Assembly (NCBI GenBank): GCA_051881575.1
Contig: JBJEQD010000105.1
Location: 4,316 to 68,315, forward strand
Reading direction: 5' to 3'
DNA from: Acutalibacteraceae bacterium
GTDB taxonomy: Bacteria; Bacillota; Clostridia; Oscillospirales; Acutalibacteraceae
DNA: 64,000 nt
Part shown: in pieces, positions 1 through 64,000 of the stretch
Position numbering within the stretch: the first letter of the stretch is position 1
How the letters are laid out: the number at the start of each line of letters is the position of its first letter
Position numbers and translations under genes: made by a program
The notes under the pieces: generated by a model
Seen by the model: only the letters and a program-made list of their open reading frames with translations
Database searches by the model: none
Told to the model about the DNA's origin: nothing

Positions 1-566
1 AACACCTCAACATATATATTTCCGAATGCCGCTTTAATATTGGCATCGGAATATTTCGAGAGAATGCTTCTTGCCTTTTCTTTTCCCGCAAACGGAGAAA
101 AATAAAACTGCAATTCTTCAAAATCAGGCTTTTCTTCTTTTATATAATCGGCTAAGCTTGTTACGGTTATCGAATTTTTTGCGTCTTTACCGTAAATCAT
201 GTGCCCCATTGCGGACAATGCTTTTCCCTGAATGATATATTCATCATGTATATGAGCGGAAATTCCGAATTTCTGCCCGGCAAATTCATTTATAAGTGAA
301 TTTCCGATATCAAACGGAACGGCTGACTCAAAAATCTTTTCTTTTGTTTTTAAATCCAAAACCGAAGCGCCGTTTGAAGTGACGGCATAGCGGATGTACG
401 GTTCTCTTTTGATTTTTTCAGGCATGCAAGTAACGGTTCTTCCCGTTGTCGGCACTATTTCAATTCCAGCTTTTGCGGCTTTCCGCAAAGCGTCGATTGT
501 TCTGTCAGAAACATGGCCACGGCCGTAAACACAGGTGCCGTCCATATCTATAGCAAGCAATCTCAT
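1..566 (-). CDS. Cof-type HAD-IIB hydrolase (3' end runs off the window)
   Basis: Hand translation from ATG at 566: MRLLAIDMDGTC...TTGR...RYAVTSNGASV (HAD motifs I/II); frame open to position 1; SD AAGGAG upstream; absent from ORF track. Confidence 0.85.
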   Translation of the reverse strand, partial: MRLLAIDMDGTCVYGRGHVSDRTIDALRKAAKAGIEIVPTTGRTVTCMPEKIKREPYIRYAVTSNGASVLDLKTKEKIFESAVPFDIGNSLINEFAGQKFGISAHIHDEYIIQGKALSAMGHMIYGKDAKNSITVTSLADYIKEEKPDFEELQFYFSPFAGKEKARSILSKYSDANIKAAFGNIYVEV

Positions 567-704
567 GGCGTACTCCTTTCGGTTATGTTTATTTAATTAT
601 ACCCGATTAATTTGCCTACTTCAATCGTCAAAATGATGCAAATGTATAATTATTAAATATGCTTTATGAACGCAGATTATCGGTGAAAAAAGCCGAAAAA
701 GCTG

Positions 705-1457
705 TTACATTATTTCATTCAAACATTCCCTGAATTTCGGGAGCCACCATTCTTTATAGCCCGCTTTGGTGGGATGAATTCTGTCAACAAGATAAAGCTT
801 TCGCTCTCCTTGCGTGATTGAGTTAATTTCTTCATCGTTCCATAAATCCAGAACGGTTATATCCCATTTTTTCTGAATCTTCAAAAGCAAATCAACCATT
901 TCGGCGTAATAATCGCTGTCATATCTTGCTTGGGTATAAAACACAACGGGGCAATCCCATGCAGACCTTGCATAAGAGATTATGTATTCAATTGCACCTG
1001 CAACGGTCAGAGTGTCAAAATCGTTCATGTCGAAGCTTTCGGAGATTTCTCCGAGCGGCATTTCCTTTGTTGCGTCGTTGGTTGAAAGCTGACAAACGAA
1101 CGCATCGGCTTTGATGCTTTTATCGATGTTTTTCAGCCTCGAAACATAGGAGTTGCTTTTAACATCAACAAGAGTTGTGCCCGAAACAGCCTCCTTAACG
1201 GCGTTTATGCCGTCGGTTTTTTCAAGATAATCCGCAAAGCTGATACCGAACGAGCCGTAGCCGTAGGTTACGGAACTGCCGAGAAAGATAACCGTTTTTC
1301 CCTTTAATGACGAATCGGCATCGGCTTTTGCACCGTTCATAGAATAATCGCCGTAGTTGCCTTTTGAAAACACGCCGAACATATTGCCCACAAAGCCTCC
1401 CGGAATCATCAATAGAATCAAAATAACCGAAATAATAATTATTGTTTTCTTTTTCAT
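705..1457 (-). CDS. SGNH/GDSL hydrolase with N-terminal membrane anchor
   Basis: FLGSSVTYG, STND and DRIHP blocks; start MKKKTIII at 1457 overlaps the upstream stop (ATGA). Confidence 0.75.
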   Translation of the reverse strand: MKKKTIIIISVILILLMIPGGFVGNMFGVFSKGNYGDYSMNGAKADADSSLKGKTVIFLGSSVTYGYGSFGISFADYLEKTDGINAVKEAVSGTTLVDVKSNSYVSRLKNIDKSIKADAFVCQLSTNDATKEMPLGEISESFDMNDFDTLTVAGAIEYIISYARSAWDCPVVFYTQARYDSDYYAEMVDLLLKIQKKWDITVLDLWNDEEINSITQGERKLYLVDRIHPTKAGYKEWWLPKFRECLNEIM

Positions 1458-2647
1458 TTCTTCACCCTGCCGTAAAGACACCTTACCGGCTCTTTCTCAA
1501 TTACCAATCCGCAGTAATTGCACATAATGCATTTAGCTTCGGGCTGGCCGTTTTTCAGCTTTGCCGCAAGGTCGGGCTCGCAGATAAACGGCCTGCACAT
1601 TGAAACATAATCCGCCTTGCCGTCGGATAAAATCTTTTGCATATCGCAGACTTTATGTATTCCGCCGACAACGATAACGGGAACCGAAACATTTTTCTTT
1701 ATTTTTGCGGCGTTTTCAACATTGAAATTTTCAAGCGGCTTCGGCTGTCTGATTAACGTATTTATCAGATTTGCGGCGGGCAATGCGATTTTATTCAGGA
1801 GCTTCGGGAACGATGCGCACGGCTCTCTGTATCTGAAAACTGCGTCCATCGGCAAATGCTCGCTTCGCATTGTGTTCATTCCGTCCTGAACCGTGCCGCA
1901 GGAAACCTCGATTGCGTCGCATCCTGCCGCTTCAAGCCGTTTGCAGATTTCAACCGAGGATTGAATATTCATTCCGCCTTTTCTGTTATCCTCGGCACTG
2001 ATTTTTATCCATACGGGGAGCTTTGTTGCGGATTTTATGCCTTTTATTATAAGCTCAACCGCTTTGCAACGGTTTTCGAGGCATCCGCCCCACCCGTCTT
2101 TTCTTCTGTTGCCGTAGGGCGAAAGAAAATCGTGAAGCAGATAACCGTGACCGCCGTGAAGCTGAACTGCGTCAAATCCCGCCTTTTCGGCTCTGACGGC
2201 AGCCGAAACAAAATCGTCGATTATGCCGTATATTTCACCATCGGAAAGCTCTTTTGCTTTGTCGGGATAAAAAGCGTGAAAAACATTCGACGGCGCAGCC
2301 TTTTGCGCCCCGATAACCTTTGACGAGGTTTGTCTGCCGCAATGGGCAATCTGGAGCACGATGGGCGTTCCATGGCTGTGAACGGCATCGGTAAGAGCTT
2401 TGTATCCGTCAATCACGCTGTCATCATAAATTTTCAGCATTCTCGGATAGGGCGAAACGCCGTTTCTGCTGACCGCCGCATAGCCCGTGATGATGCACCC
2501 GACCCCATTCTTTGCGAGATGCTCATATTTTGCAATAAGCTTGTCGCTCGGTGCACCGTTTTCGTCCGCAAGCCCGTCATGGGTTGCGCTTCGGATTATT
2601 CTGTTCTTAACTTCAATTCCCGATATTTCCGCTCGGCTGAATAGCAT
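1454..2647 (-). CDS. NADH:flavin oxidoreductase (Old Yellow Enzyme family)
   Basis: NRIIRSAT, QIAHCGR, GFDAVQLHGGHGYLLHDFLSP motifs; likely start MLFSRAE at 2647 with SD AGGGGTG. Confidence 0.9.
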   Translation of the reverse strand: MLFSRAEISGIEVKNRIIRSATHDGLADENGAPSDKLIAKYEHLAKNGVGCIITGYAAVSRNGVSPYPRMLKIYDDSVIDGYKALTDAVHSHGTPIVLQIAHCGRQTSSKVIGAQKAAPSNVFHAFYPDKAKELSDGEIYGIIDDFVSAAVRAEKAGFDAVQLHGGHGYLLHDFLSPYGNRRKDGWGGCLENRCKAVELIIKGIKSATKLPVWIKISAEDNRKGGMNIQSSVEICKRLEAAGCDAIEVSCGTVQDGMNTMRSEHLPMDAVFRYREPCASFPKLLNKIALPAANLINTLIRQPKPLENFNVENAAKIKKNVSVPVIVVGGIHKVCDMQKILSDGKADYVSMCRPFICEPDLAAKLKNGQPEAKCIMCNYCGLVIEKEPVRCLYGRVKK

Positions 2648-2675
2648 ATCTTTCACCCCTTGATTTGATGAAATA

Positions 2676-2704
2676 ATTATATAGGATGATTTCGGATAAT
2701 TCAA
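2676..2704 (-). promoter_or_regulatory. sigma-A type promoter for the OYE-SGNH operon
   Basis: TTGAAT-17-TATAAT on the minus strand. Confidence 0.5.
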
Positions 2705-2744
2705 GTGCTTGGGAAATATCAAGGCAGTTCATATTGCAAAATAG

Positions 2745-2784
2745 TGTCAATAAATGTTGACAATGAACTTAATAATGATAAAAT
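2745..2784 (+). promoter_or_regulatory. sigma-A promoter of the beta-helix gene with an overlapping inverted repeat
   Basis: TTGACA(2757)-16-TAAAAT with TG extension; TGTCAA-N6-TTGACA palindrome covers the -35. Confidence 0.5.
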
Positions 2785-2806
2785 AGACTTGACAGAGGTG
2801 TTGCAA

Positions 2807-3766
2807 ATGAAATTCTATGACATCGGGCAGGATAAAAATATTTATACAGACGGTATCCACGACGACACAAAGGCAATTCAGGCTTGTCTTGACAATATGA
2901 AAGACGGCGGAACGGTTTTCTTCCCCGACGGAACATATCTTATTTCAGCCGCCCTGATTTTTTATTCGGGTCAATGGCTGAAATTTTCCGATAATGCCGT
3001 CTTGCTTCGTTCAAAAGACAGCAATCCCGTGACAAGATATATGCTCGCTTCTTATTCGGAGGGCGATTGGTGCGGATACGACGGCACACATGACGCCGTG
3101 ATTACGGGCGGCATTTTTGACGGAAATGCGGAGCTTGACGAAAACCTGACGATTATCAACACGGTTCATTCAAAAAATATTGTTATCAGAAACTGTAGGT
3201 TTCTTCATTGCGCCAACTGGCATTGCATTGAAATCAATTCCACCGACACTGCCCGGATTGCTGACTGCGTTTTTGAGGGTGCAACATACACATCAATAAG
3301 AGAAGATCTGACAAGCGAGCTTTTGCAGATTGACGCCGCAAATCACGGCGCTTACGGCCCCGTTTACAACTGTGACGGAAAGCACATAGCGCACGCTGTT
3401 GATGACACTCCGTGCAGGAATATTTCCGTTGATTCCTGCATCTTCAAATGCGACGGTTTCCCCGGCATAGGTCACCACGGCGACGCTGAGCATCAAAACA
3501 TTAAAATTGTCAGCAATGTATTCACGGGAGCGTCGGGAAAATTCGGCAAAAGCAGAGGATATATTACTTTCACTCCGAAAGTCCACGGAGTATATGTAGG
3601 CGACAATGCTTTTATTTCTCCTGTCGAAAAAGGAATTAATAATATCGGTGTGATTGCGAATAATCCCGACAAAAAATCAATGATTGCCGAGAATAACACC
3701 TTTATCGGCAATTTCAGCGAATATTTCAAAGGCGGAATAACCGTCGGAGACAATAATGAACATTGA
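2807..3766 (+). CDS. Right-handed parallel beta-helix protein (pectate lyase-3 / GH28-like fold)
   Basis: DGIHDDTKAIQACLD...GGTVFFPDGTYLIS N-terminal motif and repeated beta-helix rungs; SD GAGGTG before ATG 2807. Confidence 0.75.
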   Translation: MKFYDIGQDKNIYTDGIHDDTKAIQACLDNMKDGGTVFFPDGTYLISAALIFYSGQWLKFSDNAVLLRSKDSNPVTRYMLASYSEGDWCGYDGTHDAVITGGIFDGNAELDENLTIINTVHSKNIVIRNCRFLHCANWHCIEINSTDTARIADCVFEGATYTSIREDLTSELLQIDAANHGAYGPVYNCDGKHIAHAVDDTPCRNISVDSCIFKCDGFPGIGHHGDAEHQNIKIVSNVFTGASGKFGKSRGYITFTPKVHGVYVGDNAFISPVEKGINNIGVIANNPDKKSMIAENNTFIGNFSEYFKGGITVGDNNEH

Positions 3767-3790
3767 TATTGCGGTTTCAGCCATAATATG

Positions 3791-3832
3791 CGGCAGCAGC
3801 CTCTGCACTTTGCAGAGACTGCTGTTTTTTTG
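3791..3832. terminator. Bidirectional intrinsic terminator between convergent beta-helix and recombinase genes
   Basis: GCAGCAGCCTCTGC-ACTTT-GCAGAGACTGCTG followed by a T run. Confidence 0.7.
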
Positions 3833-3835
3833 CTT

Positions 3836-5530
3836 TTACGCCGATTTTTTGCCCGCCTTTTCTGCAAGCTCCCTGTTCATTTCGATATATTCAGCCGCCT
3901 TTTCGTAAGCGTCATTGAATTTGAACTTAACCGTAATATTTCCGCCCTCATGGACGAGTATTTCGTCAATAAGCTCAACAACCATAGCTCTGTTGAGCGA
4001 ATCGATGTTTCCGTACTGCCTGAAGCGGGCGATAAATTCATTTCCGCCGTCAACTCCGTTTTCGTATTCCTCTGCGGTCTTTTTGAGGCTCTCTATCGTT
4101 TTGTCAATCGCTTCAATTTTATCCGTAAGATTGGTTTTCAGCGTGATATATTCCTCTTTTGAAATTATGCCGTCTTTCCAGTCGGGATACAGGTCAAGAG
4201 ACATTTTCAGGCACTTTTCACGCTCTGCAATACGGGATTTCAACATCTTCTGCAAATGCGTTGATTCTTTTTTCCTTTCCGTGCTTTTATTAATCTCCGC
4301 CAATATCTCATCGAACTCAGCGGCGGTGTCAATCATCTTTTGGAGAGTTACCAAAACGGCATTTTCAAGCTTGTCAATGCGGATTGTGTGGTTTGTGCAG
4401 GCGTTTTTGCTCATCTTTCTTGAAGTCAGGCATCTGTAATAACGGTAAGTGCCGTAAGGATGCTCGTTGGTTTTCTTGTTCATCGTTCTGCCGCAGTCGG
4501 CGCATCTGACAAGCCCCGAAAACAAATCAACCTCTTTTCTGACGGGCGAAGAACGGATATTTTTTCTGAAAAGCGACTGTGCCTTATTAAAAGTGTCTTT
4601 ATCTATAATCGGCTCATGCGTATTTTCAACAATTATCCATTCTTCTCTCGGGACGGGTCGGCATTGCTTTATTTTGTAGCTGATGGTCGTATTCTTGCCC
4701 TGCACCATGTTGCCGATATACATTTCATTCTGCAAAATGCGCCTAACGGAGCTGTCATGCCACAAGCCGTCGTTGTTTTTGCCCGTCGGGTGGCGGTAGT
4801 TAAGCCCTTTCAGCTTCTTATACATTGAGGGGTTGGGAATGCCCTCATCGTTCAAAGCTTTGGCAATGCCGATAATGCTCTGACCGGCGATAAACCTTTC
4901 AAAAATCATTCTGACAACGGGCGCAGTCTCATCATCAATAATAAGCTGATGGCGGTCATCGGGATTTTTAAGATATCCGTAAGTAGGGAATGAGCCGATG
5001 AACTTGCCCTGCGCTCTGTTAACATTCAGAGTTCCCCTGACATTCACCGATGTGGTCGCCGCAAGACTTTCGTTGATAACATTTGTAACGCCGACTGAAA
5101 TACACTGCGTTGCGGCGTTCATATTGTCAGAAGCCGTGTCAACTCCGTTGTTAAGGGCGATAAAACGAACCTTTAAGCGAACAAAAATATTGTCGAGATA
5201 ATTGCCCGCATCGGTATAATTTCGCCCGAATCTTGACAAATCCTTAACAATAACGCAGTTGACCGCTCCCGAATAGATATCCTCCATCATACGGGCAAAA
5301 CCGGGTCTGTCAAAGCTTGTGCCGCTCCAGCCGTCGTCGATATAGAAATCGTGCATTTCAATGTCGGGATGAAGCTTCAGATACTCTTTCAGAATCTCAC
5401 GCTGAGATGTGATTGAATAGCTCTCCGTTTTGTCGCCGTCCTCTCGGGACAGACGAATATAAAGAGCAGCCCTCCAGGTTTTCAAGCTCTTTTGAGGCTG
5501 CTCTGAGTAATCATTATATTTTGCATGCAT
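3836..5530 (-). CDS. Large serine recombinase (resolvase + recombinase + zinc ribbon + coiled coil, DUF4368-like C-terminus)
   Basis: YIRLSRED catalytic motif, DDGWSGTSFDRP, VKDLSRFGRN, CADCG...YYRC zinc ribbon; SD GGAGG 8 nt before ATG 5530. Confidence 0.93.
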   Translation of the reverse strand: MHAKYNDYSEQPQKSLKTWRAALYIRLSREDGDKTESYSITSQREILKEYLKLHPDIEMHDFYIDDGWSGTSFDRPGFARMMEDIYSGAVNCVIVKDLSRFGRNYTDAGNYLDNIFVRLKVRFIALNNGVDTASDNMNAATQCISVGVTNVINESLAATTSVNVRGTLNVNRAQGKFIGSFPTYGYLKNPDDRHQLIIDDETAPVVRMIFERFIAGQSIIGIAKALNDEGIPNPSMYKKLKGLNYRHPTGKNNDGLWHDSSVRRILQNEMYIGNMVQGKNTTISYKIKQCRPVPREEWIIVENTHEPIIDKDTFNKAQSLFRKNIRSSPVRKEVDLFSGLVRCADCGRTMNKKTNEHPYGTYRYYRCLTSRKMSKNACTNHTIRIDKLENAVLVTLQKMIDTAAEFDEILAEINKSTERKKESTHLQKMLKSRIAEREKCLKMSLDLYPDWKDGIISKEEYITLKTNLTDKIEAIDKTIESLKKTAEEYENGVDGGNEFIARFRQYGNIDSLNRAMVVELIDEILVHEGGNITVKFKFNDAYEKAAEYIEMNRELAEKAGKKSA

Positions 5531-5560
5531 AAGCAAAACCTCCGTTGATCCATATATACC

Positions 5561-5620
5561 AAGCGGCGGCTGCCATATATCTTACAGGATGATTATAGCA
5601 CACCGCTGCTTTATTTTCAA
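5561..5620 (-). promoter_or_regulatory. Recombinase promoter embedded in a 51-bp imperfect inverted repeat (att-like site or operator)
   Basis: Minus strand TTGAAA-17-TATAAT with TG extension; arms 5561-5580 and 5592-5611 are imperfectly complementary around an 11-bp spacer. Confidence 0.6.
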
Positions 5621-5649
5621 TTTATATCAGGCTGAAAAATAATGGCAAA

Positions 5650-5898
5650 TCAAGAAACAAAAAGTGCGCTGCTCAAAGCGCCCGAAAAATCTTTTCCGCC
5701 GCTGTATTCCACCTTTACGGCAACATCGCCCACCTTAAAAAGATAAGGATTTTTTGCCTGTTTCACAAAGCTTTCAATTCGTTCAGTCACGGGCTTTCCT
5801 CTGTCAATGTTAATGTCCCTCAAATCGGCAAGCGCACTTTTGTCGCAAAACGCTATTTCGGCGGCTTTGCATTTTTCAAGCTCCGATCGGTTAAGCAT
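5650..5898 (-). CDS. DUF6870-like small protein, recombinase-associated
   Basis: LADLRDINIDRGKPVTERIESFVKQAKNPYLFKVGDVAVKVEY pattern recognised from memory of this family; SD GAGGAG; position directly upstream of the recombinase. Confidence 0.7.
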   Translation of the reverse strand: MLNRSELEKCKAAEIAFCDKSALADLRDINIDRGKPVTERIESFVKQAKNPYLFKVGDVAVKVEYSGGKDFSGALSSALFVS

Positions 5899-5983
5899 AA
5901 AATCACTCCTCTTATAATCATGTTTGGCTATGTTTATGGATTTAATTCGATTTGTCGGACAGTAGCTGCTCTGAATTTTCCTT

Positions 5984-6035
5984 GAAAAAAAGCCCCGAAG
6001 AATGTCTCAAAACCCATGAGATGATTCTTCGGGGT
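5984..6035 (-). terminator. Intrinsic terminator of yaaL-bofA
   Basis: CCCCGAAGAAT...ATTCTTCGGGG stem with a T7 tail on the minus strand. Confidence 0.7.
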
Positions 6036-6110
6036 AATTCTATTAATTTTCGATTGATTATTTTGCGGTGTGCGTTATTCTCTTGTTATATATTATTACA
6101 TTATCTATGT

Positions 6111-6368
6111 TCATACCGCAAAAATGAAATTGAGCGCCAAGGTTCCGATAACTCCGGGCAGACCGAGCAGGGCGGCAGTTGCTATCGTATACCAATTAAC
6201 GGCAACCGTCACCCCCGTTGCAAGCCCTGCAAGGTTGACGGCGAACATTGCCGCAATCCCCTGGAGCGCCGAAAGAGCAAGGCTCGACGCCCCTTTTTCG
6301 CTTCTTATCATCCACCAAAGCACGCTCACGGCGCTGACTGCCGCCGCTGCAATAAACCAGCCGTTCAT
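6111..6368 (-). CDS. bofA: Pro-sigmaK processing inhibitor BofA family
   Basis: Hydrophobic protein with AVNLAG...VAVNWYT...LGLPGVI; follows a DUF2508 gene as in the yaaL-bofA order; start MNGWF overlaps the upstream stop (TGATG). Confidence 0.85.
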   Translation of the reverse strand: MNGWFIAAAAVSAVSVLWWMIRSEKGASSLALSALQGIAAMFAVNLAGLATGVTVAVNWYTIATAALLGLPGVIGTLALNFIFAV

Positions 6369-6649
6369 CAGATAACCTCCTTGCCGAAAACCGATATTTC
6401 GGCGCACTCGATTCCGTTCTGCTTCGCCTGCTTGATGAGATATCTGTAGAGCGCTCTGAGCGACTGAATCTCATAGATTATTGAATCAATCAAATCTTCG
6501 TTGCTCTCATTTTCAAAGCGTGCATAGGCATTCTGAAGCTTAACCGAGGTTTCTCTTATCTGTTGTAAAATGCCGTCCTGAACGGCGGGCGCAGGCTTTT
6601 TTATCCTTTCATAATAAAAAATCTTAGCCGAATCCAAAAATTTTTCCAT
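6368..6649 (-). CDS. YaaL / DUF2508 family protein
   Basis: AYARFENESNEDLIDSIIYEIQSLRALYRYLIKQAK pattern; upstream of bofA. Confidence 0.8.
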   Translation of the reverse strand: MEKFLDSAKIFYYERIKKPAPAVQDGILQQIRETSVKLQNAYARFENESNEDLIDSIIYEIQSLRALYRYLIKQAKQNGIECAEISVFGKEVI

Positions 6650-6670
6650 ATTTTCCGTCCTCCCGTAAAT

Positions 6671-6699
6671 ATTCTATAGAAATTGTTGGACAAATATGA
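6671..6699 (-). promoter_or_regulatory. Putative sigma-E (mother cell) promoter for yaaL-bofA
   Basis: TCATATT-14-TATAGAAT matches the B. subtilis sigma-E consensus; bofA is sigma-E controlled in Bacillus. Confidence 0.55.
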
Positions 6700-6748
6700 T
6701 AGAATAATACAGATTAAATACAAAACCACGGCTTTGGAGGAAAAAATA

Positions 6749-7708
6749 ATGAAATTATATCCCATAAAACTGCTCCCCTATGTTTCAGAAACGATTTGGG
6801 GCGGCAGAAAGCTGATTGAAGAATACGGAGTTAAAACCGAAAAAAAGAACGCCGCAGAGGGCTGGATGCTCTCCTGCCATGAGGCGGGAGCAAGCACGGC
6901 GGCAAACGGAGAATTTGCAGGGATGCCCCTCCCCGAAATTGTTGCAAAGCATCCCGAAATTTGCGGAAAGAACGCCGAAAAATTCGATGATTTCCCCATT
7001 CTCATCAAATTCATTGATGCAAGAGACGACCTTTCCGTTCAGGTTCATCCCACAAAGGAATATTGCGAAAAAACGGGCAGAGGTCAGAGCAAAACCGAGT
7101 GCTGGTATATCATCGACTGCGATGAGGACGCAAGACTGCTTCTCGGCTTCAAGGACAAAATAACGCCCGAACAGTTCAAGGCGGCAATTGAAAGCAACAC
7201 TCTGACCGATTATGTCAGCTCCGTCAAGGTTAAAAAGGGCGATTTCTTCTTCATTGAGTCGGGAACTCTCCACGCTATCTGTAAAGGTATATTACTTGCG
7301 GAAGTGCAGGAAAGCTCCAATACAACCTACCGAATTTATGACTATAACCGCCTCGGAAACGACGGAAAGCCAAGGGAATTGCATGTTGCCGATGCAGTTG
7401 AGGTCACAAAGCTTGAAAAATACTCTCAGCCCGATTTTTGTAAAGGCAGTTCACTTGACACGCCTGAAAGAAGGCTTCTTGCAGATTGCCCGCTTTTCAA
7501 GGTCTGGAAGCTTGAAACAGACGGAGAATTCAGCGAAAAAGCGGACGAAAGCTCCTTTGTTTCCCTGCTTGTCATGGACGGAGACGGCTCTCTTGACTGC
7601 TGTGGAGAGACCTTGCCGCTCAAAAAGGGAGACAGCATTTTCATCCCTGCGGGGGCGGGAGAATACAAGCTTTCGGGCAAGCTTGAAATAATTGAAACAA
7701 GAATTTAA
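6749..7708 (+). CDS. manA: Mannose-6-phosphate isomerase, class I
   Basis: IWGGRKL, LSVQVHP, KTECWY, GTLHAI, EVQESSNTTYRIYDY; SD GGAGG before ATG 6749. Confidence 0.9.
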   Translation: MKLYPIKLLPYVSETIWGGRKLIEEYGVKTEKKNAAEGWMLSCHEAGASTAANGEFAGMPLPEIVAKHPEICGKNAEKFDDFPILIKFIDARDDLSVQVHPTKEYCEKTGRGQSKTECWYIIDCDEDARLLLGFKDKITPEQFKAAIESNTLTDYVSSVKVKKGDFFFIESGTLHAICKGILLAEVQESSNTTYRIYDYNRLGNDGKPRELHVADAVEVTKLEKYSQPDFCKGSSLDTPERRLLADCPLFKVWKLETDGEFSEKADESSFVSLLVMDGDGSLDCCGETLPLKKGDSIFIPAGAGEYKLSGKLEIIETRI

Positions 7709-7717
7709 GGATTAAAT

Positions 7718-9634
7718 ATGTCAGTTGTCAGTATTCAGAATTTGAAAAAAGATTTCGGCGGCAAGGTGCTGTTTGAAAACATTTCGTTTGATGTCAATCC
7801 CGGCGACAGAGTCGGGCTTATCGGCGCAAACGGAACGGGCAAAACAACGCTTTTCAAAATCATAACCGGCGAAACCGAAGCGAGCGACGGCGGCGCATTT
7901 GTCGGCAAAAACATTAAGGTCGGCTATCTTGAACAGCACGCCTGCCAAGGTTCGGTCAGAACGGTTTATGACGAAGCTTTAAGCATTTTTCAGCCTCTTA
8001 TGGAGACGGAAAAACAGCTTGAAGAAATCGCCTGCGCTCTTGAAAACGGTAACGGCGACAGAGACGGGCTGATTGAAATGCAAAACCGCCTTAACGAGCA
8101 GTTTCAGGCTTCGGAGGGTCTGACCTACCGCAGCCGAACCCGTTCTGCCCTGCTCGGTCTCGGATTTTCCGAAAACGATTTTTCGCTGACCTGCGATAAG
8201 CTCAGCGGCGGTCAGCGTTCAAAGCTGAGCATGTGCAAGCTGCTTCTGAGCGGTTCGGATTTGCTTTTGCTTGACGAGCCGACAAACCATCTTGACATTG
8301 CGGGAACGGAATGGCTCGAAAGCTTTCTTTCGGGCTTCAAGGGCACAATTATCGTTATTTCCCATGACCGTTATTTTCTCGACAGAGTAACCAACAAAAC
8401 CGTTGAAATTTCGGGGCGCAAAAGCCATTGGTCAAAAGGGAATTATTCGGCGTATCTGAAGCTGAAAGAGGAACGCCTTGAGAGCGAACGCCGCCAATAT
8501 GAAAATCAGATTGCCGAAATCAAACGCATTGAGGGCATTATTGAGCAGCAGCGTTCTTTTGCAAGAGAGCGCAATTTCATAACAGCCGAAAGCAAGCGCA
8601 AGATGCTTGAAAAGAAAAAAGCTGAGCTTGTTGTTCCCGACCCTCCGCTTTCAAAAATGCGAATGAAATTCACTCCCGAGTGCGAAACGGGCAACGATGT
8701 GCTTTTTGTTAAGGGTCTTTCAAAATCGTTCGGCGAAAAACGCCTTTTCAGTTCGGCGGATATGGAGGTTTATAAAAATGAGCGTGTTTTCGTTCTCGGC
8801 TCAAACGGTTGCGGCAAAACAACGCTTCTGCGTATTCTGACTCGTCAGCAGAGAGCCGATGACGGCAGTTTTTCATTCGGCGCAAATGTCAAAATAGGCT
8901 ATTTTGACCAAAGCCTTGAAAGCCTCAGAGGCGGCAAAACCGTTATTGATGAGATTTGGGACGAGCACCGTTCTTTCAACGAAACCACCGTCAGAAGCTA
9001 CCTTGCGCTGTTCCTTTTCAGGGGTGATGATGTTTTCAAAAATGTTGACAGCCTGAGCGGCGGAGAAAAAGCCAAGCTCTGCCTGCTGAAACTCATGCTT
9101 TCGGGCGCAAATGTGCTTCTGCTCGACGAGCCGACAAATCACCTTGACATTCCGTCAAGAGAGGTTCTCGAAGCGGCTCTTTCAGACTTTGACGGCACGA
9201 TTATTGCCGTTTCGCATGACAGATATTTTATCAATAAGCTTTCAACAAAAATTTACCGCATGACCCCCGACGGCTTTGAAAAATTCGACGGAGACTATAA
9301 CGACTACGCACAGTTTGCTCTCGCTCAGGCAAAGGAAAAGCCGAAAAAAGCGGAGCAAAAGGTCAATTTTTACAAGCTTCGCAAGGAGCGTGAAAGCGAA
9401 ATCAACCGCCTGAAAGGCAAAATCAGCCGCACGGAGGCGGAAATTGAACGGCTCGACGGTGAGATTGCCGAGCTGAACGGAATGCTTTCAACGCCCGAGG
9501 TCTCGGCAGACTACGAAAAGGTTATCGCTCTGACAAAAGAGCTTGAAGATCTGAGCGATAAACAGCTTGAAATCATGGACGAATGGGAACAGATGAATTC
9601 ACGGCTTTCAAAACTGAACGAACAGGAGATTTAA
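7718..9634 (+). CDS. ABC-F family ATP-binding protein
   Basis: Two ABC cassettes (GANGTGKTT, LSGGQ; GSNGCGKTT, LSGGEK), no TM segments, C-terminal coiled coil. Confidence 0.92.
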   Translation: MSVVSIQNLKKDFGGKVLFENISFDVNPGDRVGLIGANGTGKTTLFKIITGETEASDGGAFVGKNIKVGYLEQHACQGSVRTVYDEALSIFQPLMETEKQLEEIACALENGNGDRDGLIEMQNRLNEQFQASEGLTYRSRTRSALLGLGFSENDFSLTCDKLSGGQRSKLSMCKLLLSGSDLLLLDEPTNHLDIAGTEWLESFLSGFKGTIIVISHDRYFLDRVTNKTVEISGRKSHWSKGNYSAYLKLKEERLESERRQYENQIAEIKRIEGIIEQQRSFARERNFITAESKRKMLEKKKAELVVPDPPLSKMRMKFTPECETGNDVLFVKGLSKSFGEKRLFSSADMEVYKNERVFVLGSNGCGKTTLLRILTRQQRADDGSFSFGANVKIGYFDQSLESLRGGKTVIDEIWDEHRSFNETTVRSYLALFLFRGDDVFKNVDSLSGGEKAKLCLLKLMLSGANVLLLDEPTNHLDIPSREVLEAALSDFDGTIIAVSHDRYFINKLSTKIYRMTPDGFEKFDGDYNDYAQFALAQAKEKPKKAEQKVNFYKLRKERESEINRLKGKISRTEAEIERLDGEIAELNGMLSTPEVSADYEKVIALTKELEDLSDKQLEIMDEWEQMNSRLSKLNEQEI

Positions 9635-9635
9635 A

Positions 9636-11786
9636 ATGACACATGACCGCATGTTCAAGGGCGCAAAATGGATAGAATGCGCCGTTTCTTCGGAAGCGCC
9701 GATTTTCAGAAAAACTTTCAATGCCGAAAAAGGCGAAAAGGCTCGGATCATCATCTGCGGCCTCGGCTTTTTCAAGCTTTTCATTAACGGCAAAAAGGTC
9801 AGCGATGACCTGCTTGTTCCGAACGCCACGGATTATTCGGAGCGTGACCTGACCAAGCTTTATTATAAAATCACCGATAAACTCAGCCACAGAATATATT
9901 GCATGGAATATGACATTTCGTATTATCTGATTCAGGGCGAAAACACTCTTGCCGTCATGCTCGGCAACGGCTACTATAACCAACATTCCCGCCATGCCGA
10001 GGGCGGCGTCGTTTTCGGAACGCCCAAGCTTTGTTATTTAATTGAAAAGGAGAGCGGAGCCGTTCTCTGCGACGCTTCAACGCTTTCGCACACGGGCTTT
10101 GTGACCGAAAATAATCTTTACAACGGTGAAAAGCACGATTACACGCTCTGCCCCCGGAACGGCGATTTTGCCGAAAGCCGTGAAATTCATGCCCCCGAAA
10201 GCGAATTTTATATTCAGACCTCCCCTGCCGACAAGGTTATCCGCTCGATTGAGCCGAAGCTTATCGGCACGGTTGACGGCGCAGACCTTTATGACGCAGG
10301 CGAAAATACGGTCGGCTACGCCGTATTCAAGGGCGGCGAAAAAGGAAACAAAATCACCGTTAATTATGCCGAAGTGCTCGACAGCTCACCGAAAAAATAC
10401 GGCATACATTTTGAATACGGCTATCAGCAGGATGAATTTATCTGCGGCGGCGAAGAAACGGAGTATATTCCGCATTTCACATGGCACGGCTTCAGATATT
10501 TCAAGGTCAGGGGCGCAAAGCCGCTCAGAGTTGATATTGTTCATTCCGACTGCCCCGTCACCTCGTCGTTTGAGTGTGACAATTCGGTTCTGAACTGGCT
10601 TTATTCTGCCTACATCAGAACTCAGCTTTGCAACATGCACAGCGGCGTTCCCTCCGACTGCCCTCACAGAGAACGGCTCGGCTACACGGGCGACGGTCAG
10701 CTTTGCTGCGAAGCGGCGATGATGATGCTTGACAGCCGTGAATTTTACCGCAAGTGGCTCTATGATATTTCAGACTGTCAATGCAAGGTCAGCGGTCATA
10801 TTCAGCACACCGCTCCGCTAATGGGCGGCGGCGGAGGCCCGTCGGGCTGGGGCGGCGCTATCGTTGAAGTTCCGATGAAATTCTACAAGACCTACGGCGA
10901 CAAAGACCTGCTTAATGGATTTTTCCCGAAAATGCTCCGCTTCCTTGATTATCTTGAAAGCAGAAGCGAAAACGGGCTTGTCTGCCGTGAGGAGGAGGGC
11001 GGCTGGTGCCTCGGCGACTGGTGCACTCCCGACGAAATAAAAATCCCCGAATCCTATGTCAACACCTGCCTTTATGTCAGATTCATGCAGCAAGCTCTTG
11101 AAGCCGCCGAAATTCTCGGCAGGCAGAGCGAAGCCGCTCATCTTAACGAGAGAATAGAGCAAGTTAAAAGAGCAATTGATATTGCCTATTTCAGCCCGTT
11201 CAGCCACACCTATATCGGCGACATTCAGGGCGCATCCTGCCTTGCGCTGAGAATAGGTCTCGGCGACGAAAAAACGCTGAAGGTCATAACGGAAAAATAT
11301 AAAAAACTCGGCACTTTCGACACGGGAATTATCGCCACCGAAGCGCTCATCGGCATGCTGTTTGAAAACGGCGAGGATCAGCTTGCCTTTGACCTGCTTT
11401 CAAACGAGGGCGAAAACTCATTCGGCAAAGAGGCGGCATGCGGAGCAACAACGCTTTGGGAATATTGGTCGGGAATCGAATCTCAGAATCACCCGATGTT
11501 CGGCGCCGCAACAAAATATCTGTTTATGTATCTTCTCGGCATCCGTCAGCCCGAGGGCGGAGCAGGCTATAAAAAAGCCGTTATTTCTCCCCGCTTCGTT
11601 GACGGACTTAACAGAGCAAAGGGACACATCACAACCGAAAACGGCATAATCTCCGTTGAATATGTCAGAGACGAAAAAACTGCTTCCGTCAAGGTCTTTG
11701 CCGACCCGAGAATAGACGCCGTGTTTGAACATAAAGGAATCAAAACTCCGTTCAGCGGAGAAAAAGTATTTAATATTGAGATTTAA
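9636..11786 (+). CDS. Alpha-L-rhamnosidase (GH78)
   Basis: FTWHGFRY, PSDCPHRERLGYTGDG, LGDW, GATTLWEYW, NHPMFG motifs. Confidence 0.88.
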   Translation: MTHDRMFKGAKWIECAVSSEAPIFRKTFNAEKGEKARIIICGLGFFKLFINGKKVSDDLLVPNATDYSERDLTKLYYKITDKLSHRIYCMEYDISYYLIQGENTLAVMLGNGYYNQHSRHAEGGVVFGTPKLCYLIEKESGAVLCDASTLSHTGFVTENNLYNGEKHDYTLCPRNGDFAESREIHAPESEFYIQTSPADKVIRSIEPKLIGTVDGADLYDAGENTVGYAVFKGGEKGNKITVNYAEVLDSSPKKYGIHFEYGYQQDEFICGGEETEYIPHFTWHGFRYFKVRGAKPLRVDIVHSDCPVTSSFECDNSVLNWLYSAYIRTQLCNMHSGVPSDCPHRERLGYTGDGQLCCEAAMMMLDSREFYRKWLYDISDCQCKVSGHIQHTAPLMGGGGGPSGWGGAIVEVPMKFYKTYGDKDLLNGFFPKMLRFLDYLESRSENGLVCREEEGGWCLGDWCTPDEIKIPESYVNTCLYVRFMQQALEAAEILGRQSEAAHLNERIEQVKRAIDIAYFSPFSHTYIGDIQGASCLALRIGLGDEKTLKVITEKYKKLGTFDTGIIATEALIGMLFENGEDQLAFDLLSNEGENSFGKEAACGATTLWEYWSGIESQNHPMFGAATKYLFMYLLGIRQPEGGAGYKKAVISPRFVDGLNRAKGHITTENGIISVEYVRDEKTASVKVFADPRIDAVFEHKGIKTPFSGEKVFNIEI

Positions 11787-11798
11787 CGAGGTTATTCT

Positions 11799-12359
11799 AT
11801 GGCGGAAATAAAAAGCTATAAGCCCGAACACCGTAAAGCCGTTCGGCAAATTTGCCTTGAAACAGGCCCCGACACGGCGCTGACCGACCCGAAAATGAGA
11901 GAATATATCCTTTCGGCTTACTGCGATTATTATATTGAAAATGAGCCGCAGAACGCCTTTGTTCTGACCGATGACAGCGACAGGGCGCAGGGTTATATCC
12001 TCTGCGCTGAGAATTTCAAAGCGTATTCAAAGGCGTTTCGCCCTTATTTGAAAAAAATCCTCAAAACGGGATTCGTCAACTGCTTTGAGGCGTTCGGCGA
12101 ATATCTCGCCTACGCCGCTTATTCAAAAAAATACCCCTCTCATCTTCACATTGACCTTAACAGCGGATTCAGAGGCGGCGGAAACGGCTCAAAAATGATT
12201 CAAATGCTTCTTGAAAAGCTGAAATCCAAAGGCTCGAAAGGCGTTATGCTGATAGTCGGCACGGGAAATGTTAAGGCAATCAATTTTTATAAGAAAAACG
12301 GCTTTAAGGTGCTGCGCCGAATCGGCGAGGGCACGGCAATGGCAAAGGAGCTGAATTAA
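11799..12359 (+). CDS. GNAT family N-acetyltransferase
   Basis: HLHIDL...RGGGNGSKMI acetyl-CoA loop; NVKAINFYKKNGF. Confidence 0.85.
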   Translation: MAEIKSYKPEHRKAVRQICLETGPDTALTDPKMREYILSAYCDYYIENEPQNAFVLTDDSDRAQGYILCAENFKAYSKAFRPYLKKILKTGFVNCFEAFGEYLAYAAYSKKYPSHLHIDLNSGFRGGGNGSKMIQMLLEKLKSKGSKGVMLIVGTGNVKAINFYKKNGFKVLRRIGEGTAMAKELN

Positions 12360-13330
12360 TGAGATACGGAGTTATCGGAACGGGCTGGATTGCAAAAGCG
12401 TTCATTGACGGCGCAAGACTGCTGACAAACGCCGAATTTTGCGCTGTTTATTCAAGAACGGAAGAAAGCGGCGGCAAATTTGCGGCCGAAAACGGAATAC
12501 CCAAGGTTTTCACCGACCTTGAAGAATTTGCAAACGGCGATTTTGATGCGGTTTATATTGCAAGCCCCAACGCTCTGCATTATCCGCAGTCAAAGCTGAT
12601 GCTCGAAAGCGGAAAGCATGTTATCTGCGAAAAGCCGATAACCGTTGAACCCTCTGAGCTTGAGGAGCTTCAGACGCTTGCCGCCGAAAAGGGACTTATC
12701 TATATTGAAGCCATCATGCACATGTTCAACCCCGCAAGACAGCTTCTCAAAGATGCGGTTTCAAAAATCGGCAAAATTTCAAGCGCACGCTTTGATTTTT
12801 CACAGCTTTCTTCAAAATATCCCGCCTACCTTGCGGGAGAGCTTCCGAATATATTCAATCCTGCCCTTGCGACGGGCTGTCTGATGGATTTGGGCATCTA
12901 CTGCGTTTATCCCGCACTTGACCTTTTCGGAATGCCCGAAAAAATAACCGCCTGCGCCGATTTCATGGCAAGCGGAGCAGACGGCGGCGGAAACGCCTCG
13001 TTCATTTATCCCGATAAAACGGTCACATTGACATATTCAAAGCTCGGTCAGAGCAGGCTCGGTTCCGAGATAATGGGCGATAACGGCACGGTTTTCACCG
13101 AATCGATTTCTAAGCTTATTAACTTGAAACTCGCCGATAATGACGGCAACATTACCGAAATCATCGGCGATGTTCCCAAAGACCGTCTCATGGGCTATGA
13201 AGCGCAGAAATTTGAAGCTTTCATTGCCGACCCATCCGACCCGCTCTATTCGGAAGCTAAAGAAAAAGCCCTGCAGGTCAGCAGGGTTATGAAGCAAATC
13301 CGTGAAATCGCAGGAATAAGTTTTAAATAG
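12359..13330 (+). CDS. Gfo/Idh/MocA family oxidoreductase
   Basis: GVIGTGWIA, YIASPNALH, HVICEKP, GCLMDLGIY. Confidence 0.9.
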   Translation: MRYGVIGTGWIAKAFIDGARLLTNAEFCAVYSRTEESGGKFAAENGIPKVFTDLEEFANGDFDAVYIASPNALHYPQSKLMLESGKHVICEKPITVEPSELEELQTLAAEKGLIYIEAIMHMFNPARQLLKDAVSKIGKISSARFDFSQLSSKYPAYLAGELPNIFNPALATGCLMDLGIYCVYPALDLFGMPEKITACADFMASGADGGGNASFIYPDKTVTLTYSKLGQSRLGSEIMGDNGTVFTESISKLINLKLADNDGNITEIIGDVPKDRLMGYEAQKFEAFIADPSDPLYSEAKEKALQVSRVMKQIREIAGISFK

Positions 13331-13340
13331 GCAAAAATAT

Positions 13341-13376
13341 ATCCGTCTCATCCGGCACAAGCACGGTGAGACGGAT
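13341..13376. terminator. Hairpin terminator between convergent genes
   Basis: ATCCGTCTCA...TGAGACGGAT 10-bp stem. Confidence 0.6.
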
Positions 13377-13379
13377 TAT

Positions 13380-13913
13380 CTATTTCTTTATTCCAAAGAA
13401 CGAACCGACGGGATCCTCAAAAAGAGGGATTTTCGGCTGAACAAATGTCAGAATAACAAAAGCAAGTGCAAAGATACACAGAATGACAACAGCCGTCACA
13501 TTCAAAGCACACGGAACGGGTTTTCGGCTCATAATTCGGGTTTCAAGAAGATACGCCGCAGCGGCAGCCAACAGGAAGGTTAATATATTAAACCAACCCG
13601 GCGCATTTCCGAAAGCGCCGACGCAGGTGTAATACAGCACGGGTATCAGCACAAGCCCGAGGCTTATTCCCGCAAGCTTTGAAGCCCCGAAGTTTTCATT
13701 TTTTCTGCCGATAAAAAGGTATTCAACGAATGCAAAAACAAACATCGGGAAAAACAGCAGTTTCATGTGCTCCCATGTTGACTCATTCACCGCCGCAAAC
13801 GGTGCGGCAATGACGCTTTGATTGCTCCACCCATAGACAAAATGGAGCAGCGTTCCCGCCGTTGCCGCAAAAATAAATCCCGCAGCCTGCCACCGCTTTA
13901 ACTCTTTGCTCAA
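13380..13913 (-). CDS. DUF6512-like membrane protein
   Basis: GTLLHFVYGWS...VNESTWEHMKLLFFP pattern; several TM segments; TTG start. Confidence 0.7.
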   Translation of the reverse strand: MSKELKRWQAAGFIFAATAGTLLHFVYGWSNQSVIAAPFAAVNESTWEHMKLLFFPMFVFAFVEYLFIGRKNENFGASKLAGISLGLVLIPVLYYTCVGAFGNAPGWFNILTFLLAAAAAYLLETRIMSRKPVPCALNVTAVVILCIFALAFVILTFVQPKIPLFEDPVGSFFGIKK

Positions 13914-14307
13914 ACCCTCTGCCCCCGTTAATCATCACTTCAAGCATAAGTATATTCAATACAGATATTTATATTACCGCTGAAAAAATTATTCTGTCAT
14001 TTTCAAAGCGTTACTGTATTTCTGAAAACATATATTAGCACTTTTTGGCAAATCAAAAGAAAACAGAAAGCTTTTTATTTGTTTTTCAAAAAACTTGTTG
14101 TAAATATGCACAAAAATTTAAAAATATATGAATGAAGCTAAAAAAGAACTTATCTATATCTTATGTAGAGAGTATTACTCATATGAATGTTATCTGTTTT
14201 TCAAAAAATGTTTCATTACCTAATCTGTATTAAAACAATTGTATTCGACCGCAGTCGAATTTTATATAAATTATAAATTTTTTCTCAAAAAGAGGAGGTT
14301 TTTTTAA

Positions 14308-16293
14308 GTGAAAAAAACAACAAAAATGACTATTGCGATACTTCTAACCATCATTATGGTATTCGGTTCGTTTGGTGCTGGAAACTCTAATCTTTTTTTC
14401 AAGTTGTTTGAGATTAAAGCATCCGGAGTGCAAGCAGGTATATTTCTTTGGCCAGTACCTTCTTCTTATTCTCTGTCACAAGGCTATAGTTCTAGCCATA
14501 AAGCAATAGATATTCAGAAGTGCGCAAACCAAAATGTAATTGCATCTTATTCCGGAGTCGTGTATAAACTTGATTCCGGAACAAATAGTTCAAGTTCAAC
14601 AGATAGCTCATACGGAACAAGCATGATTATCAAGCACAATATTAATGGGAGTGTTTACTATACCCACTATGCTCATATGGTTAAAGATTCAATCCCTCAA
14701 AGGCTCCGAACAATTGGCGCAAGTGTAAGCCAAGGTGAAATCATAGGAAAAGTTGGAAATACAGGAAATGTTTCTGGATCTTCTGGATATCATTTGCATT
14801 TTTCTATTGCAGATAGCACAGGCGTATGGAACGGACGATTCAACAACACTCCAACAGATAGTAGGCACAACATAAATAGTTCTAGCGGTGTGTCATACAG
14901 ATACAGTATTGAACATGAGCACGACTTTAGTGTTTATCTGTATTACTGGGCAAAACATCCTCACTACAATGATTATAAATGCAAATACTGCGATGCTAAG
15001 CAGGAAAACAGAAATGAAACAAATTATGTTGCATCATGTGAATTGTGCAATCACACCCATAGTTATACAGCCACTTCGGCATCATCTGCCACATGTGAGT
15101 CAGGCGGATACACGACATATAACTGTTCATGCGGAGACAGTTATACAACATATACAAACGCCTTAGGCCATAACTACAGTATTTTATCATATAATGAAAA
15201 CGCACATCCTCATTATGCAGTTTACAAATGCAGCAGGTGCAGTTCAACAAAAAGGACTTCAGAAACCGGTTATCTGAAATCATGTATAGATTGTATTTTC
15301 AGCGGTAAACCGGTTTTAACAGTTACACCGGGCACAAGCAAAACAGAAACTATTTTATTGTCAAGCGTTGTAAACGGTGCCGAATATTATGAATATAATA
15401 TTAAAACTTACTACGGCGATGAAAAGGTTCTATTCAGATATAGTGATGAAGGAGAGCCGGTATCTGTCATTCTTGATTCAGGCAAATATAAAGCATATGT
15501 AGTAATTTACGATAGATTAGCGTCGTATACATTAAAAAGTGATGAAGTAATATTCACCGTTGATGGCGTCTCCGAAGAAATAAGTACAACGGCATTCCAA
15601 AACGGATATTCAATATACTTCAACGCTAACGGTGGTTATGGCGCACCGTCGTCTCAAAGCGGAAAAACCTCTTATACAATTCCGCCAACTACGCCCACAC
15701 GAAACGGATATTCATTCCTTGGCTGGTCAAAAAACAGTAGTGCTTCATCTGCAAGCTATAAAGGCGGAGACTTCATTTATCTTGAAAACGACACAACGCT
15801 TTATGCTGTTTGGGAAAAAGATGAAATCTCCGAGGAAACGACAACAGCAATCCGAAACGGATATTCAATATACTTTAACGCTAACGGTGGTTCGGGAGCA
15901 CCGTCGGCTCAAAGTGGAAAAACATCTTATACAATTCCGTCAACAACACCAACAAGAAGTGGATATACATTTCTCGGTTGGTCAGAAAACAGTTCAGCAA
16001 TTTCTGCCGGCTACAAACCCGGTGACACAATAGTGCTCTCAACCGATACAACCCTTTATGCGGTTTGGCAAAAAGCAGAAGAGCCCACTACATCACCCAG
16101 TAATACTTGCCCTAACTGCGGAGAAGAATTCACGAGTGAAGAAGAATACAATGAACATATTTCAAACTGTGACTCAAATAACGGCAATAACAACAATTCG
16201 GGTGTTAGTTTATTTGGATTGATATTAGCATTTTTTGCAAGTATTATAAGCTTTATAGGAATGGTTCTAATGTTTCCGCTTCTTCTGTTTTAA
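14308..16293 (+). CDS. Secreted/surface M23 metallopeptidase with His/Cys-rich repeats, two InlB B-type repeats and a C-terminal hydrophobic tail
   Basis: Signal peptide; HKAID, YAHM, HLHF M23 motifs; two YFNANGG...GY.FLGWS...LYAVW repeats; GTG start with SD GAGGAGG; AT-rich relative to flanks. Confidence 0.85.
   Translation: MKKTTKMTIAILLTIIMVFGSFGAGNSNLFFKLFEIKASGVQAGIFLWPVPSSYSLSQGYSSSHKAIDIQKCANQNVIASYSGVVYKLDSGTNSSSSTDSSYGTSMIIKHNINGSVYYTHYAHMVKDSIPQRLRTIGASVSQGEIIGKVGNTGNVSGSSGYHLHFSIADSTGVWNGRFNNTPTDSRHNINSSSGVSYRYSIEHEHDFSVYLYYWAKHPHYNDYKCKYCDAKQENRNETNYVASCELCNHTHSYTATSASSATCESGGYTTYNCSCGDSYTTYTNALGHNYSILSYNENAHPHYAVYKCSRCSSTKRTSETGYLKSCIDCIFSGKPVLTVTPGTSKTETILLSSVVNGAEYYEYNIKTYYGDEKVLFRYSDEGEPVSVILDSGKYKAYVVIYDRLASYTLKSDEVIFTVDGVSEEISTTAFQNGYSIYFNANGGYGAPSSQSGKTSYTIPPTTPTRNGYSFLGWSKNSSASSASYKGGDFIYLENDTTLYAVWEKDEISEETTTAIRNGYSIYFNANGGSGAPSAQSGKTSYTIPSTTPTRSGYTFLGWSENSSAISAGYKPGDTIVLSTDTTLYAVWQKAEEPTTSPSNTCPNCGEEFTSEEEYNEHISNCDSNNGNNNNSGVSLFGLILAFFASIISFIGMVLMFPLLLF
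15568..16074 (+). repeat. Intragenic tandem duplication (about 258-nt period) encoding InlB B-repeats
   Basis: AAACGGATATTCAATATACTT(C/T)AACGCTAACGGTGGTT occurs in both copies. Confidence 0.85.
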
Positions 16294-16399
16294 TAGGTAA
16301 ACTTAGTTTATTTATAACAAATCAAAAAATTTATCTACACTATTCTGAACGTTTTTTGATAACAAAACTTAGCAAACAAGCCACCAATTGTAGCTTACT

Positions 16400-16446
16400 A
16401 CTTGCACCGCCGTGAATACCATTCGGTAAACGGCGGTGCAATTTTT
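16400..16446 (+). terminator. Terminator after the M23 gene
   Basis: TTGCACCGCCGT...ACGGCGGTGCAA stem followed by TTTTT. Confidence 0.7.
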
Positions 16447-16511
16447 AAGGGCTAATCCGTGTGCTCGCCAGCCATTATTTGCATAGAATTGTTGATATAT
16501 AACGATTTTTT

Positions 16512-17018
16512 GTAGGGAACGCCGTCCTCGGCGTTCCGTGGGGTTTGGTGCGTTTCACGGACAACCGCAAGGCTACGGATTGATTTCAATTTGTAGCGGA
16601 CGATGCTCACATCGTCCAAAATGCAGAAATAACGGATTTTTCAGGATTCAAGGTAGGGCGGGGGCTCGCTCCCGCCGTTTTGGATTTATAAAGAATATAT
16701 CATTTATAGAAAAATTTAACAAATTATTCGCCCATGGCGAATTGGTTCGTCGGGGACGCCGAACCCTACGGATTTTACCGTTAGCAGTTCATATTTCCCG
16801 GAACGCTGAGGACAGCGTTCCCTACGAGAAAATCGTACTGATATCAGGCGTTTTCAAGCAAAAACCGTAGGGGACGGGTCGCCTGTCCCGCATAAAAAAC
16901 CGTTTCAACGGATTTTAAAAATTTGTGCTTTTTCAAGCGGGAGAACGCAGTTCTCCCCTACGGTGTTGCCGAGGTTTTTCTGCTGTTTTCCCGGAACGCC
17001 GGGGACGGCGTTCCCTAC
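16512..17018. repeat. Cluster of nine GTAG-type REP hairpins (REPIN/BIME-like)
   Basis: GTAG+hairpin at 16512, 16593, 16653, 16867; hairpin+CTAC ending at 16576, 16769, 16825, 16961, 17018; first and last units are 26-bp inverted copies (1 mismatch). Confidence 0.85.
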
Positions 17019-17068
17019 TGAATTTTGTGCTTTTGGGGATAATATCGTTTATCCGTAAGTTAATCAAT

Positions 17069-17305
17069 CCTCCGTCATTTGCTTCGCAAATGCCACGCTG
17101 ACGGCGCCGTCCCCCTTTGTCTGCTTCGCAGACATTTCCCCCACACTGCGGGGGAATCGACCTTTTCAAAGGAGGCCAACGAAGCAGTAACCTACTGCAT
17201 AGGCTCCTTTGGCAACTCCCTCCGTCACGGCTGCCGCCTCGGTCGGTGCTTCTGAGCTTTCGCTCAGAGGTTGCCACCGGCAACCCGCACCCTCAAGAGG
17301 GAGGC
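17069..17305. repeat. Two tandem CC(C)TCCGTCA...hairpin...GAGGC cruciform repeats, each with an inner hairpin module
   Basis: Shared start CCTCCGTCA (17069, 17219) and end GGAGGC; internal hairpins at 17076-92, 17118-34, 17136-56, 17251-68, 17270-84. Confidence 0.65.
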
Positions 17306-17396
17306 AGATCGCTGCCCGTAGGGCTGAGGATTGGAAAGGACGCTGAATAATCAAGGTTCACGGTCACACAGTTCGTTCCGCTGAAAAGCGAAATGC

Positions 17397-17507
17397 AATT
17401 CGTTCTTTCATATGCCGCAGGCATATTTCATATTTGCGAAGCAAATATTTCACAGCAAAGCTATTTCACTCGTTCCGAAGGAACGAATTTATTGAAAAAG
17501 CACTTCC
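17397..17507. repeat. TTTCA-punctuated array of short triloop hairpins
   Basis: TTTCA-[TATGCC GCA GGCATA]-TTTCA-[TATTTGC GAA GCAAATA]-TTTCA-[AGC AAA GCT]-TTTCA-[TCGTTCC GAA GGAACGA]. Confidence 0.75.
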
Positions 17508-17601
17508 ATTTTTTCTTTGCCCGAAGGGGAATTTACTATGCGGTAATTTCTTCTCGCCCTCTGCTCTTTTTTCTAAATAGTCTTATGTTTTTGTAGGTAT
17601 G

Positions 17602-18519
17602 TTATCTTTCAATAGACCAAAGAATCATATCTATTTTTCTTGGTGTCCAAAAATCTGTATTGAATTTATGATTTAACTCATCAGCTTTTTCTCTCATTAT
17701 TTCTATCAAAATGACACCGTCGCTTTTTTTCAAGGAATTGGGATTCATTTTATGCAGTTCATTGCAATATTTGGAGATATATAATTCTTTAAGTCGTTTT
17801 GCAACAAATTGGTCTATTGTTCCGAATTTTTGAGGAAAAATCACCGCTAATAATCCGCTTGCACCCGCTGCGCCAAGTCCGTGTATCTTGGTTGCCAAAT
17901 CTAAGCATTGTTCAATATCGTTATGATTCATTGTAAATATCTGAATTTGAATTTCGGCAAGTAAAGATAAGTTATCTTCGTCAACATATTTTTTTAATGC
18001 TTTTCTCGTTGTTGCCAAACGATTTTTTTGCGTGTATTTCCATACAAAATATTTGTCGTATAAGAAATCATAAAAATCTGTAACTGATAAAGCTTTTATT
18101 TCGTCTGCATTAAGATTTTCAATATATTTTTCTATTGCAATTTGTTCTTCCTTTAAAATTTCGTAATAATGGTTTAGTGCTCTTTCCCAATCCTCTTTTG
18201 AACCGTTTTCCCATAGAAATTTGAGAGATTTTTCTTCTGTAGCATAGCTTTCAAAATTTTTTATTGTCCTATTATCATTATCAATAAGACTTTGCTTTTT
18301 TTCATAATAACACACTTCGTCTGTATTTAATTGCATTGATACTTCATCAAATTTAATTTCATCTATACCATTATTTTTGGATTCGTTTTTGAAGTTTATA
18401 ATTCTTCCTGCTTTATAGCTTTTATGTAGCTTAACTATCAAAAAAATAACTGCCAAGCCAACAAACGCAATAAGAATATAGCTCCCGATTTCTTCAAAAA
18501 GACTATCAAGAATTGTCAT
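17602..18519 (-). CDS. Hypothetical protein: N-terminal TM helix + C-terminal HhH-GPD-like (DNA glycosylase-like) domain
   Basis: TM segment at residues ~12-30; IHGLGAAGASGLL hairpin motif, GTIDQFV acidic motif and terminal IDMILW; strongly AT-rich; SD GAGGTG. Confidence 0.55.
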   Translation of the reverse strand: MTILDSLFEEIGSYILIAFVGLAVIFLIVKLHKSYKAGRIINFKNESKNNGIDEIKFDEVSMQLNTDEVCYYEKKQSLIDNDNRTIKNFESYATEEKSLKFLWENGSKEDWERALNHYYEILKEEQIAIEKYIENLNADEIKALSVTDFYDFLYDKYFVWKYTQKNRLATTRKALKKYVDEDNLSLLAEIQIQIFTMNHNDIEQCLDLATKIHGLGAAGASGLLAVIFPQKFGTIDQFVAKRLKELYISKYCNELHKMNPNSLKKSDGVILIEIMREKADELNHKFNTDFWTPRKIDMILWSIER

Positions 18520-18667
18520 ATATAATGCACCTCAAAATCTTGCTTTAAATAATTGTATCATAAAAAACAATGTTTGTCTATTTTATAAAAAATAATTTAT
18601 AATTAAGAATTTTCACACAGTATGGATGTTTGAAAATCCTCGAAACATCGGTATTTAAGTAATAAAA

Positions 18668-18743
18668 AATTCGTTTTTCAAATTTGCAAAACAGCTGTTT
18701 CTCTTGTTCTGCAAGGAACGAATTTCATTGAAAAAGCACTTCC
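18668..18743. repeat. Eroded second copy of the TTTCA hairpin array
   Basis: AAGGAACGAATTT(C)ATTGAAAAAGCACTTCC at 18713-18743 matches 17478-17507 with one indel; AATTCGTT start also shared. Confidence 0.75.
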
Positions 18744-18759
18744 GAAGAAGTGCTTTTTC
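18730..18759 (-). terminator. Intrinsic terminator after the tRNA 3' copy
   Basis: GAAAAAGCACTTC-TTCG-GAAGTGCTTTTTC on the minus strand. Confidence 0.75.
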
Positions 18760-18868
18760 TTGGCCCGCCCGAAGGGATTCGATTCGCACGCCTGCGGGCG
18801 TTTGGTCGCTCGCGGTCACAACGCTCCACCGGAGCGTTGCTCTGTGCCGCTCGTCCTTCGAATCCCTT
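18760..18868 (-). repeat. Duplicated tRNA-Arg 3' end with inverted T-arm and 74-bp insert
   Basis: 18760-18782 identical to 18915-18937 (23 bp); AAGGGATTCGA...TCGAATCCCTT inverted arms. Confidence 0.85.
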
Positions 18869-18873
18869 ATCAT

Positions 18874-18915
18874 GCAAAAAACCGACAGGTCAGTCTTCGA
18901 CTGCCCTGCCGGTTT
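18874..18915 (-). terminator. tRNA-Arg terminator
   Basis: AAACCGGCAGG-GCAGTC-GAA-GACTG-A-CCTGTCGG-TTTTTT on the minus strand. Confidence 0.7.
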
Positions 18916-18992
18916 TGGCCCGCCCGAAGGGATTCGAACCCCCGATCTTCAGAATCGGAATCTGCTGCGTTATCCAACTGCGCCACGAGCGG
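18916..18992 (-). tRNA. tRNA-Arg (anticodon CCG)
   Basis: Cloverleaf CCGCTCG...CGGGCGG-G-CCA; anticodon loop TT-CCG-AT; T-loop TTCGAAT; encoded CCA; promoter TTGACT-17-TATATT at 19041-19013. Confidence 0.95.
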
Positions 18993-19041
18993 AAATGTTA
19001 AGTTACTATGAGAATATACACCAAATCGGGTCAAAAGTCAA

Positions 19042-19077
19042 GGCAATGCCGCACAATAATTATTGCACGGTATTGCC
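19042..19077. terminator. Hairpin after iolC
   Basis: GGCAATGCCG...CGGTATTGCC stem. Confidence 0.5.
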
Positions 19078-19092
19078 CCGTTTAAATCGTAA

Positions 19093-20112
19093 TTATTTGA
19101 TTTTTTCGATAACCTCGCCAGAGGTCGGCTTGGTTTTGTCGATGAACTCCTGAACAGCCTGAGCCGAGGGCATTGCTGCGGAACAGCTGTGAGCCGAAAC
19201 AAGCATTGAAGCCGAAGCCGTTGCAAATTCAAGCGCATCGGGAACGCTCTTGCCGTTCAGCAGAGAATAAATGAACGCCGATGCGTATCCGTCGCCGCCG
19301 CCGAAGCCTTTGAGCATCTTAACGGGGAACGGTTTAACCTTATATGCCGAGCCGTCGTTCAGGTAGGCAACGGAGCCTTCCTTGCCGTGCTTGATAATTA
19401 CAATCTTATTGCCGTAAGAGAACCAACGCTTTGCGGATTCTTCATCGTCGGCGCAAACACCCTCGATAGCTTCCGTGAGGTCAAACTCCTCTCTTGAGCC
19501 GAGGATAATATCGCTGTTTTTGGCGGCGATTGAATAATAAATCGAAATCTCGTCCTTATTCTTCCATGTGTAGCTTCTGTAATCGATATCAAAGATAACG
19601 ACAACGCCGTTTTTCTTCGCAAGGAAAAGAGTTTTGAGAGCCGCTTCTCTTGACGGGCTTGTGCAGAGAGCCGTGCCCGAAATAACAACAGCCTTTGCGG
19701 TCTTTATGTATTCCTCGTCAACATCGTCAACGCAGACCTGCAAATCCGCAACGCCGTCACGGTACATAAGAATACTGCTCTGAGTGGGGCTGAGAATTTC
19801 GGTAAAGGTCAGGCCAAGCTTTTCGCCGTTTTCGCATCTGAAAACATGAGAAACATCAATGCCGTCAGCCTTGAAATAATTCTCAACATAATCGCCGAAC
19901 TGATCGTCGGATACCCTTGCGATAAAGCCGCACTTTGCGCCGAGCCTTGCAAGACCGACTGCAATATTTGCGGGCGAACCGCCGACATATTTATTGAAAT
20001 TACTGCTCTGAGAAAGCGGCATATTCATATCGGTGGGGTTAAAATCGATTGCGATTCTGCCGATGGGGATAACATCCAAAGGCTTGGTTTTGTCAAATTC
20101 AATATAACTCAT
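19093..20112 (-). CDS. iolC: 5-dehydro-2-deoxygluconokinase (PfkB family)
   Basis: IGRIAIDFN...KYVGGSPANIAVGLARLG, FDIDYR, GFGGGDGYASAF are IolC-type motifs. Confidence 0.88.
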   Translation of the reverse strand: MSYIEFDKTKPLDVIPIGRIAIDFNPTDMNMPLSQSSNFNKYVGGSPANIAVGLARLGAKCGFIARVSDDQFGDYVENYFKADGIDVSHVFRCENGEKLGLTFTEILSPTQSSILMYRDGVADLQVCVDDVDEEYIKTAKAVVISGTALCTSPSREAALKTLFLAKKNGVVVIFDIDYRSYTWKNKDEISIYYSIAAKNSDIILGSREEFDLTEAIEGVCADDEESAKRWFSYGNKIVIIKHGKEGSVAYLNDGSAYKVKPFPVKMLKGFGGGDGYASAFIYSLLNGKSVPDALEFATASASMLVSAHSCSAAMPSAQAVQEFIDKTKPTSGEVIEKIK

Positions 20113-20126
20113 TTCGTTTCTTCCTT

Positions 20127-20972
20127 TCATGCTTTTCCGGCACAGCCGAATATTTCAATATGTCTGAGCGCATTTCTGTATGCGCCCTCAACCTCGGCGG
20201 TCTGCAAATCATAATAGCCTTTTATGCTCTGAGCGTCATAAGCCGCTCTTGCGCTCTGCTCAACGCTGTCAAAGGTTGCGGTTGCAATATTAATCTTGCT
20301 GATTCCGAGCTTTATGCATTTTCTGAAATCATCGGGGAGGATTCCCGTTCCGCCGTGGAGAACGAGCGGGGCTTTGACCAAAGCCGCCGTTTCTTCAAGA
20401 ATATCAAAGCGGAGCTTCGGCGCTTGCTTATAATTTCCGTGGGCATTGCCGATTGCAACGGCAAGAGCGTCAACGCCTGTTTTTTCGCTGAATTCAAGCG
20501 CCTGTTTGGGCGAAGTGCAGTTAATTGCAATGTCTTCGCTGCCGTCCTCGCTTCCGCCGACGCAGCCTATTTCGCCCTCGCAGTCCGCTCCGTATTCGGC
20601 GGCAAGCTGTTTCACCGAAGCGGTAACGGCTGAATTTTCTTCAAACGGAAGATGAGAGCCGTCAAACATAACGCTCGTAAAGCCGATGTCAAGCGCCTGC
20701 TTTATTTTTTCCGTAGTTTTGCCGTGGTCAAAATGAACGGCAACCGGCATCGGGCTGTTCTTTGCGGCGGCAACCATCAGCGGGCCGATAAGCTCCAGCG
20801 GCGAATGGTTCAGCCTTACCTCGGCAATCTGAATGATTGCCGGGCTTTTTGTTTCTTCAACCGCTTTGAGAACGCCGAGAACCATTTCCATATTTGCAAC
20901 GCTGAAGCTGCCGACGGCATAGCCCTCTTTCTTTGCCTTTTCCAAAAGCGGTTTCATGTTAACAAGAGGCAT
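20127..20972 (-). CDS. Class II fructose-bisphosphate-type aldolase (IolJ-like by context)
   Basis: VHFDHG, SVMFDGS, AVAIGNAHG, LVLHGGTG, KINIAT; adjacent to iolC. Confidence 0.88.
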   Translation of the reverse strand: MPLVNMKPLLEKAKKEGYAVGSFSVANMEMVLGVLKAVEETKSPAIIQIAEVRLNHSPLELIGPLMVAAAKNSPMPVAVHFDHGKTTEKIKQALDIGFTSVMFDGSHLPFEENSAVTASVKQLAAEYGADCEGEIGCVGGSEDGSEDIAINCTSPKQALEFSEKTGVDALAVAIGNAHGNYKQAPKLRFDILEETAALVKAPLVLHGGTGILPDDFRKCIKLGISKINIATATFDSVEQSARAAYDAQSIKGYYDLQTAEVEGAYRNALRHIEIFGCAGKA

Positions 20973-22119
20973 CCTGAGTCCCCTCCTTGAATTTTCCGTA
21001 ATAAATTGCGGCGCAGACTGCGCTTGTCAGCGGCAGGGTCAGAAGCATACCCATACTGCCCGCCAAAGCCTGCAAGATTTCCGCAACGATAAGCTCTTTA
21101 TTGACAACCTGCTCGATATTTGCGTTATAAGCAACAAGCAGAAGAACGCAGGTCAGCGAACTGCCGATATAGGCAAGCACAAGCGTATTCGCCATCGTTC
21201 CCATCATATCTCTGCCGATTGTGAAGCCCGATTTCATAAGCTCGGATGGCTTAATATCGGGTGATTTTATTCTGAGCTCATAAAGCGATGATGAAATTGA
21301 CATTGAAACATCCATAACCGCACCGACAGCGCCGACTATTATCATTGCAAAGACGATAGCTTTCAGATTAATCGGATTGTCGGGATAAAGCTGGAAAAGA
21401 TAGATTGACTCCTCCTCCAGCAAGCCCGTCATATTAAGGAATTTATCCATTATCAGAACGATTAATCCCGAGCAGATAACGCCGCTCACGCAGCCGATAA
21501 AAGAGCAAAGAGCCTTAACATTAAAGCCGCTGATTATGCTCAGCGTCATCGCCGTTATGAAAACGCACACGGCAATCGACCAGAAATAGATGTTCCTGCC
21601 GTTAAGAATTGCAGGGATAAGCACAACAAAAACCGCAAGGCAGGTGTAAAGAAGCGAAATGACGGTTTTGACGCCCTGCATTCTTGAAAATACGATAACA
21701 AGCAGGCAGAAAATGACAAGCAACCAGATGAGCGGAGTTATTCTGACAAAATCGCCGAAATAATAATTCAGCGTTCCGTTCTGAGTGTAGCCCTCAACGA
21801 GAATTTTATCTCCCTGCTCAACCTGACGGGGGCTGAACGCATAGGATTTATCAATCTCCTGAATAACTTCAATCGTTTTGCCTCTCAGGGAGGTGTTGAG
21901 AGCCTGCGCCTTGAAATGAACGGTCAGAAACTCATTTTCGCCGCTGACATTGCCTTTTTCAACCTCGGTGACACGGAGAACCTTGCATTTTATTGTTTCG
22001 CCCTCCATCGAGCCTTTGAAAATCGTTCCGCCGCCGACAACCGAAAGATACCCCGCAAGAATAATCAGCGCCGAGACAAAAACCGAGATAATCTGATAGA
22101 CAGCCTGCCTGTTTTTCAT
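20959..22119 (-). CDS. YibE/F family membrane protein
   Basis: GAVGAVMDVSMSISS, GRDMMGTMANTLVLAYIG, GMLLTLPLT motifs. Confidence 0.88.
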   Translation of the reverse strand: MKNRQAVYQIISVFVSALIILAGYLSVVGGGTIFKGSMEGETIKCKVLRVTEVEKGNVSGENEFLTVHFKAQALNTSLRGKTIEVIQEIDKSYAFSPRQVEQGDKILVEGYTQNGTLNYYFGDFVRITPLIWLLVIFCLLVIVFSRMQGVKTVISLLYTCLAVFVVLIPAILNGRNIYFWSIAVCVFITAMTLSIISGFNVKALCSFIGCVSGVICSGLIVLIMDKFLNMTGLLEEESIYLFQLYPDNPINLKAIVFAMIIVGAVGAVMDVSMSISSSLYELRIKSPDIKPSELMKSGFTIGRDMMGTMANTLVLAYIGSSLTCVLLLVAYNANIEQVVNKELIVAEILQALAGSMGMLLTLPLTSAVCAAIYYGKFKEGTQDASC

Positions 22120-22134
22120 TGTTTCACCTGTTTT

Positions 22135-23742
22135 TTATTTTGTAACCTTTTCTGCTTTTCTTTCTTCAATCTCGGCAACCATTTCCGCCTGCTTCTTCTC
22201 GGTTATCTTATAGAAGAACATGGGAACGGCGCAGGCAAACATGCTGATAACGCCCGAAAGAATGAGCATGTTCCAAAGTGTGTTTGCGCCCTCCGGGGAG
22301 ATAAAGCCGGTTTCGGAGTTTATGCCCGCCGCCGAGAACGATATAACGCCGATGAAAGCGCCGACAGCCATGCCGATTTTGTTGATAAGGGTCTGCATTG
22401 CGAAGCAGATTCCCTCGCCTCTTTCGCCTGTTTTCCACTCGAGGTAATCAACCGTGTCGCCGATCATAGCGTATGTAATAATATTGTTAACACCCTGAGG
22501 AATGCCGAGAAGAACAAGACCGATTGCCGCAACAACAAGCTTCCACGGTGCGTCATAGCCGACAAAATACATAACCGCCATAACAACGCCGCCGAAAAGA
22601 TGAACGGCAATATATGTCCATTTTTTCGTGAATTTCTTTGACATCCACGGAACAAGAACCGAAGCGACAAGGCCGCCCGGAACAACAAGGAGAGTTATAA
22701 GGCTGTAGAAGCCCTCATTCTGAAGAACATACTTTGCAAAATAAAGGCCGCCGGTGTATGTATAAACCATTCTTGCGCCGCCGAGAATGCCGGAAAGCAC
22801 GATGAGAAGAAGCTGTTTATTCTTGAAGAGAAGCTTCAGATTGTGGCCGAATGAGGGAGGATTGTCGGTTGCGGTGAAGCGTTCCTTGGTGTTTTTGAAG
22901 CCGTAGTAGAACATCGGGACAGCCGCAGCAACAAGAACAACGGCGCAGATGAAATAAGTCCATTTGAGTGTGTCCGCATTTGCGGTTTCCATTCCTGCCT
23001 TAACCGTTCCGATAAAGGATTCGGCGGCTTCATTGACCGTCATTCCCTTGGTTGCAACAAGCTTTGCAATTGCATCTGCCTTATCGGTGATAATCTGAGA
23101 GATATCAGCCTGTGTATACTTGAACTTTGCGGTTATACCGTTTGTGATAACGGGAACAAAAACGGTAACGATGCCTGCGCCAAGAGTGCAGACAAGTCTT
23201 GTGACCGTCAGAATGTTTCCTCTGACAACGGTATCGTTGGTCATGCAGGTGGAAAGTCCCCAATAAGGAACATCGGCAACGGTATAAACCATGCTCCAGA
23301 TAACATAAATGACAGAGATGATAACAAATGTTGAGGTCGCCTTTGAATTATAAACCGGGAGGAAGCAGGCGATGGTCATAAATGCAATCGGGATAGCCAT
23401 CCATTTAAGATAAGGGCGGCATTTGCCCCACTTTGTACGGGTCTTGTCAACGATGCTTCCCATGATGGGGTCGTTGAAAGCGTCAAAAACTCTTGTGCCG
23501 AGCATAAGATAAGCAACAGCCATCGAGCCGCTGAGCGCTCCGACAGTTACGCCGTCAGCGCCGAAAAGAAGCGCATCGGTGAGAAAAATCGTCAGGTAAG
23601 AGCCGATAATCGTGCAGATGAAATTCTGACCGAAGCCGGCTACGCTGTAGGCGATTGCCTCTTTTGGCTGAACGCCCTTGTTCGGAGTTGTTCCGAACAG
23701 CTTGTGGAGAAATTTGCTTTGGTTAAGTTTGCTTTGTTCCAT
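22135..23742 (-). CDS. MFS transporter, glycoside-pentoside-hexuronide (GPH) family
   Basis: DAFNDPIMGSIVDKTRTKWGKCRPY, YTVADVPYWGL, MIGDTVDYLEWKTG. Confidence 0.9.
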   Translation of the reverse strand: MEQSKLNQSKFLHKLFGTTPNKGVQPKEAIAYSVAGFGQNFICTIIGSYLTIFLTDALLFGADGVTVGALSGSMAVAYLMLGTRVFDAFNDPIMGSIVDKTRTKWGKCRPYLKWMAIPIAFMTIACFLPVYNSKATSTFVIISVIYVIWSMVYTVADVPYWGLSTCMTNDTVVRGNILTVTRLVCTLGAGIVTVFVPVITNGITAKFKYTQADISQIITDKADAIAKLVATKGMTVNEAAESFIGTVKAGMETANADTLKWTYFICAVVLVAAAVPMFYYGFKNTKERFTATDNPPSFGHNLKLLFKNKQLLLIVLSGILGGARMVYTYTGGLYFAKYVLQNEGFYSLITLLVVPGGLVASVLVPWMSKKFTKKWTYIAVHLFGGVVMAVMYFVGYDAPWKLVVAAIGLVLLGIPQGVNNIITYAMIGDTVDYLEWKTGERGEGICFAMQTLINKIGMAVGAFIGVISFSAAGINSETGFISPEGANTLWNMLILSGVISMFACAVPMFFYKITEKKQAEMVAEIEERKAEKVTK

Positions 23743-23808
23743 TGGTTCAGTTCCTTTCTGTTATATTTATTATTAAAGATAATAGTAACCTTATAGAAAG
23801 TTTATAAA

Positions 23809-24537
23809 TCAAACTAATGATTTATAAAAATCAAGCGCTTTGAACCTTGTTCGGGTCTGAGAAAGAAGAAATTTTTCGCAGACCTGAGCAAAGCGGATTT
23901 CATCCCGTTCGGGCATTGAAAAAGAATAAATTCTTTCAATCGGATTTGCGCAGACATGGCGCATTGCGGCAAGAACGGTTGCGTTTATTATTTCACCGCC
24001 GCCGCAGTTTTTGCAATAAATACAGCCGTCATCAAGATTGAGAAAGGCTTCTCCCGACGGCTCGCAGCCGCAGCCACGGCAGACGGTCAAATCGGGCATA
24101 AAGCCCGAAAACGCCGCAATTTTAAGCTCCGTTACGCCCTTTAAGAAATTGTTTGAGCGCCGCCCTGTTTCAAGCAGATGCATTGAGTTCAGAAGCACCC
24201 GCAGATAATTCCTTGCAGGCTCCATTTCGGGCGCAAGCTCTGCGGCAACAGCGCAGAAATACTGCGCCAGCGCAAGCTTTTCGATATCTTCCCTCAGCCC
24301 GAAAAAAACTTCCTTTGCCGAAGCGTCGTCGATTATGTAGCTGTCCCTGCTCTTATAGATTGAAAAATCCGCATAGCAAAGGGACTGCGTTGCGCCGTGC
24401 ATACGGCTGTTTATTTTCTTGGCTCTGTTTGCAAAAGCCCGGAGCACTCCGTATTCGGAGGTGAGCAAAGTAACAAGTCTGTCACTTTCCCCCGTGTCCG
24501 TCACTTTCAGCACCAGAGCGTCGGTGTTCATTCTCAT
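23809..24537 (-). CDS. recO: DNA repair protein RecO
   Basis: GESDRLVTLLTSEYG, CRGC...CKNC zinc motif; after era; start 24537 or 24531. Confidence 0.9.
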   Translation of the reverse strand: MRMNTDALVLKVTDTGESDRLVTLLTSEYGVLRAFANRAKKINSRMHGATQSLCYADFSIYKSRDSYIIDDASAKEVFFGLREDIEKLALAQYFCAVAAELAPEMEPARNYLRVLLNSMHLLETGRRSNNFLKGVTELKIAAFSGFMPDLTVCRGCGCEPSGEAFLNLDDGCIYCKNCGGGEIINATVLAAMRHVCANPIERIYSFSMPERDEIRFAQVCEKFLLSQTRTRFKALDFYKSLV

Positions 24538-24643
24538 TTTGATTTGCCCCCGCCGCACCGTTTCGGGCGCAGTTTCTGAATTCAAGATAATCTCCGACCG
24601 AGCCGGATTTTGAAAATTTTCTCCATGCCTCTTGCTTATCCAT
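24482..24643 (-). CDS. YqzL family small protein
   Basis: Hand translation MDKQEAWRKFSKSGSVGDYLEFR... (53 aa) with SD GGGAGG; sits between era and recO as yqzL does; below the ORF-track cutoff. Confidence 0.7.
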   Translation of the reverse strand: MDKQEAWRKFSKSGSVGDYLEFRNCARNGAAGANQNENEHRRSGAESDGHGGK

Positions 24644-24718
24644 TTTTATCATCCTCCCGTTACTAATTTAACACGGCAACGGAAAAATATAATCGGGAAA
24701 AATAAGGCATTTGAAATT

Positions 24719-25606
24719 TTAATCAAGCCCGAAATTATGGATAAGCCCCTCTCGGTTGCGCCAGCCCTCTTTGACCTTGACCCAGCATTGGAGATTGACC
24801 TTGCATTGGAAAAAGTTCTCCAAATCAACTCTTGCTCTCGTTGAAATTCGTTTGAGCATTTCTCCCTTTTTGCCGATGATGATGCCCTTGTGCGAATCCT
24901 TTTCGCAGTAAATCGTCGCTTCAACATCCATGATGTCGCCGTTCGGACGCTCACGCATTTTTTCAATGCTGACCGCAACTCCGTGCGGCACCTCCTTATC
25001 GAGCAAAAGCAGCATTTTTTCACGGATTATTTCAGCCGCAAGCACCCTTTCGGGCTGGTCTGTCAGAGTATCGTCGGGGAAAAAGTGAACGGATTCATAA
25101 GCAAGCTTTTCAAGCTCCGAAATCAGGGTGTCAACATTCTCGTTTTTGAGTGCGCTGACGGGAACAACCGCTTCAAAGTCAAATTTGCTTGTAAATTTGA
25201 CTATTCTTTCCATCAGCTGTTCCTTTTGCTTTATTGTGTCAATCTTGTTGATTGCAAGCACAACGGGAACTTTTTCGGCTCTGACTCTTTTGAGAAGCTC
25301 AAGCTCGGTTTCTTTGATTTCTCCCTCGGGCTCGGTCACGAACAGGCAGACATCAACGCCGGTTATTCCGTCGCCGACCGCCTTTATCATTTTTTCGCCG
25401 AGCTTTGTTTTGGGGTGATGATAACCCGGGGTATCGGTGAAAACAAGCTGAGTATCACCTCTGGTTAAAACTCCCATGATTCTTGTTCTCGTTGTCTGCG
25501 GCTTTTGGGTGACGATAGCCACCTTCTGACCGAGCATTCTGTTAAGCAGAGAGGATTTGCCGACATTCGGGCAGCCGACAATTGCTGCAAAAGCTGTTTT
25601 TGGCAT
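24719..25606 (-). CDS. era: GTPase Era
   Basis: GCPNVGKSSL, PQTTR, DTPG, NKID; KH domain with IIIGKKG. Confidence 0.95.
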   Translation of the reverse strand: MPKTAFAAIVGCPNVGKSSLLNRMLGQKVAIVTQKPQTTRTRIMGVLTRGDTQLVFTDTPGYHHPKTKLGEKMIKAVGDGITGVDVCLFVTEPEGEIKETELELLKRVRAEKVPVVLAINKIDTIKQKEQLMERIVKFTSKFDFEAVVPVSALKNENVDTLISELEKLAYESVHFFPDDTLTDQPERVLAAEIIREKMLLLLDKEVPHGVAVSIEKMRERPNGDIMDVEATIYCEKDSHKGIIIGKKGEMLKRISTRARVDLENFFQCKVNLQCWVKVKEGWRNREGLIHNFGLD

Positions 25607-25616
25607 TTCTGACTCC

Positions 25617-26111
25617 TTATTTAATGTGTTTTTTGAAAAATGCTTTGATTCCCGACGGCCCTGCAAAAATAAAAACAAGGCTTGCGGCAACGCTGACAAT
25701 CAGCAGAATCAAAACGGGAATATTTTTGCAGTAATATTCAGCCATGGCACGGAACGCCTCGGGCTGATAAAGGATTGTAACGCCGACTGCAACCGCACCG
25801 ACTGCGGCAAAAAGCACCGCTCCTGCGGCGGCGTCCTTTGCCGCCTTGGCAAGAGGATTTCTTTTTCCGCCCGTTTCAATGTCAACCGCCCTTTCAACGG
25901 CGGTGTTGACCGCTTCAAGAGCAAAAACGGCGGCGCAGGTTATAATCAGAATTGCCGCCTGAGTTCTGCTGACCTCAAAGAAGTCATAGACTGTCAGAAA
26001 TCCGAGCATATAAGACGCAAAGCAAAGGTGGATTCTCATGTTCTGCTCGTTTGCAATGCAGTATGTTATTCCTTTGAAAGCATAATAAAAGCTTTTGATA
26101 AGTTTTTTCAT
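25617..26111 (-). CDS. dgkA: Diacylglycerol/undecaprenol kinase (DgkA family)
   Basis: EQNMRIH, EAVNTAVERAVD, AKDAAAGAVL. Confidence 0.88.
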   Translation of the reverse strand: MKKLIKSFYYAFKGITYCIANEQNMRIHLCFASYMLGFLTVYDFFEVSRTQAAILIITCAAVFALEAVNTAVERAVDIETGGKRNPLAKAAKDAAAGAVLFAAVGAVAVGVTILYQPEAFRAMAEYYCKNIPVLILLIVSVAASLVFIFAGPSGIKAFFKKHIK

Positions 26112-26620
26112 TCTTCGTCGTCATCCATGTAGTAGCTCGAATTGCGTTTTAAGCCGAGCTTTGTTAAAACGGTTTCTTCCTTTTCACGCATTCTGACGCT
26201 CTCAATGCCGCCGTTTACATGGTCGTAGCCGAGCAGGTGAAGCATCGAATGAACCGTCAGAAAGCCAATCTCTCTTTGCAGGCTGTGACCGTATCTGTCC
26301 GCCTGGTCGATTGCGTGGGGAATCGAAATAACAATGTCGCCGAGGATTTTCGCTCCCGTGTCCTGATTAATGTCGTAAACTCCGTTTTCACCCATCGGGA
26401 ACGACAGAACATCGGTAGGTCTGTCAATGTTTCTGTATTCCTTATTGAGCTTCTGAATCTCATCGTCATCAACGAAGGTTACGCTTATTTCGGCGGAGCC
26501 GTCAAATTCTTCAAGCACCAGAACAGCCGTGCAGCAGCGGCGGACAAGCAGACGAACGCCCGTCGGTATTCTGACCTCGTGCTGTTCATTTGATATAATA
26601 ACTTTAACCTTGCCGATCAT
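26108..26620 (-). CDS. ybeY: rRNA maturation RNase YbeY
   Basis: RPTDVLSFP, LGDIVIS, HSMLHLLGYDH. Confidence 0.95.
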   Translation of the reverse strand: MIGKVKVIISNEQHEVRIPTGVRLLVRRCCTAVLVLEEFDGSAEISVTFVDDDEIQKLNKEYRNIDRPTDVLSFPMGENGVYDINQDTGAKILGDIVISIPHAIDQADRYGHSLQREIGFLTVHSMLHLLGYDHVNGGIESVRMREKEETVLTKLGLKRNSSYYMDDDEE

Positions 26621-27582
26621 TTCCTTTTTCTCTCCTCTTCCTGTTTTTCGTACGCCTTGATAATATCCTGAACCAATCTGTGACGCACAACATCCTTTTC
26701 GCTGAATCTGACCGTGCCGATATCTTCGATGTTTTTCAGTATTCTGACCGCATCTTTAAGACCCGAGCGCTTGCCGTCTGGCAAATCTATCTGAGTTATG
26801 TCGCCCGTAACGACCATTTTTGAATTGAAGCCGAGGCGGGTCAGGAACATTTTCATCTGCTCCGCCGTCGTGTTCTGCGCTTCGTCAAGAATGATGAAGC
26901 TGTCGTCAAGAGTTCTGCCTCGCATATATGCAAGGGGGGCTACCTCAATGTCTCCCCGCTCCTGATGCTTCTGAAAATTCTCTGCGCCGAGCATGTCAAA
27001 AAGAGCATCGTAAAGCGGTCTTAAATAAGGGTCAACCTTTGACTGTAGGTCACCCGGCAGAAAGCCGAGCTTTTCTCCCGCTTCAACCGCAGGCCTTGTT
27101 AAGATTATGCGGTTGATTTCCTTGGCTCTGAACGCCGTTACCGCCATTGCAACGGCAAGATAGGTTTTGCCCGTGCCCGCAGGCCCGACGCCGAAAGTGA
27201 CGGTATTGTTTCTTATCGTTTCGATATATTTCTTCTGACCGAGAGTTTTGGGCTTTACGGGCTTGCCCTTTGCGGTTATGCAAACGCAGTCCGCCGCCAT
27301 GTGAACCAATTTATCCTCGTTGCCCTCGTTGACAAGCGAGAGCACATACCGCACATTCTGATCGCTGAGCGATTCGCCACGGTTAATCAGGGTCAGCAGA
27401 CCGTTGATTGCCCGAACGCCCTTTTGAACATTATCAGCCTCGCCCGTGACTTTAAGCTCCGAGCCCCTGCTGATAACCGAAACCGAAAATTCCTTTTCGA
27501 TCAGTTTTATATTCTCATCAAAGCTGCCGAACAGGCTCACCGCCTGTTCCATCCTGTCAACATTTATTATCTGCTCAAACAT
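26617..27582 (-). CDS. phoH: PhoH family ATPase
   Basis: GPAGTGKTYLA, RPAVEAGEKLGFLPGD, RGRTL, DEAQN. Confidence 0.95.
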   Translation of the reverse strand: MFEQIINVDRMEQAVSLFGSFDENIKLIEKEFSVSVISRGSELKVTGEADNVQKGVRAINGLLTLINRGESLSDQNVRYVLSLVNEGNEDKLVHMAADCVCITAKGKPVKPKTLGQKKYIETIRNNTVTFGVGPAGTGKTYLAVAMAVTAFRAKEINRIILTRPAVEAGEKLGFLPGDLQSKVDPYLRPLYDALFDMLGAENFQKHQERGDIEVAPLAYMRGRTLDDSFIILDEAQNTTAEQMKMFLTRLGFNSKMVVTGDITQIDLPDGKRSGLKDAVRILKNIEDIGTVRFSEKDVVRHRLVQDIIKAYEKQEEERKRK

Positions 27583-27787
27583 AAGTCCAGCTCCTAAAGG
27601 CAGAAAATTATTACTGCTTATTATAACACGCTTTTCCGAAAAAGTCACTATAAATTAACAATTATTTATATAAATAAGCAGAAATTTTTATATTTTTTAT
27701 TTATTATGCCCCAAAAGATATAAAGCTGCCGGAAATACATAATAGAAATCCCCCGGCTCTGAATTATGCAAAGCCGGGGAAACAGAA

Positions 27788-29830
27788 TTATGCAAATAAA
27801 AGAACAATATGATAGACGATAAAGGTGACTATCCATGCCGTTACGGCCTGACAGCCGAGCGTGATTGCCGTCCACTTTCTGCTGTTCATTTCACGGCGTA
27901 TTGACGAAACCGCCGCAACGCAGGGGATAAACAGAAGCGTAAAGGTCATGAACGAATAAGCCTGAGCAGGAGTGAACACCTGAGAAATAACGTCCGAAAC
28001 TCCGCCCTCGCCCGAGCCGTAAAGTATGCCGAGAGTGCTGACTATCGATTCTCTTGCGATAAGTCCGCTGAGAACCGAAACCGAGCTTTGCCATTCGCCG
28101 AAGCCGAGCGGCGCAAATATCGGAGCAATCGCCTTGCCGATAACCGCAAGCATACTTTCATCGGGATTTGTTACATGCCTGAAGCTGAAGCTGAAATACT
28201 GAAGCGCCCAGACAACTATGCTTGCTCCGAGCAGAACCGTTCCCGCCTTTGTGAAGAAATCACGGAGCTTTTCCCAAAGATGAAGCCCGAGAGTTTTGGC
28301 GGTCGGCAGTCTGTAGGGCGGAAGCTCCATGACAAACGGAGTGTGACCGCCTTTAAGTATCGTTTTTTGCATGATGAACGCATATATTATCGCAACTATC
28401 AGACCGAGCGCATAGATTGAAAAAACGGTAATTCCGCTGTACGAAGCGAAAAGCGCAGAAATGAACACGGCGTAAACGGGCATTTTTGCGCTGCACGACA
28501 TAAACGGCACGAGCATTATGGTCATTCGCCTGTCTTTTTCGTTTTCAAGCGTTCTTGTTGCCATCAGCGCAGGCACGGAGCAGCCGAAGCCCATGAGCAT
28601 CGGCACAAAGGATTTGCCCGAAAGACCGATTGCGTGGAGCGCTCTGTCCATGATAAACGCCGCTCTCGCCATGTAGCCGCTGTCCTCAAGAATCGAAAGG
28701 AAAAGAAACAGCAAAGCAATCTGCGGAAAGAACGAAAGTATCGAGCCGAGGCCGCCGATAACGCCGTCGCAGACAAGCCCGACCGCCCAGTCCGCCGCTC
28801 CGAGATTAATCAGACCTTCTCTTGCGAACGAAGCAAATTTTTCGTTGAAAAGCATGTCGACAATATCCGTCAGTCGGCTTCCGAGCGCACCGAAAGTAAT
28901 ATAAAACACGCCTATCATAATCAGCGCAAACAGCGGAATTGCAAGAAAACGGTTTGTTACTACCCTGTCAATTTTATCCGAGGTTGAAAGCTCATGCGAT
29001 TTTTTGCTGAGCTTGACCGCCTTTTCGCAGAGTGAGCAAATAAATTTATATTTCTGATCAGCAACAATAATTTCCCTGTCAATTTTCGGAGTTTCGATTT
29101 TTTTAACCAAGCCGTCAATAAAATCCGCTTCCGCCTCTGAAAGCTCAAGAGACTTTTCGGTCGGTTCGTCGCCCTCAATCAGCTTGACCGCAGACCAACG
29201 CAGAGGAATGTTTTTGCTTACACATTTTTCTCTGATTATATCCTCAACGGTTTCAACCGTGTTTTTCAGCGATTCGGTATAAATCGGCAGAGGTTCGCCG
29301 ATGTTGATGTGCCTGTCAAGGTGATTTGACTCTCCCCTGTGGGCAAGCTCATGCTCGGCGGCGTGAATCAGCTTGTGAATGCCGACGCCCTTTGATGCGC
29401 TGATGGGAACAACTCTTATTCCAAGCTCGTTTTCAAGAACCTTGACATCAATCTTATCGCCCCGTTTTTCAAGCACATCAATCATGTTCAGGGCAATTAC
29501 CATCGGCACTCCGAGCTCCGAAAGCTGGATTGTGAGGTAAAGATTTCTTTCAAGATTGGTGGCGTCAACAATGTTTATTATCAAATCGGGCTTTTCATCG
29601 ATTATGTAATTTCTGCTGACAAGCTCCTCCGCCGAATAAGGAGAAAGTGAATAAATTCCGGGCAAATCAACAACGCTGATATCCGCATCGTTATGCTTGA
29701 GCTTGCCCTCTTTTTTCTCAACGGTAACGCCCGCCCAGTTGCCGACATATTGATTTGAACCCGTCAGAGCGTTGAAAAGAGTTGTTTTGCCGCAGTTCGG
29801 GTTGCCCGCAAGCGCATATCTGAGATTCAT
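27788..29830 (-). CDS. feoB: Ferrous iron transporter FeoB
   Basis: GNPNCGKTT, NWAGVTVE, DLPGIYS, MGFGCSVP, PFMSCSAK. Confidence 0.95.
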   Translation of the reverse strand: MNLRYALAGNPNCGKTTLFNALTGSNQYVGNWAGVTVEKKEGKLKHNDADISVVDLPGIYSLSPYSAEELVSRNYIIDEKPDLIINIVDATNLERNLYLTIQLSELGVPMVIALNMIDVLEKRGDKIDVKVLENELGIRVVPISASKGVGIHKLIHAAEHELAHRGESNHLDRHINIGEPLPIYTESLKNTVETVEDIIREKCVSKNIPLRWSAVKLIEGDEPTEKSLELSEAEADFIDGLVKKIETPKIDREIIVADQKYKFICSLCEKAVKLSKKSHELSTSDKIDRVVTNRFLAIPLFALIMIGVFYITFGALGSRLTDIVDMLFNEKFASFAREGLINLGAADWAVGLVCDGVIGGLGSILSFFPQIALLFLFLSILEDSGYMARAAFIMDRALHAIGLSGKSFVPMLMGFGCSVPALMATRTLENEKDRRMTIMLVPFMSCSAKMPVYAVFISALFASYSGITVFSIYALGLIVAIIYAFIMQKTILKGGHTPFVMELPPYRLPTAKTLGLHLWEKLRDFFTKAGTVLLGASIVVWALQYFSFSFRHVTNPDESMLAVIGKAIAPIFAPLGFGEWQSSVSVLSGLIARESIVSTLGILYGSGEGGVSDVISQVFTPAQAYSFMTFTLLFIPCVAAVSSIRREMNSRKWTAITLGCQAVTAWIVTFIVYHIVLLFA

Positions 29831-30060
29831 TTCTCCACCTCCACGCTTATTTCGAGCGCCTCGCTGCGCCTTATGCTCAGCTCATAGCCTCTGACATTTA
29901 TTTCAATCGGGTCTCCGAGCGGCGCCTGCTTTCGCATGATTATCACCGCACCCGGAGTTATGCCCATATCGATAATATGGCGGCGAACCGCACCCTTGCC
30001 GCCGAGCGAATCAACAATTCCTTTCTCTCCCGGCTTCATTTTATCAACAGTTTTCAGCAT
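29827..30060 (-). CDS. feoA: Ferrous iron transport protein FeoA
   Basis: DMGITPG...APLGDPIEINVRGYELSIR. Confidence 0.92.
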   Translation of the reverse strand: MLKTVDKMKPGEKGIVDSLGGKGAVRRHIIDMGITPGAVIIMRKQAPLGDPIEINVRGYELSIRRSEALEISVEVEK

Positions 30061-30089
30061 TTTTCAATCTTCCTCTCCGAAATCCGCAC

Positions 30090-30147
30090 AGTTAACCTTA
30101 ACTAATTAATCTAAACTAACTTTACACCAATATTCCTGTTTTGTCAA
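30090..30147 (-). promoter_or_regulatory. feoAB promoter with candidate metal-dependent repressor operator
   Basis: TTGACA(30147)-17-TAAAGT; palindrome AGTTAA-CC-TTAACT at 30090-30103 plus a related half-site downstream of the -10. Confidence 0.5.
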
Positions 30148-30252
30148 TGGTAATTAACACAAATAATCTCCCTCAAAGAGCAATTGAAACTATTGATATT
30201 GGCAAATCATTGTGATATAATATATTTTGTATTTTGAAACCGAAAGGATGTT

Positions 30253-30465
30253 TTGGAAATGAAAGAAATTACAAAAGATATGAAGATCGGCGAGATTCTT
30301 GATAATAACTCCGACCTTGCTCAGTTCTTCTTTGCAATGGGAATGCATTGCCTCGGCTGCCCCTCCGCAAGAAACGAAACGGTTGCTCAGGCTTGCATGG
30401 TTCACGGAACCGACGCTGACAAGCTCGTTGAGGATATCAACGATTATCTTGCAAAGAATGCTTAA
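30253..30465 (+). CDS. DUF1858 domain protein
   Basis: ITKDMKIGEIL...GMHCLGCPSARNETVAQACMVHG; promoter TTGATA-17-TATAAT at 30193-30221. Confidence 0.88.
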   Translation: MEMKEITKDMKIGEILDNNSDLAQFFFAMGMHCLGCPSARNETVAQACMVHGTDADKLVEDINDYLAKNA

Positions 30466-31153
30466 TCTTTCCGAAAGAATGCTCATGGCGGCGAAAATGG
30501 TAAGGCACGGCAGCGTTGTTGCCGATATCGGCACCGACCATGCCTACCTGCCCGCCTATCTCGTTCTGAACGGGATTGCTCCAAAGGCTCTTGCGTGCGA
30601 TGTTCGCAAGGGTCCGCTTGCAAACGCCGAAAAAACGGTTGAGCATTACGGACTTGAGAAGCAAATCACCCTGCGGCTTTCGGACGGCTTTGACGAAATC
30701 GAGCCGTTTGAAGCGCAGGATTTTATTATCTGCGGCATGGGCGGCACTCTGATGGAACAGCTCGTTTCACGGACCTTTTGGCTGAAAGACAAATCAAAAC
30801 GCATTATCGTTCAGCCCCAATCCCACGCCGAGGATATCAGAAAATTCTTTGTTGAAAACGGTTTCAGAATACTGTTTGAGGACGCCTGCGTTGACTCCGG
30901 CAAGCTTTACTGCGCCATGGCGGCGGAATACACGGGCGAAATAACCGAAAAACCGATTTCTTACATATACACGGGCGAACTGCCCTCCTGCAAAAAGGAA
31001 GAAGCCCGTCTCTATCTTCAGAAAATCGTTTCAAGGCTCAGGAAAAAGGCGGAATCCGAGCGGCTTCACGGCTCTGCCGACGAAGCGGAAAGGCTCGAAA
31101 AAATCATTGCCGAAACGGAGGAGAAAATCAATGCAATGCAAACCGACGGTTAA
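30458..31153 (+). CDS. trmK: tRNA (adenine22-N1)-methyltransferase
   Basis: LSERM...VADIGTDHAYLP, ICGMGG, IIVQPQS; true start MLNLSER at 30458. Confidence 0.9.
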   Translation: MLNLSERMLMAAKMVRHGSVVADIGTDHAYLPAYLVLNGIAPKALACDVRKGPLANAEKTVEHYGLEKQITLRLSDGFDEIEPFEAQDFIICGMGGTLMEQLVSRTFWLKDKSKRIIVQPQSHAEDIRKFFVENGFRILFEDACVDSGKLYCAMAAEYTGEITEKPISYIYTGELPSCKKEEARLYLQKIVSRLRKKAESERLHGSADEAERLEKIIAETEEKINAMQTDG

Positions 31154-31892
31154 AGATATTTTCGATTTTATCAATTCATTTGCGCCGTTTGACAGGCAAT
31201 GCGAATGGGATAACAGCGGTCTGCTTGTCGGCAATCCCGCCGCTTTGGTCAAAAAAATCGGCGTTGTGCTCGACATAACCTCCGATGCGGTAAAATACGC
31301 CGCAGAAAACGGAATTGACCTTATCGTCAGCCATCATCCCGTTATTTTCAGAGCCGCAAAAAGCTTTCTTGACGGCGACCCTGCGTTTATGCTCGCTCAA
31401 AACGGAATTTCGGCAATCTGCGCCCACACCTCGCTTGACATTGCAAACGGCGGCGTTAACGACGTCCTTGCAGAAGCTCTCGGCTTTGAAAATGCCGCTT
31501 CAATCTGCGAAGGCGAAGCGGAAATGCTCAGGGCTGCGGATATTCCCGAAACCGACGGAGAAAGCCTTGCAAAACTTGTTTCCGAAAAGCTTTCGGCGGG
31601 TGTCAGGCTTGCCGATTGCGGAAAAAGGATAAAGAGAATTGCCCTCTGCGGAGGAAGCGGCGGCGACTTCATTGAGGATGCGGCATCAGCAGGCTGTGAC
31701 GCATACATAACGGGCGACCTGTCTCACCACGATTTTCTCAAAGGCATTGAATGCGGAGTAACTTTAATTGCCGCAGGGCATTTTGAAACCGAAAATCCCG
31801 TTGTATCCGTTTTATGCAAAAAGCTTAACGAAAACTTTGACTGCGAGACTGTTATAATACCGCAGACGTCACCCGTAAAATATTATTTTTAA
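31131..31892 (+). CDS. Nif3-like dinuclear metal centre protein (YqfO family)
   Basis: WDNSGLLVG, SHHPVIF, HTSLD, ITGD...HH, AGHFETE. Confidence 0.92.
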   Translation: MQCKPTVKDIFDFINSFAPFDRQCEWDNSGLLVGNPAALVKKIGVVLDITSDAVKYAAENGIDLIVSHHPVIFRAAKSFLDGDPAFMLAQNGISAICAHTSLDIANGGVNDVLAEALGFENAASICEGEAEMLRAADIPETDGESLAKLVSEKLSAGVRLADCGKRIKRIALCGGSGGDFIEDAASAGCDAYITGDLSHHDFLKGIECGVTLIAAGHFETENPVVSVLCKKLNENFDCETVIIPQTSPVKYYF

Positions 31893-31904
31893 GAGGAAAA
31901 AACT

Positions 31905-33662
31905 ATGCCCCTTGACGGAATAACCCTGAATCTGTTAACAAAAGAGCTTTCACAATATATAATCGGAAGCAGAGTTGAAAAAATACACCAGCCCTCAAAA
32001 GACGAGCTGGTGTTCCATTTGCGAACCCGTGAGGGCGCATACCGCCTGCTTGTTTCGGCTTCTGCCAACAGCCCGAGGCTTCATCTGATTTCGGGCGCTC
32101 CCGAAAATCCCGCTTCGCCGCCCATGCTCTGCATGCTGTTCAGAAAGCATCTGACGGGTGCGACAATAACGGGAATTCGTCAGCTCGGGCTTGACCGTGT
32201 TGTCTTTCTCGACTTCTCTGGGACAAATGAGATAGGCGACAGCGTAAACTTCACTCTCTGCGTTGAAATAATGGCGAAACACAGCAATATAATTCTGATT
32301 AACGGCGACGGAAATATCGTTGACTCTGTAAAGCGAGTTGACTTTACTCAGTCGTCGGTTCGTCAGATTCTCCCCTCTCTGAAATACGAACTGCCGCCCC
32401 GTCAGAACAAGCTGAATCTGACCGAATCCGACCCCGAAGCGGTTGCAAAAGCGGTTGAAAGCTGCACGGGAAAGCGTCTTTCGGGGGCAATTCTGGAGAC
32501 CGTTGAGGGCGCTTCTCCCTTGATATGCCGAGAGATTGCGGCATTTGCCTGCGGCGACGACATCGCTGTTTCCGAAATGAACGGCTTTCACCGTGAACGG
32601 CTCATTAAGAAACTTTGCGAACTGCGTGATACTCTGCTCAGCGGCAAGGGTGAACCGACAATGCTGATGCGTGATTCCGTAAAGCCTTTTGACTTTACAT
32701 TTACGGATATAACGCAATACGGCTTCACGGTTACTTCAAAGCGTTTTGACAGCTTTTCGGAGCTTCTCGACGACTTTTATTTTGAAAAAGACCGTTTTGA
32801 AAGAACCCGTCAGCGCAGTCAATCGCTGTTGAAGCTGCTGAACAATGCCGCCGCAAGAGCAGCAAGAAAGCTTCAGAGCAGAAAAGCGGAGCTTGAAGCC
32901 TGCGCCGACCGAGACACGCTCAGAATCAATGCGGAGCTTATTCTCGCCAATCAATACAGGCTTGAAAAAGGCTCGCTTTTCTATGACCTTGAAAATTTTT
33001 ATGATGAAAACAAAACGGTCAGAATTGCCACCGACCCTTCGCTTTCTCCCTCGGCAAACGCTCAGAAATATTTCAAGGAATACCGAAAAGCGAAAACGGC
33101 GGAGCAGATGCTCGGCGAGCTTATCGAGCAGAGCGAGCAGGAGCTTGCCTATCTTGAAACGGTTATCGATTCGGTCAACAGAGCCGACGGCTACACGGAG
33201 CTTGCCGAAATCCGAAATGAGCTTTACGAACAGGGCTACCTCAAAAGAGCAAAAACCGATAAGGCTAAAAAGCAGAAACCTCTGCCGCCAATGGAATATG
33301 TTTCCGATGACGGCTACACGATTCTTGTCGGCAGAAACAACATTCAGAATGATATCCTGACCTTCAAAACTGCCGCAAAGGACGATTCATGGTTTCATGT
33401 TCAGAAAATGCCAGGCTCTCATGTCGTTGTTATCGGCAACGGCGATATTATCCCCGAGCGCACCTGCCGTCAGGCCGCCGTTCTTGCCGCCTATCACAGC
33501 GGAGGGCGTGAATCCTCACAGGTTGCGGTTGATTATACCGAAGTGCGTTCGCTGAAAAAGCCGAGCGGCACACGCCCCGGAAAGGTCATTTATCACACAT
33601 ATAATACCATGTGGGTAACCCCCGACCGTGACATATGCGAACGGCTCAAAAAGAAGAAGTGA
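31905..33662 (+). CDS. rqcH: Ribosome quality control protein RqcH / NFACT (FbpA) family
   Basis: MPLDG...RVEKIHQP, PPMLCMLFRKHL, EIMAKHSN, VGRNNIQND, WFHVQKMPGSHV. Confidence 0.92.
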   Translation: MPLDGITLNLLTKELSQYIIGSRVEKIHQPSKDELVFHLRTREGAYRLLVSASANSPRLHLISGAPENPASPPMLCMLFRKHLTGATITGIRQLGLDRVVFLDFSGTNEIGDSVNFTLCVEIMAKHSNIILINGDGNIVDSVKRVDFTQSSVRQILPSLKYELPPRQNKLNLTESDPEAVAKAVESCTGKRLSGAILETVEGASPLICREIAAFACGDDIAVSEMNGFHRERLIKKLCELRDTLLSGKGEPTMLMRDSVKPFDFTFTDITQYGFTVTSKRFDSFSELLDDFYFEKDRFERTRQRSQSLLKLLNNAAARAARKLQSRKAELEACADRDTLRINAELILANQYRLEKGSLFYDLENFYDENKTVRIATDPSLSPSANAQKYFKEYRKAKTAEQMLGELIEQSEQELAYLETVIDSVNRADGYTELAEIRNELYEQGYLKRAKTDKAKKQKPLPPMEYVSDDGYTILVGRNNIQNDILTFKTAAKDDSWFHVQKMPGSHVVVIGNGDIIPERTCRQAAVLAAYHSGGRESSQVAVDYTEVRSLKKPSGTRPGKVIYHTYNTMWVTPDRDICERLKKKK

Positions 33663-33768
33663 TTAATAGGATTCAATAATGCTTTTTGAAGAATGCAAAG
33701 CCGTATTTAATTCTGCGATGAATTAATGTTATAGCAAAAATCGAACTATAATAACCCAAAATCTATTT

Positions 33769-33810
33769 CAGCCGAGTTCGTGCAATTTGTGCGGATTCGG
33801 CTGTTTTTAT
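33769..33810 (+). terminator. Terminator after rqcH
   Basis: CAGCCGAG...TTCGGCTG stem followed by TTTTT. Confidence 0.6.
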
Positions 33811-33927
33811 ACCCAACTCGGATAATGACGCTTTTGTGAAAAATAAAAAAGACAATATTTTTCATAAATATCGCTTTGATTCTCGAAAAAAACGCAGAAA
33901 AAAATTCGCAGTTTTATCCTTTTTCTG

Positions 33928-33956
33928 TTGACAATGCTACGATTATGTGCTATTCT
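33928..33956 (+). promoter_or_regulatory. Strong sigma-A promoter heading the AT-rich gene run
   Basis: TTGACA-17-TATTCT with TG extension. Confidence 0.6.
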
Positions 33957-34039
33957 CATATTGTGAAATAAATAAATTTATTTATTGCGATAGCAATAGG
34001 GTTTATTGAGCGATTATTTCAGTCATTTATATATCGGAT

Positions 34040-34546
34040 GTGGTTATCATTAAACACATTGCAAATATAATTACTGCCGCCAGATTAATTCTTTCTGTTC
34101 CGCTTATTTTTTCAAAGCCTTTTTCGGCGGCATTTTATATTCTTTATTCATTATGCGGACTGTCCGACATGGCGGACGGATTCGTTGCCCGGCGCACGAA
34201 TACTGAGAGCAAAACGGGCGAAAAGCTTGACAGCGCAGCGGATTTTCTGTTTTTGGCTGTATGCTTCATTAAAATTATTCCGTGTTTATCCCTGCCGCCG
34301 TGGATTTGGGTATGGGTCGGAATCATTTTTGCCATCAGAGTTGTAAATATTGTTATAGGATTTATCCTACACGGAAAAGCATTTGCAATGCACACCCCTC
34401 TCAACAAAATCACGGGACTTCTGCTGTTTTTGATTCCGTTTTTCATTCCTGTGTTTAATATTCTCTGCCCTGTTATTATTACCTGTGTTAGTGCAACTCT
34501 CGCATGCGTGCACGAAGGATATCTGATATTAAAGGATAAAGAATAA
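34040..34546 (+). CDS. CDP-alcohol phosphatidyltransferase family protein
   Basis: ANIITAAR, DMADGFVAR...GEKLDSAAD (DxxDGxxAR...GxxxDxxxD); start codon uncertain (GTG 34040). Confidence 0.85.
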   Translation: MVIIKHIANIITAARLILSVPLIFSKPFSAAFYILYSLCGLSDMADGFVARRTNTESKTGEKLDSAADFLFLAVCFIKIIPCLSLPPWIWVWVGIIFAIRVVNIVIGFILHGKAFAMHTPLNKITGLLLFLIPFFIPVFNILCPVIITCVSATLACVHEGYLILKDKE

Positions 34547-34563
34547 TTTATACCTATTTTTTA

Positions 34564-34637
34564 TTGTCTCTGAAATCAAGTAACCGACGGTTAAATCTTG
34601 TCGCAATTATTAACGGGACGGTTTTTGTCAGAGACAA
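34564..34637. repeat. Degenerate ~75-bp palindrome
   Basis: TTGTCTCTGA (34564) / TCAGAGACAA (34628) arms with inner AACCG.C.GTTAA / TTAACGGGACGGTT. Confidence 0.5.
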
Positions 34638-34698
34638 ATCGTTGTTGGTGTAGTTATAAATATATTTTTGCTCGTTTATAGAATGGAGATGATTATAA

Positions 34699-35466
34699 AT
34701 GAGAATTGCTGCGTATCAATTTGCGGTATCCGGAAATATTAGTGAGAATTATAAAGAAATAGAAAAAGCAATATATCTCGCAAAAACTGAAGATGTTCAG
34801 TTGCTTATATTTCCTGAATGTTCATTAACAGGGTATCCTCCGAGGGATATAGCTAATTCGTCATGTGTTGATTTTAATCTTGTTCAGACAATGTGTGATA
34901 AACTTCAATCAATAGCTAACGAAAATGATATTTCCTTTATTATTGGAACTATATTCAAAGAAAAAGAAATCTACAATAGAGCAATGTTGTTTCAGCCTAA
35001 CAGTCAAATTAAGTTCTATGACAAGCGTGCCTTGTGGGGATGGGATAAAGATAATTTCGCAAAAGGCAGTAATGATGGAATATTTGAAATGGAAGGGATA
35101 CAATTTGGAATAAGAATTTGTTTTGAAATCAGATTTCCTGAATTCTTTCGAGAACTATACAAAAGAAATACAGATATAAATCTTGTTCTATTTTATGATG
35201 TAGCAGATAAAGATGATAACGAAAGATATAACATGATTAGAGGACACTTACAAACTCGAGCAGTTGAAAATGTTACTACCACTATTTCTGTAAATGCTAT
35301 TTCACCATTTCAAACTGCTCCGACAATGGTTTTTGGGAAATCGGGTCAGTGCATAAAAGAATGTGTTAGAAATAAACCTGAACTTCTGATTTATGATTTT
35401 GAAAAGACAGATAATGATTTCGGCGAAAATGGAAGGACATCAATATCTGATATGCTGATTGTGTAG
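34699..35466 (+). CDS. Carbon-nitrogen hydrolase (nitrilase superfamily)
   Basis: IFPECSLTGY (Glu), YDKRALW (Lys), ICFEIRFPE (Cys) triad; AT-rich. Confidence 0.9.
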   Translation: MRIAAYQFAVSGNISENYKEIEKAIYLAKTEDVQLLIFPECSLTGYPPRDIANSSCVDFNLVQTMCDKLQSIANENDISFIIGTIFKEKEIYNRAMLFQPNSQIKFYDKRALWGWDKDNFAKGSNDGIFEMEGIQFGIRICFEIRFPEFFRELYKRNTDINLVLFYDVADKDDNERYNMIRGHLQTRAVENVTTTISVNAISPFQTAPTMVFGKSGQCIKECVRNKPELLIYDFEKTDNDFGENGRTSISDMLIV

Positions 35467-35562
35467 AGTGCAATTGATATTTCAAGACAATGAATTGGAC
35501 AACTTCCGGTTTTGTGATAAATTAACGAATTAATCAGTGCAACAAAAAATACGCAAGCATCA

Positions 35563-35910
35563 GTAGGGAACGCCGTCCTCGGCGTTCCGTGGGATTTAAT
35601 ATGTTTTCACGGACAGCCGCAAGGCTACGAATTGTTTTTCATTTTGTAGTGGACGATGCCCACATCGTCCAAACGAACTTTGTTTCATTATTCGCCTGCG
35701 GCGAATTGGTTCGTCGGGGACGCCGAACCCTACGGATTTTTGTGAATTTGTCCGTTTTCAGGTAGCAATCGTAGGGGACAGTCACCCGTCCCGCATAAAA
35801 ACCGTGCCATTGTTCTTATGTTTTACCGGAACGCTGGGGACAGCGTTCTCTACGAGGACTTTGTGCATTTTCGGGTTCTTTCAGGCGGGCGAACACAGTT
35901 CGCCCCTAAC
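35563..35910. repeat. Second GTAG-REP cluster, homologous to 16512-17018
   Basis: 31-bp identity at 35563 vs 16512; 41-bp identity at 35700 vs 16736; seven units. Confidence 0.85.
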
Positions 35911-36051
35911 GATATTGTCACTGATTTCGGCTGTTTTTTCATAACACCGAAGACGGAATTTCTGCATTTCAATGCCGGAGAAATAAATCCGCTACGACAT
36001 GGTGGAATTTTGCGATTTGAAACAAAATCGGAATTTGGAGGTCACAAGGAT

Positions 36052-36675
36052 ATGAGACAAAAATATACATTCTTTGATGGCGGTACAATAGAATTTGATG
36101 ACACAAGAAGCGTGAAAGAACTCATTGCATACGCTTTCGATTGCTTTGGGTATTATGAGCCATTTGGCATTGATGTAGTATCATTGTTTCAACCTCATCA
36201 CTCTAAAACAGATACCGGGTGGTTTACTACTGATATCAAACGAAGTTGTGCAGATGAAATAGAATATCCGAATGAATTGTGTTTTGCGTATTATCTTCCT
36301 GACACATTCTATTTTGCTGAAGGTGGCTGGGGGCACCATATGAATGATCTTGGTAACCATCCCGTAATACCTAATCCGATTTCTCTTAGGATTAGATTTG
36401 ATGGATTCGATAACACGGTTATAATTAACGGTAAATATTGCTTCCATGATATCATTAATGCTTTGATAAGAACCGGTTATATATCCGATAAATGTAAATC
36501 TTTGAAAGTGTTACCCGTAGGTTGTGCCAATAAATCTTATTCCATCCCCTTTTCCGATCCTATAATGAGATTCTCGCTAACAGATTTTGAAAAAGCTATC
36601 CAACAGTATAATTCAAAATACATCAAGTCAGAACAAGGCGATTGCATATACCATGAAATTTTGCAAATTTGCTAA
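36052..36675 (+). CDS. Hypothetical protein (207 aa)
   Basis: Open AT-rich frame from MRQKYTFF with SD-like GGAGG/AAGGA; the ORF-track extension to 35818 runs through REP DNA and is unlikely. Confidence 0.6.
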   Translation: MRQKYTFFDGGTIEFDDTRSVKELIAYAFDCFGYYEPFGIDVVSLFQPHHSKTDTGWFTTDIKRSCADEIEYPNELCFAYYLPDTFYFAEGGWGHHMNDLGNHPVIPNPISLRIRFDGFDNTVIINGKYCFHDIINALIRTGYISDKCKSLKVLPVGCANKSYSIPFSDPIMRFSLTDFEKAIQQYNSKYIKSEQGDCIYHEILQIC

Positions 36676-36889
36676 TAAACACTACAACCAAAAAAATGTT
36701 AAACTATTAATATAAACAATCTATTGAGCAACATAGCTGACAAAAAATATATTAATAATTTTGACAATGTGATATATACAAAAAGGAAAATACATTTCAG
36801 CTTTTGACATTATTGCAAGATATGATAAAGCAAATAAGCATTCTAGAGAACGAACTTTCAAAACTTCCAATTCGTGAGGTATTAACAAT

Positions 36890-37234
36890 ATGCAAAACAA
36901 CAGAGAATTTTGGGAAGCATTGGATGAACTGGTAGCCAATTCGGAAATTATAATTGACAGGCCAAAAGGAACTGCACATCCCAAGTATCCCGATTTCATT
37001 TATAAAGTTGATTACGGATATCTGAAAGATACATCATCCATGGACGGTGCAGGGATAGATGTATGGGTTGGAAGCGGCGAAAAAAAGATTGATGCGATAA
37101 TGTGTATTGTTGATTTGATAAAAAAGGATTCGGAAATCAAAATACTGATTGGATGCACGGAAGAAGAAAAGAAAATAATATATGAAACACATAACGAAAC
37201 CCGGTTTATGAAAGGTGTTTTAATACGCCGATAA
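36890..37234 (+). CDS. Small inorganic pyrophosphatase-like protein
   Basis: IIDRPKG..HP.YP.FIYKVDYGYL..T.SMDG.GIDVWVG. Confidence 0.8.
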   Translation: MQNNREFWEALDELVANSEIIIDRPKGTAHPKYPDFIYKVDYGYLKDTSSMDGAGIDVWVGSGEKKIDAIMCIVDLIKKDSEIKILIGCTEEEKKIIYETHNETRFMKGVLIRR

Positions 37235-37275
37235 ATTCCGCTTTATTAACAAGTATTCGGAAAGGAGGAGCCCGA

Positions 37276-37668
37276 ATGTTTTCTCCGACGCCTTTCGGCA
37301 CGATGCTTAAACAGCTGCGTGAAGAAAAAGGTCTGTCGCAGGGTGAGCTTGCCGAGGAGCTGAACAAAACAGCTCAGTACATCAGCAACATCGAAAAAGG
37401 CAAAAACAATGCGCCGCCAAATGAGCACGATTTGCAGCTTTTGATAAAAAAGCTTGGTTTGATGGGCGATGACGCCGAAAAATTCAGGATGCTCGCCTAT
37501 GCCGACCGTGGCATGCTTCCGCCCGAAATGTTCAGCTATGTTTTTGAACGGCCGTCGCTTATCGGGCTTATCCGCTGTGCCATGAACAATGAAATCTCCG
37601 AAGATTATTGGAACTGTTCAATCAAAAAAATAAACAACGCCGACATAATCGGCAGAAAGGAAAACTGA
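37276..37668 (+). CDS. XRE-family helix-turn-helix regulator
   Basis: LKQLREEKGLSQGELAEELNKTAQYISNIEKG. Confidence 0.85.
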   Translation: MFSPTPFGTMLKQLREEKGLSQGELAEELNKTAQYISNIEKGKNNAPPNEHDLQLLIKKLGLMGDDAEKFRMLAYADRGMLPPEMFSYVFERPSLIGLIRCAMNNEISEDYWNCSIKKINNADIIGRKEN

Positions 37669-37669
37669 T

Positions 37670-39091
37670 ATGAGCCAAACTCCCGATTATGTTAAATATG
37701 CCGCTTCCGTCGTTCCGAGCGAACGGCAGATAAAATGGCAGGAGCTTGAATTCTATTCATTCATTCATTTCGGAATGAACACATTCACCAATTCCGAATG
37801 GGGCAACGGCAACGACGACCCCGAGCTTTTCAACCCCGAAAAGCTGGACTGCCGCCAATGGGCGAAGGTCTGCCAGCTTGCGGGAATGAAAGGCATGATT
37901 CTGACTGCAAAGCACCATGACGGCTTCTGCCTTTGGCCGACTGCCTACACGGATTACTGCGTTCGTTCAAGCCTCTGGAAAGACGGCAAGGGCGATGTTG
38001 TTGCCGAATGTGCAAAGGCTTGCAAAGAATTCGGCTTGAAATTCGGCATATATCTTTCGCCTTGGGACAGGCACGAGGCAACCTACGGCTCGGGCGAAGC
38101 GTATAACCGTTTCTTCAAAAATCAGCTTCGTGAGCTTCTGACCGCTTACGGTGATATCTTCTGCGTTTGGTTTGACGGAGCGTGCGGCGAAGGCCCCAAC
38201 GGCAAGAAACAAGAATACGATTGGGAGGGCTATTACAAGCTCATCCGTGAGCTTCAGCCCAACGCAACCATTAATGTCTGCGGCCCCGATGTCCGCTGGT
38301 GCGGCAATGAGGCGGGCGTTTGCAGAAAGAGCGAATGGAGCGTCGTTCCCTATTGGCATTCAAACTATGAGCTGATTAACGCCGCAAGTCAGAGCGATGT
38401 TTCAAAGCCGCCTAAAAAAATAAATCCCACCGCCCTTGATCTGGGCAGCAGGAAAGCAATTAAAAAATGCAGCAAGCTGATTTGGTACCCCGCCGAGGTC
38501 AACACCTCGATAAGAAAAGGCTGGTTTTATCACGCCGACGAGGATTATTCGGTCAAACCGCTCTCAAAGCTTATGGAAATTTACTATAACTCGGTCGGTT
38601 CAAACGCCAATTTCCTTTTGAACATTCCCCCGACACCCGAGGGAAAATTCCACGAAAAGGATGTTGAAACCCTGCTCTCAATGGGTGCTCAGCTTGAAAT
38701 AGATTTCAACGAAAATCTTGCCGATGATTCGATAATGACGGATAACCGCCATCTTGACGAAAAGCACACGGGTCAGGCGGCTCTCAGCCATGACCCCGAG
38801 GATTACTGGCACTCGGGCGACAATCCCGAGGGCGCAGAGCTGATTCTTGACCTCGGAGACGACTATGATATCGATAAAATCGTTCTCGGAGAGCATATCA
38901 GAACGGGTCAGCAGATTGAAAAATTTTCGCTTTATGCTGAAATCGACGGAAAATGGAAAAAAATATTCTCGGGAACGATTATCGGCTACAAGCGTATCTG
39001 CCGCTTCAAGGAAATGAGAATTCAGCGCTTCAAGCTCGTCATTGAGCAGGCAAGATGCTTTGCAACAATCGCAAAATTTGAGGCTTATTAA
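37670..39091 (+). CDS. Alpha-L-fucosidase (GH29) with C-terminal F5/8-type domain
   Basis: FIHFGMNTF, LTAKHHDGFCLWPT, YLSPWDRH, VWFDGA, SIRKGWFYH. Confidence 0.92.
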   Translation: MSQTPDYVKYAASVVPSERQIKWQELEFYSFIHFGMNTFTNSEWGNGNDDPELFNPEKLDCRQWAKVCQLAGMKGMILTAKHHDGFCLWPTAYTDYCVRSSLWKDGKGDVVAECAKACKEFGLKFGIYLSPWDRHEATYGSGEAYNRFFKNQLRELLTAYGDIFCVWFDGACGEGPNGKKQEYDWEGYYKLIRELQPNATINVCGPDVRWCGNEAGVCRKSEWSVVPYWHSNYELINAASQSDVSKPPKKINPTALDLGSRKAIKKCSKLIWYPAEVNTSIRKGWFYHADEDYSVKPLSKLMEIYYNSVGSNANFLLNIPPTPEGKFHEKDVETLLSMGAQLEIDFNENLADDSIMTDNRHLDEKHTGQAALSHDPEDYWHSGDNPEGAELILDLGDDYDIDKIVLGEHIRTGQQIEKFSLYAEIDGKWKKIFSGTIIGYKRICRFKEMRIQRFKLVIEQARCFATIAKFEAY

Positions 39092-39429
39092 TCCCACTCT
39101 TTCCAGATTTCGGGGCAATAGCCGACGGTTGCCTGCTTACCGTTGCGGACAATCGGGGTTTTGAAAAGCTCGCCGTGTTCGAGCAGCTTTTCCTCAACCG
39201 CCTCTTTGCTTGCAAGATATTTGATAAAATGCTTTTCGTAAGCCTTTGATTTTTCGTTGATAAGGGCTTCCATTGAGCCGACAGCGGCTTTGACGCTGTT
39301 GTATTCACCCTTGCTCATGCTCTTTTGAGAAAGGTCGATGAATTGAAACTTGATTCCCCTCTCCTTGAAATATCTCTGCGCTTTTTTGGTGTCAAAGCAT
39401 TTATTTGTTCCGAAAATCTGTATATTCAT
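39088..39429 (-). CDS. ArsC/Spx-like arsenate reductase family protein
   Basis: MNIQIFGTNKCFDTKKAQRYFKERGI, KTPIVRNG. Confidence 0.85.
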   Translation of the reverse strand: MNIQIFGTNKCFDTKKAQRYFKERGIKFQFIDLSQKSMSKGEYNSVKAAVGSMEALINEKSKAYEKHFIKYLASKEAVEEKLLEHGELFKTPIVRNGKQATVGYCPEIWKEWD

Positions 39430-39458
39430 TAATATCACTCCGTTTTTGGTATAATACT

Positions 39459-40799
39459 ATGGTAATAAATATTCCTCAACAAGTCAATAGAGCAATAAAA
39501 ATTCTTTCTTCATGCGGTCATTCGGCTTTCGTTGTCGGCGGGGCTGTCAGAGACATGCTCATGGGCGTTTCGGCTCACGATTGGGACATTGCGACCTCCG
39601 CTCAGCCGAGCGAAACCCTTGCCGCTTTCAAGGATTTCAGAACGGTTGAAACGGGAATCAAGCACGGAACGGTCACGGTTATTATCGATGGAATGAGCCT
39701 TGAGATAACCACTTTCCGAATTGAAAAAGGCTATTCCGATAACCGACATCCCGACAAGGTTGAGTTTGCCTCGGATATCTGCGAGGATCTCTCACGGCGG
39801 GATTTCACCGTTAACGCCATTGCGTATTCCCCCGAATCGGGCTTCGTTGACCCGTTCGGCGGCAAAGAGGATATTGAAAGTCAAATAATCAGATGCGTCG
39901 GAGAAGCGGACAGGCGTTTCGGCGAAGATGCGCTCAGAATTCTTCGTGCATTGAGGTTTTCGGCAACTCTCGGATTTGAGATTGAGGCTGAAACGGCGGC
40001 AAGCATTCACAGAAACTTCAGGCTTTTGGAGCATATTTCCTCCGAAAGAATATTTGTTGAAATGTCGAAGCTTCTCTGCGGCAAAAACGCAGGCAAAATT
40101 CTTAGAGAATATGAAGATGTGATTTTCTTCATCTTCCCTGAGCTTCGGGCGATGAAAGGCTGCAATCAAAATCACGAAAGGCATATTTTCGATGTCTGGG
40201 GGCACACGGTCAAGGCGGTTGAAACGGTAAGTCCCTCTCCCGAGCTACGCTTCGCCATGCTTTTTCATGATTCGGGAAAGCCCGAATGCAAGACAACCGA
40301 TGAAAACGGAGTTGACCATTTTTATTCTCACGCAAAAAAAAGCAGAATTATTGCTTATAATATTTTGACAAGGCTCAAAACCTCGTCAAAATTCCGTGAA
40401 CGGGTTTGCAATCTCGTTGAATATCACGATGTTCTGCCCGATAAAATAAGCAAAAAGACCTATAAAAAATATATTTCCCTGCTCGGATTTGAAACCGTAA
40501 AACAGCTTTTTGAGGTTCGTGCCGCCGATGTTTCGGCTCAGAACCCCGCCTTTTTGAACGAAAGCCTGAAAGCAAACGAAAAAGGGCTTGAAATTCTCGG
40601 CGATATTGAAAAAGAAAACGCCTGCATGAAGCTCGGCGATCTTGCAATCGGCGGAAAAGAGCTTGAAAACCTCGGATTCAAGCCCTCGCCCGAAATGGGA
40701 AAAATTCTGAATATTCTCCTTGACGAGGTCATGGAAGAAAAACTTGAAAACACTAAGGACGCTCTGCTCGGCAGAGCCATACAGCTGAAACAGCGCTGA
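39459..40799 (+). CDS. cca: CCA tRNA nucleotidyltransferase with HD domain
   Basis: VGGAVRD, DWDIATS, DLSRRDFTVNA, EDALRILRALRF, HDSGKP. Confidence 0.92.
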   Translation: MVINIPQQVNRAIKILSSCGHSAFVVGGAVRDMLMGVSAHDWDIATSAQPSETLAAFKDFRTVETGIKHGTVTVIIDGMSLEITTFRIEKGYSDNRHPDKVEFASDICEDLSRRDFTVNAIAYSPESGFVDPFGGKEDIESQIIRCVGEADRRFGEDALRILRALRFSATLGFEIEAETAASIHRNFRLLEHISSERIFVEMSKLLCGKNAGKILREYEDVIFFIFPELRAMKGCNQNHERHIFDVWGHTVKAVETVSPSPELRFAMLFHDSGKPECKTTDENGVDHFYSHAKKSRIIAYNILTRLKTSSKFRERVCNLVEYHDVLPDKISKKTYKKYISLLGFETVKQLFEVRAADVSAQNPAFLNESLKANEKGLEILGDIEKENACMKLGDLAIGGKELENLGFKPSPEMGKILNILLDEVMEEKLENTKDALLGRAIQLKQR

Positions 40800-40810
40800 A
40801 AGGAGCCGCT

Positions 40811-41860
40811 ATGGAAACCGTAAAGATTGAAAATGCACAGGAATTTGACAGCTTTGTCCGTTCTAACCCGAAAGGTCACATGATGCAGACCTCGGCATGG
40901 GGAAAGGTCAAAAAGGAATGGGAATGGAGAGGCTTTATCAGCCGTGACGAAAGCGGAAAAATAAAAGGCGTTTGCGGAGTTCTGCTCCGTCAGATACCCA
41001 TGACGCCGTTCAAGATGATGTATGCCCCGAGAGGCCCCGTCTGCGACCTTGCCGATAAAGAAACCGTCACCGAGCTGCTCACCGCAGTTAAGGAATACGG
41101 CATCAAGAACAAAGCATATACTTTTAAGATTGACACCGACACTCTCGCCTCAAACACGGAATATATCAGCCTGTTAAAGGAACTCGGCTTCACCTTCAAG
41201 GATCATAATGCCGCTTTCAACACGATTCAGGCAAGATACATTTTCAGGCTTGATATTGCAGGAAAGACCGAAGAAGAGGTCATGGCTTCGTTCCACCCCA
41301 AAACCCGCTACAATGCCCGCCTTGCGGCAAGAAAAGGCGTAACCGTTGAAATCAAGGGTGCGGAAGCCTGCGAAGAATTTCACGATCTTATGCTGATAAC
41401 GGGCGAAAGAGATAATTTTGCAACCCGTGACGCTTCATATTTCCGCAGAATCATGGACGCATTCGGCGACGACGCAAGGATTTATCTTGCCAAATACGAG
41501 GGCAAAACCATTGCGGGCGCATTGAATGTTATCTGCGGCGACAAGGAGTGGTATGTCTACGGCGCAAGCTCCAACGAATACCGCAATGTCATGCCGAACT
41601 ACCTTGTTCAATGGGAAATGATACGCTGGGCAATCGAACGGGGCTGTAATTATTATGACTTCAGAGGCGGCTACCCAGACGAGAACAACCCCCTGCACGG
41701 CATTTTTAAATTCAAAAAAGGCTTCTGCAACGACTACATGGAGCTCATGGGCGAAGCGGATCTGATTATCAACAAATTTGGCTTTAAAGCTGTTGACGCC
41801 GCTCAGAAGCTTGCAAAATCAACCCGTGGAATCCGTGCAAAGATAATCAACCGCAAATAA
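40811..41860 (+). CDS. FemABX family peptidoglycan bridge aminoacyltransferase
   Basis: MYAPRGPV, KTRYNARLA, YVYGASS, PNYLVQWEMI, YDFRG, KFKKGF. Confidence 0.9.
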   Translation: METVKIENAQEFDSFVRSNPKGHMMQTSAWGKVKKEWEWRGFISRDESGKIKGVCGVLLRQIPMTPFKMMYAPRGPVCDLADKETVTELLTAVKEYGIKNKAYTFKIDTDTLASNTEYISLLKELGFTFKDHNAAFNTIQARYIFRLDIAGKTEEEVMASFHPKTRYNARLAARKGVTVEIKGAEACEEFHDLMLITGERDNFATRDASYFRRIMDAFGDDARIYLAKYEGKTIAGALNVICGDKEWYVYGASSNEYRNVMPNYLVQWEMIRWAIERGCNYYDFRGGYPDENNPLHGIFKFKKGFCNDYMELMGEADLIINKFGFKAVDAAQKLAKSTRGIRAKIINRK

Positions 41861-41920
41861 TCATCGCTTCACAAATCAGACAACTACGAGTCAGAGACAT
41901 TCTTTGACTGCTCAAACCTC

Positions 41921-41972
41921 CATAAAATCATTGGGGCAGCGTCGGCTTCGGCGCTGCCCCGATGATTTTATA
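41921..41972. terminator. Bidirectional terminator between the fem gene and rarA
   Basis: ATAAAATCATTGGGGCAGCG...CGCTGCCCCGATGATTTTAT long stem. Confidence 0.75.
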
Positions 41973-41980
41973 ATCTTTAT

Positions 41981-43249
41981 TTATGGCTTTTTCTTTATTC
42001 TTGACCAATATTCCTTGGCGGCCTGTTCATTTTTGTTGTCGCCGAATTCGTAGTATTTTTTATTTTTCAGCGCATCGGGCAGATACTGCTGTTCGACCCA
42101 ATGACTCGGAAAATCGTGGGCATATTTATAAAACTGCCCTTTGTTTTTGTTATCCTCGCCGTCATAGTGCATGTTCTGGAGCTGACGGGGAACGGGGCCC
42201 GTTCTGCCTGCCGATACATCCGCCATCGCCTCATTTATCGCATTATATGCCGAGTTGGATTTAGGGCTGTTCGCAACCAGCACCACGGCATCGGCAAGCG
42301 GAATTCTCGCTTCGGGCAGGCCGAGCATCATTGCCGAATCAACCGCCGCCTTGACTATCGGAATTATCTGAGGATAAGCAAGCCCGACATCCTCGCAGGC
42401 GCAGACAAGCAGCCTGCGGCAGGCGGAAACAAGGTCGCCCGCTTCAAGCAGCCGTGCAAGATAATGCACCGCCGCATCGGGGTCTGAGCCACGCATCGAT
42501 TTCTGATAAGCGGAAATAATGTCGTAATGCTCGTCGCCGTCTTTATCATAGCGCATTGCGCTTTTCTGAGTCAGCGCTTTTGCATTTTCAAGCGTTATCA
42601 GCTTTTTGCCGTTATCCGAATTTGCCGAAAGCACGCAAAGCTCAACGCTGTTCATCGCCTTTCGGACATCGCCGCCCGCCGCCGAGGCAATGTGAGAATA
42701 AACTCCGTCCTCAACGGAATACTCCTCTCCCCTGTCCTCAGCCATAAAATCAAACGCTCTTTTGACGGCTTTTTCGATTTCAGCGGGGGTAACGCTCTTG
42801 AATTCAAAAACCGTGGAGCGGCTCAGAATTGCGCTGTAAACATAAAAATACGGATTCTCCGTGGTTGAAGCAATGAGAGTAATTGCTCCGTTTTCGATAT
42901 ATTCAAGCAGGGTTTGCTGTTGTTTCTTATTGAAATACTGAATTTCGTCAAGATAAAGCAGAATGCCGTTCGGCGCAAGAAAGGTGTCAAGCTTTGCGAC
43001 AACCTCTTTGATATCCGCCGTGCCTGCGGTCGTTCCGTTGAGCTTAACAAGATGGCGGTCGGTCTTTTTCGCAATTATGCTCGCAAGCGTCGTTTTGCCG
43101 ACCCCGGGAGGGCCGTAAAAGACCATGTTGGGCAGCTCGCCGGATTCGATAATATTTCTCAGCGGCTTGCCCGTGCCGAGCAAATGGGTCTGACCGACGA
43201 TATCTTCAATTGTTTTCGGGCGGAGTCTTTCCGCAAGCGGAGCCGACAT
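41981..43249 (-). CDS. rarA: Replication-associated recombination protein A (MgsA family)
   Basis: PLAERLRP, GPPGVGKTT, DEIQYFNK, TTENPYF, KSMRGSDPDAA. Confidence 0.93.
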   Translation of the reverse strand: MSAPLAERLRPKTIEDIVGQTHLLGTGKPLRNIIESGELPNMVFYGPPGVGKTTLASIIAKKTDRHLVKLNGTTAGTADIKEVVAKLDTFLAPNGILLYLDEIQYFNKKQQQTLLEYIENGAITLIASTTENPYFYVYSAILSRSTVFEFKSVTPAEIEKAVKRAFDFMAEDRGEEYSVEDGVYSHIASAAGGDVRKAMNSVELCVLSANSDNGKKLITLENAKALTQKSAMRYDKDGDEHYDIISAYQKSMRGSDPDAAVHYLARLLEAGDLVSACRRLLVCACEDVGLAYPQIIPIVKAAVDSAMMLGLPEARIPLADAVVLVANSPKSNSAYNAINEAMADVSAGRTGPVPRQLQNMHYDGEDNKNKGQFYKYAHDFPSHWVEQQYLPDALKNKKYYEFGDNKNEQAAKEYWSRIKKKP

Positions 43250-43276
43250 AAAAAATCACTGCTTTCTGAGATGCTG

Positions 43277-43732
43277 TCAAAGTTTTGAAACTGCCGAAGA
43301 ATATTTTTCGGTAATGATAAGATAAATCGTGCCGTCCGAGGCTTCGGCAACCTCGCTTTGGGCGGTTTTTGCGTAGTTTTCGGGCGAATATGACTGCGTG
43401 TTGCTCTTGACGCTTTCAAGATAGGTTTCGAGAGAAGCAATAACACCCGCCTTGTCTGCGCCGTCTTTCAGCCTGATAAGAATAATTGCGTCAGCGTTGA
43501 TATCGGGTTCTGCCGCTTCGGCAAAAACATATTCCTCAAACCGAGAAAGGTCAACGCCGAACAGCGTTTCAATCAGGCTGTCGGGCATGACCGACATTTC
43601 GGGCATACCGTCCGAAGCCGAAACGGATGCGTAAATTTCACTCAGCGGTTTCCGGGCTTCTTTGCCCGTGCAGGAAGCAAGCAGGCAAAGGCAGACCGCC
43701 GCCGCAAGAAAAACCGAGATAACTCTCTTCAT
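43277..43732 (-). CDS. DUF4358-like lipoprotein
   Basis: Lipobox LLASC; LFGVD..FEEY, YSPENYAK. Confidence 0.7.
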   Translation of the reverse strand: MKRVISVFLAAAVCLCLLASCTGKEARKPLSEIYASVSASDGMPEMSVMPDSLIETLFGVDLSRFEEYVFAEAAEPDINADAIILIRLKDGADKAGVIASLETYLESVKSNTQSYSPENYAKTAQSEVAEASDGTIYLIITEKYSSAVSKL

Positions 43733-43747
43733 AACAAACTCCTCCTT

Positions 43748-44623
43748 TTATTTTGCGCCGAGCCTTTCAGCCCAGATTTCATATGCGCCGTTGCCCTGAT
43801 GAATAAAGCCGTCGCTGCAATACTTGCCGTCAAGGGCATATTTTTCGTTTTGCAGACCCGACATAATGTCTATATAGTCAAGCCGTTCATCTTCAAGGCA
43901 GATAAGCTTCATATTGTGGTTGAGGTTCGCAAGATTGAGATTGTTGAGATTCTTTTTCTGCGCCTGCTCAACCATAAAGGTTGTGCTGACAATATAAATA
44001 TGAATATTCGGGTCAACGCCCCAAACGGAGTTTATCAGCTTGCAGTAGTTTTTGACCGTGCCCTCAACTCCGAATCCCGAAATATCGTTTATTCCGAGAC
44101 AGAAATATATATTCTTCGGCTTAATCTCCTCAACCGCTTTGAGAAGCGGAGTTTCTTTGCCCTTATAAATCGGATGCTTGAAGCCCTTATCCGCCGCCAT
44201 GCTTTTGCTCAGAGCATAGTGCACGGCATATGAGCCTGCGGTCAGAAACACGGTTTCTTTCATTATACCCTGCTTTGCACAGTAGCGTGAAAAACCGAGC
44301 GATACGGAATCGCCGACAAAAACCGAATCGGACAAGTCGGGCTTTTCGGTTGTTGAGCCGACGGGAGTGCCCGTTGATTCCTCAGAGGAATAAATAATTA
44401 TTCTTTCGGGGAATGCAAGAGTCAGAAGCTCAGTCGGCTTTTCGGTTTGTGAAAGCGTTTGCGGCTGAGATTCTCCGACCGTTGACGGCACAAAAGCAGA
44501 ATACTCCGCAGTCACCCTGTTCTGACGCCGTGAAGCTCCGATTTCATAATATCCGATTTTAAAAGCGACTGCACACAACACCAATACCGCAAAAAATACC
44601 GCTGTTTTTGCAAGCGTTTTCAT
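43748..44623 (-). CDS. SGNH/GDSL family protein with N-terminal anchor and Ser/Thr-rich linker
   Basis: FVGDSVSLG, LGIND, SDGFIH. Confidence 0.75.
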   Translation of the reverse strand: MKTLAKTAVFFAVLVLCAVAFKIGYYEIGASRRQNRVTAEYSAFVPSTVGESQPQTLSQTEKPTELLTLAFPERIIIYSSEESTGTPVGSTTEKPDLSDSVFVGDSVSLGFSRYCAKQGIMKETVFLTAGSYAVHYALSKSMAADKGFKHPIYKGKETPLLKAVEEIKPKNIYFCLGINDISGFGVEGTVKNYCKLINSVWGVDPNIHIYIVSTTFMVEQAQKKNLNNLNLANLNHNMKLICLEDERLDYIDIMSGLQNEKYALDGKYCSDGFIHQGNGAYEIWAERLGAK

Positions 44624-44771
44624 CTGATACCCTCCGAAAAATCGCTTTTCTCATTTTTCAGAATTAAATTATAGCATAAAGACTTAAACTTGTCTATACT
44701 TTCCCGTGCTTTACATTTCGGAGAATTAATGTTATAATAGTATTATTATACTGAATGCGGAGAGCTTTTGC

Positions 44772-45515
44772 ATGGATAAATTCAGAAAAGAATACCTCGG
44801 CTCGGGGATAACCGCCTTCGTTTCGGATTCCCACAGTTTCGGAACAGACGCAGTTCTGCTCGCCGATTTTTCCTCGCCGTCAAAGTGCTCCGTCTGCTGT
44901 GACCTCGGCTCGGGCTGCGGAATAATCCCCCTGCTTTGGTGCAAAAAAGAGACGGGCAAAATCACCGCCGTTGAGCTTCAGAAGCTTGCGGTTGAGCAGA
45001 TTAATGCGGCAATAGAATATAATTCGCTCTCCGAAAGGCTCAGCGCAGTCAATGCGGATTTAAGAGATCTTAAAGGCTCGGTTCCGTTCGGCTGTTTTGA
45101 CCTCGTGACGATGAATCCGCCCTACAAGGCGAGCGGAGCGGGAATTGAGAGCCGAAGCGGAGCGGATAAAATCGCAAGGCACGAAACGATGTGCACCTTT
45201 TCGGATATTTGCGCCGCCGCAAAAAAGCTGCTTAATTTCGGCGGCAGGCTCTGCATGTGCATCCGTCCCGAGCGGCTGTGCGAGCTTATGCTTGAAATGC
45301 ATTCGGCAGGCATCGAGCCGAAAAGGCTTCGCCTTGTTGCAAAATGCCCCGGCAAAGCGCCGTGGCTTGCCCTGATTGAGGGGCGCAGGGGCGGCAAAAG
45401 CGGAATAACCGTTGAACCCGAGCTTTTCGTTCACGGCTCGGACGGAGGTTACTCCGAGGAAATGAAAAAAATCTACGGCGATTATCTTTTGGAAAACAGA
45501 GGTGAAAATTCTTGA
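44772..45515 (+). CDS. tRNA1(Val) A37 N6-methyltransferase family (YabB/TrmN6)
   Basis: FGTDAVLLADF, DLGSGCGIIPL, MNPPY, ARHE. Confidence 0.85.
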   Translation: MDKFRKEYLGSGITAFVSDSHSFGTDAVLLADFSSPSKCSVCCDLGSGCGIIPLLWCKKETGKITAVELQKLAVEQINAAIEYNSLSERLSAVNADLRDLKGSVPFGCFDLVTMNPPYKASGAGIESRSGADKIARHETMCTFSDICAAAKKLLNFGGRLCMCIRPERLCELMLEMHSAGIEPKRLRLVAKCPGKAPWLALIEGRRGGKSGITVEPELFVHGSDGGYSEEMKKIYGDYLLENRGENS

Positions 45516-46339
45516 GCGGAACTCTTTTTGTTGTCGGCACGCCTATCGGCAATCTCGGAGACACATCTCCGAGGGCGCTCAGCGTTCTTGAAAGCGTTGA
45601 TTTCATTGCCGCCGAGGATACAAGAGTCAGCCTCAAGCTTTTGAATCACTTCGGGATAAAAAAGCCGATGATAAGCTATTTTGAACATAACCGTTTTGAA
45701 AAAGGCCCGATAATTGCCGAGCGTTTGCTGAAAGGCGAAAGCTGTGCAATCGTTACGGATGCGGGAATGCCCGCAATCTCCGACCCCGGCGAAGATCTTG
45801 TTAAGCTCTGCATTGAAAAAGGAATACGGATTGAAGCCGTTCCGGGTCCGTGCGCTTTTGCAACGGCTCTTGCGGTTTCGGGAATGCCGTCACGGCGTTT
45901 CACCTTTGAGGGCTTCCTGCCGACGGATAAGCAGGAGAGAAAAGCGCATATTGAATCGCTTATCGGCGAAAAAAGAACAATGATTTTCTATGAAGCCCCG
46001 CATAAGCTTGCCGCAACCCTCTCCGACCTTGCCGCCGCTCTCGGAGACAGAGAAACGGCAATAGTCAGAGAATTAACCAAAATTCACGAGCAGGTTCTGA
46101 AAACAACCCTATGCGCCGCAGCGGAAAAATATTCCGCCGAGAGCATAAAGGGCGAAATCGTTCTGATTGTTGCGGGCGCAGCTCCAGAGGAAAAAGACGA
46201 AATGACGCTTGCTCAGGCGGCGGACTATGCAAGGGAGCTCATAGAAAAGGGTGAGAGCAAAACGGACGCCGCAAAGATTGCCGCAAAGATGAGCGGCTTG
46301 AAAAAAGGCGATATATACAAGCTTTTGGTGGAGGAATAA
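45512..46339 (+). CDS. rsmI: 16S rRNA C1402 2'-O-methyltransferase
   Basis: GTPIGNLGD, AAEDTR, DAGMPAISDPG, FYEAPHK, RELTKIHE; TTG start. Confidence 0.93.
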   Translation: MSGTLFVVGTPIGNLGDTSPRALSVLESVDFIAAEDTRVSLKLLNHFGIKKPMISYFEHNRFEKGPIIAERLLKGESCAIVTDAGMPAISDPGEDLVKLCIEKGIRIEAVPGPCAFATALAVSGMPSRRFTFEGFLPTDKQERKAHIESLIGEKRTMIFYEAPHKLAATLSDLAAALGDRETAIVRELTKIHEQVLKTTLCAAAEKYSAESIKGEIVLIVAGAAPEEKDEMTLAQAADYARELIEKGESKTDAAKIAAKMSGLKKGDIYKLLVEE

Positions 46340-46343
46340 AAAT

Positions 46344-46955
46344 ATGCTTCAATATTATTCGGAACGCCCGTATCTGTTTTTGATTTTTGCCGTGCTCATC
46401 GCTCTGACGGTGTTTGTCTGCATTATGGCAGGCAGAGCAAGCTCAAAAAGATACAAGGCAAACGAAAAAATCATGAAAAAGCTGAAAGAGGAGAACGAGC
46501 TTCGCAACGAGTTTGCCGTTTTGACAGAAACCCTTGCGGAAAAATCCGAGCCCGAAAGACTTTTTAAAGGCGTTGCTCTGAATCTGCAAAAGCGTGTTTC
46601 TGATGCGGAGGATATGATTGCCGAGTTTAACTCTCTCACATCCGAACAGCGGGAAATATACGCTCTTTCCGTCGTTGTCGAGGACGGCTCTGAAAAACTG
46701 AGCGAATTTTTCAGAGCAAGCGTTCAGCCCCTGACGGGAGCGGCGCTTGATGCGGTCAAACACATTTTCGGCGGTAAGGCGGCGGAAATTTTTGAAAGCG
46801 AATTTAACTCCTTTGACCCCGATAATGAAACCGCTTCGGTAATTCTCGCAGAGATTGAGAAAAAGGACGCCGAGTTTGCCTCAATTCTGCCTGAAAATGA
46901 GCTTTGCCGCAAAGCCGGAATGTTCATAAAGGAAAATTTTGATAAATTTATCTGA
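46344..46955 (+). CDS. Hypothetical protein with N-terminal TM helix
   Basis: 203-aa ORF with host-like codon usage and SD GGAGG. Confidence 0.6.
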   Translation: MLQYYSERPYLFLIFAVLIALTVFVCIMAGRASSKRYKANEKIMKKLKEENELRNEFAVLTETLAEKSEPERLFKGVALNLQKRVSDAEDMIAEFNSLTSEQREIYALSVVVEDGSEKLSEFFRASVQPLTGAALDAVKHIFGGKAAEIFESEFNSFDPDNETASVILAEIEKKDAEFASILPENELCRKAGMFIKENFDKFI

Positions 46956-47004
46956 ATAGAATCACCTCCCGAAGCCGAAAATATCGGTAACGGGAGGTAT
47001 TATT

Positions 47005-47544
47005 ATGGAATTCAAAGGAAGCAAAACCGAAGCCAATCTTATGGCGGCGTTCGCAGGCGAATCTCAGGCAAGGAACAAATACACCTTTTATGCCGACAAG
47101 GCAAAAAAAGACGGCTATGAGCAGATTGCCGATATCTTCATGAAAACTGCCGACAACGAAAAAGAGCATGCAGAAATATGGTTCAAGCATCTGCATGAAA
47201 ACTCAATTCCGGGAACGGCGGAGAATCTGCTTGATGCGGCGGCAGGCGAAAACTACGAATGGACTGAAATGTATAAAGAATTTGAGCAGGTCGCATCTCA
47301 GGAGGGCTTCACGGAGATTGCCGCTCTGTTCAAAATGGTCGGTTCAATCGAAAAAGAGCATGAAAACCGTTTCAGAACCCTGAGCAAAAATCTTGAACAG
47401 GGAATCGTTTTTGCAAAAAGCGGCGAAACCGTCTGGCTGTGCCGCAACTGCGGTTATATTCATGTTGCCAAAGCCGCTCCGAAGGTCTGCCCGGTTTGCG
47501 CTCATCCTCAATCATTTTTTGAGGTCAGGGCGGAGAATTATTAA
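47005..47544 (+). CDS. rbr: Rubrerythrin
   Basis: AFAGESQARNKY, NEKEHA, EKEHENRF, C-terminal CRNCG...CPVCAHP. Confidence 0.93.
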   Translation: MEFKGSKTEANLMAAFAGESQARNKYTFYADKAKKDGYEQIADIFMKTADNEKEHAEIWFKHLHENSIPGTAENLLDAAAGENYEWTEMYKEFEQVASQEGFTEIAALFKMVGSIEKEHENRFRTLSKNLEQGIVFAKSGETVWLCRNCGYIHVAKAAPKVCPVCAHPQSFFEVRAENY

Positions 47545-47569
47545 CGCCGTTTGCGGCAAATACGCATCA

Positions 47570-47603
47570 AAAAAAGAGGCTCCCAAAGCGGAAGCCTCTT
47601 TTC
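47570..47603. terminator. Bidirectional terminator between rbr and the DUF378 gene
   Basis: AAAAAAGAGGCT...AGCCTCTTTT. Confidence 0.7.
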
Positions 47604-47615
47604 TGTCAATAATAA

Positions 47616-47840
47616 TTATTCGATTTCGTTTGAACCCGCATGGGAAACGCTCTCGGATTCTCTGAAAAGCAGGGAAATACACCAAACACCTGCAAGGGCA
47701 ACAAGTGTGTAGACAATTCTGCTCAGAATTGCTCCCTGACCGCCGAAAATCCAGGCGACAATATCAAACTGAAACAACCCTATGCTGCCCCAGTTGAGCG
47801 CACCGATTATTACAAGAATCAGTGAAATTTTATCAAGCAT
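47616..47840 (-). CDS. DUF378 (YuzA-like) small membrane protein
   Basis: LVIIGALNWGSIGLFQFDIVAWIFG...RIVYTLVALAG; SD AGGAG. Confidence 0.88.
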   Translation of the reverse strand: MLDKISLILVIIGALNWGSIGLFQFDIVAWIFGGQGAILSRIVYTLVALAGVWCISLLFRESESVSHAGSNEIE

Positions 47841-47871
47841 TCGTTTCAACTCCTTAATTGCTTTTCAAGGA

Positions 47872-47900
47872 TATTATTAGCCGAATGAATGCTTTTATAC
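47872..47900 (-). promoter_or_regulatory. Putative sigma-G/F (forespore) promoter for the DUF378 gene
   Basis: GTATA-17-AATAATA matches the B. subtilis sigma-G consensus. Confidence 0.5.
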
Positions 47901-47919
47901 TTTTAAGGGCAGGAAATCT

Positions 47920-48471
47920 TTAGAAATAAAATTTAACATCGCTGTCTTTGAGCAGCGGTGCATTTTTATCTTTTTCGGAAAGAACGGGGTCGGTTATTCC
48001 CCAGTCAACTCCGATTTCGGGGTCGCAGAAGCAGACGCTTCTGTCATTTTCGGGGGAATAAAATTCATCAACCTTATATGAAATTTCAACATTTTCGCTC
48101 AGGGTAACAAAGCCGTGCAGACAGCCTTTCGGGATAAAGAGCATTTTTTTGTTTTCTTCGCTCAGTTCAACCGCAACCCACTTCATAAATGTCGGCGAGC
48201 CTTGACGGATATCAACCGCCACATCGAGAATTTTACCCTTGAGGCAGGTCAGGAGCTTCGCCTGAGCCATCGGGTCGGTCTGGCAATGCAGGCCTCTGAG
48301 CGTTCCTTTTTTTGCCGAAAAAGAACGGTTATCCTGAACAAAATCAACATTTATGCCGAGCTTTTCAAATTCTCTTTTTGAATATGTTTCGTAAAACCAG
48401 CCTCGGTTATCGCCGAAAACCTTCGGTTCAACAATATAAACGCCGTTAACGGCAGTTTCATTCAGCGTCAT
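47920..48471 (-). CDS. rmlC: dTDP-4-dehydrorhamnose 3,5-epimerase
   Basis: [38 protein letters not shown]; start 48471 or 48477. Confidence 0.93.
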
Positions 48472-49396
48472 TGTCATTCTCCAATCCCCAGCACGGTCTT
48501 TCGCCGGGCTTATCGCTCGAATACAGAATTTTACCCTCTGCAACGGAGCGCAGATGCTGGCCGTAAGAGGATTTGCCGTATTTTTCAGCCGAACGGAGCA
48601 GAGCCTCACGGCTTATCCAGCGCATATTATAAGCAATTTCTTCGGGTGCGGAAATCTTGATTCCCTGAAGCCTTTCAACGGTCTTGATGAAGTTTGCGGC
48701 GTCAATCAGGCTGTCAACCGTGCCGGTATCAAGCCACGCAAAGCCTCTGCCCATGAGCTTGATATCAAGGTCGCCGTTCTGAAGATACATCTGATTAATG
48801 TCGGTTATTTCAAGCTCGCCTCTTTTTGAAGGCTTCAGCGATTTCGCATATTCAACAACCCTGTTGTCATAGAAATAAAGACCCGTTACGGCATAATTTG
48901 ATTTCGGAACTTCGGGCTTTTCCTCAATTGAAACGGGAACACCGTGTTCGTCAAATTCAACAACGCCGAAGCTCTGAGGGTTGTCAACATAATAGCCGAA
49001 AATCGTCGCTCTGTTCTTATTCTTTGCCGCCTGCCTGAGCATATGCCCGAGCCCGTTGCCGTAGAAAATATTGTCGCCGAGCACCATGGCAACATCATCG
49101 TTACCGATGAATTTTTCGCCGATGATGAACGCCTGAGCAAGCCCGTCGGGACTTTCCTGAACGGCATATGAGAGGTTCAGGCCGAACTGCCTGCCGTTCC
49201 CGAGAAGCTCCTGAAACCTCGGCGTATCGGTCGGGGTTGAAATAATCAAAATCTCTCTGATTCCCGCAAGCATGAGGGTTGAGAGAGGATAATATATCAT
49301 CGGTTTATCATAAACCGGCAGAAGCTGTTTGCTCGTTACCAAGGTCAATGGATAGAGCCTTGTTCCCGAACCGCCGGCCAAAATGATACCTTTCAA
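48458..49396 (-). CDS. rmlA: Glucose-1-phosphate thymidylyltransferase
   Basis: [42 protein letters not shown]; probable TTG start 8 nt after GGAG. Confidence 0.95.
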
Positions 49397-49555
49397 ACAA
49401 AACACTCCGTTTCAAAATTGAACTGCCGCAAGCTTTTATTTTAGAGTATAATACCACTATTTGTTAAAAATGTCAACAAACAATAGATATTTTCGCTTTT
49501 TCTTTATGAAAAGTGTTAATAAAGCTGTTTTTTTCGTTTATTTTTAAATAAAAGG

Positions 49556-49602
49556 TTTACATTTAAATTAGAATGTGATATAATCGTTTAGAACATTTGT
49601 TC
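49556..49602 (+). promoter_or_regulatory. uvrBA promoter with LexA (Cheo) box
   Basis: TTTACA-17-TATAAT (TG-extended); GAAC-ATTT-GTTC at 49591-49602. Confidence 0.8.
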
Positions 49603-49623
49603 ATAGACGGAGGGTCGGATTAT

Positions 49624-51582
49624 ATGGATAGATTTGTGCTTCATTCAAAATATAAGCCAATGGGCGATCAGCCTCAGGCAATCGAACAGCTCGTTGACGG
49701 GCTTAACAAAGGCTATGCCGAGCAGACGCTTCTCGGCGTTACGGGTTCGGGCAAAACCTTCACCATGGCGAACATCATCGAAAAGGTCAACAGACCCACG
49801 CTTGTGCTTGCCCACAACAAAACTCTTGCGGCGCAGCTTTGCTCGGAGTTCAGGGAATTCTTCCCCGAAAACGCCGTTGAATATTTTGTTTCATATTATG
49901 ATTATTATCAGCCCGAAGCTTATATTCCGACCACCGACACATATATAGAAAAGGATTCTGCAATCAACGATGAAATTGATAAACTGCGCCACTCTGCGAC
50001 CTCGGCTCTGTCCGAAAGGCGTGATGTTATTATCGTTGCCAGCGTCTCCTGCATTTACACCCTCGGCGACCCGATTGATTACCGCAGCATGGTTATTTCC
50101 CTGCGCACGGGCATGGAAAAGAGCCGTGATGAGCTGATTGAAAAGCTCGTTTCGATTCAGTACGAACGCAACGACATTGATTTCAGCCGAAACAAATTCA
50201 GGGTCAGGGGCGATGTTGTTGAGATTTTTCCCGTTTATTCAAACGAAAACGGAATAAGGGTTGAATTCTTCGGCGATGAGATTGAACGCATCAGCGAAAT
50301 CAACGCTTTGACCGGTCAGGTTAAAAATGTTGTTTCTCATGCCGCAATTTATCCCGCATCTCACTATGTCATTTCCCCCGAAAAGCTTGAAAAATCAATC
50401 GGAAAAATCTATTCCGAAATGCTTGACAGGGTTAAATATTTTGAAGAGAACGGCAAACTGCTCGAAGCTCAGAGAATCAGGCAGAGAACCGAATATGACA
50501 TTGAAATGCTGCGTGAAACGGGCTTTTGCAAGGGCATAGAGAACTATTCAAGGGTTATGTCAGACAGAGAGCCCGGCTCTGCGCCGTTCACTCTGCTTGA
50601 TTATTTCCCCGATGATTTTATACTCTTCGTTGACGAATCCCATGTCACTCTGCCCCAGGTCAGGGCGATGTACGGCGGCGACCGAGCAAGAAAAGACAGC
50701 CTTATTGAATACGGCTTCCGTCTGCCCTCGGCTTATGACAACCGACCGCTGACCTTTGACGAATTCTATTCAAAAATCGGTCAGAAAATTTTTGTCAGTG
50801 CAACGCCCGGAGATTTTGAGAAAGAAAAGAGCGCCTCAATCGCCGAGCAGGTCATCAGACCGACGGGTCTGCTTGACCCCGAAATATCGGTCAGACCCGT
50901 TGACGGGCAGATTGACGACCTCGTTTCCGAAATCAACATCCGCACTGAAAAGGGCGAAAGAGTGCTTGTTACGACCCTCACCAAACGAATGGCTGAGGAT
51001 TTGACGGATTATCTCGATAATCTGAATATCAAGGTGCGCTACATGCACCACGACATTGATACGATTGAGAGAATGGAAATCATCAGAGGGCTTCGTCTCG
51101 GCGATTTTGATGTGCTTGTCGGCATAAATCTGCTCCGTGAGGGTCTTGATATTCCCGAGGTTTCGCTCGTTGCAATTCTCGACGCCGACAAGGAGGGCTT
51201 CCTGCGCTCCGAAACCTCGCTCATTCAGACGATAGGCAGAGCCGCAAGAAACGCAGGCGGAACGGTTATCATGTATGCCGACTGCGTCACTCCGTCAATG
51301 GAAAGAGCGATAACCGAAACGGAACGCCGCCGCAAAAAGCAGATGAAATATAACGAAGAACACGGCATCGTGCCGAAAACAATAGTTAAAGATGTTCACG
51401 AAATAATAGAAATTTCGGCAAAGAACGACGAAGAAAAGGCAGTCTCGAAGCTCAGCAAGAAAGAGCGTGAACAGCTTATTATCAAGCTCACCGCCGAAAT
51501 GAAAGCGGCGGCAAAGATTCTTGAATTTGAACACGCCGCATATCTGCGTGACAGAATTGAAAAACTCAGAAGAGGTAAATAA
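49624..51582 (+). CDS. uvrB: Excinuclease ABC subunit B
   Basis: [40 protein letters not shown]. Confidence 0.97.
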
Positions 51583-51585
51583 TAT

Positions 51586-54417
51586 ATGGCATCAAAATTC
51601 CTGACAGTTAAGGGTGCAAAGGAACACAATCTAAAAAATGTTGATATCTCCGTTCCGAGGGACAAGCTCGTTGTTTTCACGGGTCTTTCGGGTTCGGGCA
51701 AATCCTCGCTTGCCTTCGACACGATTTATGCCGAGGGTCAGCGCAGATATGTTGAGTCGCTTTCGTCTTATGCAAGGCAGTTTCTCGGTCAGATGGAAAA
51801 GCCGAATGTTGAGAGCATTGACGGACTTTCTCCCGCAATTTCAATCGATCAGAAAACGACCTCAAAAAATCCCCGTTCAACCGTCGGAACGGTAACGGAA
51901 ATCTATGATTATCTGCGCTTGCTTTACGCAAGGGTCGGTATCCCCCATTGCCCCGAATGCGGCAGAGAAATCAGCAGACAGACCGTTGACGACATCACAA
52001 AGCAGGTGCTTTCCCTGCCCGAGGGCACAAAAATTCAGGTTATGTCGCCCATTGCAAGAGGGAAAAAAGGCGAATATGTCAAGGAGCTTGAGAGCGTTCG
52101 CAAGGGTGGCTTTGCAAGGGTCAGAATTGACTCGATTATTTATGATTTATCCGAAGAAATCAAGCTTGAAAAGAACATCAAGCATAATATTGAGGTTATC
52201 GTTGACCGCCTTGTGATAAAAGACGGTATCCGTTCAAGGCTTGCGGATTCAATCGAAACCGCAACCAATCTCAGCGGCGGTCTGCTGCTTGTTGATGTTA
52301 TCGGCGGTGAAGAACAGCTCTATTCGCTCAACTACGCCTGCCCCGAGCACGGAGTGAGCATTGAAGAGCTTGAACCCCGCTCGTTCTCTTTCAACAATCC
52401 TTTCGGCGCATGCCCGAAATGCAGCGGCCTCGGCGTTTTCATGAAAATCGACCCGAAAATGGTCGTTCCAGACGGCAGCCTTTCAATCAGAGAGGGCGCA
52501 ATCAAGGCGAGCGGCTGGTCGTCGTCGGAGGGCGGCACGATAGCTCAGATGTATTTTGAGGGACTTGCCAAAGCTTATGATTTTTCGCTTGATACTCCTT
52601 TCAATGAGCTTCCGAAGAAAGCAAAGGATGTTGTGTTTTACGGCACGGGCGGAAAAAAAATAAAGCTCGAACGCCGAAACGAATACGGCAGCGGAACTTA
52701 TATGACCGATTTTGAAGGCATAATTAACAACCTTGAACGCAGATACAAGGAAACGACAAGCGAATATTCCCGAGCAGAAATTGAAAACTATATGTCAACG
52801 GTTGAATGCCCCGAATGCGGCGGTTCAAGGCTTCGCAAGGAGTCGATGGGAGTTACCGTCGGTGGCATCAACATTGATGAATTTTCAAGAAAATCAATAA
52901 ATGATGAAATAGAGTTTCTGGATAAGCTTTCTCTCAGCGAGCGTGACACCATGATTGCTGAGCAGATTATCAAGGAGATTCGCAGCAGGCTGAGCTTTCT
53001 TTCAAGCGTCGGTCTTGATTATCTGACCCTTGCCCGTTCATCGGCAACGCTTTCGGGCGGCGAGGCGCAGAGAATACGCCTTGCAACTCAGATCGGTTCT
53101 TCGCTCATGGGAGTTCTTTATATTCTTGACGAGCCGAGCATCGGGCTTCATCAGCGTGACAATGCAAAGCTGCTCAAAACTCTTGAACATCTGCGTGACA
53201 TCGGCAACACTCTCATTGTTGTTGAGCATGATGAAGAAACAATGCGTGCGGCGGATTATATCGTCGATGTCGGCCCGGGGGCGGGCATTCACGGCGGCGA
53301 AATCGTCTGCTGCGGCAGCGTTGACGATATTATCAACTGCGAAAAATCGGTAACGGGTCAGTATCTCAGCGGTAAGAAGTTTATACCCGTGCCTGAAAAA
53401 CGCCGTGAGGGAAACGGCAAATCGCTTATCGTCTACGGCGCAAAAGAAAACAACCTTAAAAACATTGATGTTGAATTTCCTCTCGGAAAATTCATTGCCG
53501 TAACGGGCGTTTCGGGTTCGGGAAAATCGTCGCTTGTCAATGAAATTCTCAACAAGCACCTTGCAACCGAGCTGAACAACGCAAAAAAAATTGCCGGAAA
53601 TCACGACAGAATCACCGGCACGGAATATCTTGACAAGGTTATAAACATCGACCAATCTCCGATTGGCAGAACTCCCCGTTCAAACCCTGCGACCTACACG
53701 GGCGTTTTCACGGATATCAGGGAGCTTTTCGCTTCAACAACCGATTCAAAGAAAAGGGGCTACAAGGCGAACCGCTATTCGTTCAATGTCAAGGGCGGCC
53801 GCTGTGAAGCCTGCCAGGGCGACGGAATCGTTAAAATTGAAATGCACTTTATGAGCGATATCTATGTTCCGTGCGAGGTCTGCAAGGGCAAAAGATACAA
53901 CAGAGAAACGCTTGAGGTGCACTATAAAGGCAAAAACATCAGCGATGTTCTTGACATGACGGTTGAGGAAGCAATGAATTTCTTTGAGAGCATTCCGAAG
54001 ATTCACCGCAAGATAAAAACGCTCTATGATGTCGGCTTGGGATATGTCAAGCTCGGTCAGCCCGCAACGACACTTTCGGGCGGCGAAGCGCAGAGGGTTA
54101 AGCTTGCAACGGAGCTTTCAAAGCATTCAACGGGCAAAACGGTTTATATTCTTGACGAGCCGACAACGGGTCTGCACACGGCAGATGTTCACCGCCTTAT
54201 AGATGTTTTGCAGAAGTTTGTTGACAACGGCAACACGGTTATCGTTATCGAGCATAATCTTGATGTTATCAAGGTTGCCGACCACATAATCGACCTTGGC
54301 CCCGAGGGCGGAAACGGCGGCGGCGAAATCGTTGCACAGGGCACACCCGAAGAGGTTGCCGCCTGCGAAAAGTCATATACGGGAATGTATCTTAAAAAGT
54401 TGCTTAGCAATAAATAA
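51586..54417 (+). CDS. uvrA: Excinuclease ABC subunit A
   Basis: [31 protein letters not shown], second cassette GVSGSGKSS, zinc fingers. Confidence 0.97.
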
Positions 54418-54495
54418 TCAGCTTGATATTCTGTTTGAAAGCAGAAAAAAACAGACTAATAATACTTTTGCAAGATTTGAGAAAGGAATGTCCTT

Positions 54496-55047
54496 ATGAA
54501 TGTATTGCTGACTTCATGCGGATTGGAAACCGAGAAAATCAAAAGCGTATTTTTAGATATGCTATGTAAAAATCCGCAGGATGCAAAGGCATTGTTTATC
54601 CCCACAGCCGCAATTGACCCGGATGCAATTGAGGTTTTGCCGAAATGCCTGAATGATTTGCTCAAATGCGGCATAAAGAGAGAAAATATATCCGTTTATG
54701 ACTTGCATAAAGCGTATGACGGCAAGGTTTCGCAAGCATTCGATATTATTTATATTTGCGGCGGCAACGCCGAATATTTATTGGAGCGAATTAACGAAAT
54801 CGGTTTCAATAATAAAATATCGGAGTTCATTGACGACGGCGGAACCGTTGTGGGTGTGAGCGCAGGGAGCATTATTTTTGCAAATAATCTTGAAAATAAC
54901 CTCGGTCTGCTCCCCTGCTATTTGGATGTTCATTGTGAAAACCCCGAAATGCCCGCAAAAATCAAAAAAGATTCAAAGGAACGCATTGATTTAGGCAACG
55001 AGCAGGGAATTATTTTTGAAGAAGATAACATTATCATCTTTGAATAA
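54496..55047 (+). CDS. Peptidase E / type 1 glutamine amidotransferase-like (S51 family)
   Basis: LFIPTAA, IYICGGNA..L, GVSAGS nucleophile elbow, DVHC. Confidence 0.8.
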   Translation: MNVLLTSCGLETEKIKSVFLDMLCKNPQDAKALFIPTAAIDPDAIEVLPKCLNDLLKCGIKRENISVYDLHKAYDGKVSQAFDIIYICGGNAEYLLERINEIGFNNKISEFIDDGGTVVGVSAGSIIFANNLENNLGLLPCYLDVHCENPEMPAKIKKDSKERIDLGNEQGIIFEEDNIIIFE

Positions 55048-55111
55048 AATCCCGCCGCACAGAGTACGCCATAAGAAATTGTAAACTGCGTTAATTTTAA
55101 TAAGCATAAAA

Positions 55112-55147
55112 AATCCGCCCTGCGTTTTGCAGAGCGGATTGCTTTTT
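55112..55147. terminator. Bidirectional terminator
   Basis: AATCCGC-C-CTGC...GCAG-A-GCGGATT with A and T runs. Confidence 0.65.
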
Positions 55148-55154
55148 GTTAAAA

Positions 55155-55439
55155 TTACTGCTCAACAGCGTAAACGCTGACCTTCTTGCGGTCTTTGCCC
55201 ATACGCTCGAACTTAACCGTTCCGTCGATGAGAGCAAAAAGAGTGTCATCCGAGCCGATGCCAACATTGTTGCCGGGATGGATGTGAGTGCCTCTCTGTC
55301 TTACAAGGATGTTGCCTGCAAGAACGAACTGGCCGTCAGCTCTCTTTGCGCCGAGTCTCTTTGACTCTGAATCACGGCCGTTACGGGTTGAACCCATACC
55401 TTTCTTATGAGCGAAAAGCTGAACATTTATCTTAAGCAT
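55155..55439 (-). CDS. rpmA: 50S ribosomal protein L27 (with Prp-cleaved N-terminal extension)
   Basis: [24 protein letters not shown]. Confidence 0.97.
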
Positions 55440-55755
55440 TTCTTACACCTCCGTAGATTATTCTGATGTTTTGCGGATACTGCTTTGAAAGCTCCGTCAG
55501 ATGAAGCGCCAGCCCCTTGAGAACCGCTTCGGCTCTTTCATCGGGCTGATTAAGCGATAAGCTCATTGCGCCGTCTCCCGCCTTGGCATCGGCGTTTGCG
55601 CCGATAACTTCGGTTATCGTGTTGGCAGCCATATATGCCGCCGAGGAAACAGAAGCGCAGATTATGTCTTTGCCGCTTTCGGCAAACATTGCGTGACCGC
55701 TTATTTCAAAGCCTTTAAGCTGTCCGTTTCCGACTGAGAATCTGACCTTTATCAT
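55432..55755 (-). CDS. prp: Ribosomal-processing cysteine protease Prp
   Basis: GHA...DIICASVSS; between rplU and rpmA. Confidence 0.92.
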
Positions 55756-55767
55756 AAGGTCGGTTAA

Positions 55768-56079
55768 TTATGCGTTGATGGCTGAGATTTCAACCTTAGT
55801 GTAAGGCTGTCTGTGACCCATCTTGCGCTTTGCATTCTTCTTTGACTTGTAGGTAAAAACGGTGATCTTCTTGCTCTTGCCGTTTTTAACGATCTTTGCG
55901 GAAACGCTTGCTCCGTCAACATAGGGAGCGCCGACGGTGATTCCGTCGTCCTTTCCGACAGCGACAACCTTATCGAAGGTGTACTCGCTTGCTTCTTCAG
56001 CGTCAAGCTTCTCGATGAATACTACATCGCCGGCCTGAACCTTGTACTGCTTGCCGCCTGTTTCAATAACTGCGTACAT
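55768..56079 (-). CDS. rplU: 50S ribosomal protein L21
   Basis: [21 protein letters not shown]. Confidence 0.97.
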
Positions 56080-56099
56080 TCGGAATATCAATCCTTTTC

Positions 56100-56176
56100 T
56101 TTAAGACTCGCTACTCTGAGGCACAGAAATCTGCTTTTGGGCGCACGAAATGCACCGCCCCGAATATGCGGCATAT
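56100..56176 (-). ncRNA. L21 leader (ribosomal protein leader RNA)
   Basis: 5' UTR of rplU with CCGCA...GGCGG stem and GCGAGTCT end; promoter TTGACA-17-TATAAT at 56208-56180. Confidence 0.6.
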
Positions 56177-56235
56177 GAGATTATAACACAACAGTCAACC
56201 GTTGTCAAATACTTTTTGCGGTTTTTTCAAAAAAA

Positions 56236-56493
56236 TCAGTTCTGATTGTTGTCATAAGGCTCATAGTTTGCCTGCTGATAATTCTGATTGTCGGGCATTG
56301 CAGGCTCCTCGGGCATAATGAGAGCCATAACAAAATAAATGATGATGGGACTGCCGAGAACAAAAATTGACAGCAGAACATAAATTACTCTGAGAATCGT
56401 TGAGTCAATGTCAAAATAGCTTGCCAGACCGCCGAGAACGCCGCAGATTTTCTTGTCCGTGGTGCTTCTGTAAAGTTTTTTCTTCATGGTCAT
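56236..56493 (-). CDS. PspC domain protein
   Basis: KKLYRSTTDKKICGVLGGLASYFDID...YFVMALIMP. Confidence 0.9.
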   Translation of the reverse strand: MTMKKKLYRSTTDKKICGVLGGLASYFDIDSTILRVIYVLLSIFVLGSPIIIYFVMALIMPEEPAMPDNQNYQQANYEPYDNNQN

Positions 56494-56522
56494 TTTTCCT
56501 TTCTCTTATATATTTTACAACT

Positions 56523-57383
56523 TTAAATTTGGTTTTGTATTTCCGCAGCCGTTAGGGTGTTCCTCATAAGCATTGCAATAGTCATCGGGCCGACGCCGCC
56601 GGGAACGGGAGTTATCAGCGAAGCCTTGTCCTTAACCGCTTCAAAATCAACATCGCCGCAGAGCTTGCCGTTTTCGTCTCTGTCCATGCCGACATCGAGG
56701 ACTACAGCCCCCTGCTTGACCATATCGGCTTTAACGAATTTCGGAATTCCGACAGCGGCAACAAGAATATCCGCCTGATTTGTGATTTCGGCAAGATTCC
56801 CGGTTTTAGAGTGGCAGACCGTGACCGTCGCATTTCTCGCAAGCATCAGCATTGCCATGGGCTTGCCGACAATGTCGCTTCTGCCGATAATAACACAATG
56901 CTTGCCCGTCGGGTCAACGCCCTCATATTCAAGCAGCTTAACCATACCCATGGGTGTGCAGGGAACAAGGCTTCCGCTGCCGATTGAAAGCCTGCCGACA
57001 TTTTCGGGGTGGAAGCAGTCAACATCCTTTTCGGGCAGAATCCGTTCAAGCACGGCGTTTTTGTCAATATGTTTCGGCACGGGAAGCTGGCAGAGAATGC
57101 CGTTAACAGATTTATCGGCATTGAGCCTGTCAATAAGCTCCAAAAGCTCCTCGGTCGTTGTTTCCTCGGGCAGAGCAAATTCGAGCGACCTCATTCCCGT
57201 TCTCTCACAGGCATTTTTCTTGTTGTTGACATAAATTCTTGACGCAGGGTCGCTGCCGACGATAATTACCGCCAGAGCGGGCTGAACGCCCTTTTCTTTA
57301 AGAGCCGCAACCCTTTCGGATATTCTGTCAAGATTATATTCTCTGACCGCCTTGCCGTCAATTATCTTTCCCATCGGAATCAT
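56523..57383 (-). CDS. folD: Bifunctional methylene-THF dehydrogenase/cyclohydrolase
   Basis: YVNNK, KDVDCFH, PCTP, GRSDIVGKP, VPGGVGPMT. Confidence 0.95.
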   Translation of the reverse strand: MIPMGKIIDGKAVREYNLDRISERVAALKEKGVQPALAVIIVGSDPASRIYVNNKKNACERTGMRSLEFALPEETTTEELLELIDRLNADKSVNGILCQLPVPKHIDKNAVLERILPEKDVDCFHPENVGRLSIGSGSLVPCTPMGMVKLLEYEGVDPTGKHCVIIGRSDIVGKPMAMLMLARNATVTVCHSKTGNLAEITNQADILVAAVGIPKFVKADMVKQGAVVLDVGMDRDENGKLCGDVDFEAVKDKASLITPVPGGVGPMTIAMLMRNTLTAAEIQNQI

Positions 57384-57441
57384 CTCACTTTATATTTATA
57401 TTACATTATATTAAGACCGAATTGTTATGAAATTCTTACAA

Positions 57442-58446
57442 TTAAATTACATTACCGCTTTCGGACTTTTCTCTTTCAAGATAAGCGTCGAGCCATTTCT
57501 GAGCCTGTTCGATGTCTTCGTCTCTCTTTTTCAGCTCAAGCTCGGTGAAATAATCAACGCCGTCAATAGGCTTCGGATGCTTTTTATATTTTATAATCAA
57601 AACAACAAGCAGAACGGCGCAAACAAGAGCAAGAGCGGCTGAAAGAGCCTGCGATATTCTGATTGTAGTGCCTGCAATATAGAGGCTGTCGGTTCTCAGA
57701 CCCTCAACCACCATTCTCTCAACGCCGTACCAAACGCCGTAGCAGAGAGCAATCTGACCGCTGAACAGCCTTGCCTTGCGGCAGATGATATAAAGCACGA
57801 AAAATCCGAGCAGACACCAGATTGATTCATAAAGGAAAGTCGGATGAACGGGCTTTGACGGGTCAACCTCAAAGCCGTTAGCGGCAAAAAACTGCTGATT
57901 GGCAATGATATAATCCGCAACCTTTTCGCTCCACATTCCCCAGGGCAAATCCGTGTTGACGCCGAACGCCTCCTGATTTGTGAAATTGCCCCAGCGGCCT
58001 ATGCCCTGACCGATAAGAAAGCTCATGGTTGCAATATCAAGCAGATTCCAGAAATTCATCTTTCTCGCTTTGCAGACAAAATATGCCGCTATAACTCCTG
58101 CAATAAGTCCGCCGTAAATTGCAAGTCCGCCGTTCCAGATTTTCGGAATTTCGGAAAGATGATTTCCGTAATAATCCCACTTAGAGAAAACATAGTAAAG
58201 CCTTGCACCGACTATCGCCGCAAGAGTTCCGTAAATCAGAACATCAACCATTTTGTCAAGGCTCATCTTCCATTTGTAAGCCATTCTGCCGCCGAAAAGC
58301 ACCGCAAGCAGAAATCCGAAAGCAATTATTGCGCCGTAAAATCTTATCTGAATATCAATTCCGAAAATCGAAAAATCAGCAAGAATACTCGGGACGCTGA
58401 AGCCCCTGTTGATTCCCGTAAAATATACAACCGTATAATCCGACAT
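57442..58446 (-). CDS. lgt: Prolipoprotein diacylglyceryl transferase
   Basis: RFYG, GARLYYV, GGLAIYGG, QGIGRWGNF, HPTFLYES. Confidence 0.93.
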   Translation of the reverse strand: MSDYTVVYFTGINRGFSVPSILADFSIFGIDIQIRFYGAIIAFGFLLAVLFGGRMAYKWKMSLDKMVDVLIYGTLAAIVGARLYYVFSKWDYYGNHLSEIPKIWNGGLAIYGGLIAGVIAAYFVCKARKMNFWNLLDIATMSFLIGQGIGRWGNFTNQEAFGVNTDLPWGMWSEKVADYIIANQQFFAANGFEVDPSKPVHPTFLYESIWCLLGFFVLYIICRKARLFSGQIALCYGVWYGVERMVVEGLRTDSLYIAGTTIRISQALSAALALVCAVLLVVLIIKYKKHPKPIDGVDYFTELELKKRDEDIEQAQKWLDAYLEREKSESGNVI

Positions 58447-58477
58447 TTTATTATTCCTTTCGCTTTTTATATTACCG

Positions 58478-59749
58478 TTACCCTATCGGGCTGATAACCG
58501 AAAGAGCCGCAGATTCTTCTTTGAGAACGGCAAGCCTCTCCTGAGCCTTTTCAAGCGTCAGATTCCGGCAGGCATCAAGCTCCGCAAAAGGCTCGTAGCC
58601 GTTAAAGCCCATATCCATAAGCAGATTCGCCGTGTCGTCAATATCGTTATAGTTCATAACAAATCTGCCGTAAGCCTTGCGCTTTGCTCTTTCAAAAGCC
58701 GCCTTGTCAATTCCGTTGATTTGAGCGTTTTTAATTTCTTCTTTAATAATTTCAGCGGTTCTTTCGGGGTCTTTGCTTGTTCCGCCGAGCATTACGCATG
58801 AATAGCCGAAGCCGTTGAACAGCTCGCCGCCGAAGCCCATGTCAACAAGCCCTTCATCGATAAGCCTTTTGAAAAGCGGCGAAGATCTGCCCGTCAATGC
58901 GTCAATCATTACCGAAGAGGCAATCTCATCTTCAAGGCTGAGAAGCGGCTCGGAAATATCCTCCTTAAAGCCGAGCATGAACTGCTTTTCGGCAACGGAA
59001 AGGCGCTCCTCAACATAGCTCTGAACGGGCAGAGGGCTTTCTTTCTCAAACTTTCTTTCGCATTTTTTGCCCTCGGAGGACTTAATGCACCTGTCAACAA
59101 TATCAAAAATCTCCTGCGGGTCAACTCCGCCGACAACGCAGAGCACCATATTTGCGGGATTATAGAAATTTTTATAAAGCCTGTACAGCAAATCAGCGTC
59201 AATCTTTGCAATCGAATCCTGCGTTCCCGCAATGTCGATTCTGACGGGATGAACGCTGAAGAGCGCACGAAGCAGATTGAACATAACCTGCCAGCTCGGC
59301 GAATCCTGATACATTCTGATTTCCTGGCCGATTATGCCCTGCTCCTTTTCAACGGTCTGCTGAGTAAAAAACGGATTCTGAACAAAATCAAGCAGAATTT
59401 CGAGCGATTCATCTATCTTTGACGAACCCTTAAAAAGATAAGCCGTTTTCTCAAAGGAGGTGTAAGCGTTTGCGCTCGCTCCCGTTTTTGCAAAGCGTTC
59501 AAAAGCGTTCAAATCCTCGCTTTCAAACAGCTTGTGCTCAAGAAAATGAGCCGTTCCCTCGGGAATGCTTTCAAATTCTCCTTTATCATTTTTTACCGCC
59601 GTATCGATTGAACCGTATTTGACGCCGAAAATCGCATAGGCGGAGTCATAGTCCTCTTTCGGCAGAACTCTGATTTCAAGCCCCGACGGATGAACGGCGC
59701 AGAACACGCTCTCGCCGAGCTTTTCGTTGGTGAACTGCTTAATCTTCAT
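58478..59749 (-). CDS. M16 family peptidase (YmfH-like)
   Basis: GTAHFLEHKLF (HxxEH), ANAYTSF, EKEQGIIGQEI. Confidence 0.9.
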   Translation of the reverse strand: MKIKQFTNEKLGESVFCAVHPSGLEIRVLPKEDYDSAYAIFGVKYGSIDTAVKNDKGEFESIPEGTAHFLEHKLFESEDLNAFERFAKTGASANAYTSFEKTAYLFKGSSKIDESLEILLDFVQNPFFTQQTVEKEQGIIGQEIRMYQDSPSWQVMFNLLRALFSVHPVRIDIAGTQDSIAKIDADLLYRLYKNFYNPANMVLCVVGGVDPQEIFDIVDRCIKSSEGKKCERKFEKESPLPVQSYVEERLSVAEKQFMLGFKEDISEPLLSLEDEIASSVMIDALTGRSSPLFKRLIDEGLVDMGFGGELFNGFGYSCVMLGGTSKDPERTAEIIKEEIKNAQINGIDKAAFERAKRKAYGRFVMNYNDIDDTANLLMDMGFNGYEPFAELDACRNLTLEKAQERLAVLKEESAALSVISPIG

Positions 59750-61016
59750 TTTCAGCACCCTCCTCCGGCTGCGCCGCAAGCATAAATATCGTGTCAATGG
59801 TCAGCTTCTTTGCCGCTTCGCAGACCTGCTCCATTGTTACGGCTTCGATGCCTTCAACCTCCTGCTCGGGGGTGAATATTTCTTCTTCGGCAATCTGACT
59901 GCCGTACCATGCGGCAATCTCCTCGGGAGTTGAAAAAGTATGTCTCTCTTTCAAAGAAAGCTTTGACGCTTCCAGAATCTCAGGTTCGGTCTTGCCGTTT
60001 CTCAAATCCGTAAGCTGAGTGAGCACCTCTGCGGTGACCTTTTTTTCTTTATCGGTATCAATACCCGCTTCAACGGCAACTATTCCCTTGTCGGAAATTA
60101 GTCTTGAATTGCAGTAATATGCAAGGCTGAGCTTTTCACGGACATTTGTGAACAGCTTTGCGTAAGTTCCCCCGCCGAAAATATCATTCATAACCGTCAC
60201 GGCATGAATATTGTCTCTGCTGCCGCTCATGCCCGCTCTCATGCCGATAACAAGCTTGCCCTGATTAACGGGCTGTCTTTCTTCAAAACGGTTGAATCTT
60301 CCGCCTTTGAGAATGAATGTTGTTTCAAGCTTTTCGGGGGTTCTGTCGATTTTTTCAAAATACGAAGTGAATATTTTTTCAACCTTTTCGGTCTGTACGC
60401 TTCCGACAACTGTTATCTGAAAAACTGCGCTTGAGAGCATGTTTTTCCATGCCGCATAAACATCAGCCATTTTAACGGCGTTGATTTCTTCAACCGTGCC
60501 GTATTTTCCTCTGCCGAAAGGTTCGTTCTGGCACATATACCCGATGCACTTATTGAAAGAATAAGTTCTCTTGTTGTTAAATTCTTCCTCAACCTGCTGA
60601 ACAAGAAGGCGTTTTTCGAGCGCAAGATTCTCCGCTCCGAAGCTGCCGTTTTTGCAGTTAGGCTTGAATATCATGCCTGCAAGCAGCTCCGCACTCTGCT
60701 CTGCGATGCTTTCATCGGTCAGAGCAAAGCGGTCGTCAAGGCTTGAAATATTAATTGTGAGCACCTGAGCGTCGCCCTTTTTGAATATTCCGGCAGAAAC
60801 CGAAGCGCCGTAAAGCTCGTCAAGCTTGCCGTTAAGCATTGAAAAATCCGGATATTCCTTGCACGAACGCTTGAGAAGAAAAAGCATTAGAGCGTTTGCC
60901 GCCGCCCTTTCATCCAAAGGCAGAGCCATTGAAACCGATATTATTCCCGTCTTGAATTTATCCGACGGAACACTTATCAAACGCACCTTTTCCGCTAACA
61001 TACTGACCTTGGGCAT
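59739..61016 (-). CDS. M16 family inactive subunit (YmfF-like)
   Basis: DKFKT, KLDELYGA, LFTNVREKLSLAYY; no HxxEH motif; paired with the ymfH-like gene. Confidence 0.85.
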   Translation of the reverse strand: MPKVSMLAEKVRLISVPSDKFKTGIISVSMALPLDERAAANALMLFLLKRSCKEYPDFSMLNGKLDELYGASVSAGIFKKGDAQVLTINISSLDDRFALTDESIAEQSAELLAGMIFKPNCKNGSFGAENLALEKRLLVQQVEEEFNNKRTYSFNKCIGYMCQNEPFGRGKYGTVEEINAVKMADVYAAWKNMLSSAVFQITVVGSVQTEKVEKIFTSYFEKIDRTPEKLETTFILKGGRFNRFEERQPVNQGKLVIGMRAGMSGSRDNIHAVTVMNDIFGGGTYAKLFTNVREKLSLAYYCNSRLISDKGIVAVEAGIDTDKEKKVTAEVLTQLTDLRNGKTEPEILEASKLSLKERHTFSTPEEIAAWYGSQIAEEEIFTPEQEVEGIEAVTMEQVCEAAKKLTIDTIFMLAAQPEEGAENED

Positions 61017-61056
61017 TGTGTCACTTCCTAAATATATTTTTAATGGTTTTATCCTA

Positions 61057-62355
61057 TCAGATATCGCATTCCGCAACCTGCTCGTAGGTTTCACGCTTAA
61101 TAATAACTCTTGACTCTCCGTCCTTAACCATAACGGCGGGAAGTCTCGGGATTCTGTTATAGTTTGAAGCCATTGAGTAGTTATAAGCTCCGGTTGAAAG
61201 CACGGCGATTATGTCGCCCGGCTCAACGGGCTGAATGTGAGTCCACTCCTGAATAAGGTCGCCGCTCTCGCAGCATTTGCCCGCAACCGTCACGGTTTCG
61301 GTTCTCTTTTCGCTCGCCTTGTTGGCGCAGACAAGCTCATAATGCGACTGATAAAGCGCATATCTCGGATTGTCGCCCATTCCGCCGTCAATTGAAACAT
61401 AGGTTCTGACATCGGGAATGTTCTTAACTGCGCCGACGGTGTAGAGCGTTAAGCCTGCCGCTCCGACAACCGCTCTGCCCGGCTCAATGAGAATGAACGG
61501 AGTTTTGAGACCGAGCTTTGCCGAATAGCTGTTGACCGTTTCGGCAACCTTTCTCATGTAATCCGCAAAGGGTCTGGGTCTGTCGGTTTTCAGATATTTG
61601 ATTCCGAAGCCGCCGCCGAGGTTGAGTTCTTCAAGCTCAACGCCTGTCTGATCTTTAATATCCTTGAAAAGATCGAGCATGACCGTTGCGGCAAGCTCAA
61701 ACGGGTCAAGGTCGAAAATCTGAGAGCCGATATGGCAATGCAGACCTCTGAGCTTGATATTAGGCATTTTCAGAGCCTCTTTGACAGCCGCCATGGCTTC
61801 TCCCGTTTCAAGCGCAAAGCCGAATTTTGAATCTATCTGACCGGTTCTGATGAAATCGTGAGTGTGAGCGTCGATGCCGGGCTTTATTCTGAGCATGATG
61901 CCGACGGTTTTGCCCTGAGAAGCCGCAACCTCGTTGAGGCTTTCAAGCTCGGTGACATTATCAACGATTATTCTGCCGACATTGTTCGTGACCGCCATAA
62001 CAAGTTCGTCATAAGTTTTATTGTTTCCGTGAAAAACGATCCTATCCGTCGGGAAGCCGACTGAAAGCACCGTGTAAAGCTCTCCGCCCGAAACGACATC
62101 GATTCCCGTGCCCTCCTGAGCGCAGATTCGGCACATTTCCTTGCAGCAGAAAGCCTTGCTTGCATAAACAACAAGACCGTTGCCGCCGTAATTCTCATCA
62201 ATCGACTTTTTGAATTCTCTGAGATTGTTTCTTATCTCATTTTCATCAAAAATATAGGCGGGAGTGCCGTACTTTTCCGCAAGCTCAACGGTATCAGCGC
62301 CGCCGATGGTGAGATGTCCTTTTTCGTTCACCGAAATACAATCCGAAACATACAT
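61057..62355 (-). CDS. lysA: Diaminopimelate decarboxylase
   Basis: YASKAF, HCHIGSQIF, NLGGGFG, EPGR, GKCCESGD, YSMASNYN. Confidence 0.95.
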   Translation of the reverse strand: MYVSDCISVNEKGHLTIGGADTVELAEKYGTPAYIFDENEIRNNLREFKKSIDENYGGNGLVVYASKAFCCKEMCRICAQEGTGIDVVSGGELYTVLSVGFPTDRIVFHGNNKTYDELVMAVTNNVGRIIVDNVTELESLNEVAASQGKTVGIMLRIKPGIDAHTHDFIRTGQIDSKFGFALETGEAMAAVKEALKMPNIKLRGLHCHIGSQIFDLDPFELAATVMLDLFKDIKDQTGVELEELNLGGGFGIKYLKTDRPRPFADYMRKVAETVNSYSAKLGLKTPFILIEPGRAVVGAAGLTLYTVGAVKNIPDVRTYVSIDGGMGDNPRYALYQSHYELVCANKASEKRTETVTVAGKCCESGDLIQEWTHIQPVEPGDIIAVLSTGAYNYSMASNYNRIPRLPAVMVKDGESRVIIKRETYEQVAECDI

Positions 62356-62360
62356 TTTAT

Positions 62361-62951
62361 TTATCCTCCTATTTTTGAAGCGGCAATTATCTCCGCTTTT
62401 ATCTGTTCAACACCCGTGCCTTTTACGGCAGAAAACTCTATTGTTTTAACCTCGGGATAATCCGCAAGCTCGCTTTGCAGCTCCGCCCTGCGTTTTTCAA
62501 GCTCGCCTTTATTGAGTTTGTCGCATTTTGTCAATGCAATAGCAAACGGAATTCCGCTCTCTCTGAGAAAATTCAGCATGAGCATATCGTCCTCGGTCGG
62601 CGAATGGCGCATATCGATAAGCTGAATGACAAGGGGAATATTTCGTCCGGATTGGAAATATCCCTCCATGAGCTCAGCCCAGCGTTTTTTCTCTTTCATT
62701 TCACGCTTTGCATAGCCGTAGCCGGGCAGATCGACAAAATAAACACCGTCGCCTTTGAAAAAGTTGACCGTTATCGTCTTGCCAGGAACGGAGCTGACTC
62801 TTGCAAGATTCTTGCGATTAAAAATCTTATTTATAAGCGATGATTTGCCGACATTGGAGCGCCCCGAAAACACTATTTCCGCTTCCCTTGAGGGCGGAAG
62901 CTGAGAAGAAGTGCCGTAAGCGGCGGTAAATTCTATTTTATCAAATCTCAT
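62361..62951 (-). CDS. engB: Ribosome biogenesis GTP-binding protein YihA/YsxC
   Basis: GRSNVGKSSLIN, DLPGYGYA, TKCDKL; downstream of lon. Confidence 0.95.
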   Translation of the reverse strand: MRFDKIEFTAAYGTSSQLPPSREAEIVFSGRSNVGKSSLINKIFNRKNLARVSSVPGKTITVNFFKGDGVYFVDLPGYGYAKREMKEKKRWAELMEGYFQSGRNIPLVIQLIDMRHSPTEDDMLMLNFLRESGIPFAIALTKCDKLNKGELEKRRAELQSELADYPEVKTIEFSAVKGTGVEQIKAEIIAASKIGG

Positions 62952-62963
62952 TTCTGCACCTCG

Positions 62964-64000
62964 TTACTGCGTTATCGCCGCACGGGAGCTTTTCCCGACC
63001 TGCGGCGGAGCGGCGTGCTCCGATTTCGTGGCTTCGTCCTTTTCAAGGGCGATATCCCATACTGCGTCAACGGATTTAACCGGCATAAAGCTTATTGCAT
63101 CCTTAACGCATGAATCAACCTCGTCAAGATCGGCAACATTATCATAAGGAATAATGACCGTTTTGATTCCCGCACGGTAAGCCGCCATTGATTTTTCTTT
63201 AAGACCGCCTATCGGCAGAACCCTGCCTCTGAGGGTAATTTCGCCCGTCATGGCAACATCCTTGCGAACCTTTCTGCCGGTCAGAGCGGAAACAAGCGAG
63301 GTTGCAATCGTCACGCCCGCAGACGGTCCGTCCTTGGGCGTTGCGCCCTCGGGAACATGGATATGGATGTCCGTTTCTTTATAGAAGCTTCCGTTTATCG
63401 GCAGAGAATCAGCCTTTGAGCGGATATAGCTGACTGCCGCTTTTGCGCTCTCCTGCATAACATCGCCGAGAGAGCCCGTCAGTTCAAGCTTGCCCGTGCC
63501 TTTGAGAACCGCCGTTTCAACCTCAAGCATTTCACCGCCCACGCTCGTCCACGCAAGGCCGTTGACAACGCCGACCTCGTTTTCGCCCGTGAAAGCCTCG
63601 GCTTTATATTTTCTTGTGCCGAGCAGTTCTTCAACATTTTCGGGCTTGACGGAAACGCTCGGGACTTCGCCCTCGACTATCTTCATAACGGCTTTTCTGC
63701 AAATTGCCGCTATCTTCTGTTCAAGCGCTCTGACTCCTGCTTCTCTCGTGTAGCCCTCAATAATCAGCCTTATTGCTTTATCGGTTATTCTGAGCTGAGA
63801 AGCTTTGAGGCCGTGGCGTTTGAGCTGTTTGGGAATCAGATGCTTTTTGGCAATGCTGAATTTTTCCTCTGCCGTGTAGCTGCCGAGCTCAATAACTTCC
63901 ATTCTGTCCTTGAGCGGCTCGGGAATGTTTGATTCGACATTCGCCGTTGTGATAAACATAACCCTGCTCAGGTCAAACGGCAATTCAATATAATGATCTC
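62964..64000 (-). CDS. lon: Lon protease (C-terminal part; 5' end outside the window)
   Basis: [29 protein letters not shown] (Ser), GGLKEK (Lys). Confidence 0.95.

What the first reader, a model, noticed from the sequence alone, without database searches (positions are those of the whole stretch)
17478..18782. Single gene bracketed by direct repeats that include the tRNA-side terminator: a cassette without an integrase
Seen: AAGGAACGAATTT(C)ATTGAAAAAGCACTTCC at 17478 and 18713. The right copy continues into a full terminator and the tRNA 3' copy; the left copy has lost half the terminator but is followed by TTTTTCTT-GCCCGAAGGG (17519-28), a 10-bp match to the tRNA end. Inference: the ~1.2-kb segment carrying the 305-aa gene entered by recombination at, or duplication of, the tRNA-tail/array unit and could be excised or swapped by the same route.
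Basis: partly seen in the sequence, partly recalled or inferred. Interest (0 to 1): 0.62.

Follow-up and report, generated by a model that had tools for sequence, protein, structure and literature searches.

The report
Single-gene cassette behind tRNA-Arg
A foreign, AT-rich gene for a membrane-anchored DNA-glycosylase-like protein sits just behind a tRNA-Arg gene between two diverged copies of a "tRNA tail + terminator + Gut-1 hairpin array" unit; related bacteria have the same site empty or hold other small genes between such units behind other tRNAs, so it is a real integrase-free insertion of a recurrent but poorly understood kind.

Summary
The repeats are about 77 and 90 nt, not 30. Each is one unit made of a tRNA-Arg 3' tail, an intrinsic terminator and the start of a Gut-1 (RF01706) hairpin array.

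- **Right (R) unit:** intact terminator, with a short two-hairpin array.
- **Left (L) unit:** broken terminator, followed by a full Gut-1.

The 1.2-kb segment between them is foreign.
- It has 27-33% G+C, against about 48% in the flanks.
- It carries its own promoter.
- The gene is found in only 2 of 121 genomes sampled from the genus and in none from 149 other genera of the family.
- Three relatives have tail, terminator and Gut-1 contiguous, which is the empty site.

The same architecture, with other cargo, occurs behind tRNA-Cys in other species. Cargo-less tandem units also exist. An integrase-bearing element at tRNA-Arg(ACG) in this genome makes repeats of tail plus terminator too.

I read it as a relic or low-activity cassette, integrated by recombination within the tail-terminator-array unit with the recombinase, if any, acting in trans.

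The parts
18916..18992 (-). tRNA-Arg(CCG), intact. Its sigma-70-like promoter lies at 19013-19041.
   Evidence: ARAGORN; Rfam tRNA, 51.9 bits; promoter scan.
18875..18915 (-). Terminator 1, directly after the tRNA CCA end.
   Evidence: Sequence. Compensatory stem changes between G000 and G246.
18783..18870 (-). Element A: a roughly 74-nt multi-copy core with an inverted arm AAGGGATTCGA that pairs with the T-loop/T-stem part of the following tail copy.
   Evidence: Many copies in relatives. In this genome, copies lie behind tRNA-Ser(cga) and tRNA-Ser(gga) and on C50. The two complete copies (C29, C50) are each followed by a tRNA tail; the C117 copy is cut short. The arms match the tRNA-Leu T-arm in G003.
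18760..18782 (-). R unit, part 1: exact 23-nt copy of the tRNA-Arg 3' end (T-loop to CCA).
   Evidence: the repeat finder family D4, 100% identity.
18731..18758 (-). R unit, part 2: intact intrinsic terminator (AAAAAGCACUUC-UUCG-GAAGUGCUUUUU).
   Evidence: Fold. The same terminator follows tRNA-Arg or its tail copy in L047, L048 and L050.
18668..18730 (-). R unit, part 3: short Gut-1-like array with hairpin 1, a divergent hairpin 2 and the closing stem AAAUUCGUU/AACGAAUUU. Hairpins 3-4 are absent.
   Evidence: Alignment to the L unit and the empty-site units; fold. Rfam Gut-1 scores only 17.9 bits, below the cut-off.
18552..18580 (-). Promoter of the cargo gene (TAGACA-17-TACAAT with an extended TG).
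   Evidence: Promoter scan. Homologous to the promoter of the closest outside homologue, L090.
17602..18519 (-). Cargo gene, 305 aa: N-terminal transmembrane helix, disordered linker and a conserved, roughly 210-aa all-helical C-domain with a fold like HhH-GPD/Ogg glycosylases.
   Evidence: ORF and translation. No Pfam, PADLOC or NCBIfam hit. 623 homologues with varied N-termini. AlphaFold2 model, mean pLDDT 82. Foldseek top hits are Ogg2, Ogg and EndoIII (probability 0.99, E = 0.06, TM 0.31-0.43). 41 invariant residues, including G214-L215-G216 and D236.
17532..17601 (-). Cargo 3' flank, identical (0 differences in 70 nt) in the two carriers.
   Evidence: Pairwise alignment of G000 and G246.
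17519..17531 (-). L unit, part 1: remnant of the tRNA tail. G000 has CCCCTTCGGGC; G246 keeps CCCCTTCGGGCGGG.
17494..17518 (-). L unit, part 2: A-tract plus only the 3' arm and T-tract of the terminator. The 5' arm and loop are missing.
   Evidence: Alignment. In G246 the whole terminator is missing instead.
17397..17495 (-). L unit, part 3: full Gut-1 array (four hairpins separated by GUGAAAU linkers, plus the closing stem). It is orthologous to the array at the empty sites.
   Evidence: Rfam RF01706, 53.2 bits against a cut-off of 50, at 17420-17495; multiple alignment; fold.
16446..17366 (.). REP-type hairpin array, present in hundreds of copies genome-wide. It forms the distal flank, which L050 and L048 share.
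   Evidence: BLAST against the own genome; comparison with L048 and L050.

Best explanation
The 3' flank of tRNA-Arg(CCG) is a stacking site for small insertions. The resident state is tRNA (or a displaced tail copy), then terminator, then Gut-1 hairpin array, then REP array.

A roughly 1.2-kb piece entered on the tRNA side of that resident unit. It consists of its own copy of the tail-terminator-short Gut-1 'head' (R unit), a promoter, and a gene from a low-G+C donor. The resident unit (L unit) was pushed distally. The flanking 'direct repeats' are therefore the heads of two successive units.

The joint was made by recombination inside the tail-terminator-array unit. This was either site-specific recombination by a recombinase acting in trans, or a single crossover of a circular intermediate that carried a homologous unit. 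These steps are inferred, not shown.

The R terminator insulates the cargo from the tRNA transcript, and the cargo is read from its own promoter. The distal terminator has since been damaged, or was scarred at the joint, in a different way in each of the two carriers. Today the cassette is probably fixed or only rarely mobile.

The cargo is most likely a membrane-tethered DNA-binding or base-excising protein of an accessory, possibly anti-phage, family.
For: **It is an insertion.**
- G+C is 27-33% against about 48% in the flanks.
- The gene occurs in 2 of 121 genomes sampled from the genus and in none from 149 other genera of the family.
- At the empty sites L050, L047 and L048, tail, full terminator and the four-hairpin Gut-1 are contiguous. 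L050 and L048 share the REP flank; L050 and L047 share the tRNA/pfkB flank.
- The L unit aligns with the empty-site units along its whole length. The R unit matches only through hairpin 1 and then diverges.
- The promoter and gene are 69-83% identical to a copy in an AT-rich contig.

**Precedent in the same genome.**
- tRNA-Arg(ACG) on C63 is followed by a tyrosine integrase, an HTH protein, a sigma factor and a Rep protein.
- Distal copies of its 3' part on C50 and C92 carry the same terminator, so tail-plus-terminator repeats accompany tRNA-targeted elements here. The copy on C55 has a different terminator.

**The design recurs.**
- G017 tRNA-Cys: a GNAT gene between 303-nt units, 92% identical.
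- G005 tRNA-Cys: 23S_rRNA_IVP plus GNAT between 132-nt units, 91% identical.
- G277 tRNA-Cys: 23S_rRNA_IVP plus GNAT in front of what I read as a decayed tail plus unit.
- Cargo-less tandem units occur in G018 (including a 25-nt tail), G003, G279 and G225.

**The site is variable among close lineages.** L094 has an identical PfkB protein but unrelated sequence from the tRNA end onwards.

**The cassette looks younger than its flanks.** Its dS between the two carriers is 0.024, against 0.11-0.20 for pfkB, the aldolase gene and yibE. The cassette's non-coding parts differ at 7 of 284 positions.
Against: - There is no recombinase in or next to the segment. None was found in the tRNA-Arg(CCG) flanks of 13 relatives.
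- No circle or same-strain empty allele was seen. All seven sequences carrying the gene are filled.
- The junction positions are not uniform across the examples. The distal copy starts in the T-loop, in the last few nt of the tail, or in the terminator 3' arm.
- Cargo-less tandem units show that unit duplication does not need cargo.
- The low dS could be an ordinary recombination tract. Stretches of 300 nt at 99% identity also occur in the flanking core genes.
- Gut-1 copies also occur inside a prophage, away from any tRNA.
Confidence: 0.6

Rival explanations
1. Local tandem duplication first, gene later. The resident tail-terminator-Gut-1 unit duplicated by slippage or unequal crossing-over, as in the cargo-less tandems. 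A foreign promoter and gene then landed between the two copies by illegitimate recombination.
For: - Tandem units without cargo behind tRNA-Ala (G018; 252 nt, 95%, including 25 nt of tail), tRNA-Leu (G003) and tRNA-Cys (G279, G225).
- Hairpin 1 and the terminator of the R unit are locus-specific and about 90% identical to the resident type.
Against: - It needs two events that end exactly at unit borders in at least three independent loci.
- The R array differs from every resident array beyond hairpin 1.
- The cargo 3' flank runs into a tail-like sequence, AAATTCCCCTT, that differs from the true T-loop and is identical in both carriers.
Confidence: 0.22
2. An active cassette system of a kind not described in the literature. 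The tail-terminator-Gut-1 unit would be the recombination site, comparable to attC. Single-gene cassettes would be moved in and out behind tRNA genes by a recombinase encoded elsewhere or by a hairpin-directed enzyme.
For: - The unit-cargo-unit design recurs with different cargo.
- Of the 30 best Gut-1 loci, 14 lie 30-45 nt behind a tRNA on the same strand.
- In this genome, four of the five best-scoring Gut-1 copies follow a tRNA or a cut-off tRNA 3' end; the fifth is the L unit itself.
- Near-identical modules follow different tRNAs, on C161 and C87.
- The cassette is younger than its flanks, and the two carriers have different joints.
- Earlier notes of this scan on other genomes reached the same idea. 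They are leads only.
Against: - No candidate enzyme is linked to the units.
- No conserved crossover core was found at the joints.
- This copy's repeats are decayed.
- There is no evidence of excision.
Confidence: 0.15
3. Chance similarity of two hairpin-rich intergenic stretches.
For: The region is full of repeated hairpins.
Against: - No shuffle of 100 gave a match. The pair is unique in the genome.
- The order tail, terminator, array is kept in both copies and in the relatives.
Confidence: 0.02

Closest known systems
tRNA-linked genomic islands and integrative elements with tyrosine integrases (P4-type; from my own knowledge of the field)
   Same: - It sits at the 3' end of a tRNA gene.
- It is flanked by direct repeats that contain the tRNA 3' segment starting in the T-loop.
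- It has deviant G+C and a sporadic distribution, and empty sites exist in relatives.
- An intact example with tail-plus-terminator repeats exists in this genome at tRNA-Arg(ACG).
   Different: - It has no integrase.
- It is only 1.2 kb long with one gene.
- The repeat runs on through the terminator into a hairpin array.
- The distal repeat is degraded.
CIMEs, the cis-mobilisable, att-flanked elements without recombination genes described for Streptococcus thermophilus ICESt-type elements (from memory)
   Same: An att-like repeat on both sides, no recombinase of its own, and possibly dependent on an enzyme supplied in trans.
   Different: No cognate element or integrase for tRNA-Arg(CCG) was found. 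Mobilisation is untested.
Integron gene cassettes (attC)
   Same: A single-gene unit joined to a structured site whose fold is conserved while its stems vary. Units can stand in tandem.
   Different: - There is no IntI, attI or Pc.
- The structured site precedes the gene.
- The cargo has its own promoter.
- The unit includes a tRNA tail and a terminator.
Gut-1 RNA motif (Rfam RF01706; Weinberg et al. 2010, PMC2864571)
   Same: The L-unit array passes the family's gathering score (53.2 against 50).
   Different: [quoted passage not shown]
- Here it is a multi-copy DNA module, mostly right behind a tRNA gene plus terminator, and it serves as the repeat that brackets cargo.
Minimal mobile elements of Neisseria, where cassettes are exchanged by homologous recombination between conserved flanks (from memory)
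   Same: Integrase-free alternative gene content in one chromosomal slot among close relatives.
   Different: The flanks here are a tRNA and repeated hairpin units rather than two conserved protein genes. Natural transformation in this lineage is unknown.

Membership tests
tRNA-targeted integrative island | Lies directly 3' of a tRNA gene | tested here: met
   The tRNA-Arg(CCG) is at 18916-18992. The cassette starts 134 nt downstream.
tRNA-targeted integrative island | Flanked by direct repeats of the tRNA 3' segment | tested here: met
   The proximal copy is an exact 23-nt match. The distal copy is a 10-nt remnant, 13 nt in G246.
tRNA-targeted integrative island | Encodes its own integrase | tested here: not met
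   The only ORF is the 305-aa gene, which has no Pfam hit. The genome's four tyrosine recombinases lie on other contigs.
tRNA-targeted integrative island | Empty site in relatives and atypical composition | tested here: met
   Empty sites in L050, L047 and L048; G+C of 27-33%.
CIME-like cis-mobilisable element | A cognate recombinase in the cell that acts on the flanking sites | tested here: inconclusive
   The C63 integrase sits at tRNA-Arg(ACG), whose T-loop and T-stem (GGTTCGAATCCCTT) match those of tRNA-Arg(CCG). No activity or specificity test was possible.
CIME-like cis-mobilisable element | Excision to a circle and an empty site | not testable with these tools
The assembled contigs are all filled.
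Integron cassette | IntI, attI and Pc next to the array | tested here: not met
   No tyrosine recombinase lies on the window's contig C105. The neighbours are pfkB and an M23 peptidase gene.
Integron cassette | Promoterless ORF followed by attC | tested here: not met
   The gene has its own extended -10 promoter. The structured unit lies upstream of the gene.
Gut-1 RNA (RF01706) | Score at or above the Rfam gathering threshold | tested here: met
   The L unit scores 53.2 bits against a cut-off of 50. The R unit scores only 17.9 bits, which does not meet it.
HhH-GPD DNA glycosylase (cargo) | Sequence-profile match to the family | tested here: not met
   No Pfam or NCBIfam hit. No PDB hit by sequence or by profile.
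HhH-GPD DNA glycosylase (cargo) | Fold, and an HhH motif followed by a conserved Asp | tested here: inconclusive
   The best Foldseek hits are all Ogg2, Ogg, EndoIII or MutY, but weak (E of 0.06 or more, TM 0.31-0.43). G214-L215-G216 and D236 are invariant in 48 homologues. Reading these as the HhH motif and catalytic Asp is my own inference. No catalytic test was done.

The most novel reading that the evidence does not exclude
The tail-terminator-Gut-1 unit is the working recombination site of a cassette system not described in the literature. That system stacks single-gene cassettes directly behind tRNA genes in gut Clostridia, using an enzyme encoded elsewhere. This 305-aa gene would be a recently moved cassette whose two carriers bear independent joint scars.
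Probability: 0.25. Interest if true: 0.8.

Novelty: new variant of a known kind. Interest (0 to 1): 0.55.

Why it matters
It gives a clean filled-versus-empty comparison for an integrase-free gene insertion at a tRNA flank.

It ties the orphan Rfam motif Gut-1, whose function has been unknown since 2010, to a concrete genomic role. Gut-1 appears as a repeated module behind tRNA genes and terminators that brackets small accessory genes.

If the unit proves to be a recombination site, this would be a new route of gene capture in abundant, uncultured gut Firmicutes.

The cargo belongs to a large family that Pfam, NCBIfam and PADLOC do not recognise. The family has 623 homologues, with N-termini that include TIR, HD and cupin domains, and it deserves a test as a defence gene.

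Tried and rejected
1. **Remnant of element B.** I tested whether the cargo 3' flank keeps a remnant of element B, which fills the slot in L047 and L050. The local alignment score was reached by 298 of 2000 shuffles, so this was rejected.
2. **Precise breakpoints of a 'young block'.** Divergence rises gradually beyond about 17370 and within terminator 1. The flanking core genes are themselves mosaic. No sharp site-specific breakpoint can be claimed.
3. **Integrase in relatives.** tblastn with the C63 integrase found nothing in the tRNA-Arg(CCG) flanks of 13 relatives or in the other loci tried.
4. **Cargo on phages or plasmids.** There were no tblastn hits. Only one IMG/VR contig holds a 49%-identical relative.
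5. **Homologue contexts.** The contexts examined (L027, L029) have no tRNA or Gut-1 nearby. The gene family is therefore not itself tied to the unit.
6. **A 6-kb pair of Gut-1 repeats in G027.** This turned out to lie inside a prophage (terminase, portal, capsid), so it is not a cassette.
7. **A 16.6-kb pair in G272.** This is two separate tRNA loci.
8. **Regex detection of arrays.** It was too species-specific to be useful.
10. **Contig ends as a sign of an empty allele.** The short Logan contigs end in multi-copy sequence (element A and Gut-1), so the breaks are not evidence for an empty allele.
Full report
**1. Anatomy.**

The window is part of contig C105 of a 2.55-Mb, 164-contig assembly. 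The source name of a near-identical protein places it in Acutalibacteraceae.

Reading in the sense of the tRNA (minus strand), the order is:
- pfkB (19093-20130);
- tRNA-Arg(CCG) (18916-18992);
- a first terminator;
- a roughly 90-nt multi-copy element, here called A;
- an exact 23-nt copy of the tRNA 3' end (18760-18782);
- an intact terminator (18731-18758);
- a short hairpin array (18668-18730);
- a promoter (18552-18580);
- a 305-aa gene (17602-18519);
- a 10-nt remnant of the tRNA tail (17519-17528);
- half a terminator;
- a full Gut-1 RNA motif (RF01706, 53.2 bits, 17420-17495);
- a REP-type hairpin array present in hundreds of copies genome-wide.

**2.

No shuffle of 100 gave a match, and the pair is unique in the genome.

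Gapped alignment shows that the homology covers the tail, the terminator, the first two Gut-1 hairpins and the closing stem. That is roughly 17455-17531 against 18690-18779.

Both copies are therefore complete units of one type: tRNA tail, then terminator, then Gut-1 array.
- The proximal R unit has an intact terminator and a shortened two-hairpin array that still closes (-34.8 kcal/mol, z = -5.7).
- The distal L unit has lost 4 nt of the tail and the 5' arm and loop of the terminator. It keeps four hairpins.

In the close relative G246 (GCA_051881555.1, locus L023), the L unit keeps 13 nt of the tail but has lost the whole terminator. The ancestral L unit was therefore a full tail-terminator-array unit. 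The 10-nt match is a true tail remnant, not an array hairpin.

**3. It is an insertion.**

- The segment has 27-33% G+C, against about 48% around it.
- The protein was found in only two of 121 genomes sampled from the genus, G000 and G246. It was found in none from 149 other genera of the family.
- A pattern search for the repeat core found three relatives in which tail, full terminator and four-hairpin Gut-1 are contiguous.
  - L050 (JBJEQB010000016.1) shares both flanks: the REP pieces on one side, and element A, the tRNA and pfkB on the other, at about 83% identity.
  - L047 shares the tRNA/pfkB side.
  - L048 shares the REP side and upstream genes.
- In L047 and L050 a 150-nt element, here called B, fills the slot.
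- In the multiple alignment, the L unit is the orthologue of the empty-site units along its whole length. The R unit matches through hairpin 1 at about 90% and then diverges. The R unit therefore came with, or was reshaped together with, the cargo.
- The promoter and gene are 69-83% identical to a copy on a very AT-rich contig (L090). This points to a low-G+C donor.
- A lineage with an identical PfkB protein (L094, 96.9% nt identity) has unrelated sequence from the last base of the tRNA onwards. The flank is variable even among close relatives.

**4. How the repeats arise.**

This genome holds an intact example of the process.
- tRNA-Arg(ACG) on C63 is followed by a tyrosine integrase, an HTH protein, a sigma factor and a Rep protein.
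- Further copies of its 3' part lie on C50, C92 and C55. Those on C50 and C92 carry the same terminator as C63; the one on C55 has a different terminator.
- Repeats made of tRNA tail plus terminator therefore accompany tRNA-targeted elements here.

Element A is found behind tRNA-Ser(cga) and tRNA-Ser(gga), and on C50. The two complete copies (C29, C50) are followed by a tRNA tail; the C117 copy is cut short. Behind tRNA-Leu in G003, its arms match that tRNA's T-arm. tRNA-Pro(cgg) has a 33-nt repeat of T-arm plus tail, 204 nt downstream.

**5. The unit is Gut-1, and the design recurs.**

Gut-1 is multi-copy: 8 matches in this genome and up to 39 in relatives.

I read the five best-scoring copies in this genome. 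One is the L unit itself. The other four follow a tRNA, or a cut-off tRNA 3' end, plus a terminator. Two near-identical modules stand behind different tRNAs, on C161 and C87.

In relatives, 14 of the 30 best loci lie 30-45 nt behind a tRNA called on the same strand. Copies inside a prophage show that the link is not absolute.

Other species show the same design.
- G017, behind tRNA-Cys: a GNAT gene between two 303-nt units, 92% identical.
- G005, behind tRNA-Cys: 23S_rRNA_IVP plus GNAT between 132-nt units, 91% identical. The distal unit again keeps only the 3' half of the terminator.
- G277, behind tRNA-Cys: 23S_rRNA_IVP plus GNAT in front of what I read as a decayed tail copy plus unit.
- Tandem units without cargo stand behind tRNA-Ala (G018, including 25 nt of tail), tRNA-Leu (G003) and tRNA-Cys (G279, G225).

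Earlier notes of this scan on other genomes describe the same 'hairpin-array head of tRNA-linked cassettes'. I reached the pattern independently and treat those notes as leads only. [quoted passage not shown]

**6. Age and mobility.**

Between G000 and G246 the cargo differs at 18 of 915 nt.

| Region | Measure |
|---|---|
| Cargo gene | dS 0.024, dN/dS about 0.8 |
| pfkB | dS 0.135 |
| Aldolase gene | dS 0.108 |
| yibE | dS 0.20 |
| Non-coding parts of the cassette | 7 differences in 284 nt |

They fit a recent exchange of the cassette region between the two lineages. The different damage to the L unit in the two carriers could be independent joint scars or later deletions.

The flanking genes are themselves mosaic, and no sharp breakpoint can be fixed. 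I therefore count this as suggestive only.

The longest exact identity between the R and L units is 17 nt. From my own knowledge, that is too short for efficient RecA-dependent excision. No recombinase lies in or beside the segment. All seven sequences carrying the gene are filled.

**7. The cargo.**

The protein has an N-terminal transmembrane helix, a disordered linker and a conserved all-helical domain of about 210 aa (AlphaFold2 mean pLDDT 82).

The best structural matches are all HhH-GPD glycosylases (Ogg2 3fhg and 3knt, Ogg 3i0x, EndoIII, MutY). They are weak: E = 0.06 or more, TM 0.31-0.43. Sequence and profile searches find no known family.

G214-L215-G216 and D236 are invariant in 48 homologues. 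This fits an HhH motif plus catalytic Asp, which is my own reading.

The family has 623 detected members with varied N-termini, including cupin, HD_4 and TIR_2 domains, or none. One member lies beside AbiEii, DUF6088 and RlaP genes. A defence role is plausible but untested.

**8. Verdict.**

This is a real, integrase-free, single-gene insertion at a tRNA 3' flank. It is bracketed by two successive tail-terminator-Gut-1 units.

It is closest to a degraded tRNA island or a CIME-like element. Its distinctive feature is that the repeated unit is the orphan Gut-1 module and that the design recurs with other cargo. The origin by insertion is well supported. The enzyme, the exact crossover point and any present-day mobility remain open.

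Noticed in passing
window 17397-17495; G000 contigs C161:7997-8300, C87:7400-7712, C108:1-300, C136:12200-12514: Gut-1 (RF01706) behaves as a multi-copy DNA module. It sits directly after a tRNA CCA end plus terminator and is followed by a mirror-image array. Two near-identical modules follow different tRNAs. The literature does not mention any tRNA link.
   Followed up: partly
window 18772-18870; G000 C29:11667-11770, C50:3143-3260, C117:5584-5622; L088:1200-1300: Element A is a roughly 74-nt conserved core flanked by an inverted arm. The arm matches the T-loop/T-stem of whichever tRNA tail follows (Arg, Ser, and Leu in G003). It always lies after a terminator and before a tail copy. It could be a miniature tRNA-targeting element or an att arm.
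   Followed up: partly
L047:1495-1650 and L050:2690-2840: Element B, about 150 nt, starts with the same inverted arm (GAAGGGATTCGAAAGG). It occupies, in relatives, the slot that holds the gene here.
   Followed up: partly
L072 (G017:C87), L075 (G005:C61), L130 (G277:C48): The slot behind tRNA-Cys holds 23S_rRNA_IVP (four-helix-bundle) and/or GNAT genes between duplicated terminator-Gut-1 units. In G277 a patatin-like gene follows the distal unit.
   Followed up: partly
G000 C63:3118-8170; C92:4973-5690; C55:4648-4665; C50:1-3260: tRNA-Arg(ACG) carries an integrase-bearing element (integrase with an HTH insert, repressor-like HTH protein, sigma factor, Rep). Several partial tRNA copies lie on other contigs, which suggests stacked elements. 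The assembly breaks prevent joining them.
   Followed up: partly
G000 C143:463-759: A 33-nt stretch of tRNA-Pro(cgg), covering the T-arm and tail, is repeated 204 nt downstream. An unrelated element of about 165 nt lies between the two copies.
   Followed up: no
window 13900-16300: This low-G+C block (23-44%) holds a 661-aa protein with M23 peptidase and Listeria-Bacteroides repeats. It is probably another acquired piece of the same variable flank. Relative L048 has about 2 kb less DNA here.
   Followed up: no
L094 (ERZ28614447 scaffold_68034), last 90 nt: This lineage has an identical PfkB protein, but its tRNA-Arg has a variant 3' end (CCCTCTGGGCGGG). The tRNA is followed by a different terminator and by sequence unrelated to G000.
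   Followed up: partly
L092:3284-4576 and neighbours: A 430-aa homologue of the cargo lies among RlaP, HTH, metallophosphatase and DUF6088/AbiEii genes. This looks like a defence-island setting.
   Followed up: no
L009, L011, L015 (G022, G012, G007), directly after tRNA-Arg(CCG): In these species the tRNA-Arg(CCG) is followed by a terminator, long AT-rich inverted repeats and a small gene. By eye the gene resembles the 23S_rRNA_IVP four-helix-bundle proteins; I did not scan it. There is no Gut-1 unit.
   Followed up: no

What the first reader, a model, noticed from the sequence alone, without database searches (positions are those of the whole stretch)
18760..18937. tRNA 3' copy turned into a perfect palindrome and split at the T-loop by a 74-bp insert with a 5-bp duplication
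Seen: 23 bp of the tRNA end are repeated 155 bp downstream. On the plus strand: AAGGGA-TTCGA-[74 bp, 18783-18856]-TTCGA-ATCCCTT. Removing the insert and one TTCGA gives the perfect 18-bp palindrome AAGGGATTCGAATCCCTT centred on the T-loop. Both the tRNA and the copy are followed by their own terminators. Known: tyrosine integrases often cross over in the T-loop symmetry. Inference: either a symmetrised att site or the footprint of a miniature element that targets TTCGA in tRNA T-arms.
Basis: partly seen in the sequence, partly recalled or inferred. Interest (0 to 1): 0.65.

Follow-up and report, generated by a model that had tools for sequence, protein, structure and literature searches.

The report
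RtT-like hairpin module behind tRNA-Arg
The "split palindrome" is the closing stem of a small gene-less structured element that sits behind many different tRNA genes in gut Clostridia, with ends that always match the neighbouring tRNA's tail; it has the same design as the poorly understood RtT repeats behind E. coli tRNA-Tyr.

Summary
In detail: the 23-nt repeat, the 11-nt inverted arms and the 74-nt GC-rich interior are all present. The reading as an insert with a 5-bp TTCGA duplication is wrong.

The same 74-nt core lies 60-70 nt downstream of at least 10 different tRNA genes in Oscillospirales MAGs. In every case the 5' flank is the reverse complement of that tRNA's nt 54-65 and the 3' flank is a copy of nt 55-76. 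With non-palindromic T-loops such as TCAAGT the flanks are inverted, not direct. So the "duplication" comes from TTCGAA being its own reverse complement, and the "palindrome" is helix P1 of a three-helix fold with an unpaired acceptor-strand-CCA tail.

A related genome (L027) shows that the distal copy and its terminator are the ancestral tRNA end. The proximal tRNA tail, terminator, arm and core make up a 155-bp insertion. Older, decayed tRNA-tail copies lie further out.

I found no integrase in cis. E. coli RtT (RF00391) has the same architecture but no sequence similarity.

Best reading (about 0.5): a non-autonomous, RtT-like integrative module at the T-loop-to-CCA att segment. An RNA role is not excluded.

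The parts
18916..18992 (-). Intact tRNA-Arg(CCG) with encoded CCA. Its last 22 nt (nt 55-76) are the proximal copy of the repeat.
   Evidence: ARAGORN; Rfam RF00005 51.9 bits
19013..19041 (-). Promoter-like site of the tRNA (TTGACT-17-TATATT), conserved in L023 and L027 while the rest of the spacer diverges.
   Evidence: alignment
18876..18915 (-). Proximal intrinsic terminator (AAAACCGGCAGG..CCTGTCGGTTTTTT), read here as element-borne. It is 75% identical to its L027 counterpart, with compensatory stem changes.
   Evidence: inverted repeat I2; alignment
18858..18868 (-). 5' arm of helix P1, AAGGGAUUCGA in tRNA sense. It is the exact reverse complement of tRNA nt 55-65; the next base, A at 18857, complements T54.
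   Evidence: (I9)
18783..18857 (-). Conserved core, 95-100% identical between loci. It holds P2 (18804-18856, tip CAACGCUCC-GGU-GGAGCGUUG at 18819-18839) and P3 (18788-18801).
   Evidence: blast; alignment; pair counts; folds; CM R1 132.9 bits
18772..18782 (-). 3' arm of P1, UCGAAUCCCUU: a copy of tRNA nt 55-65 (T-loop positions 2-7 plus the T-stem 3' strand).
18761..18771 (-). Unpaired 3' tail CGGGCGGGCCA: a copy of the acceptor 3' strand, discriminator base and CCA.
18730..18759 (-). Distal terminator (GAAAAAGCACUUC-UUCG-GAAGUGCUUUUUC), read as the ancestral terminator of the tRNA. In L027 it is shared and attached to an older, decayed tRNA-tail copy.
   Evidence: I5; alignment
17519..17529 (-). 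Second, decayed tRNA-Arg tail copy (CCCCTTCGGGC) followed by a terminator remnant. It marks an older boundary of the accretion array; the 305-aa gene cassette lies between it and copy 1.
   Evidence: blast

Best explanation
The 155 bp from tRNA nt 55 to the end of the core (18783-18937) is a gene-less, non-autonomous integrative module of an RtT-like family. It is inserted in the T-loop-to-CCA segment of tRNA-Arg(CCG). It brought a replacement tRNA tail (nt 55-76), its own terminator, a 5' arm and a conserved 74-nt core. It pushed the original tRNA tail and terminator 155 bp downstream.

Shown: the architecture; its recurrence behind many tRNAs with ends matched to each; the ancestral nature of the distal tail and terminator; stacking of older units distally; and a covarying three-helix single-strand fold (P1 arms, P2, P3) with an unpaired acceptor-CCA tail.

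Inferred: insertion is by site-specific recombination in the T-loop, as for T-loop-class tyrosine integrases, with the enzyme supplied in trans. The P1/P2 hairpin is the part the recombination machinery needs, possibly as a folded single strand. Read-through transcripts would give an RttR-like RNA ending in CCA, either as a by-product or as a second function.
For: (1) The repeat spans exactly T-loop position 2 to CCA. This is the identity block typical of T-loop-class tRNA integration, where strand exchange occurs in the 7-base T-loop (PMC1762012). Islands restore the split tRNA gene and displace a fragment of it (PMC4383910).
(2) The window and L027 are syntenic upstream at 84% identity. They share the distal terminator and its downstream sequence at about 93%. 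In L027 that terminator is joined to an older, decayed tail copy behind a different core. This indicates that new units enter at the intact tRNA and older ones move outward. L033 and the window's copy 2 at 17519-17529 show the same.
(3) Strain L002 has an identical PfkB neighbour. Its sequence is near-identical to the window up to tRNA nt 64, differs at nt 65-66 and is unrelated after CCA. So the tRNA tail is a recombination boundary in this species.
(4) The core is multi-copy. Its depth in gut metagenomes is 100-270, against about 7 for the flanks, and contigs break inside it. It sits behind 10 tRNA anticodon types as class A and 15 if other cores with the same hairpin are counted. One genome has four or more copies, and its L006 and L033 cores are 74/74 identical behind tRNA-Met and tRNA-Trp.
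(5) No promoter-like site lies between the proximal terminator and the module.
(6) In the Flavobacteriales analogue the duplication runs 11 nt past the tRNA end, which points to a DNA-level event.
Against: No tyrosine recombinase motif was found in the 64-kb window or within about 4 kb of some 25 element loci (this is a heuristic scan). The one integrase found next to a copy belongs to an unrelated IME.

No empty-site allele or copy-number polymorphism was found.

Canonical double-strand att recombination does not explain why the 5' arm is an exact inverted copy of nt 54-65. It also does not explain how one core came to have matched arms for so many tRNAs.

Between orthologous loci the core is 96% conserved, against 75% for the adjacent terminator and 84% for coding DNA. 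This fits either selection on a product or gene conversion.

The E. coli analogue RtT yields a processed RNA (annotated rttR). Metatranscriptome contigs also contain the core.
Confidence: 0.5

Rival explanations
1. The module is mainly an RNA gene, an RtT-like tRNA-trailer RNA. Read-through of the tRNA terminator gives a transcript that folds into P1-P2-P3. tRNA 3'-end processing enzymes trim it to the CCA of the copied tail. It then acts in tRNA metabolism, for example as a decoy or sponge for factors that bind tRNA 3' ends. Copies behind different tRNAs would arise by local duplication and concerted evolution.
For: The architecture matches E. coli RtT, whose Rfam consensus has the closing helix and an unpaired CCACCACCA tail. 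The annotated rttR RNA starts 7 nt after tyrV and ends at that CCA. P3 and the P2 base show compensatory changes, and one-sided changes are mostly G.U on the tRNA-sense strand (6 cells against 2 A.C). L055 has two compensatory pairs in the P2 tip. The module is always co-oriented with the tRNA. The core is more conserved than neighbouring DNA. It is present in metatranscriptome contigs.
Against: A strong terminator always separates the tRNA from the module, and no promoter-like site lies between them. The RNA evidence comes from undirected contigs that may include DNA. P1 shows no G.U at all in 176 cells, more like a templated DNA inverted repeat than an evolving RNA stem. Local duplication does not explain identical cores behind unrelated tRNAs with different terminators.
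Confidence: 0.22
2. The module is a self-retargeting element. Only the roughly 74-nt core moves, as a folded single strand or by template switching at the replication fork. At each new tRNA locus its two ends are newly templated from the target: an inverted copy of nt 54-65 and a direct copy of nt 55-76. No classical integrase is involved.
For: Cores are near-identical or identical while arms, tails and terminators differ completely. The arms are exact Watson-Crick complements of the T-stem 3' strand, not copies of the tRNA's own G.U-containing 5' strand. P1 shows only double changes. Arm length varies from 9 to 13 nt with sharp ends. In L006, L014, L025 and L030 the terminator is duplicated on both sides of the core. 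No recombinase is found in cis.
Against: No such mechanism is known. In the window, L015, L028 and L033 the two terminators are unrelated, which fits an element-borne terminator better. Gene conversion between copies could also homogenise the cores.
Confidence: 0.2
3. One reading: a 74-bp MITE that targets TTCGA and duplicates 5 bp, inserted into a perfect 18-bp palindromic (symmetrised) att site.
For: In this one locus the sequence can be parsed that way.
Against: Copies at tRNAs with TCAAGT, TCGAGT or TCAAAT loops have inverted, not direct, flanks and no duplication. The flanks vary with the tRNA, whereas MITE terminal repeats are constant.
Confidence: 0.03

Closest known systems
RtT RNA / rttR, the 178-bp repeats behind E. 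coli tyrT-tyrV (Rfam RF00391)
   Same: Tandem units lie directly behind a tRNA gene, on the same strand. Each unit has a 5' arm that is the reverse complement of the tRNA's T-stem 3' region (GGGGAAGGAU against AUCCUUCCCC), GC-rich inner hairpins, a 3' copy of the tRNA tail ending in CCA, and an unpaired acceptor-CCA tail after the closing helix.
   Different: There is no sequence similarity: RF00391 gives no hit in the window at E<=10 and model R1 scores 8.7 bits on RtT. RtT copies nt 58-76 and pairs about nt 59-68, whereas this family copies nt 55-76 and pairs nt 55-65. RtT is known only behind tRNA-Tyr in enterobacteria and has no terminator between units. This family follows at least 10 tRNA types, and each unit has its own terminator.
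T-loop-class tRNA-integrating elements (for example mycobacteriophage Ms6; islands in the Islander catalogue)
   Same: The identity block runs from the T-loop to the 3' end. The tRNA is regenerated, and a displaced tail fragment marks the far end (PMC1762012, PMC4383910).
   Different: This module is 155 bp with no integrase or cargo. Its arm side carries an inverted copy of the crossover region separated from it by a conserved hairpin core.
CIMEs (cis-mobilizable elements) and tandem accretion at tRNA genes
   Same: It keeps att repeats but lacks integration genes, and units stack in tandem with other units at the 3' end of a tRNA gene (PMC5704250).
   Different: CIMEs are decayed ICEs or IMEs of variable content. 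This is a uniform, highly conserved, multi-copy structured unit, and no parent ICE was identified.
Folded single-strand recombination sites (integron attC, CTX phage attP)
   Same: A stem closes a variable or structured interior. Structure is conserved more than sequence, and the stem duplex reproduces the target sequence (inference).
   Different: The R''/R' consensus (RYYYAAC/GTTRRRY) and dif-like sequence are absent, and no IntI is nearby. This is only an analogy.

Membership tests
RtT (RF00391) | Match to the Rfam covariance model at or above 45 bits | tested here: not met
   No RtT hit at E<=10 in window 18300-19300 or at gathering score in 14 related loci. The positive control on E. coli scored 133-138 bits.
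RtT (RF00391) | Unit behind a tRNA gene with a closing helix made of the tRNA's T-stem 3' region and a 3' tail that copies the tRNA end through CCA | tested here: met
   for the window; for RtT.
RtT (RF00391) | Released as a discrete processed RNA from the tRNA transcript | not testable with these tools
   Only undirected metatranscriptome contigs are available.
T-loop-class integrative element | Direct repeat of the tRNA segment from the T-loop to the 3' end, with the tRNA regenerated | tested here: met
T-loop-class integrative element | Tyrosine integrase gene inside the element or adjacent to it | tested here: not met
   The element is 155 bp. The ORFs downstream have no integrase domain. 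No HxxR..GH..Y motif occurs in the window or the element loci (heuristic).
CIME | attL and attR retained while integration and transfer genes are lost | tested here: met
CIME | Derived from, and mobilised in cis or trans by, an identifiable ICE or IME with the same att | tested here: inconclusive
   The only integrase-bearing neighbour (L010) is an IME with other insertion sites.
MITE | Constant terminal inverted repeats and a direct target-site duplication | tested here: not met
   The flanks covary with the tRNA and are inverted. There is no duplication at non-palindromic T-loops.
REP/RAYT element | GTAG-footed hairpin | tested here: not met
   No GTAG lies next to P2 or P3 on either strand.
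Integron attC | R''/R' boxes RYYYAAC...GTTRRRY | tested here: not met
   The arms are AAGGGATTCGA/TCGAATCCCTT.

The most novel reading that the evidence does not exclude
RtT of E. coli and this Clostridial family may be members of one widespread, undescribed class of tRNA-trailer mobile modules. A conserved hairpin core would move between tRNA genes and have both ends re-templated on the target: an inverted copy of the T-loop and T-stem 3' strand, plus a direct copy of nt 55-76. The tRNA gene would then be both landing pad and template, possibly through a folded single-strand intermediate recognised by a still unknown trans-acting enzyme that reads the CC-GGU-GG hairpin.
Probability: 0.2. Interest if true: 0.85.

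Novelty: new variant of a known kind. Interest (0 to 1): 0.6.

Why it matters
The RtT repeats have been known since 1978 (date from memory) without a satisfying account of their origin or function.

This family has the same design. It is multi-copy, sits behind at least 10 different tRNAs with ends matched to each, and is nearly identical across genera. That makes RtT-type elements look like a general, active phenomenon rather than a curiosity of one E. coli operon.

The family offers a natural series of variants for testing how such ends are made. It can also be used to test whether tRNA genes host a class of gene-less integrative parasites or a class of tRNA-linked regulatory RNAs. In practice, the 74-nt core breaks metagenome assemblies at tRNA loci.

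Tried and rejected

2. Rfam on the locus: only the tRNA was found.

3. Phage, plasmid and viral searches. Phage records matched only the tRNA and plasmids gave nothing. The uninterrupted palindrome plus tail and the core hairpin are both absent from IMG/VR. An arm-based scan gave one host-flank copy, L055.

4. Integrase lead. The 430-aa tyrosine integrase next to the L010 copy belongs to a large IME family with MobA_MobL, HTH_17, an HTH repressor and the integrase. Its right end...AGAYAAAnnnGAATTT, abuts many different sequences. I rejected it as the partner.

5. Large serine recombinase genes abut copies in L016 and L055. They do not generate 22-nt repeats, so I did not take them as the mechanism.

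6. Empty-site and polymorphism hunt. Contigs carrying the identical PfkB or 305-aa proteins are too short or break in the core. Only one run holds the distal flank. L057 and L058 are identical to their references.

7. IS200/IS605-type insertion 3' of TTCRA and insertion into a pseudo T-arm were both rejected, because the left flank at TCAAGT loops is ACTTGA, not TTCAA.

8. The terminator scan tool found none. I judge this a limit of the tool, because the T-runs are paired with A-runs.

Full report
**Observation.** On the minus strand the window encodes tRNA-Arg(CCG) at 18916-18992. In tRNA sense the downstream sequence reads as follows:
- the tRNA, ending ...GGGGG-TTCGAAT-CCCTT-CGGGCGG-G-CCA;
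- a terminator hairpin and T-run (18915-18876);
- the spacer GCATGAT;
- AAGGGATTCGA (18868-18858);
- A;
- a 74-nt GC-rich stretch (18856-18783);
- TCGAATCCCTT-CGGGCGGGCCA (18782-18761);
- a second terminator (18759-18730).

The 23-nt direct repeat (155-nt spacing) and the 11-nt perfect inverted arms are confirmed, and neither is expected by chance.

**The element is repeated.** When gut metagenome contigs are laid on the locus, 18781-18854 reaches depth 100-270 while the flanks are at about 7. Many contigs leave the window sequence at 18772/3 and 18865-8 into unrelated DNA, and some of that DNA reads as the ends of tRNA-Ser genes. Two independent Logan contigs break at the same base inside the stretch.

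I scanned 185,579 species genomes for the central hairpin CAACGCTCCGGTGGAGCGTTG. This returned 30 loci, about 24 of them from Oscillospirales MAGs (Acutalibacteraceae, Oscillospiraceae, Ruminococcaceae and others). The metagenome scan added nine loci.

In every class-A locus with enough upstream sequence, the 74-nt core (95-100% identical) lies 60-70 nt downstream of a tRNA gene on the same strand. The tRNAs are Arg-CCG, Arg-ACG, Met, Leu-GAG, Leu-CAG, Ser-GGA, Ser-CGA, Pro-TGG, Pro-CGG and Trp. Other cores that share the hairpin follow Gln, Ala, Leu-TAA, Tyr and, in a Flavobacteriales MAG, Phe. Tandem arrays of 150-164-nt units occur in L006, L011, L014, L025 and L030.

**What the "palindrome" is.** The 5' flank of the core is always the reverse complement of nt 54-65 of the upstream tRNA. 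The 3' flank is a copy of nt 55-76. Examples:

| tRNA | 5' arm | 3' arm |
|---|---|---|
| Arg | AAGGGATTCGA | TCGAATCCCTT |
| Met | GGAGGACTTGA | TCAAGTCCTCC |
| Pro | GAAGGGACTCGA | TCGAGTCCCTTC |
| Pro-CGG | GGGATTTGA | TCAAATCCC |

(Sequences.)

On a 16-sequence alignment the closing helix P1 has 7 of 14 pairs changed on both sides and none changed on one side. Overall 93% of cells pair, against 31-40% when partners are slid. None of 500 shuffles reached the observed values.

With non-palindromic T-loops there is no direct duplication at all. The apparent 5-bp TTCGA duplication exists here only because TTCGAA is its own reverse complement. The arm is also a Watson-Crick complement of the T-stem 3' strand (AAGGG), not a copy of the tRNA's own 5' strand (GGGGG), so it is a true inverted copy.

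Inside the core, P3 shows compensatory changes (A-U to G-C in 7 sequences; entirely different hairpins in L014 and L028). The P2 base has U.G variants. A copy found independently through its arms (L055) has two compensatory pairs in the P2 tip but keeps the CC-GGU-GG loop.

The RNA fold is P1-P2-P3 plus an unpaired 11-nt acceptor-CCA tail. One-sided changes favour folding of the tRNA-sense strand, with 6 G.U cells against 2 A.C. Four of those six may trace to a single event.

**Which parts are inserted.** L027 comes from a related species: its upstream genes are 84% identical to the window's. It carries the same tRNA, a homologous proximal terminator (75% identical, with compensatory stem changes), identical arms and a 96% identical core.

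In L027 the 3' copy is interrupted by a second, different hairpin module with its own 13-nt arm. That module ends in a decayed tRNA tail joined to the same distal terminator and downstream sequence as in the window. So the distal tail and terminator are the ancestral tRNA end. The proximal tail, terminator, arm and core form the 155-bp insertion, and newer units enter at the intact tRNA.

L033 shows the same stacking. The window shows it too. A further decayed tail copy (CCCCTTCGGGC, 17519-17529) with a terminator remnant lies beyond a 1.2-kb cassette that carries the 305-aa gene.

Strain L002 has an identical PfkB protein. Its sequence matches the window up to tRNA nt 64, differs at nt 65-66 and is unrelated after CCA. 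The tRNA tail is therefore a recombination boundary within the species.

This is the signature of T-loop-class integration. There a core of about 26 bases is shared, exchange occurs in the 7-base T-loop, and changing the core retargets integration (PMC1762012). It also fits tandem accretion with gene-less derivatives (PMC5704250).

**What is missing.** I found no recombinase in cis.
- The ORFs downstream of the module have no integrase domain.
- A motif scan found no tyrosine recombinase in the 64-kb window or around about 25 element loci.
- The one integrase beside a copy (L010) belongs to an IME family that inserts at many unrelated sites.
- Large serine recombinase genes abut two copies, L016 and L055, but such enzymes do not make 22-nt repeats.
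- No empty-site allele or copy-number polymorphism was recovered.

**Closest known.** Each RtT unit (RF00391, 133-138 bits) starts with GGGGAAGGAU, the reverse complement of the tRNA-Tyr segment AUCCUUCCCC. It contains GC-rich hairpins and ends with AAUCCUUCCCCCACCACCA. The Rfam consensus structure has exactly this closing helix and an unpaired CCACCACCA tail. The annotated rttR RNA ends at that CCA.

The design is therefore the same as in the window. There is no sequence relationship: RF00391 gives no hit here, and my model R1 scores only 8.7 bits on RtT. The module works like RtT but is not a member of RF00391.

**RNA or DNA.** These points favour a DNA-level origin:
- the stacking order of units;
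- the element-borne terminator;
- the absence of a promoter between terminator and module;
- the Flavobacteriales analogue, whose duplication runs 11 nt past the tRNA;
- the strictly Watson-Crick arms.

These points favour an RNA product:
- the RtT precedent;
- strand-consistent G.U pairs;
- core conservation above that of neighbouring DNA;
- metatranscriptome contigs that contain the core (undirected, and DNA is not excluded).

The two readings do not exclude each other.

**Novelty.** Searches of the paper library found no description of this family. Earlier agents of this scan met it in other genomes. I rate it a new variant of a known kind (RtT-like, CIME-like). Interest is 0.6, mainly because it generalises RtT and poses a clear mechanistic puzzle: how the inverted and direct ends come to match every tRNA.

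Noticed in passing
window 17420-17495 (-); also L027 2568-2641: The Gut-1 RNA motif (RF01706; 53.2 and 53.5 bits against a gathering score of 50) lies directly after a displaced tRNA-Arg tail copy and terminator. It is the array of small hairpins separated by UGAAAU linkers. A truncated start of the same motif (CAATGAAATTCGTTCC...) follows the distal terminator at 18693-18728. In the window the 1.2-kb cassette lies between that start and the full copy.
   Followed up: partly
window 17531-18692: A 1.2-kb segment carries a 305-aa gene with no Pfam hit (17602-18519). It is bracketed by two copies of tRNA-tail, terminator and Gut-1 start, and it is absent from the syntenic L027 locus. It looks like a cargo cassette added at the same tRNA without an integrase.
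   Followed up: partly
window 17268-17286 (-) and 18819-18839 (-): Two unrelated stems, GGUUGCC-GGU-GGCAACC and CAACGCUCC-GGU-GGAGCGUUG, share the CC-GGU-GG tip on the same strand. L055 and the L033 class-C unit keep this tip while their stems change. The exact 21-mer also occurs in REP-like intergenic palindromes of Alphaproteobacteria (L008, L019, L031, L035) and in an Anaerolineae MAG (L017).
   Followed up: partly
L016 3609-5102 (-) and L055 4274-5794 (+): Large serine recombinase genes end within about 110 nt of class-A modules in two unrelated contigs. In L055 the last codons of the ORF run through a degenerate tRNA-Ser tail and terminator. In L016 the module's 3' copy belongs to a different tRNA (Arg-ACG) than the one upstream (Ser-GGA). 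That could be a rearrangement or an assembly chimera at the repeated core.
   Followed up: partly
L010 4736-6028 (-); L045-L054: A very abundant gut IME family carries a MobA_MobL relaxase, an HTH_17 protein, an HTH repressor and a 430-432-aa tyrosine integrase. Its conserved right end, ...AGAYAAAnnnGAATTT, is inserted at many different sites.
   Followed up: partly
L037 about 1480-1600: Only the 3' part of tRNA-Ser(CGA), from the anticodon loop onward, is present. It is preceded by GGTACCATTT repeats, which looks like the far junction of an anticodon-loop-class integrative element, with the class-A module carried along behind it.
   Followed up: no
L060 (E. coli K-12, record positions 1287066-1287500): The RtT core contains the motifs GCGAAGC and GCGCAGC, known from memory as very stable DNA mini-hairpins with GNA triloops. 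It also contains UGCC-GCA-GGCA, which recurs in the class-B unit of L020.
   Followed up: no

Follow-up and report, generated by a model that had tools for sequence, protein, structure and literature searches.

A short AT-rich near-palindrome at the junctions of strain-variable gene and REP modules in an Acutalibacteraceae genome

Behind a promoter-like site in the genome of a gut bacterium of the Acutalibacteraceae lies a run of unrelated genes and REP repeats that differs, module by module, between relatives. The junctions of these modules lie at copies of a short AT-rich near-palindrome, the same motif forms the termini of REP repeats, and it occurs in other families of the order. On balance, we favor the view that the region is a hypervariable accessory-gene array, a mosaic in which gene modules and REP modules alike are bounded by the motif and turn over at it.

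Layout of the locus

The window, the whole stretch of 64,000 nucleotides that was analysed (contig JBJEQD010000105.1 of assembly GCA_051881575.1), carries the features listed below. The preliminary description had named the array genes, the promoter and the REP train, all of which were found in place with every gene on the plus strand; its four junction 15-mers and a further motif copy at 5943 are likewise present. By comparison with relatives, we refined the junction motif to a near-palindrome of ~15 nt, CAAAWYC-N-GRWTTTG.

31905-33662: rqcH/NFACT, preceding the array
33769-33803, plus strand: terminator-like hairpin 3' of rqcH, a 16-pair stem followed by a T run
33928-33956, plus strand: promoter-like site at the array head, TTGACA-17-(TG)TATTCT, 10/12, with TG ahead of the second hexamer
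33967-33986: perfect AT palindrome of 20 bp, downstream of the -10 box and ahead of the first gene, kept in G054 and G097
34040-34546, plus strand: CDP-alcohol phosphatidyltransferase family gene (CDP-OH_P_transf; PF01066, 7.3e-17), 168 aa, GTG start
34633-34647, plus strand: junction motif 1, left half intact and right half degenerate
34699-35466, plus strand: carbon-nitrogen hydrolase module (nitrilase superfamily; CN_hydrolase), 32.4% GC
35498-35512, plus strand: junction motif 2, where the REP1 head module has its 5' terminus
35513-36021: REP train of GTAG-headed GC-rich hairpins
36023-36037, plus strand: junction motif 3, CAAAATCGGAATTTG, running directly into the GGAGG that precedes the next gene
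36052-36675, plus strand: module of a hypothetical 207-aa protein (hyp207), 35.6% GC, no Pfam or NCBIfam family
36859-36873, plus strand: fifth junction motif, CAAAACTTCCAATTC, overlooked in the preliminary description
36890-37234, plus strand: InPase-like gene, 114 aa, 25 bits against a cut-off of 26.8 bits
37230-37244, plus strand: junction motif 4, with the InPase stop codon inside the motif

The promoter hexamers are identical in the relatives G054 and G097, and the run behind them is, as had been proposed, unrelated in function and co-oriented; it is also strain-variable. The region as a whole has no excess of promoter-like sites (13, compared with 15.2 in shuffled sequences). The palindrome at 33967-33986 is operator-like and may act as such; a similar 22-bp palindrome stands at an array head in G078. 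On the rqcH side, homology with G054 and G097 resumes at about 33757. The claim of low GC was borne out, with 36.0% in the island against 45.8% in the window. The true start of hyp207 is the ATG at 36052, which has GGAGG ahead of it; the listed open reading frame from 35818 extends back into the repeats. The proposal that the captured genes are promoterless is doubtful: in other genomes, the motif has its own -10 box, 8–14 nt upstream. An Rfam search of 33500-37400 returned only a chance-level S15 match (E 0.45; 18.5 against 39.5 bits).

Four of the five junction copies in the window stand 27–63 nt upstream of a start codon. Motif 2 and motif 3 pair at 14 of 15 positions, closing the REP train. 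The sequence of motif 3 is also found at the junction equivalent to J1 (the junction at motif 1) in G054, G097 and G093, and the design of motif 4, a TAA within the motif, recurs after InPase in two distant species (G022 and G021). In G054, G097 and X3, the spacer at motif 4 is the most variable stretch. The copy at 5943, to which the preliminary description had drawn attention, is degenerate and stands alone, 45 nt ahead of a DUF6870 gene that is encoded on the opposite strand, and nothing supports its relevance.

Homology switches at the junction motif

We compared the locus with three genomes, ~95% identical (G054, G093 and G097). Homology switches on or off at motifs 1 and 2, as expected from the preliminary description, and also at the fifth copy that it had missed. 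Across the junctions, one flank is 80–96% identical while the other is unrelated and has three to six different partners (nitrilase, DUF1349, GNAT, 152-aa gene or REP modules), comparisons with the window's own genome not being independent events. Motif 1 is the end of homology with all three relatives; at this junction (J1), the left flank is 80–89% identical and the right flank, with four partners, 44–53%. At motif 2 (J2), it is the right flank that is conserved (91–93%), and six left partners are 47–60% identical. The fifth copy (J3) is the start of homology with the same three genomes, its right flank being 87–96% identical and its four left partners 47–62%. The left junction of a second locus, on contig C56, has a left flank of 91–96% identity and three right partners of 36–62%. 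The switch point moves within the motif, from its centre to either edge.

Among further contigs, X2-11 aligns to the window up to 34641 and is unlike it thereafter, and one contig in X1 joins 34639 to 35504, that is motif 1 to motif 2, although this case is weak (side 30). Holes in contig cover (X2 and X3 at 34821-35453, X3 and X4 at 36298-36719) were not taken as evidence; we are dealing with fragmented MAGs, in which assembly breaks occur at these repeats.

Contents of two variable slots

The CDP-OH transferase gene is the left anchor and the InPase-like gene the right anchor of a slot that has four states in four genomes. A second slot, on contig C56, behaves in the same way, with three states.

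CDP-OH to InPase slot, own genome: nitrilase, REP train and hyp207
CDP-OH to InPase slot, G054: REP only, 228 bp
CDP-OH to InPase slot, G093: DUF1349, REP and 152-aa gene
CDP-OH to InPase slot, G097: GNAT gene
C56 slot, own genome: DUF952, REP and Zn-ribbon gene
C56 slot, G054: REP, 122 bp
C56 slot, G097: open reading frame of roughly 290 aa

At both slots, different whole-gene cassettes thus stand between the same conserved flanking genes, the arrangement by which minimal mobile elements are defined. Among genome contigs, CDP-OH transferase orthologues occur only in G054 (92%) and G097 (86%), the next best match being 49% identical, and a query of metagenome contigs with the CDP-OH protein found no relative above 51% identity. 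InPase is present at 19 places in 16 of 120 other genomes of the genus, with 83–96% amino acid identity and many different neighbours; for the nitrilase, the best match in the same 120 genomes is 30% identical. Only one of 400 other genomes of the order has hyp207. This homologue, 61% identical, belongs to a different family and has the motif pair at both of its ends. All 212 homologues of hyp207 are unnamed or annotated as 'hypothetical'. Arrays in G221, G165 and G243 have the same design around GNAT, methyltransferase and DUF genes.

Motif frequency and REP repeats

Whether the motif exceeds chance depends on how it is written. The pattern of the preliminary description, AAMT-N5-TTK, is at background: the window has 102 copies, shuffled sequences have 107.9 ± 9.7, and 76 of 100 shuffles reach 102. 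Within 33928-37250, it occurs 13 times (9.0 ± 3.2 expected; 69 of 500 shuffles reach 13), and on the plus strand alone nine times, compared with 4.4 (10 of 500 shuffles), for a pattern that was fitted post hoc. Nor is a generic palindrome, CAAAT-N4-5-ATTTG, enriched: its 14 copies place it in the middle of the range spanned by 20 arm permutations. The refined motif, in contrast, is above its controls. Allowing up to two mismatches, we counted 41 genomic copies of the 15-mer, compared with 6.1 ± 8.3 for 40 permuted controls; for the 12-mer, the count was 147 compared with 34.5 ± 25.5, a count reached by one of 200 controls; 35 of these 147 copies fall in the intergenic 10.9% of the genome. Across the order, the motif pattern was found in 96 of 201 genomes, compared with 35 of 201 for a scrambled control, and of the first 40 motif sites, 11 lie outside any open frame of at least 100 codons, compared with one of 40 control sites. 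Where the fifth position is A, many of the exact matches fall in coding sequence and are most likely due to chance. A literature search by motif strings alone returned only primers and unrelated uses.

The REP repeats of this genome are intergenic trains of GC-rich hairpins with a conserved GTAG, with about 100 matches (102) on more than 40 contigs. As single-stranded DNA, the REP train of the locus is predicted to fold at -101 kcal/mol (z -6.0). The REP1 head module has 11 copies on 10 contigs with the motif at its terminus, and the motif also ends at least three further REP types; one short inverted repeat here bounds many unrelated repeat units, as in the NIMEs of Neisseria. A paralogue of the stretch 35955-36037, down to the relic of a gene 3' end, lies at C56:29390-29468. 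Some REP arrays with other head types are without the motif, such as the array at 16.3–17.6 kb.

Integron and recombinase searches

The preliminary description had suggested an integron-like array. A head promoter followed by co-oriented, strain-variable cassettes was indeed found, but neither an integrase nor a repeated attC-like element accompanies it. Across the whole genome (92.6% complete), the best match to the IntI model TIGR02249 scored 46.4 bits against a cut-off of 265 bits, and a sequence-copy search with the spacers 34547-34698, 36676-36889 and 37232-37275 found no other genome copy. This score and the single-copy junction segments argue strongly against an integron. The four Phage_integrase (tyrosine recombinase) matches are on C62, C63, C92 and C34, and none is on the window's contig, C105.

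The candidate recombinase that had been put forward (3836-5536) belongs to the large serine recombinases; 28 kb separate it from the array, a distance taken up by era, recO, phoH, feoB and other genes. Five large serine recombinases are encoded in the genome, and their one link to an array is adjacency in G060. In the loci examined, we found no recombinase or transposase linked to an array or lying between motif pairs, and no autonomous element with motif ends; no target-site duplication was visible at the junctions inspected. The genome, at 92.6% completeness, yielded no IS110-family gene. It does have a RAYT-like gene, a PF01797 match on C67 (25.7 bits) in a 183-aa open reading frame with an HxH motif, and a second PF01797 match of 74.1 bits on C26 that is cut by the contig end. 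This RAYT-like HUH transposase is no more than a candidate for the enzyme of exchange.

Discussion

If the region is a mosaic, each module would be a small low-GC gene or a REP block, self-contained and ending in half a motif, so that a whole motif copy would be present at each junction. Modules would be gained, lost or replaced through recombination or targeted insertion at the motif, between the CDP-OH transferase and InPase anchors, with the conserved promoter driving the run. Since the motif ends several REP families genome-wide, gene and REP modules would together make one mosaic. The motif would then be the DNA site of exchange, on which an enzyme such as the RAYT-like transposase may act. 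Breakpoints between different genes must, however, lie in short spacers, and a motif that is frequent in spacers would therefore be met at many of them.

A different account, which we consider possible although not likely, is that the motif is mainly an expression element, either an operator bound by a dimeric regulator that is conserved, or an RNA element of 5' leaders and 3' trailers with two copies able to pair, and that the locus is an ordinary hot spot of horizontal transfer. The motif would then travel with a gene because the gene needs it, and breakpoints would meet the motif only because expression units begin and end there; genes would be replaced through homologous or illegitimate recombination. 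This fits the location of most window copies ahead of start codons, the complementarity between the copy at the 5' end of a module and that at its 3' end, the lack of a linked recombinase in the arrays examined, and the placement of the motif 8–14 nt behind a -10 box and 0–4 nt before a Shine-Dalgarno sequence in G022, G128, G253, G165 and several of 40 order-wide sites. Such a fixed distance in several genomes counts against the mosaic reading, since it would suit an expression signal as well. However, an expression element leaves unexplained why the motif ends at least four non-coding REP families and why REP blocks occupy gene slots. Moreover, in one case (L156) the motif provides the -35 box instead of being placed at +1, and its position relative to the promoter is therefore not fixed.

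The modules could also be mobile insertion cassettes or MITEs, non-autonomous elements with the motif halves as terminal inverted repeats and a transposase acting in trans or since lost. The paired copies around the REP train, single genes likewise flanked by inverted copies, passenger genes without relation to transposition and a head module in multiple copies are what such elements would show, but the want of target-site duplications at the junctions inspected, of a transposase between motif pairs in the loci examined and of an IS110-family gene in the 92.6% complete genome argues against them, and adjoining modules have a single motif copy in common, as independent insertions rarely would; we hold this origin to be quite improbable. 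A true integron, or an integrase-less cluster of attC sites, is close to refuted and has next to no probability in our estimation. It would account for the architecture of the run and for its GNAT, DUF and methyltransferase content, which resembles that of chromosomal integrons. Against it stand the far too low TIGR02249 score, a contig without tyrosine recombinase, and junction segments unique in the genome; besides, what separates the genes is either a REP train of 540 bp or one 15-nt motif, and no imperfect palindrome of attC size. That a short AT-rich word recurs by chance in AT-rich spacers is very improbable: the pattern first described is at background, as chance would have it, but for the refined motif this is already contradicted by the junction comparison, the repeat termini, the flanks in another family and the control counts.

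The mosaic reading has precedents in Neisseria. There, according to PMC1797815, dRS3 inverted repeats (20-bp ATTCCC-N8-GGGAAT) flank the RS units of NIMEs, and its authors proposed the short repeat as a recombinase site; minimal mobile elements (MMEs) are named in PMC1538595 and PMC1797815. As in NIMEs, repeat units that are otherwise unrelated have one short inverted repeat at their borders and form arrays next to variable genes, and as in MMEs, the whole-gene cassettes between conserved flanking genes change across strains. The array is best read as one that may work like NIME/dRS3 and minimal mobile elements, an integron look-alike and not an integron. It differs from the Neisseria systems in phylum (Bacillota, Oscillospirales) and in its motif, AT-rich and ~15 nt compared with the 20-bp dRS3; the sequences differ, and the motif is therefore not of the Neisseria family. 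Unlike in NIMEs, it also bounds protein-coding modules, overlapping stop codons and ribosome-binding regions, and no counterpart of the dRS3-targeting phage recombinase was found, the genome having yielded no IS110-family gene.

With integrons (IntI, attI, Pc, attC), the array shares a head promoter, co-oriented and unrelated strain-variable cassettes that each end in a short core copy, and an inter-cassette element able to form a hairpin in which inverted core sites pair at the base. The motif, however, is unrelated to the attC core and dispersed over many loci rather than one array, and cassettes elsewhere have their own promoters. Passenger genes with no role in transposition also lie between short, inversely oriented sites in mobile insertion cassettes/MITEs and in the pdif modules of Acinetobacter plasmids; unlike those, the present modules are chromosomal, among REP arrays, with neither target duplication nor cognate transposase found. 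The GTAG-headed GC-rich hairpins, intergenic trains and about 100 copies correspond to REP/BIME repeats with a RAYT (REP-associated tyrosine transposase). A further likeness is the one gene for a RAYT-like Y1 transposase, which stands among housekeeping genes (cf. PMC5581495), whereas the AT-rich palindrome that ends some REP arrays, and is absent from others, is a difference. We know of no description of REP/RAYT systems with an AT-rich palindromic terminus common to gene modules.

It is conceivable, though unlikely, that Oscillospirales possess an integrase-independent system of cassette exchange, analogous to integrons, with a 15–18-bp AT-rich palindrome as universal core site, in which single-stranded DNA hairpins and a domesticated RAYT-like HUH transposase may act and REP arrays would be landing pads of gene capture. 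The modules cut and joined in such exchange would be small accessory genes (GNATs, hydrolases, methyltransferases and DUFs) alongside REP hairpin modules.

In a modest reading, the motif predicts sites of strain-variable genes in fragmented MAGs and explains the assembly breaks there. To our knowledge, no integron is on record for Gram-positive bacteria, and what REP/RAYT systems do is still a matter of question. If the mosaic reading is true, a palindrome that joins gene and REP modules, and at which near-identical gut strains diverge, would link these two questions; it would also offer a way into the shuffling of small genes for detoxification and modification among gut Clostridia that are abundant but uncultured.

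Organization of the island

The own genome (2.55 Mb in 164 contigs) carries the window on contig C105, at 4316-68315. The island, 3.6 kb in length and with a GC content of 36.0% compared to 45.8% for the window, is bounded by rqcH (31905-33662) on one side and by an HTH_3 regulator and alpha-L-fucosidase (37276-39091) on the other. No terminator was predicted inside it on the + strand.

Elements of the island, in order (window coordinates)
33769-33803, terminator-like hairpin
33928-33956, promoter-like site
33967-33986, perfect 20-bp AT palindrome, immediately downstream of the array promoter's -10 box
CDP-alcohol phosphatidyltransferase family gene (CDP-OH)
carbon-nitrogen hydrolase (nitrilase) gene
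35513-36021, REP train of GTAG-headed, GC-rich hairpins
36052-36675, 207-aa gene without family (hyp207)
36890-37234, InPase-like gene, score slightly below the Pfam cut-off

The AT palindrome is retained in two near relatives, G054 and G097. In a further relative, G078, the HTH-fucosidase genes have another low-GC array next to them in divergent orientation (GNAT, methyltransferase, YjbR, a gene without Pfam match, InPase, GNAT), with a similar 22-bp palindrome at the head of the array, between the two. Because of this second occurrence, the palindrome at 33967-33986 may be an operator of the neighbouring HTH_3 regulator. G054 (contig C24) and G097 (contig C232) also have an extra small ORF between rqcH and the terminator, and their leader ahead of CDP-OH is about 150 nt longer than that of the window.

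A tblastn search of seven rqcH-side and seven HTH-side loci, taken from nine more distant species of the same genus, detected none of the four island genes; rqcH and the HTH-fucosidase block are on separate contigs there. Homologues of window ~47900-56100 come after rqcH in G022 and G001, and the island therefore lies at a rearrangement junction; the synteny break against relatives spans 33663-47600. In G024, homologues of C105:69970-83080, in inverted order, precede the HTH-fucosidase block. Taken together, these gene orders indicate that a block of ~10 kb from HTH onward is located elsewhere in other species.

Slot content differs between near-identical genomes

The flanks of G054, G093 and G097 are ~95% identical to the own genome. 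Between these flanks, motif-bounded modules, comprising genes and REP blocks, fill the same slots and differ from genome to genome.

Content of the variable slots
CDP-OH to InPase, own genome: nitrilase, REP train, hyp207
CDP-OH to InPase, G054: REP sequence, 228 bp
CDP-OH to InPase, G093: DUF1349, REP sequence, 152-aa gene
CDP-OH to InPase, G097: GNAT gene ahead of InPase
C56, own genome: DUF952 (named by reading the translation only), REP sequence, small Zn-ribbon-like gene
C56, G054: REP sequence, 122 bp
C56, G097: ORF of ~290 aa, kinase-like by reading only

Junctions of the island slot
J1, 34633-34647: left flank conserved (80-89%), right variable (44-53%); 4 different partners
J2, 35498-35512: right flank conserved (91-93%), left variable (47-60%); 6 different partners
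J3, 36859-36873 (missed by the preliminary description): right flank conserved (87-96%), left variable (47-62%); 4 different partners

The motif itself was found in every case, and is regenerated at every junction. Of the six partners of J2, one is a REP block and the other five are 3' ends of genes. Three further contig sets agree with the junctions where informative: a contig of X2 matches the window up to 34641 and continues with 329 letters unlike it, one of X3 matches from 36862 on, and one of X1 joins 34639 to 35504, a weak case, since no second contig shows the join and the shorter side covers only 30 letters.

The second locus, on contig C56, behaves like the island slot. There, G054, G093 and G097 all cease matching at the right edge of one motif copy, and matching restarts at a REP1 head, the left edge of another. 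On C103 the order is promoter, motif, Shine-Dalgarno sequence, small gene, stop codon, motif and REP1 head. In the window, the REP train has a tail (35955-36037) that resembles G000:C56:29390-29468 and includes a relic of the last codons of a gene, intact on C56, with its downstream spacer. One variable locus has therefore received copied pieces of another; one boundary of the copied piece does not lie at a motif.

Definition of the motif

The quasi-palindrome AAMT-N5-TTK, originally proposed as the recurring junction sequence, is at background frequency (102 in the window vs 107.9 expected; 13 in 33928-37250 vs 9.0 +/- 3.2). The refined motif is a near-palindrome of ~15 nt, CAAAWYC-N-GRWTTTG. 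A REP1 head module of ~70 nt (11 copies on 10 contigs) has the motif as its 5' end, and three further REP types have it as their outer end. The copies at 35498 and 36022/36023 pair at 14 of 15 positions, closing the folded REP train. In the own genome the 15-mer, with at most two mismatches, gave 41 matches vs 6.1 +/- 8.3 in permuted controls, one of 40 controls reaching 51. A degenerate 12-mer gave 147 vs 34.5 +/- 25.5; 35 of the 147 are intergenic, although intergenic DNA makes up only 10.9% of the genome, and most coding matches are probably codon-driven.

Some REP arrays do not carry the motif. The array at 16300-17600 of the window consists of the same hairpin families as the REP train under another type of head. 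It is flanked by low-GC genes, on the left an M23 peptidase with Listeria-Bacteroides repeats (14308-16293, 38.7% GC) and on the right a gene without family (17602-18519, 29.7% GC). ORFs listed at 16538-16870 and 16933-17283 are probably not genes; both fall within the repeats.

Candidate enzymes

The preliminary description envisaged an integron-like cassette array. The island falls outside the integron family because it fails on integrase and on attC; no integron integrase was found in the own genome, and its four tyrosine recombinases are all on contigs other than C105. The recombinase then put forward (3836-5530) is one of five large serine recombinases and lies 28 kb away behind housekeeping genes. 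This gene (Resolvase, Recombinase, Zn ribbon and DUF4368 domains) adjoins a DUF6870 gene, and the region 3836-5898 resembles the border of an integrated element. A search of the own genome for IS110 family genes gave none. A RAYT-like Y1 transposase, 183 aa long and bearing an HxH motif, is encoded on contig C67 (G000:C67:70024-70575; L085 1450-2001, minus strand), with sugar-metabolism genes on both sides; its own frame contains a REP1-like GTAGGGAACGCC...GGCG, translated VGNAVPGV. The tests run here tied none of these candidates (integrase, tyrosine or serine recombinase, IS110, RAYT-like) to the motif. Among the arrays examined, only that of G060 has an adjacent recombinase: this species' low-GC array is directly followed by genes for a large serine recombinase and an HTH_3 protein (G060:C44; L078 6993-8890).

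The motif beyond the species

Across the order, 96 of 201 genomes contain an exact match to CAAAWNGGAATTTG; a scrambled control matches in 35 of the 201. Among the first 40 sites listed, 11 are outside open frames of at least 100 codons, vs 1 of 40 control sites; the fifth position is T in 16 of the 40, about 12 of these being intergenic or in leaders when read by eye. GNAT, methyltransferase, DUF3916 and DUF3784 genes are bordered by the motif in G221, G165 and G243. G221 also has an array, with a sigma-70/DUF4367 pair among its genes, in which the motif stands between one gene and the next; no transposase was found among the motif-flanked genes of these three genomes.

Homologues of hyp207 number 212, all unnamed (48-69% identity among the 120 listed), yet when 400 other genomes were sampled from the order, the gene was found in only one. 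In that genome, which belongs to another family, the homologue (61% amino acid identity) is preceded by a motif copy and a Shine-Dalgarno sequence, and a complementary copy with a terminator immediately follows its stop codon. TAA plus the motif closes the InPase genes of G022 and G021, as in the window. Within the genus, 16 of 120 other genomes carry the InPase-like gene (loci L036-L046), at 19 places in all, with 83-96% amino acid identity, sometimes twice in a genome and often on very short contigs. Its DNA identity (82-86%) exceeds that of core genes (75-80%), which suggests that it has been exchanged within the genus.

We infer that the motif serves as the DNA site for module exchange. 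The main alternative is that each gene brings the motif with it as an expression element. Consistent with this, in several genomes it occupies a fixed place behind -10 boxes and ahead of Shine-Dalgarno sequences; its presence at the non-coding REP termini does not speak for this reading. Among described designs, the Neisseria NIME/dRS3 array with its minimal mobile elements comes closest (PMC1797815; PMC1538595).

What the first reader, a model, noticed from the sequence alone, without database searches (positions are those of the whole stretch)
35563..35910. Second copy of the REP train with modules dropped and re-ordered
Seen: locus 1 order is A+ B- C+ D+ E- F- G+ H- I-; locus 2 is A+ B- C+ E- G+ F- H-. 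Hairpins and a few flanking bases are near-identical (31 bp and 41 bp exact blocks; CGCATAAAAA(A)CCGT after G in both), while spacers have diverged, D and I are missing and F/G are swapped. Inference: the mobile unit is 'REP plus short flank', shuffled combinatorially rather than copied as one block; selection or gene conversion acts on the hairpins only.
Basis: seen in the sequence. Interest (0 to 1): 0.68.

Follow-up and report, generated by a model that had tools for sequence, protein, structure and literature searches.

The report
Two related REP hairpin clusters
The finding is a real second copy of a cluster of small GTAG-headed DNA hairpins (REP elements, the kind spread by a domesticated RAYT transposase) in a gut Clostridia-like genome. 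The two copies differ by gain or loss of single hairpins, and no re-ordering is needed, so it is an ordinary example of a known class in a little-studied lineage.

Summary
Window 35563-35910 holds seven GTAG-headed hairpin modules plus one headless hairpin. These recur in a nine-module train at 16512-17018, with exact 31-nt and 41-nt blocks, and the hairpins are better conserved than the spacers (91% vs 70%, p = 9e-6).

They are GTAG-type REPs. A strict detector finds 12 in the window, against 0-4 in shuffles, and all 12 lie in these two trains. In a pig-gut metagenome each module is 16-450 times deeper than the unique flanks. Related metagenome contigs carry RAYT (Y1 HUH) genes flanked by, or containing in frame, the same A/I-type and H-type REPs.

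The two trains are block copies of one another:
- Both share a derived, arm-deleted B module.
- Both share a derived 3' end on C.
- Their A-B and B-C spacers are significantly similar.

The "F/G swap" rests on an ambiguous label. A, F, I and locus 2's "F" all belong to one REP family, and the flanks of the locus-2 copy fit I better than F. Two colinear alignments explain everything with REP-sized indels (D, F, F'/H, I) and no transposition. Single-REP gain and loss and alternative neighbours elsewhere in the metagenome are real.

Verdict: a new member of a known kind, of modest interest.

The parts
35563..35588 (+). Locus 2 REP A: GTAGGG + 9-bp stem AACGCCG.., loop TCCT
   Evidence: dG -12.3, z -6.1; 26/26 identical to locus 1 A
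35609..35628 (-). Locus 2 module B: REP with its 5' arm deleted (GTAG|CCTTGCGGCTGTCC), no hairpin
   Evidence: z -1.1; intact form in L123 and loose ends at 35624/35625
35646..35671 (+). Locus 2 REP C (GTAGTGGACGATG CCCA CATCGTCCA)
   Evidence: z -7.3; canonical form GTAGGGGACGATGCCCACATCGTCCC
35690..35706 (.). Locus 2 hairpin X (ATTCGCC TGC GGCGAAT), no GTAG head; part of the conserved X-E block
35708..35733 (-). Locus 2 REP E (GTAGGGTTCGGCG TCCC CGACGAACC)
   Evidence: 26/26 identical to locus 1 E, inside the 41-nt exact block
35771..35805 (+). Locus 2 REP G plus conserved right flank CGCATAAAAACCGT. The stem has an A-C mismatch where locus 1 has G-T, so the hairpin looks flipped.
   Evidence: dG -3.8, z -1.1
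35828..35853 (-).
   Evidence: (D5: 91% to both)
35887..35909 (-). Locus 2 REP H' (head degraded to TTAG). The stem GGGCGAAC/GTTCGCCC differs from locus 1 H by a compensatory pair. It is identical to the REP found inside the L019 RAYT gene.
   Evidence: (z -4.6)
16512..16537 (+). Locus 1 REP A
16557..16576 (-). Locus 1 module B (the same arm-deleted REP)
16593..16617 (+). Locus 1 REP C
16653..16676 (+). Locus 1 REP D (only in locus 1). It is the most abundant family in the X1 metagenome (depth 2252), and the loop differs from the family consensus at 16667.
16726..16742 (.). Locus 1 hairpin X
16744..16769 (-). Locus 1 REP E
16800..16825 (-). Locus 1 REP F (A/F/I family)
16867..16903 (+). Locus 1 REP G plus conserved right flank
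16939..16961 (-). Locus 1 REP H
16993..17018 (-). Locus 1 REP I, the inverted partner of A (27 nt, 96% complementary)
   Evidence: (I4)

Best explanation
Both loci are mosaic, BIME-like clusters of GTAG-type repetitive extragenic palindromes (REPs). They lie in intergenic DNA of an uncultured gut Clostridia-like bacterium found in pig and ruminant gut metagenomes. Each module is a 23-26-nt unit made of a GTAG(GG) head and a GC-rich hairpin. The modules belong to at least seven stem families that share the head.

Inferred mechanism. These REPs are substrates of a RAYT/TnpA-REP Y1 HUH enzyme, which binds the hairpin and GTAG foot on single-stranded DNA and cuts and rejoins next to it. REPs are therefore added or lost one at a time, preferentially beside existing REPs.

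Relationship of the two trains. They are old paralogous block copies of one ancestral train with backbone A-B-C-X-E-G-(A/F/I-type)-H. They have since diverged by about 30% in the spacers and by four REP-sized indels (D, F, F' or H, I). The hairpins stayed 83-100% identical. That follows from the need to keep pairing, possibly together with homogenisation against the many other family copies.

No transposition of F relative to G is required.

Shown: anatomy, significance, multi-copy status, block homology, colinear alignment, and RAYT-REP association in related contigs. Inferred: RAYT activity on these REPs, the direction of the indels, and how the block was copied to a second site 19 kb away.
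For: REP identity.
- GTAG heads and hairpins are present.
- Strict detector: 12 sites against 0-4 in shuffles, all inside the two trains.
- The trains are extragenic: one between convergent genes, one between same-direction genes.
- No Rfam family matches, and there are no T-tract terminators in locus 2.

Multi-copy status.
- In X1 the modules have depth 80-2250 against about 5 in the flanks.
- Logan contigs break exactly at REP A.
Those loci hold 358 strict REPs against 15 in shuffles, 78 stem types, and mixed-stem trains of up to 9 REPs.
- Pairing is maintained: the Y/R arm positions are C-G 96 times, T-A 56, T-G 2 and C-A 0.

RAYT link.
- Five Y1_Tnp genes lie in the REP-ascertained loci. 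Pfam PF01797 is above cutoff for the three scanned (L019, L030, L073), and NCBIfam REP_Tyr_transpos gives E = 1e-14 to 1e-19. L012 and L099 were found by tblastn only (E = 1e-21 to 1e-36).
- The His-hydrophobic-His motif (PNH[IV]H), WQ, and Y in YI..N are invariant, also in E. coli RayT.
- L012 and L073 are flanked by I-type REPs. L099 and L019 carry A/I-type or H'-type REPs in frame.

Block ancestry.
- Both loci share the truncated B and the derived C end.
- Spacer similarity is significant (p < 0.002).

Colinearity.
- Searches give colinear alignments.
- The flanks of F' fit I better than F.

Stability. The orthologous copies in X1 and X2 keep the same order, as does the orthologous pair L079/L127.
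Against: - No RAYT gene lies in the 64-kb window and the rest of the genome is not available, so the enzyme link rests on related contigs.
- NCBIfam scores (53-68 bits) are below the 80-bit curated cutoff.
- Metagenome depth mixes species, so per-genome copy number is unknown.
- Seven different stems under one enzyme is unusual. Published RAYTs are each tied to one REP family (PMC6006769).
- The F' stem is one base closer to F than to I and shares CTACGAG with F, so a real rearrangement is not excluded.
- Both colinear models need four indels.
Confidence: 0.68

Rival explanations
1. A real local rearrangement occurred. After the train was duplicated, F and G (or H and I) changed places, through recombination between REP hairpins or through excision and re-insertion of one REP with its flank.
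For: - The F' stem is 24/26 identical to F and shares CTACGAG with it.
- The diagonals of the F and G matches cross.
- Recombination between different REPs does happen in this system. L123 carries a chimeric REP (C 5' arm + F 3' arm) at the junction of a tandem duplication.
Against: - F, F', I and A are one family. F' is 23/26 identical to I, and its flanks fit I better.
- Colinear alignments need no crossing.
- G->F/I and F->H junctions with similar spacers are multi-copy units elsewhere, so F' need not descend from locus 1's F.
Confidence: 0.12
2. The two trains were assembled independently at two REP insertion hot spots from the same genomic vocabulary of mobile 'REP + short flank' units. 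There is no block ancestry.
For: - Every module is multi-copy and has alternative neighbours.
- Flanks of the A/F/I REP are not conserved across 141 metagenome copies beyond one or two bases.
- Trains with the same vocabulary in different orders are common in related contigs.
Against: - The same rare arm-deleted B sits in the same orientation between A and C in both loci.
- Both share the same derived C end.
- Spacers are 70-76% identical (p < 0.002).
- Seven modules are colinear.
Confidence: 0.08
3. The hairpins are kept chiefly because they work for the host at the RNA or DNA level, for example as 3' mRNA stabilisers, transcription attenuators, or binding sites for nucleoid or topoisomerase proteins. 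The trains would be functional arrays rather than transposon debris. This is not exclusive of the best explanation.
For: - Hairpins are conserved while spacers drift.
- There is a compensatory pair in H, and Y/R covariation is perfect.
- The trains sit downstream of genes.
- D is followed by a short T-run.
- Such roles are reported for enterobacterial REPs (PMC3733652, PMC3333891).
Against: - Modules lie in both orientations.
- Locus 2 has no terminator-like site.
- Decayed members (B, locus-2 G, the TTAG head of H') are tolerated.
- A bovine relative has a different intergenic sequence at this site.
- No usable RNA data were found.
Confidence: 0.1
4. Assembly artefact: the order inside one train was scrambled because assemblers collapse or mis-join short repeats.
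For: Short-read contigs break at REP A.
Against: - Independent contigs of X1 reproduce 35716-35799, 35771-35907 and 35879-36200 with no differences.
- Diverged orthologues in X1 and X2 keep the E-G-F'-H' order into the unique right flank.
- The locus-1 adjacencies C-D, G-H and H-I are also seen.
Confidence: 0.02

Closest known systems
GTAG-tagged REP families and their clusters (Di Nocera et al. 2013, PMC3733652)
   Same: An unpaired GTAG at one end of a 6-13-bp GC-rich stem with a short loop. Location is intergenic. Several families can occur in one genome. Large clusters of variable composition include flanking segments.
   Different: - That survey lists no Firmicutes (0 mentions).
- Here at least seven stem types share a GTAGGG head within a single 500-nt train.
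- Adjacent REPs usually differ in stem (144 differ against 32 the same).
E. coli BIMEs and the REPtron / TnpA-REP (Ton-Hoang et al. 2012, PMC3333891; Corneloup et al. 2021, PMC8266576)
   Same: Mosaic arrays of REP variants with linker motifs. A single Y1 HUH gene is flanked by its REPs. GTAG is needed for recognition, and cleavage occurs next to the hairpin.
   Different: - E. coli BIMEs alternate orientation regularly and use three related REPs (Y, Z1, Z2) with a bulged stem.
- These trains have irregular orientation (+-++--+--) and perfect short stems.
- No biochemistry exists for this lineage.
RAYT subclass 2.4 / Group 4, with REPs inserted in frame inside the tnpA-REP gene (Quentin et al. 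2018, PMC6006769)
   Same: The RAYT genes of L019 and L099 each carry two in-frame REPs. One lies between the first beta-strand and the His-hydrophobic-His (HUH) motif, and one lies between that motif and the catalytic Tyr. The ORFs are otherwise intact.
   Different: Subclass assignment was not tested phylogenetically here. That subclass is described as abundant in Cyanobacteria and Bacteroidetes.
REPINs of Pseudomonas (Bertels & Rainey 2011, PMC3116915)
   Same: Inverted REP pairs act as candidate mobile units tied to a single-copy RAYT. A+ and I- (or A+ and F'-) bound the trains as an inverted pair of one family.
   Different: REPIN arms are about 20-70 nt apart and form one long hairpin. 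Here the like arms are 453 nt and 240 nt apart, with unrelated REPs between them.

Membership tests
GTAG-type REP | Conserved GT[AG]G tetranucleotide at the 5' foot of the hairpin | tested here: met
   15 of the 16 GTAG-bearing modules have GTAG within 0-1 nt of the stem. H' of locus 2 has TTAG.
GTAG-type REP | Short (20-40 nt) GC-rich palindrome able to fold as single-stranded DNA | tested here: met
   dG ranges from -7.4 to -12.3 kcal/mol with z from -3.2 to -7.3 for A, C, E, F, H, I, F' and H'. B (arm deleted) and locus-2 G are decayed. D and locus-1 G are marginal.
GTAG-type REP | Extragenic location | tested here: met
   Locus 1 lies between ORFs ending at 16293 (+) and 17602 (-). Locus 2 lies between 35466 (+) and 36052 (+).
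GTAG-type REP | High copy number within one genome | tested here: inconclusive
   Module depth is 16-450 times the flank depth in a metagenome that holds this strain, and assemblies break at REP A. However, related species share these REPs and the genome itself was not available.
REP-RAYT system (REPtron) | A Y1 HUH (RAYT/TnpA-REP) gene flanked by REPs of the same family | tested here: met
   Met in related metagenome contigs only. L012 and L073 are flanked by I-type REPs at 16-184 nt. L099 and L019 contain A/I-type or H'-type REPs.
REP-RAYT system (REPtron) | RAYT gene present in the same genome as these trains | not testable with these tools
   None is in the 64-kb window. X1 has only patchy matches of at least 80% to the L019 RAYT.
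REP-RAYT system (REPtron) | Curated family score for REP-associated tyrosine transposase (NCBIfam NF047646) | tested here: not met
   Scores are 52.6-67.9 bits against an 80-bit cutoff, with E = 1e-14 to 1e-19. Pfam Y1_Tnp is above its cutoff. These are RAYT-like Y1 proteins, not curated equivalogs.
BIME (strict sense) | REPs in regularly alternating orientation separated by a small set of conserved linkers | tested here: not met
   Orientation is +-++--+-- and +-+-+--. Linkers are conserved only between the two trains and at some recurrent junctions.
REPIN | Two inverted copies of one REP close enough to form a single long hairpin | tested here: not met
   A and I are 96% complementary but 453 nt apart, with seven other modules between them (I4).
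Intrinsic terminator | GC hairpin followed by a T-run on the transcribed strand | tested here: not met
   Locus 2 has 0 sites. Locus 1 has 5 against 1.7 expected, of which only D and the tail of I overlap REPs.
Known RNA family (Rfam 15) | Covariance-model match | tested here: not met
   No match to either train at E <= 1. Only Gut-1 lies beside locus 1, plus a sub-threshold S15-leader hit beside locus 2.

The most novel reading that the evidence does not exclude
In gut Clostridia a RAYT with relaxed stem specificity may serve a whole vocabulary of hairpins, requiring only the GTAGGG foot plus any short GC stem. It may also mobilise composite multi-REP segments bounded by an inverted A/I-type pair as units. 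That would explain block copies of trains at several loci. It would also explain why identical 26-nt REPs occur in contigs of 37-68% GC, through horizontal spread or extreme conservation.
Probability: 0.15. Interest if true: 0.55.

Novelty: new member of a known kind. Interest (0 to 1): 0.3.

Why it matters
REP/RAYT systems have been studied almost only in Proteobacteria. The papers read here do not list Firmicutes among hosts of GTAG REPs. These data show a rich GTAG-REP vocabulary, with RAYT genes flanked by or containing their own REPs, in gut Clostridia-like contigs.

The practical consequences are modest. The trains break short-read assemblies, can seed recombination (see the chimeric REP in L123), and can be mis-called as ORFs. 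For the specific claim, the useful result is negative: the apparent re-ordering comes from labelling members of one REP family as distinct modules, so it is not evidence for a new shuffling mechanism.

Tried and rejected
- The single genome-contig scan was wasted. It returned only 8 loci, of which 4 were Clostridia with related REPs and 4 were consistent with chance. The source genome and taxon therefore could not be recovered.
- The look-up of encoding contigs on flanking proteins gave only short Logan contigs ending at the REPs.
- A viral-contig scan for REP E found nothing. The scan for REP C found 8 loci with the canonical form, none related to the window.
- No metagenome locus is orthologous to the window.
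- RNA runs hold too little of the region to test transcription.
- Rfam at E <= 1, the terminator scan and the promoter scan gave nothing for the trains.
- phmmer of one RAYT against PDB sequences found no relative. I did not repeat it with a profile because my alignment already contained E. coli RayT.
- CRISPR array rejected: the repeats differ and the spacing is irregular.
- MITE with terminal inverted repeats rejected: there is no consistent unit.
- The ORFs 16538-16870 and 35589-35765 as genes rejected: they are made of REP sequence.
- A 9-nt inverted match at the right ends of both trains (17041-17049 and 35908-35916) is within chance expectation (about 2 per comparison), so I did not build on it.

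Full report
**1. What is in the sequence**

Window 35563-35910 lies between a carbon-nitrogen hydrolase gene (34699-35466, +) and an unannotated 207-aa ORF (36052-36675, +).

- Read in the orientation of their GTAG heads, the modules are A+ (35563), B- (35628), C+ (35646), E- (35733), G+ (35771), F'- (35853) and H'- (35909, head degraded to TTAG).
- A GTAG-less hairpin X (35690-35706) abuts E.
- The first train (16512-17018) lies between an M23-peptidase/Flg_new ORF (14308-16293, +) and a 305-aa ORF (17602-18519, -). It reads A+ B- C+ D+ [X] E- F- G+ H- I-.
So is the shared GTCCCGCATAAAAA(A)CCGT after G.

**2. More than chance**

- A strict detector required GTAG, a stem of at least 7 paired bases with at least 50% GC, and a loop of 3-6 nt. 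It finds 12 sites in the 64-kb window against 0-4 in ten shuffles, and all 12 lie in the two trains.
- Folded as single-stranded DNA, A, C, E, F, H, I, F' and H' have dG of -7.4 to -12.3 kcal/mol, and no shuffle in 200 folds as well. X has z -4.5 with one shuffle in 200 folding as well. B does not fold in either locus. D and G are marginal.
- Independent contigs of a pig-gut metagenome (X1) reproduce the locus-2 junctions without a single difference. A roughly 90% identical orthologous contig in X1 and X2 keeps the order E-G-F'-H' into the unique right flank. The arrangement is therefore not an assembly artefact.

**3. What the modules are**

Each is a GTAG-type REP.

- In X1 the unique flanks have word depth about 5. 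A has 1060-1400, C 350-1300, D 2250, X/E 1350-1950, F 1260, and G, H, F' and H' 80-440.
- Short-read contigs that carry the flanking genes stop exactly at REP A.
Those loci hold 358 strict REPs against 15 in shuffles, with 78 stem types. They form mixed-stem trains of up to nine REPs, and neighbouring REPs usually differ in stem (144 differ, 32 are the same).
- The two degenerate arm positions of the pattern covary perfectly: C-G 96, T-A 56, T-G 2, C-A 0.
- Outside the REP itself the flanks of 141 copies are not conserved, apart from a C two bases upstream and a G just downstream.
- Neither train matches any Rfam family. Locus 2 has no terminator-like site.

**4. Link to a RAYT transposase**

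- tblastn with E. coli RayT, and then with the hits themselves, found five Y1 genes among the REP-ascertained loci: L012, L019, L030, L073 and L099.
- The three scanned pass Pfam Y1_Tnp. They match NCBIfam REP_Tyr_transpos at E = 1e-14 to 1e-19 but below its 80-bit cutoff.
- The His-hydrophobic-His motif (PNH[IV]H), WQ, R and the Tyr of YI..N are invariant in an alignment that includes E. coli RayT.
- L012 and L073 are flanked by I-type REPs, 16-184 nt upstream and 42 nt downstream. This is the classical REPtron layout.
- L099 carries two A/I-type REPs in frame. L019, which lies between pgk and tpiA, carries two copies of GTAGGGGCGAACTGTGTTCGCCC in frame. That is exactly locus 2's H' with an intact head.
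- In-gene REPs are the hallmark of RAYT subclass 2.4 (PMC6006769).
- No RAYT lies in the window, and I could not recover the rest of the genome, so the link to this organism is by family and not by genome.

**5. How the two trains are related**

They are block copies.

- B is the same arm-deleted REP in both loci (GTAG|CCTTGCGG(C/T)TGTCC). The intact form GTAGGGACAGCCCTTGCGGCTGTCC is seen in L123 and in loose ends at 35624/35625.
- Both C copies end in GTCCAAA, whereas the canonical C-type REP ends in GTCCC.
- The A-B and B-C spacers are 70% and 76% identical (p < 0.002 by shuffling). The flanks of G are also similar.
- Across the aligned backbone, REP columns are 146/160 identical and spacer columns 71/102 (p = 9e-6).
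- Inside REPs the changes are mostly in loops. H/H' differ by a compensatory pair (A-T to C-G). G differs by a G-T to A-C exchange that looks like a flipped hairpin and weakens the locus-2 copy.

**6. Is the order really changed?**

- A, F, I and F' are one family (stem GGAACGCYG).
- F' is 24/26 identical to F and 23/26 to I.
- Its left and right flanks align with those of I (p = 0.026 and 0.010) better than with those of F (p = 0.14 and 0.05).
- A global alignment pairs A B C X E G and then I with F', leaving D, F and H as locus-1-only and H' as locus-2-only.
- With cheaper gap extension, G...H aligns with G...H', and F' appears as a 55-nt insertion just before the shared TTTGTGC motif.
- Either way, every shared module is colinear and the differences are four REP-sized indels.
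- The junction types involved are themselves multi-copy in X1 and X2: C->X-E, E->G, E->H, G->F/I, H->I/F and F->H. Independent insertion of a high-copy REP is therefore at least as plausible as a swap.
- Orthologous copies of both trains in X1 and X2, and the orthologous pair L079/L127, keep their order. The trains are thus stable at strain level and the duplication is old.

**7. Mechanism**

- Shown: GTAG hairpins, pairing maintained, multi-copy status, clustering, RAYT association in relatives, block paralogy with REP-sized indels.
- Inferred from the E. coli, Stenotrophomonas and Marinomonas biochemistry (PMC3333891, PMC8266576): a RAYT binds the hairpin and GTAG foot on single-stranded DNA and cuts and rejoins beside it. 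This adds or removes REPs next to existing ones.
- Hairpin-mediated slippage explains the arm-deleted B. Recombination between REPs explains chimeras such as the one in L123.
- How the whole block reached a second site 19 kb away is open. Candidates are ectopic conversion between REP clusters, or mobilisation of a composite bounded by the inverted A/I pair.

**8. Comparison and novelty**

This is a REP cluster of the GTAG superfamily with a RAYT of the in-gene-REP type. It is not a strict BIME, because orientation does not alternate. It is not a REPIN, because the like arms are 240-453 nt apart.

- The surveys I read list no Firmicutes among GTAG-REP hosts (PMC3733652, 0 mentions).
- They note Clostridia only for Group 1 RAYTs or IS200 (PMC5581495, PMC6006769).
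- I cannot exclude that the lineage has been described elsewhere.

Verdict: a new member of a known kind. The re-ordering claim is not needed. Interest is modest.

Noticed in passing
window 17420-17495 (-): A Gut-1 RNA (Rfam RF01706, 53.2 bits against a gathering score of 50) lies just right of train 1. Its function is unknown. Depth in X1 is about 400 against about 7 for unique flank, so it is also multi-copy or shared among species.
   Followed up: partly
window 17047-17333: A second hairpin-dense repeat family without GTAG heads (stems such as CATTTGC/GCAAATG, GTCTGC/GCAGAC, TCTGAGC/GCTCAGA). The DNA fold z-score is -6.1. X1 depth is 130-800. A variant in other contigs skips 17215-17311.
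   Followed up: partly
L019:1343-1837 and L099:464-979 (-): These RAYT genes each carry two REPs in frame at the same two protein positions. L019 has H'-type REPs and L099 has A/I-type REPs. L012 and L073 are RAYTs flanked by I-type REPs.
   Followed up: partly
L123:3765-4110: A tandem duplication of an F-B-C block. Its junction is a chimeric REP (GTAGGGGACGATGCCC|TCAGCGTTCC) made of the 5' arm of a C-type REP and the 3' arm of an F-type REP. This shows recombination between unlike REPs at their loops.
   Followed up: no
L012-L131 and L133-L140: Identical REP sequences occur in contigs of very different base composition. The 26-nt A/F/I REP is found at 37-68% GC, and the canonical C-type REP at 36-59% GC. 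This points to very wide conservation or to horizontal spread.
   Followed up: partly
window 35771-35792 vs 16867-16889: REP G has G-T at stem position 6 in locus 1 and A-C in locus 2. The locus-2 hairpin reads like the locus-1 hairpin on the opposite strand while the flanks keep their orientation. It may be a hairpin flip or two substitutions.
   Followed up: no
window 14001-16000 and 34001-38000: Both trains abut low-GC stretches (36% and 38-40%, against a window mean of 46%). In bovine-gut relatives (X3, X5) the sequence departs from the window at 35512 and rejoins near 36062. The trains may therefore sit at borders of variable regions.
   Followed up: no
window 15586-16080: Two 240-nt direct copies spaced 255 nt apart (78% identity) lie inside the M23-peptidase ORF. 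They correspond to its two Flg_new (Listeria-Bacteroides repeat) domains.
   Followed up: no
L074:1973-2687, L109:6261-6979, L022, L067: In another metagenome species, trains form part of repeats of about 330-720 nt at about 85% identity that extend beyond the REPs. Block-copied trains are therefore not peculiar to this window.
   Followed up: no
window 18916-18992 (-): A tRNA-Arg(CCG) gene. A 13-bp perfect palindrome lies at about 18730, between it and the 305-aa ORF.
   Followed up: no
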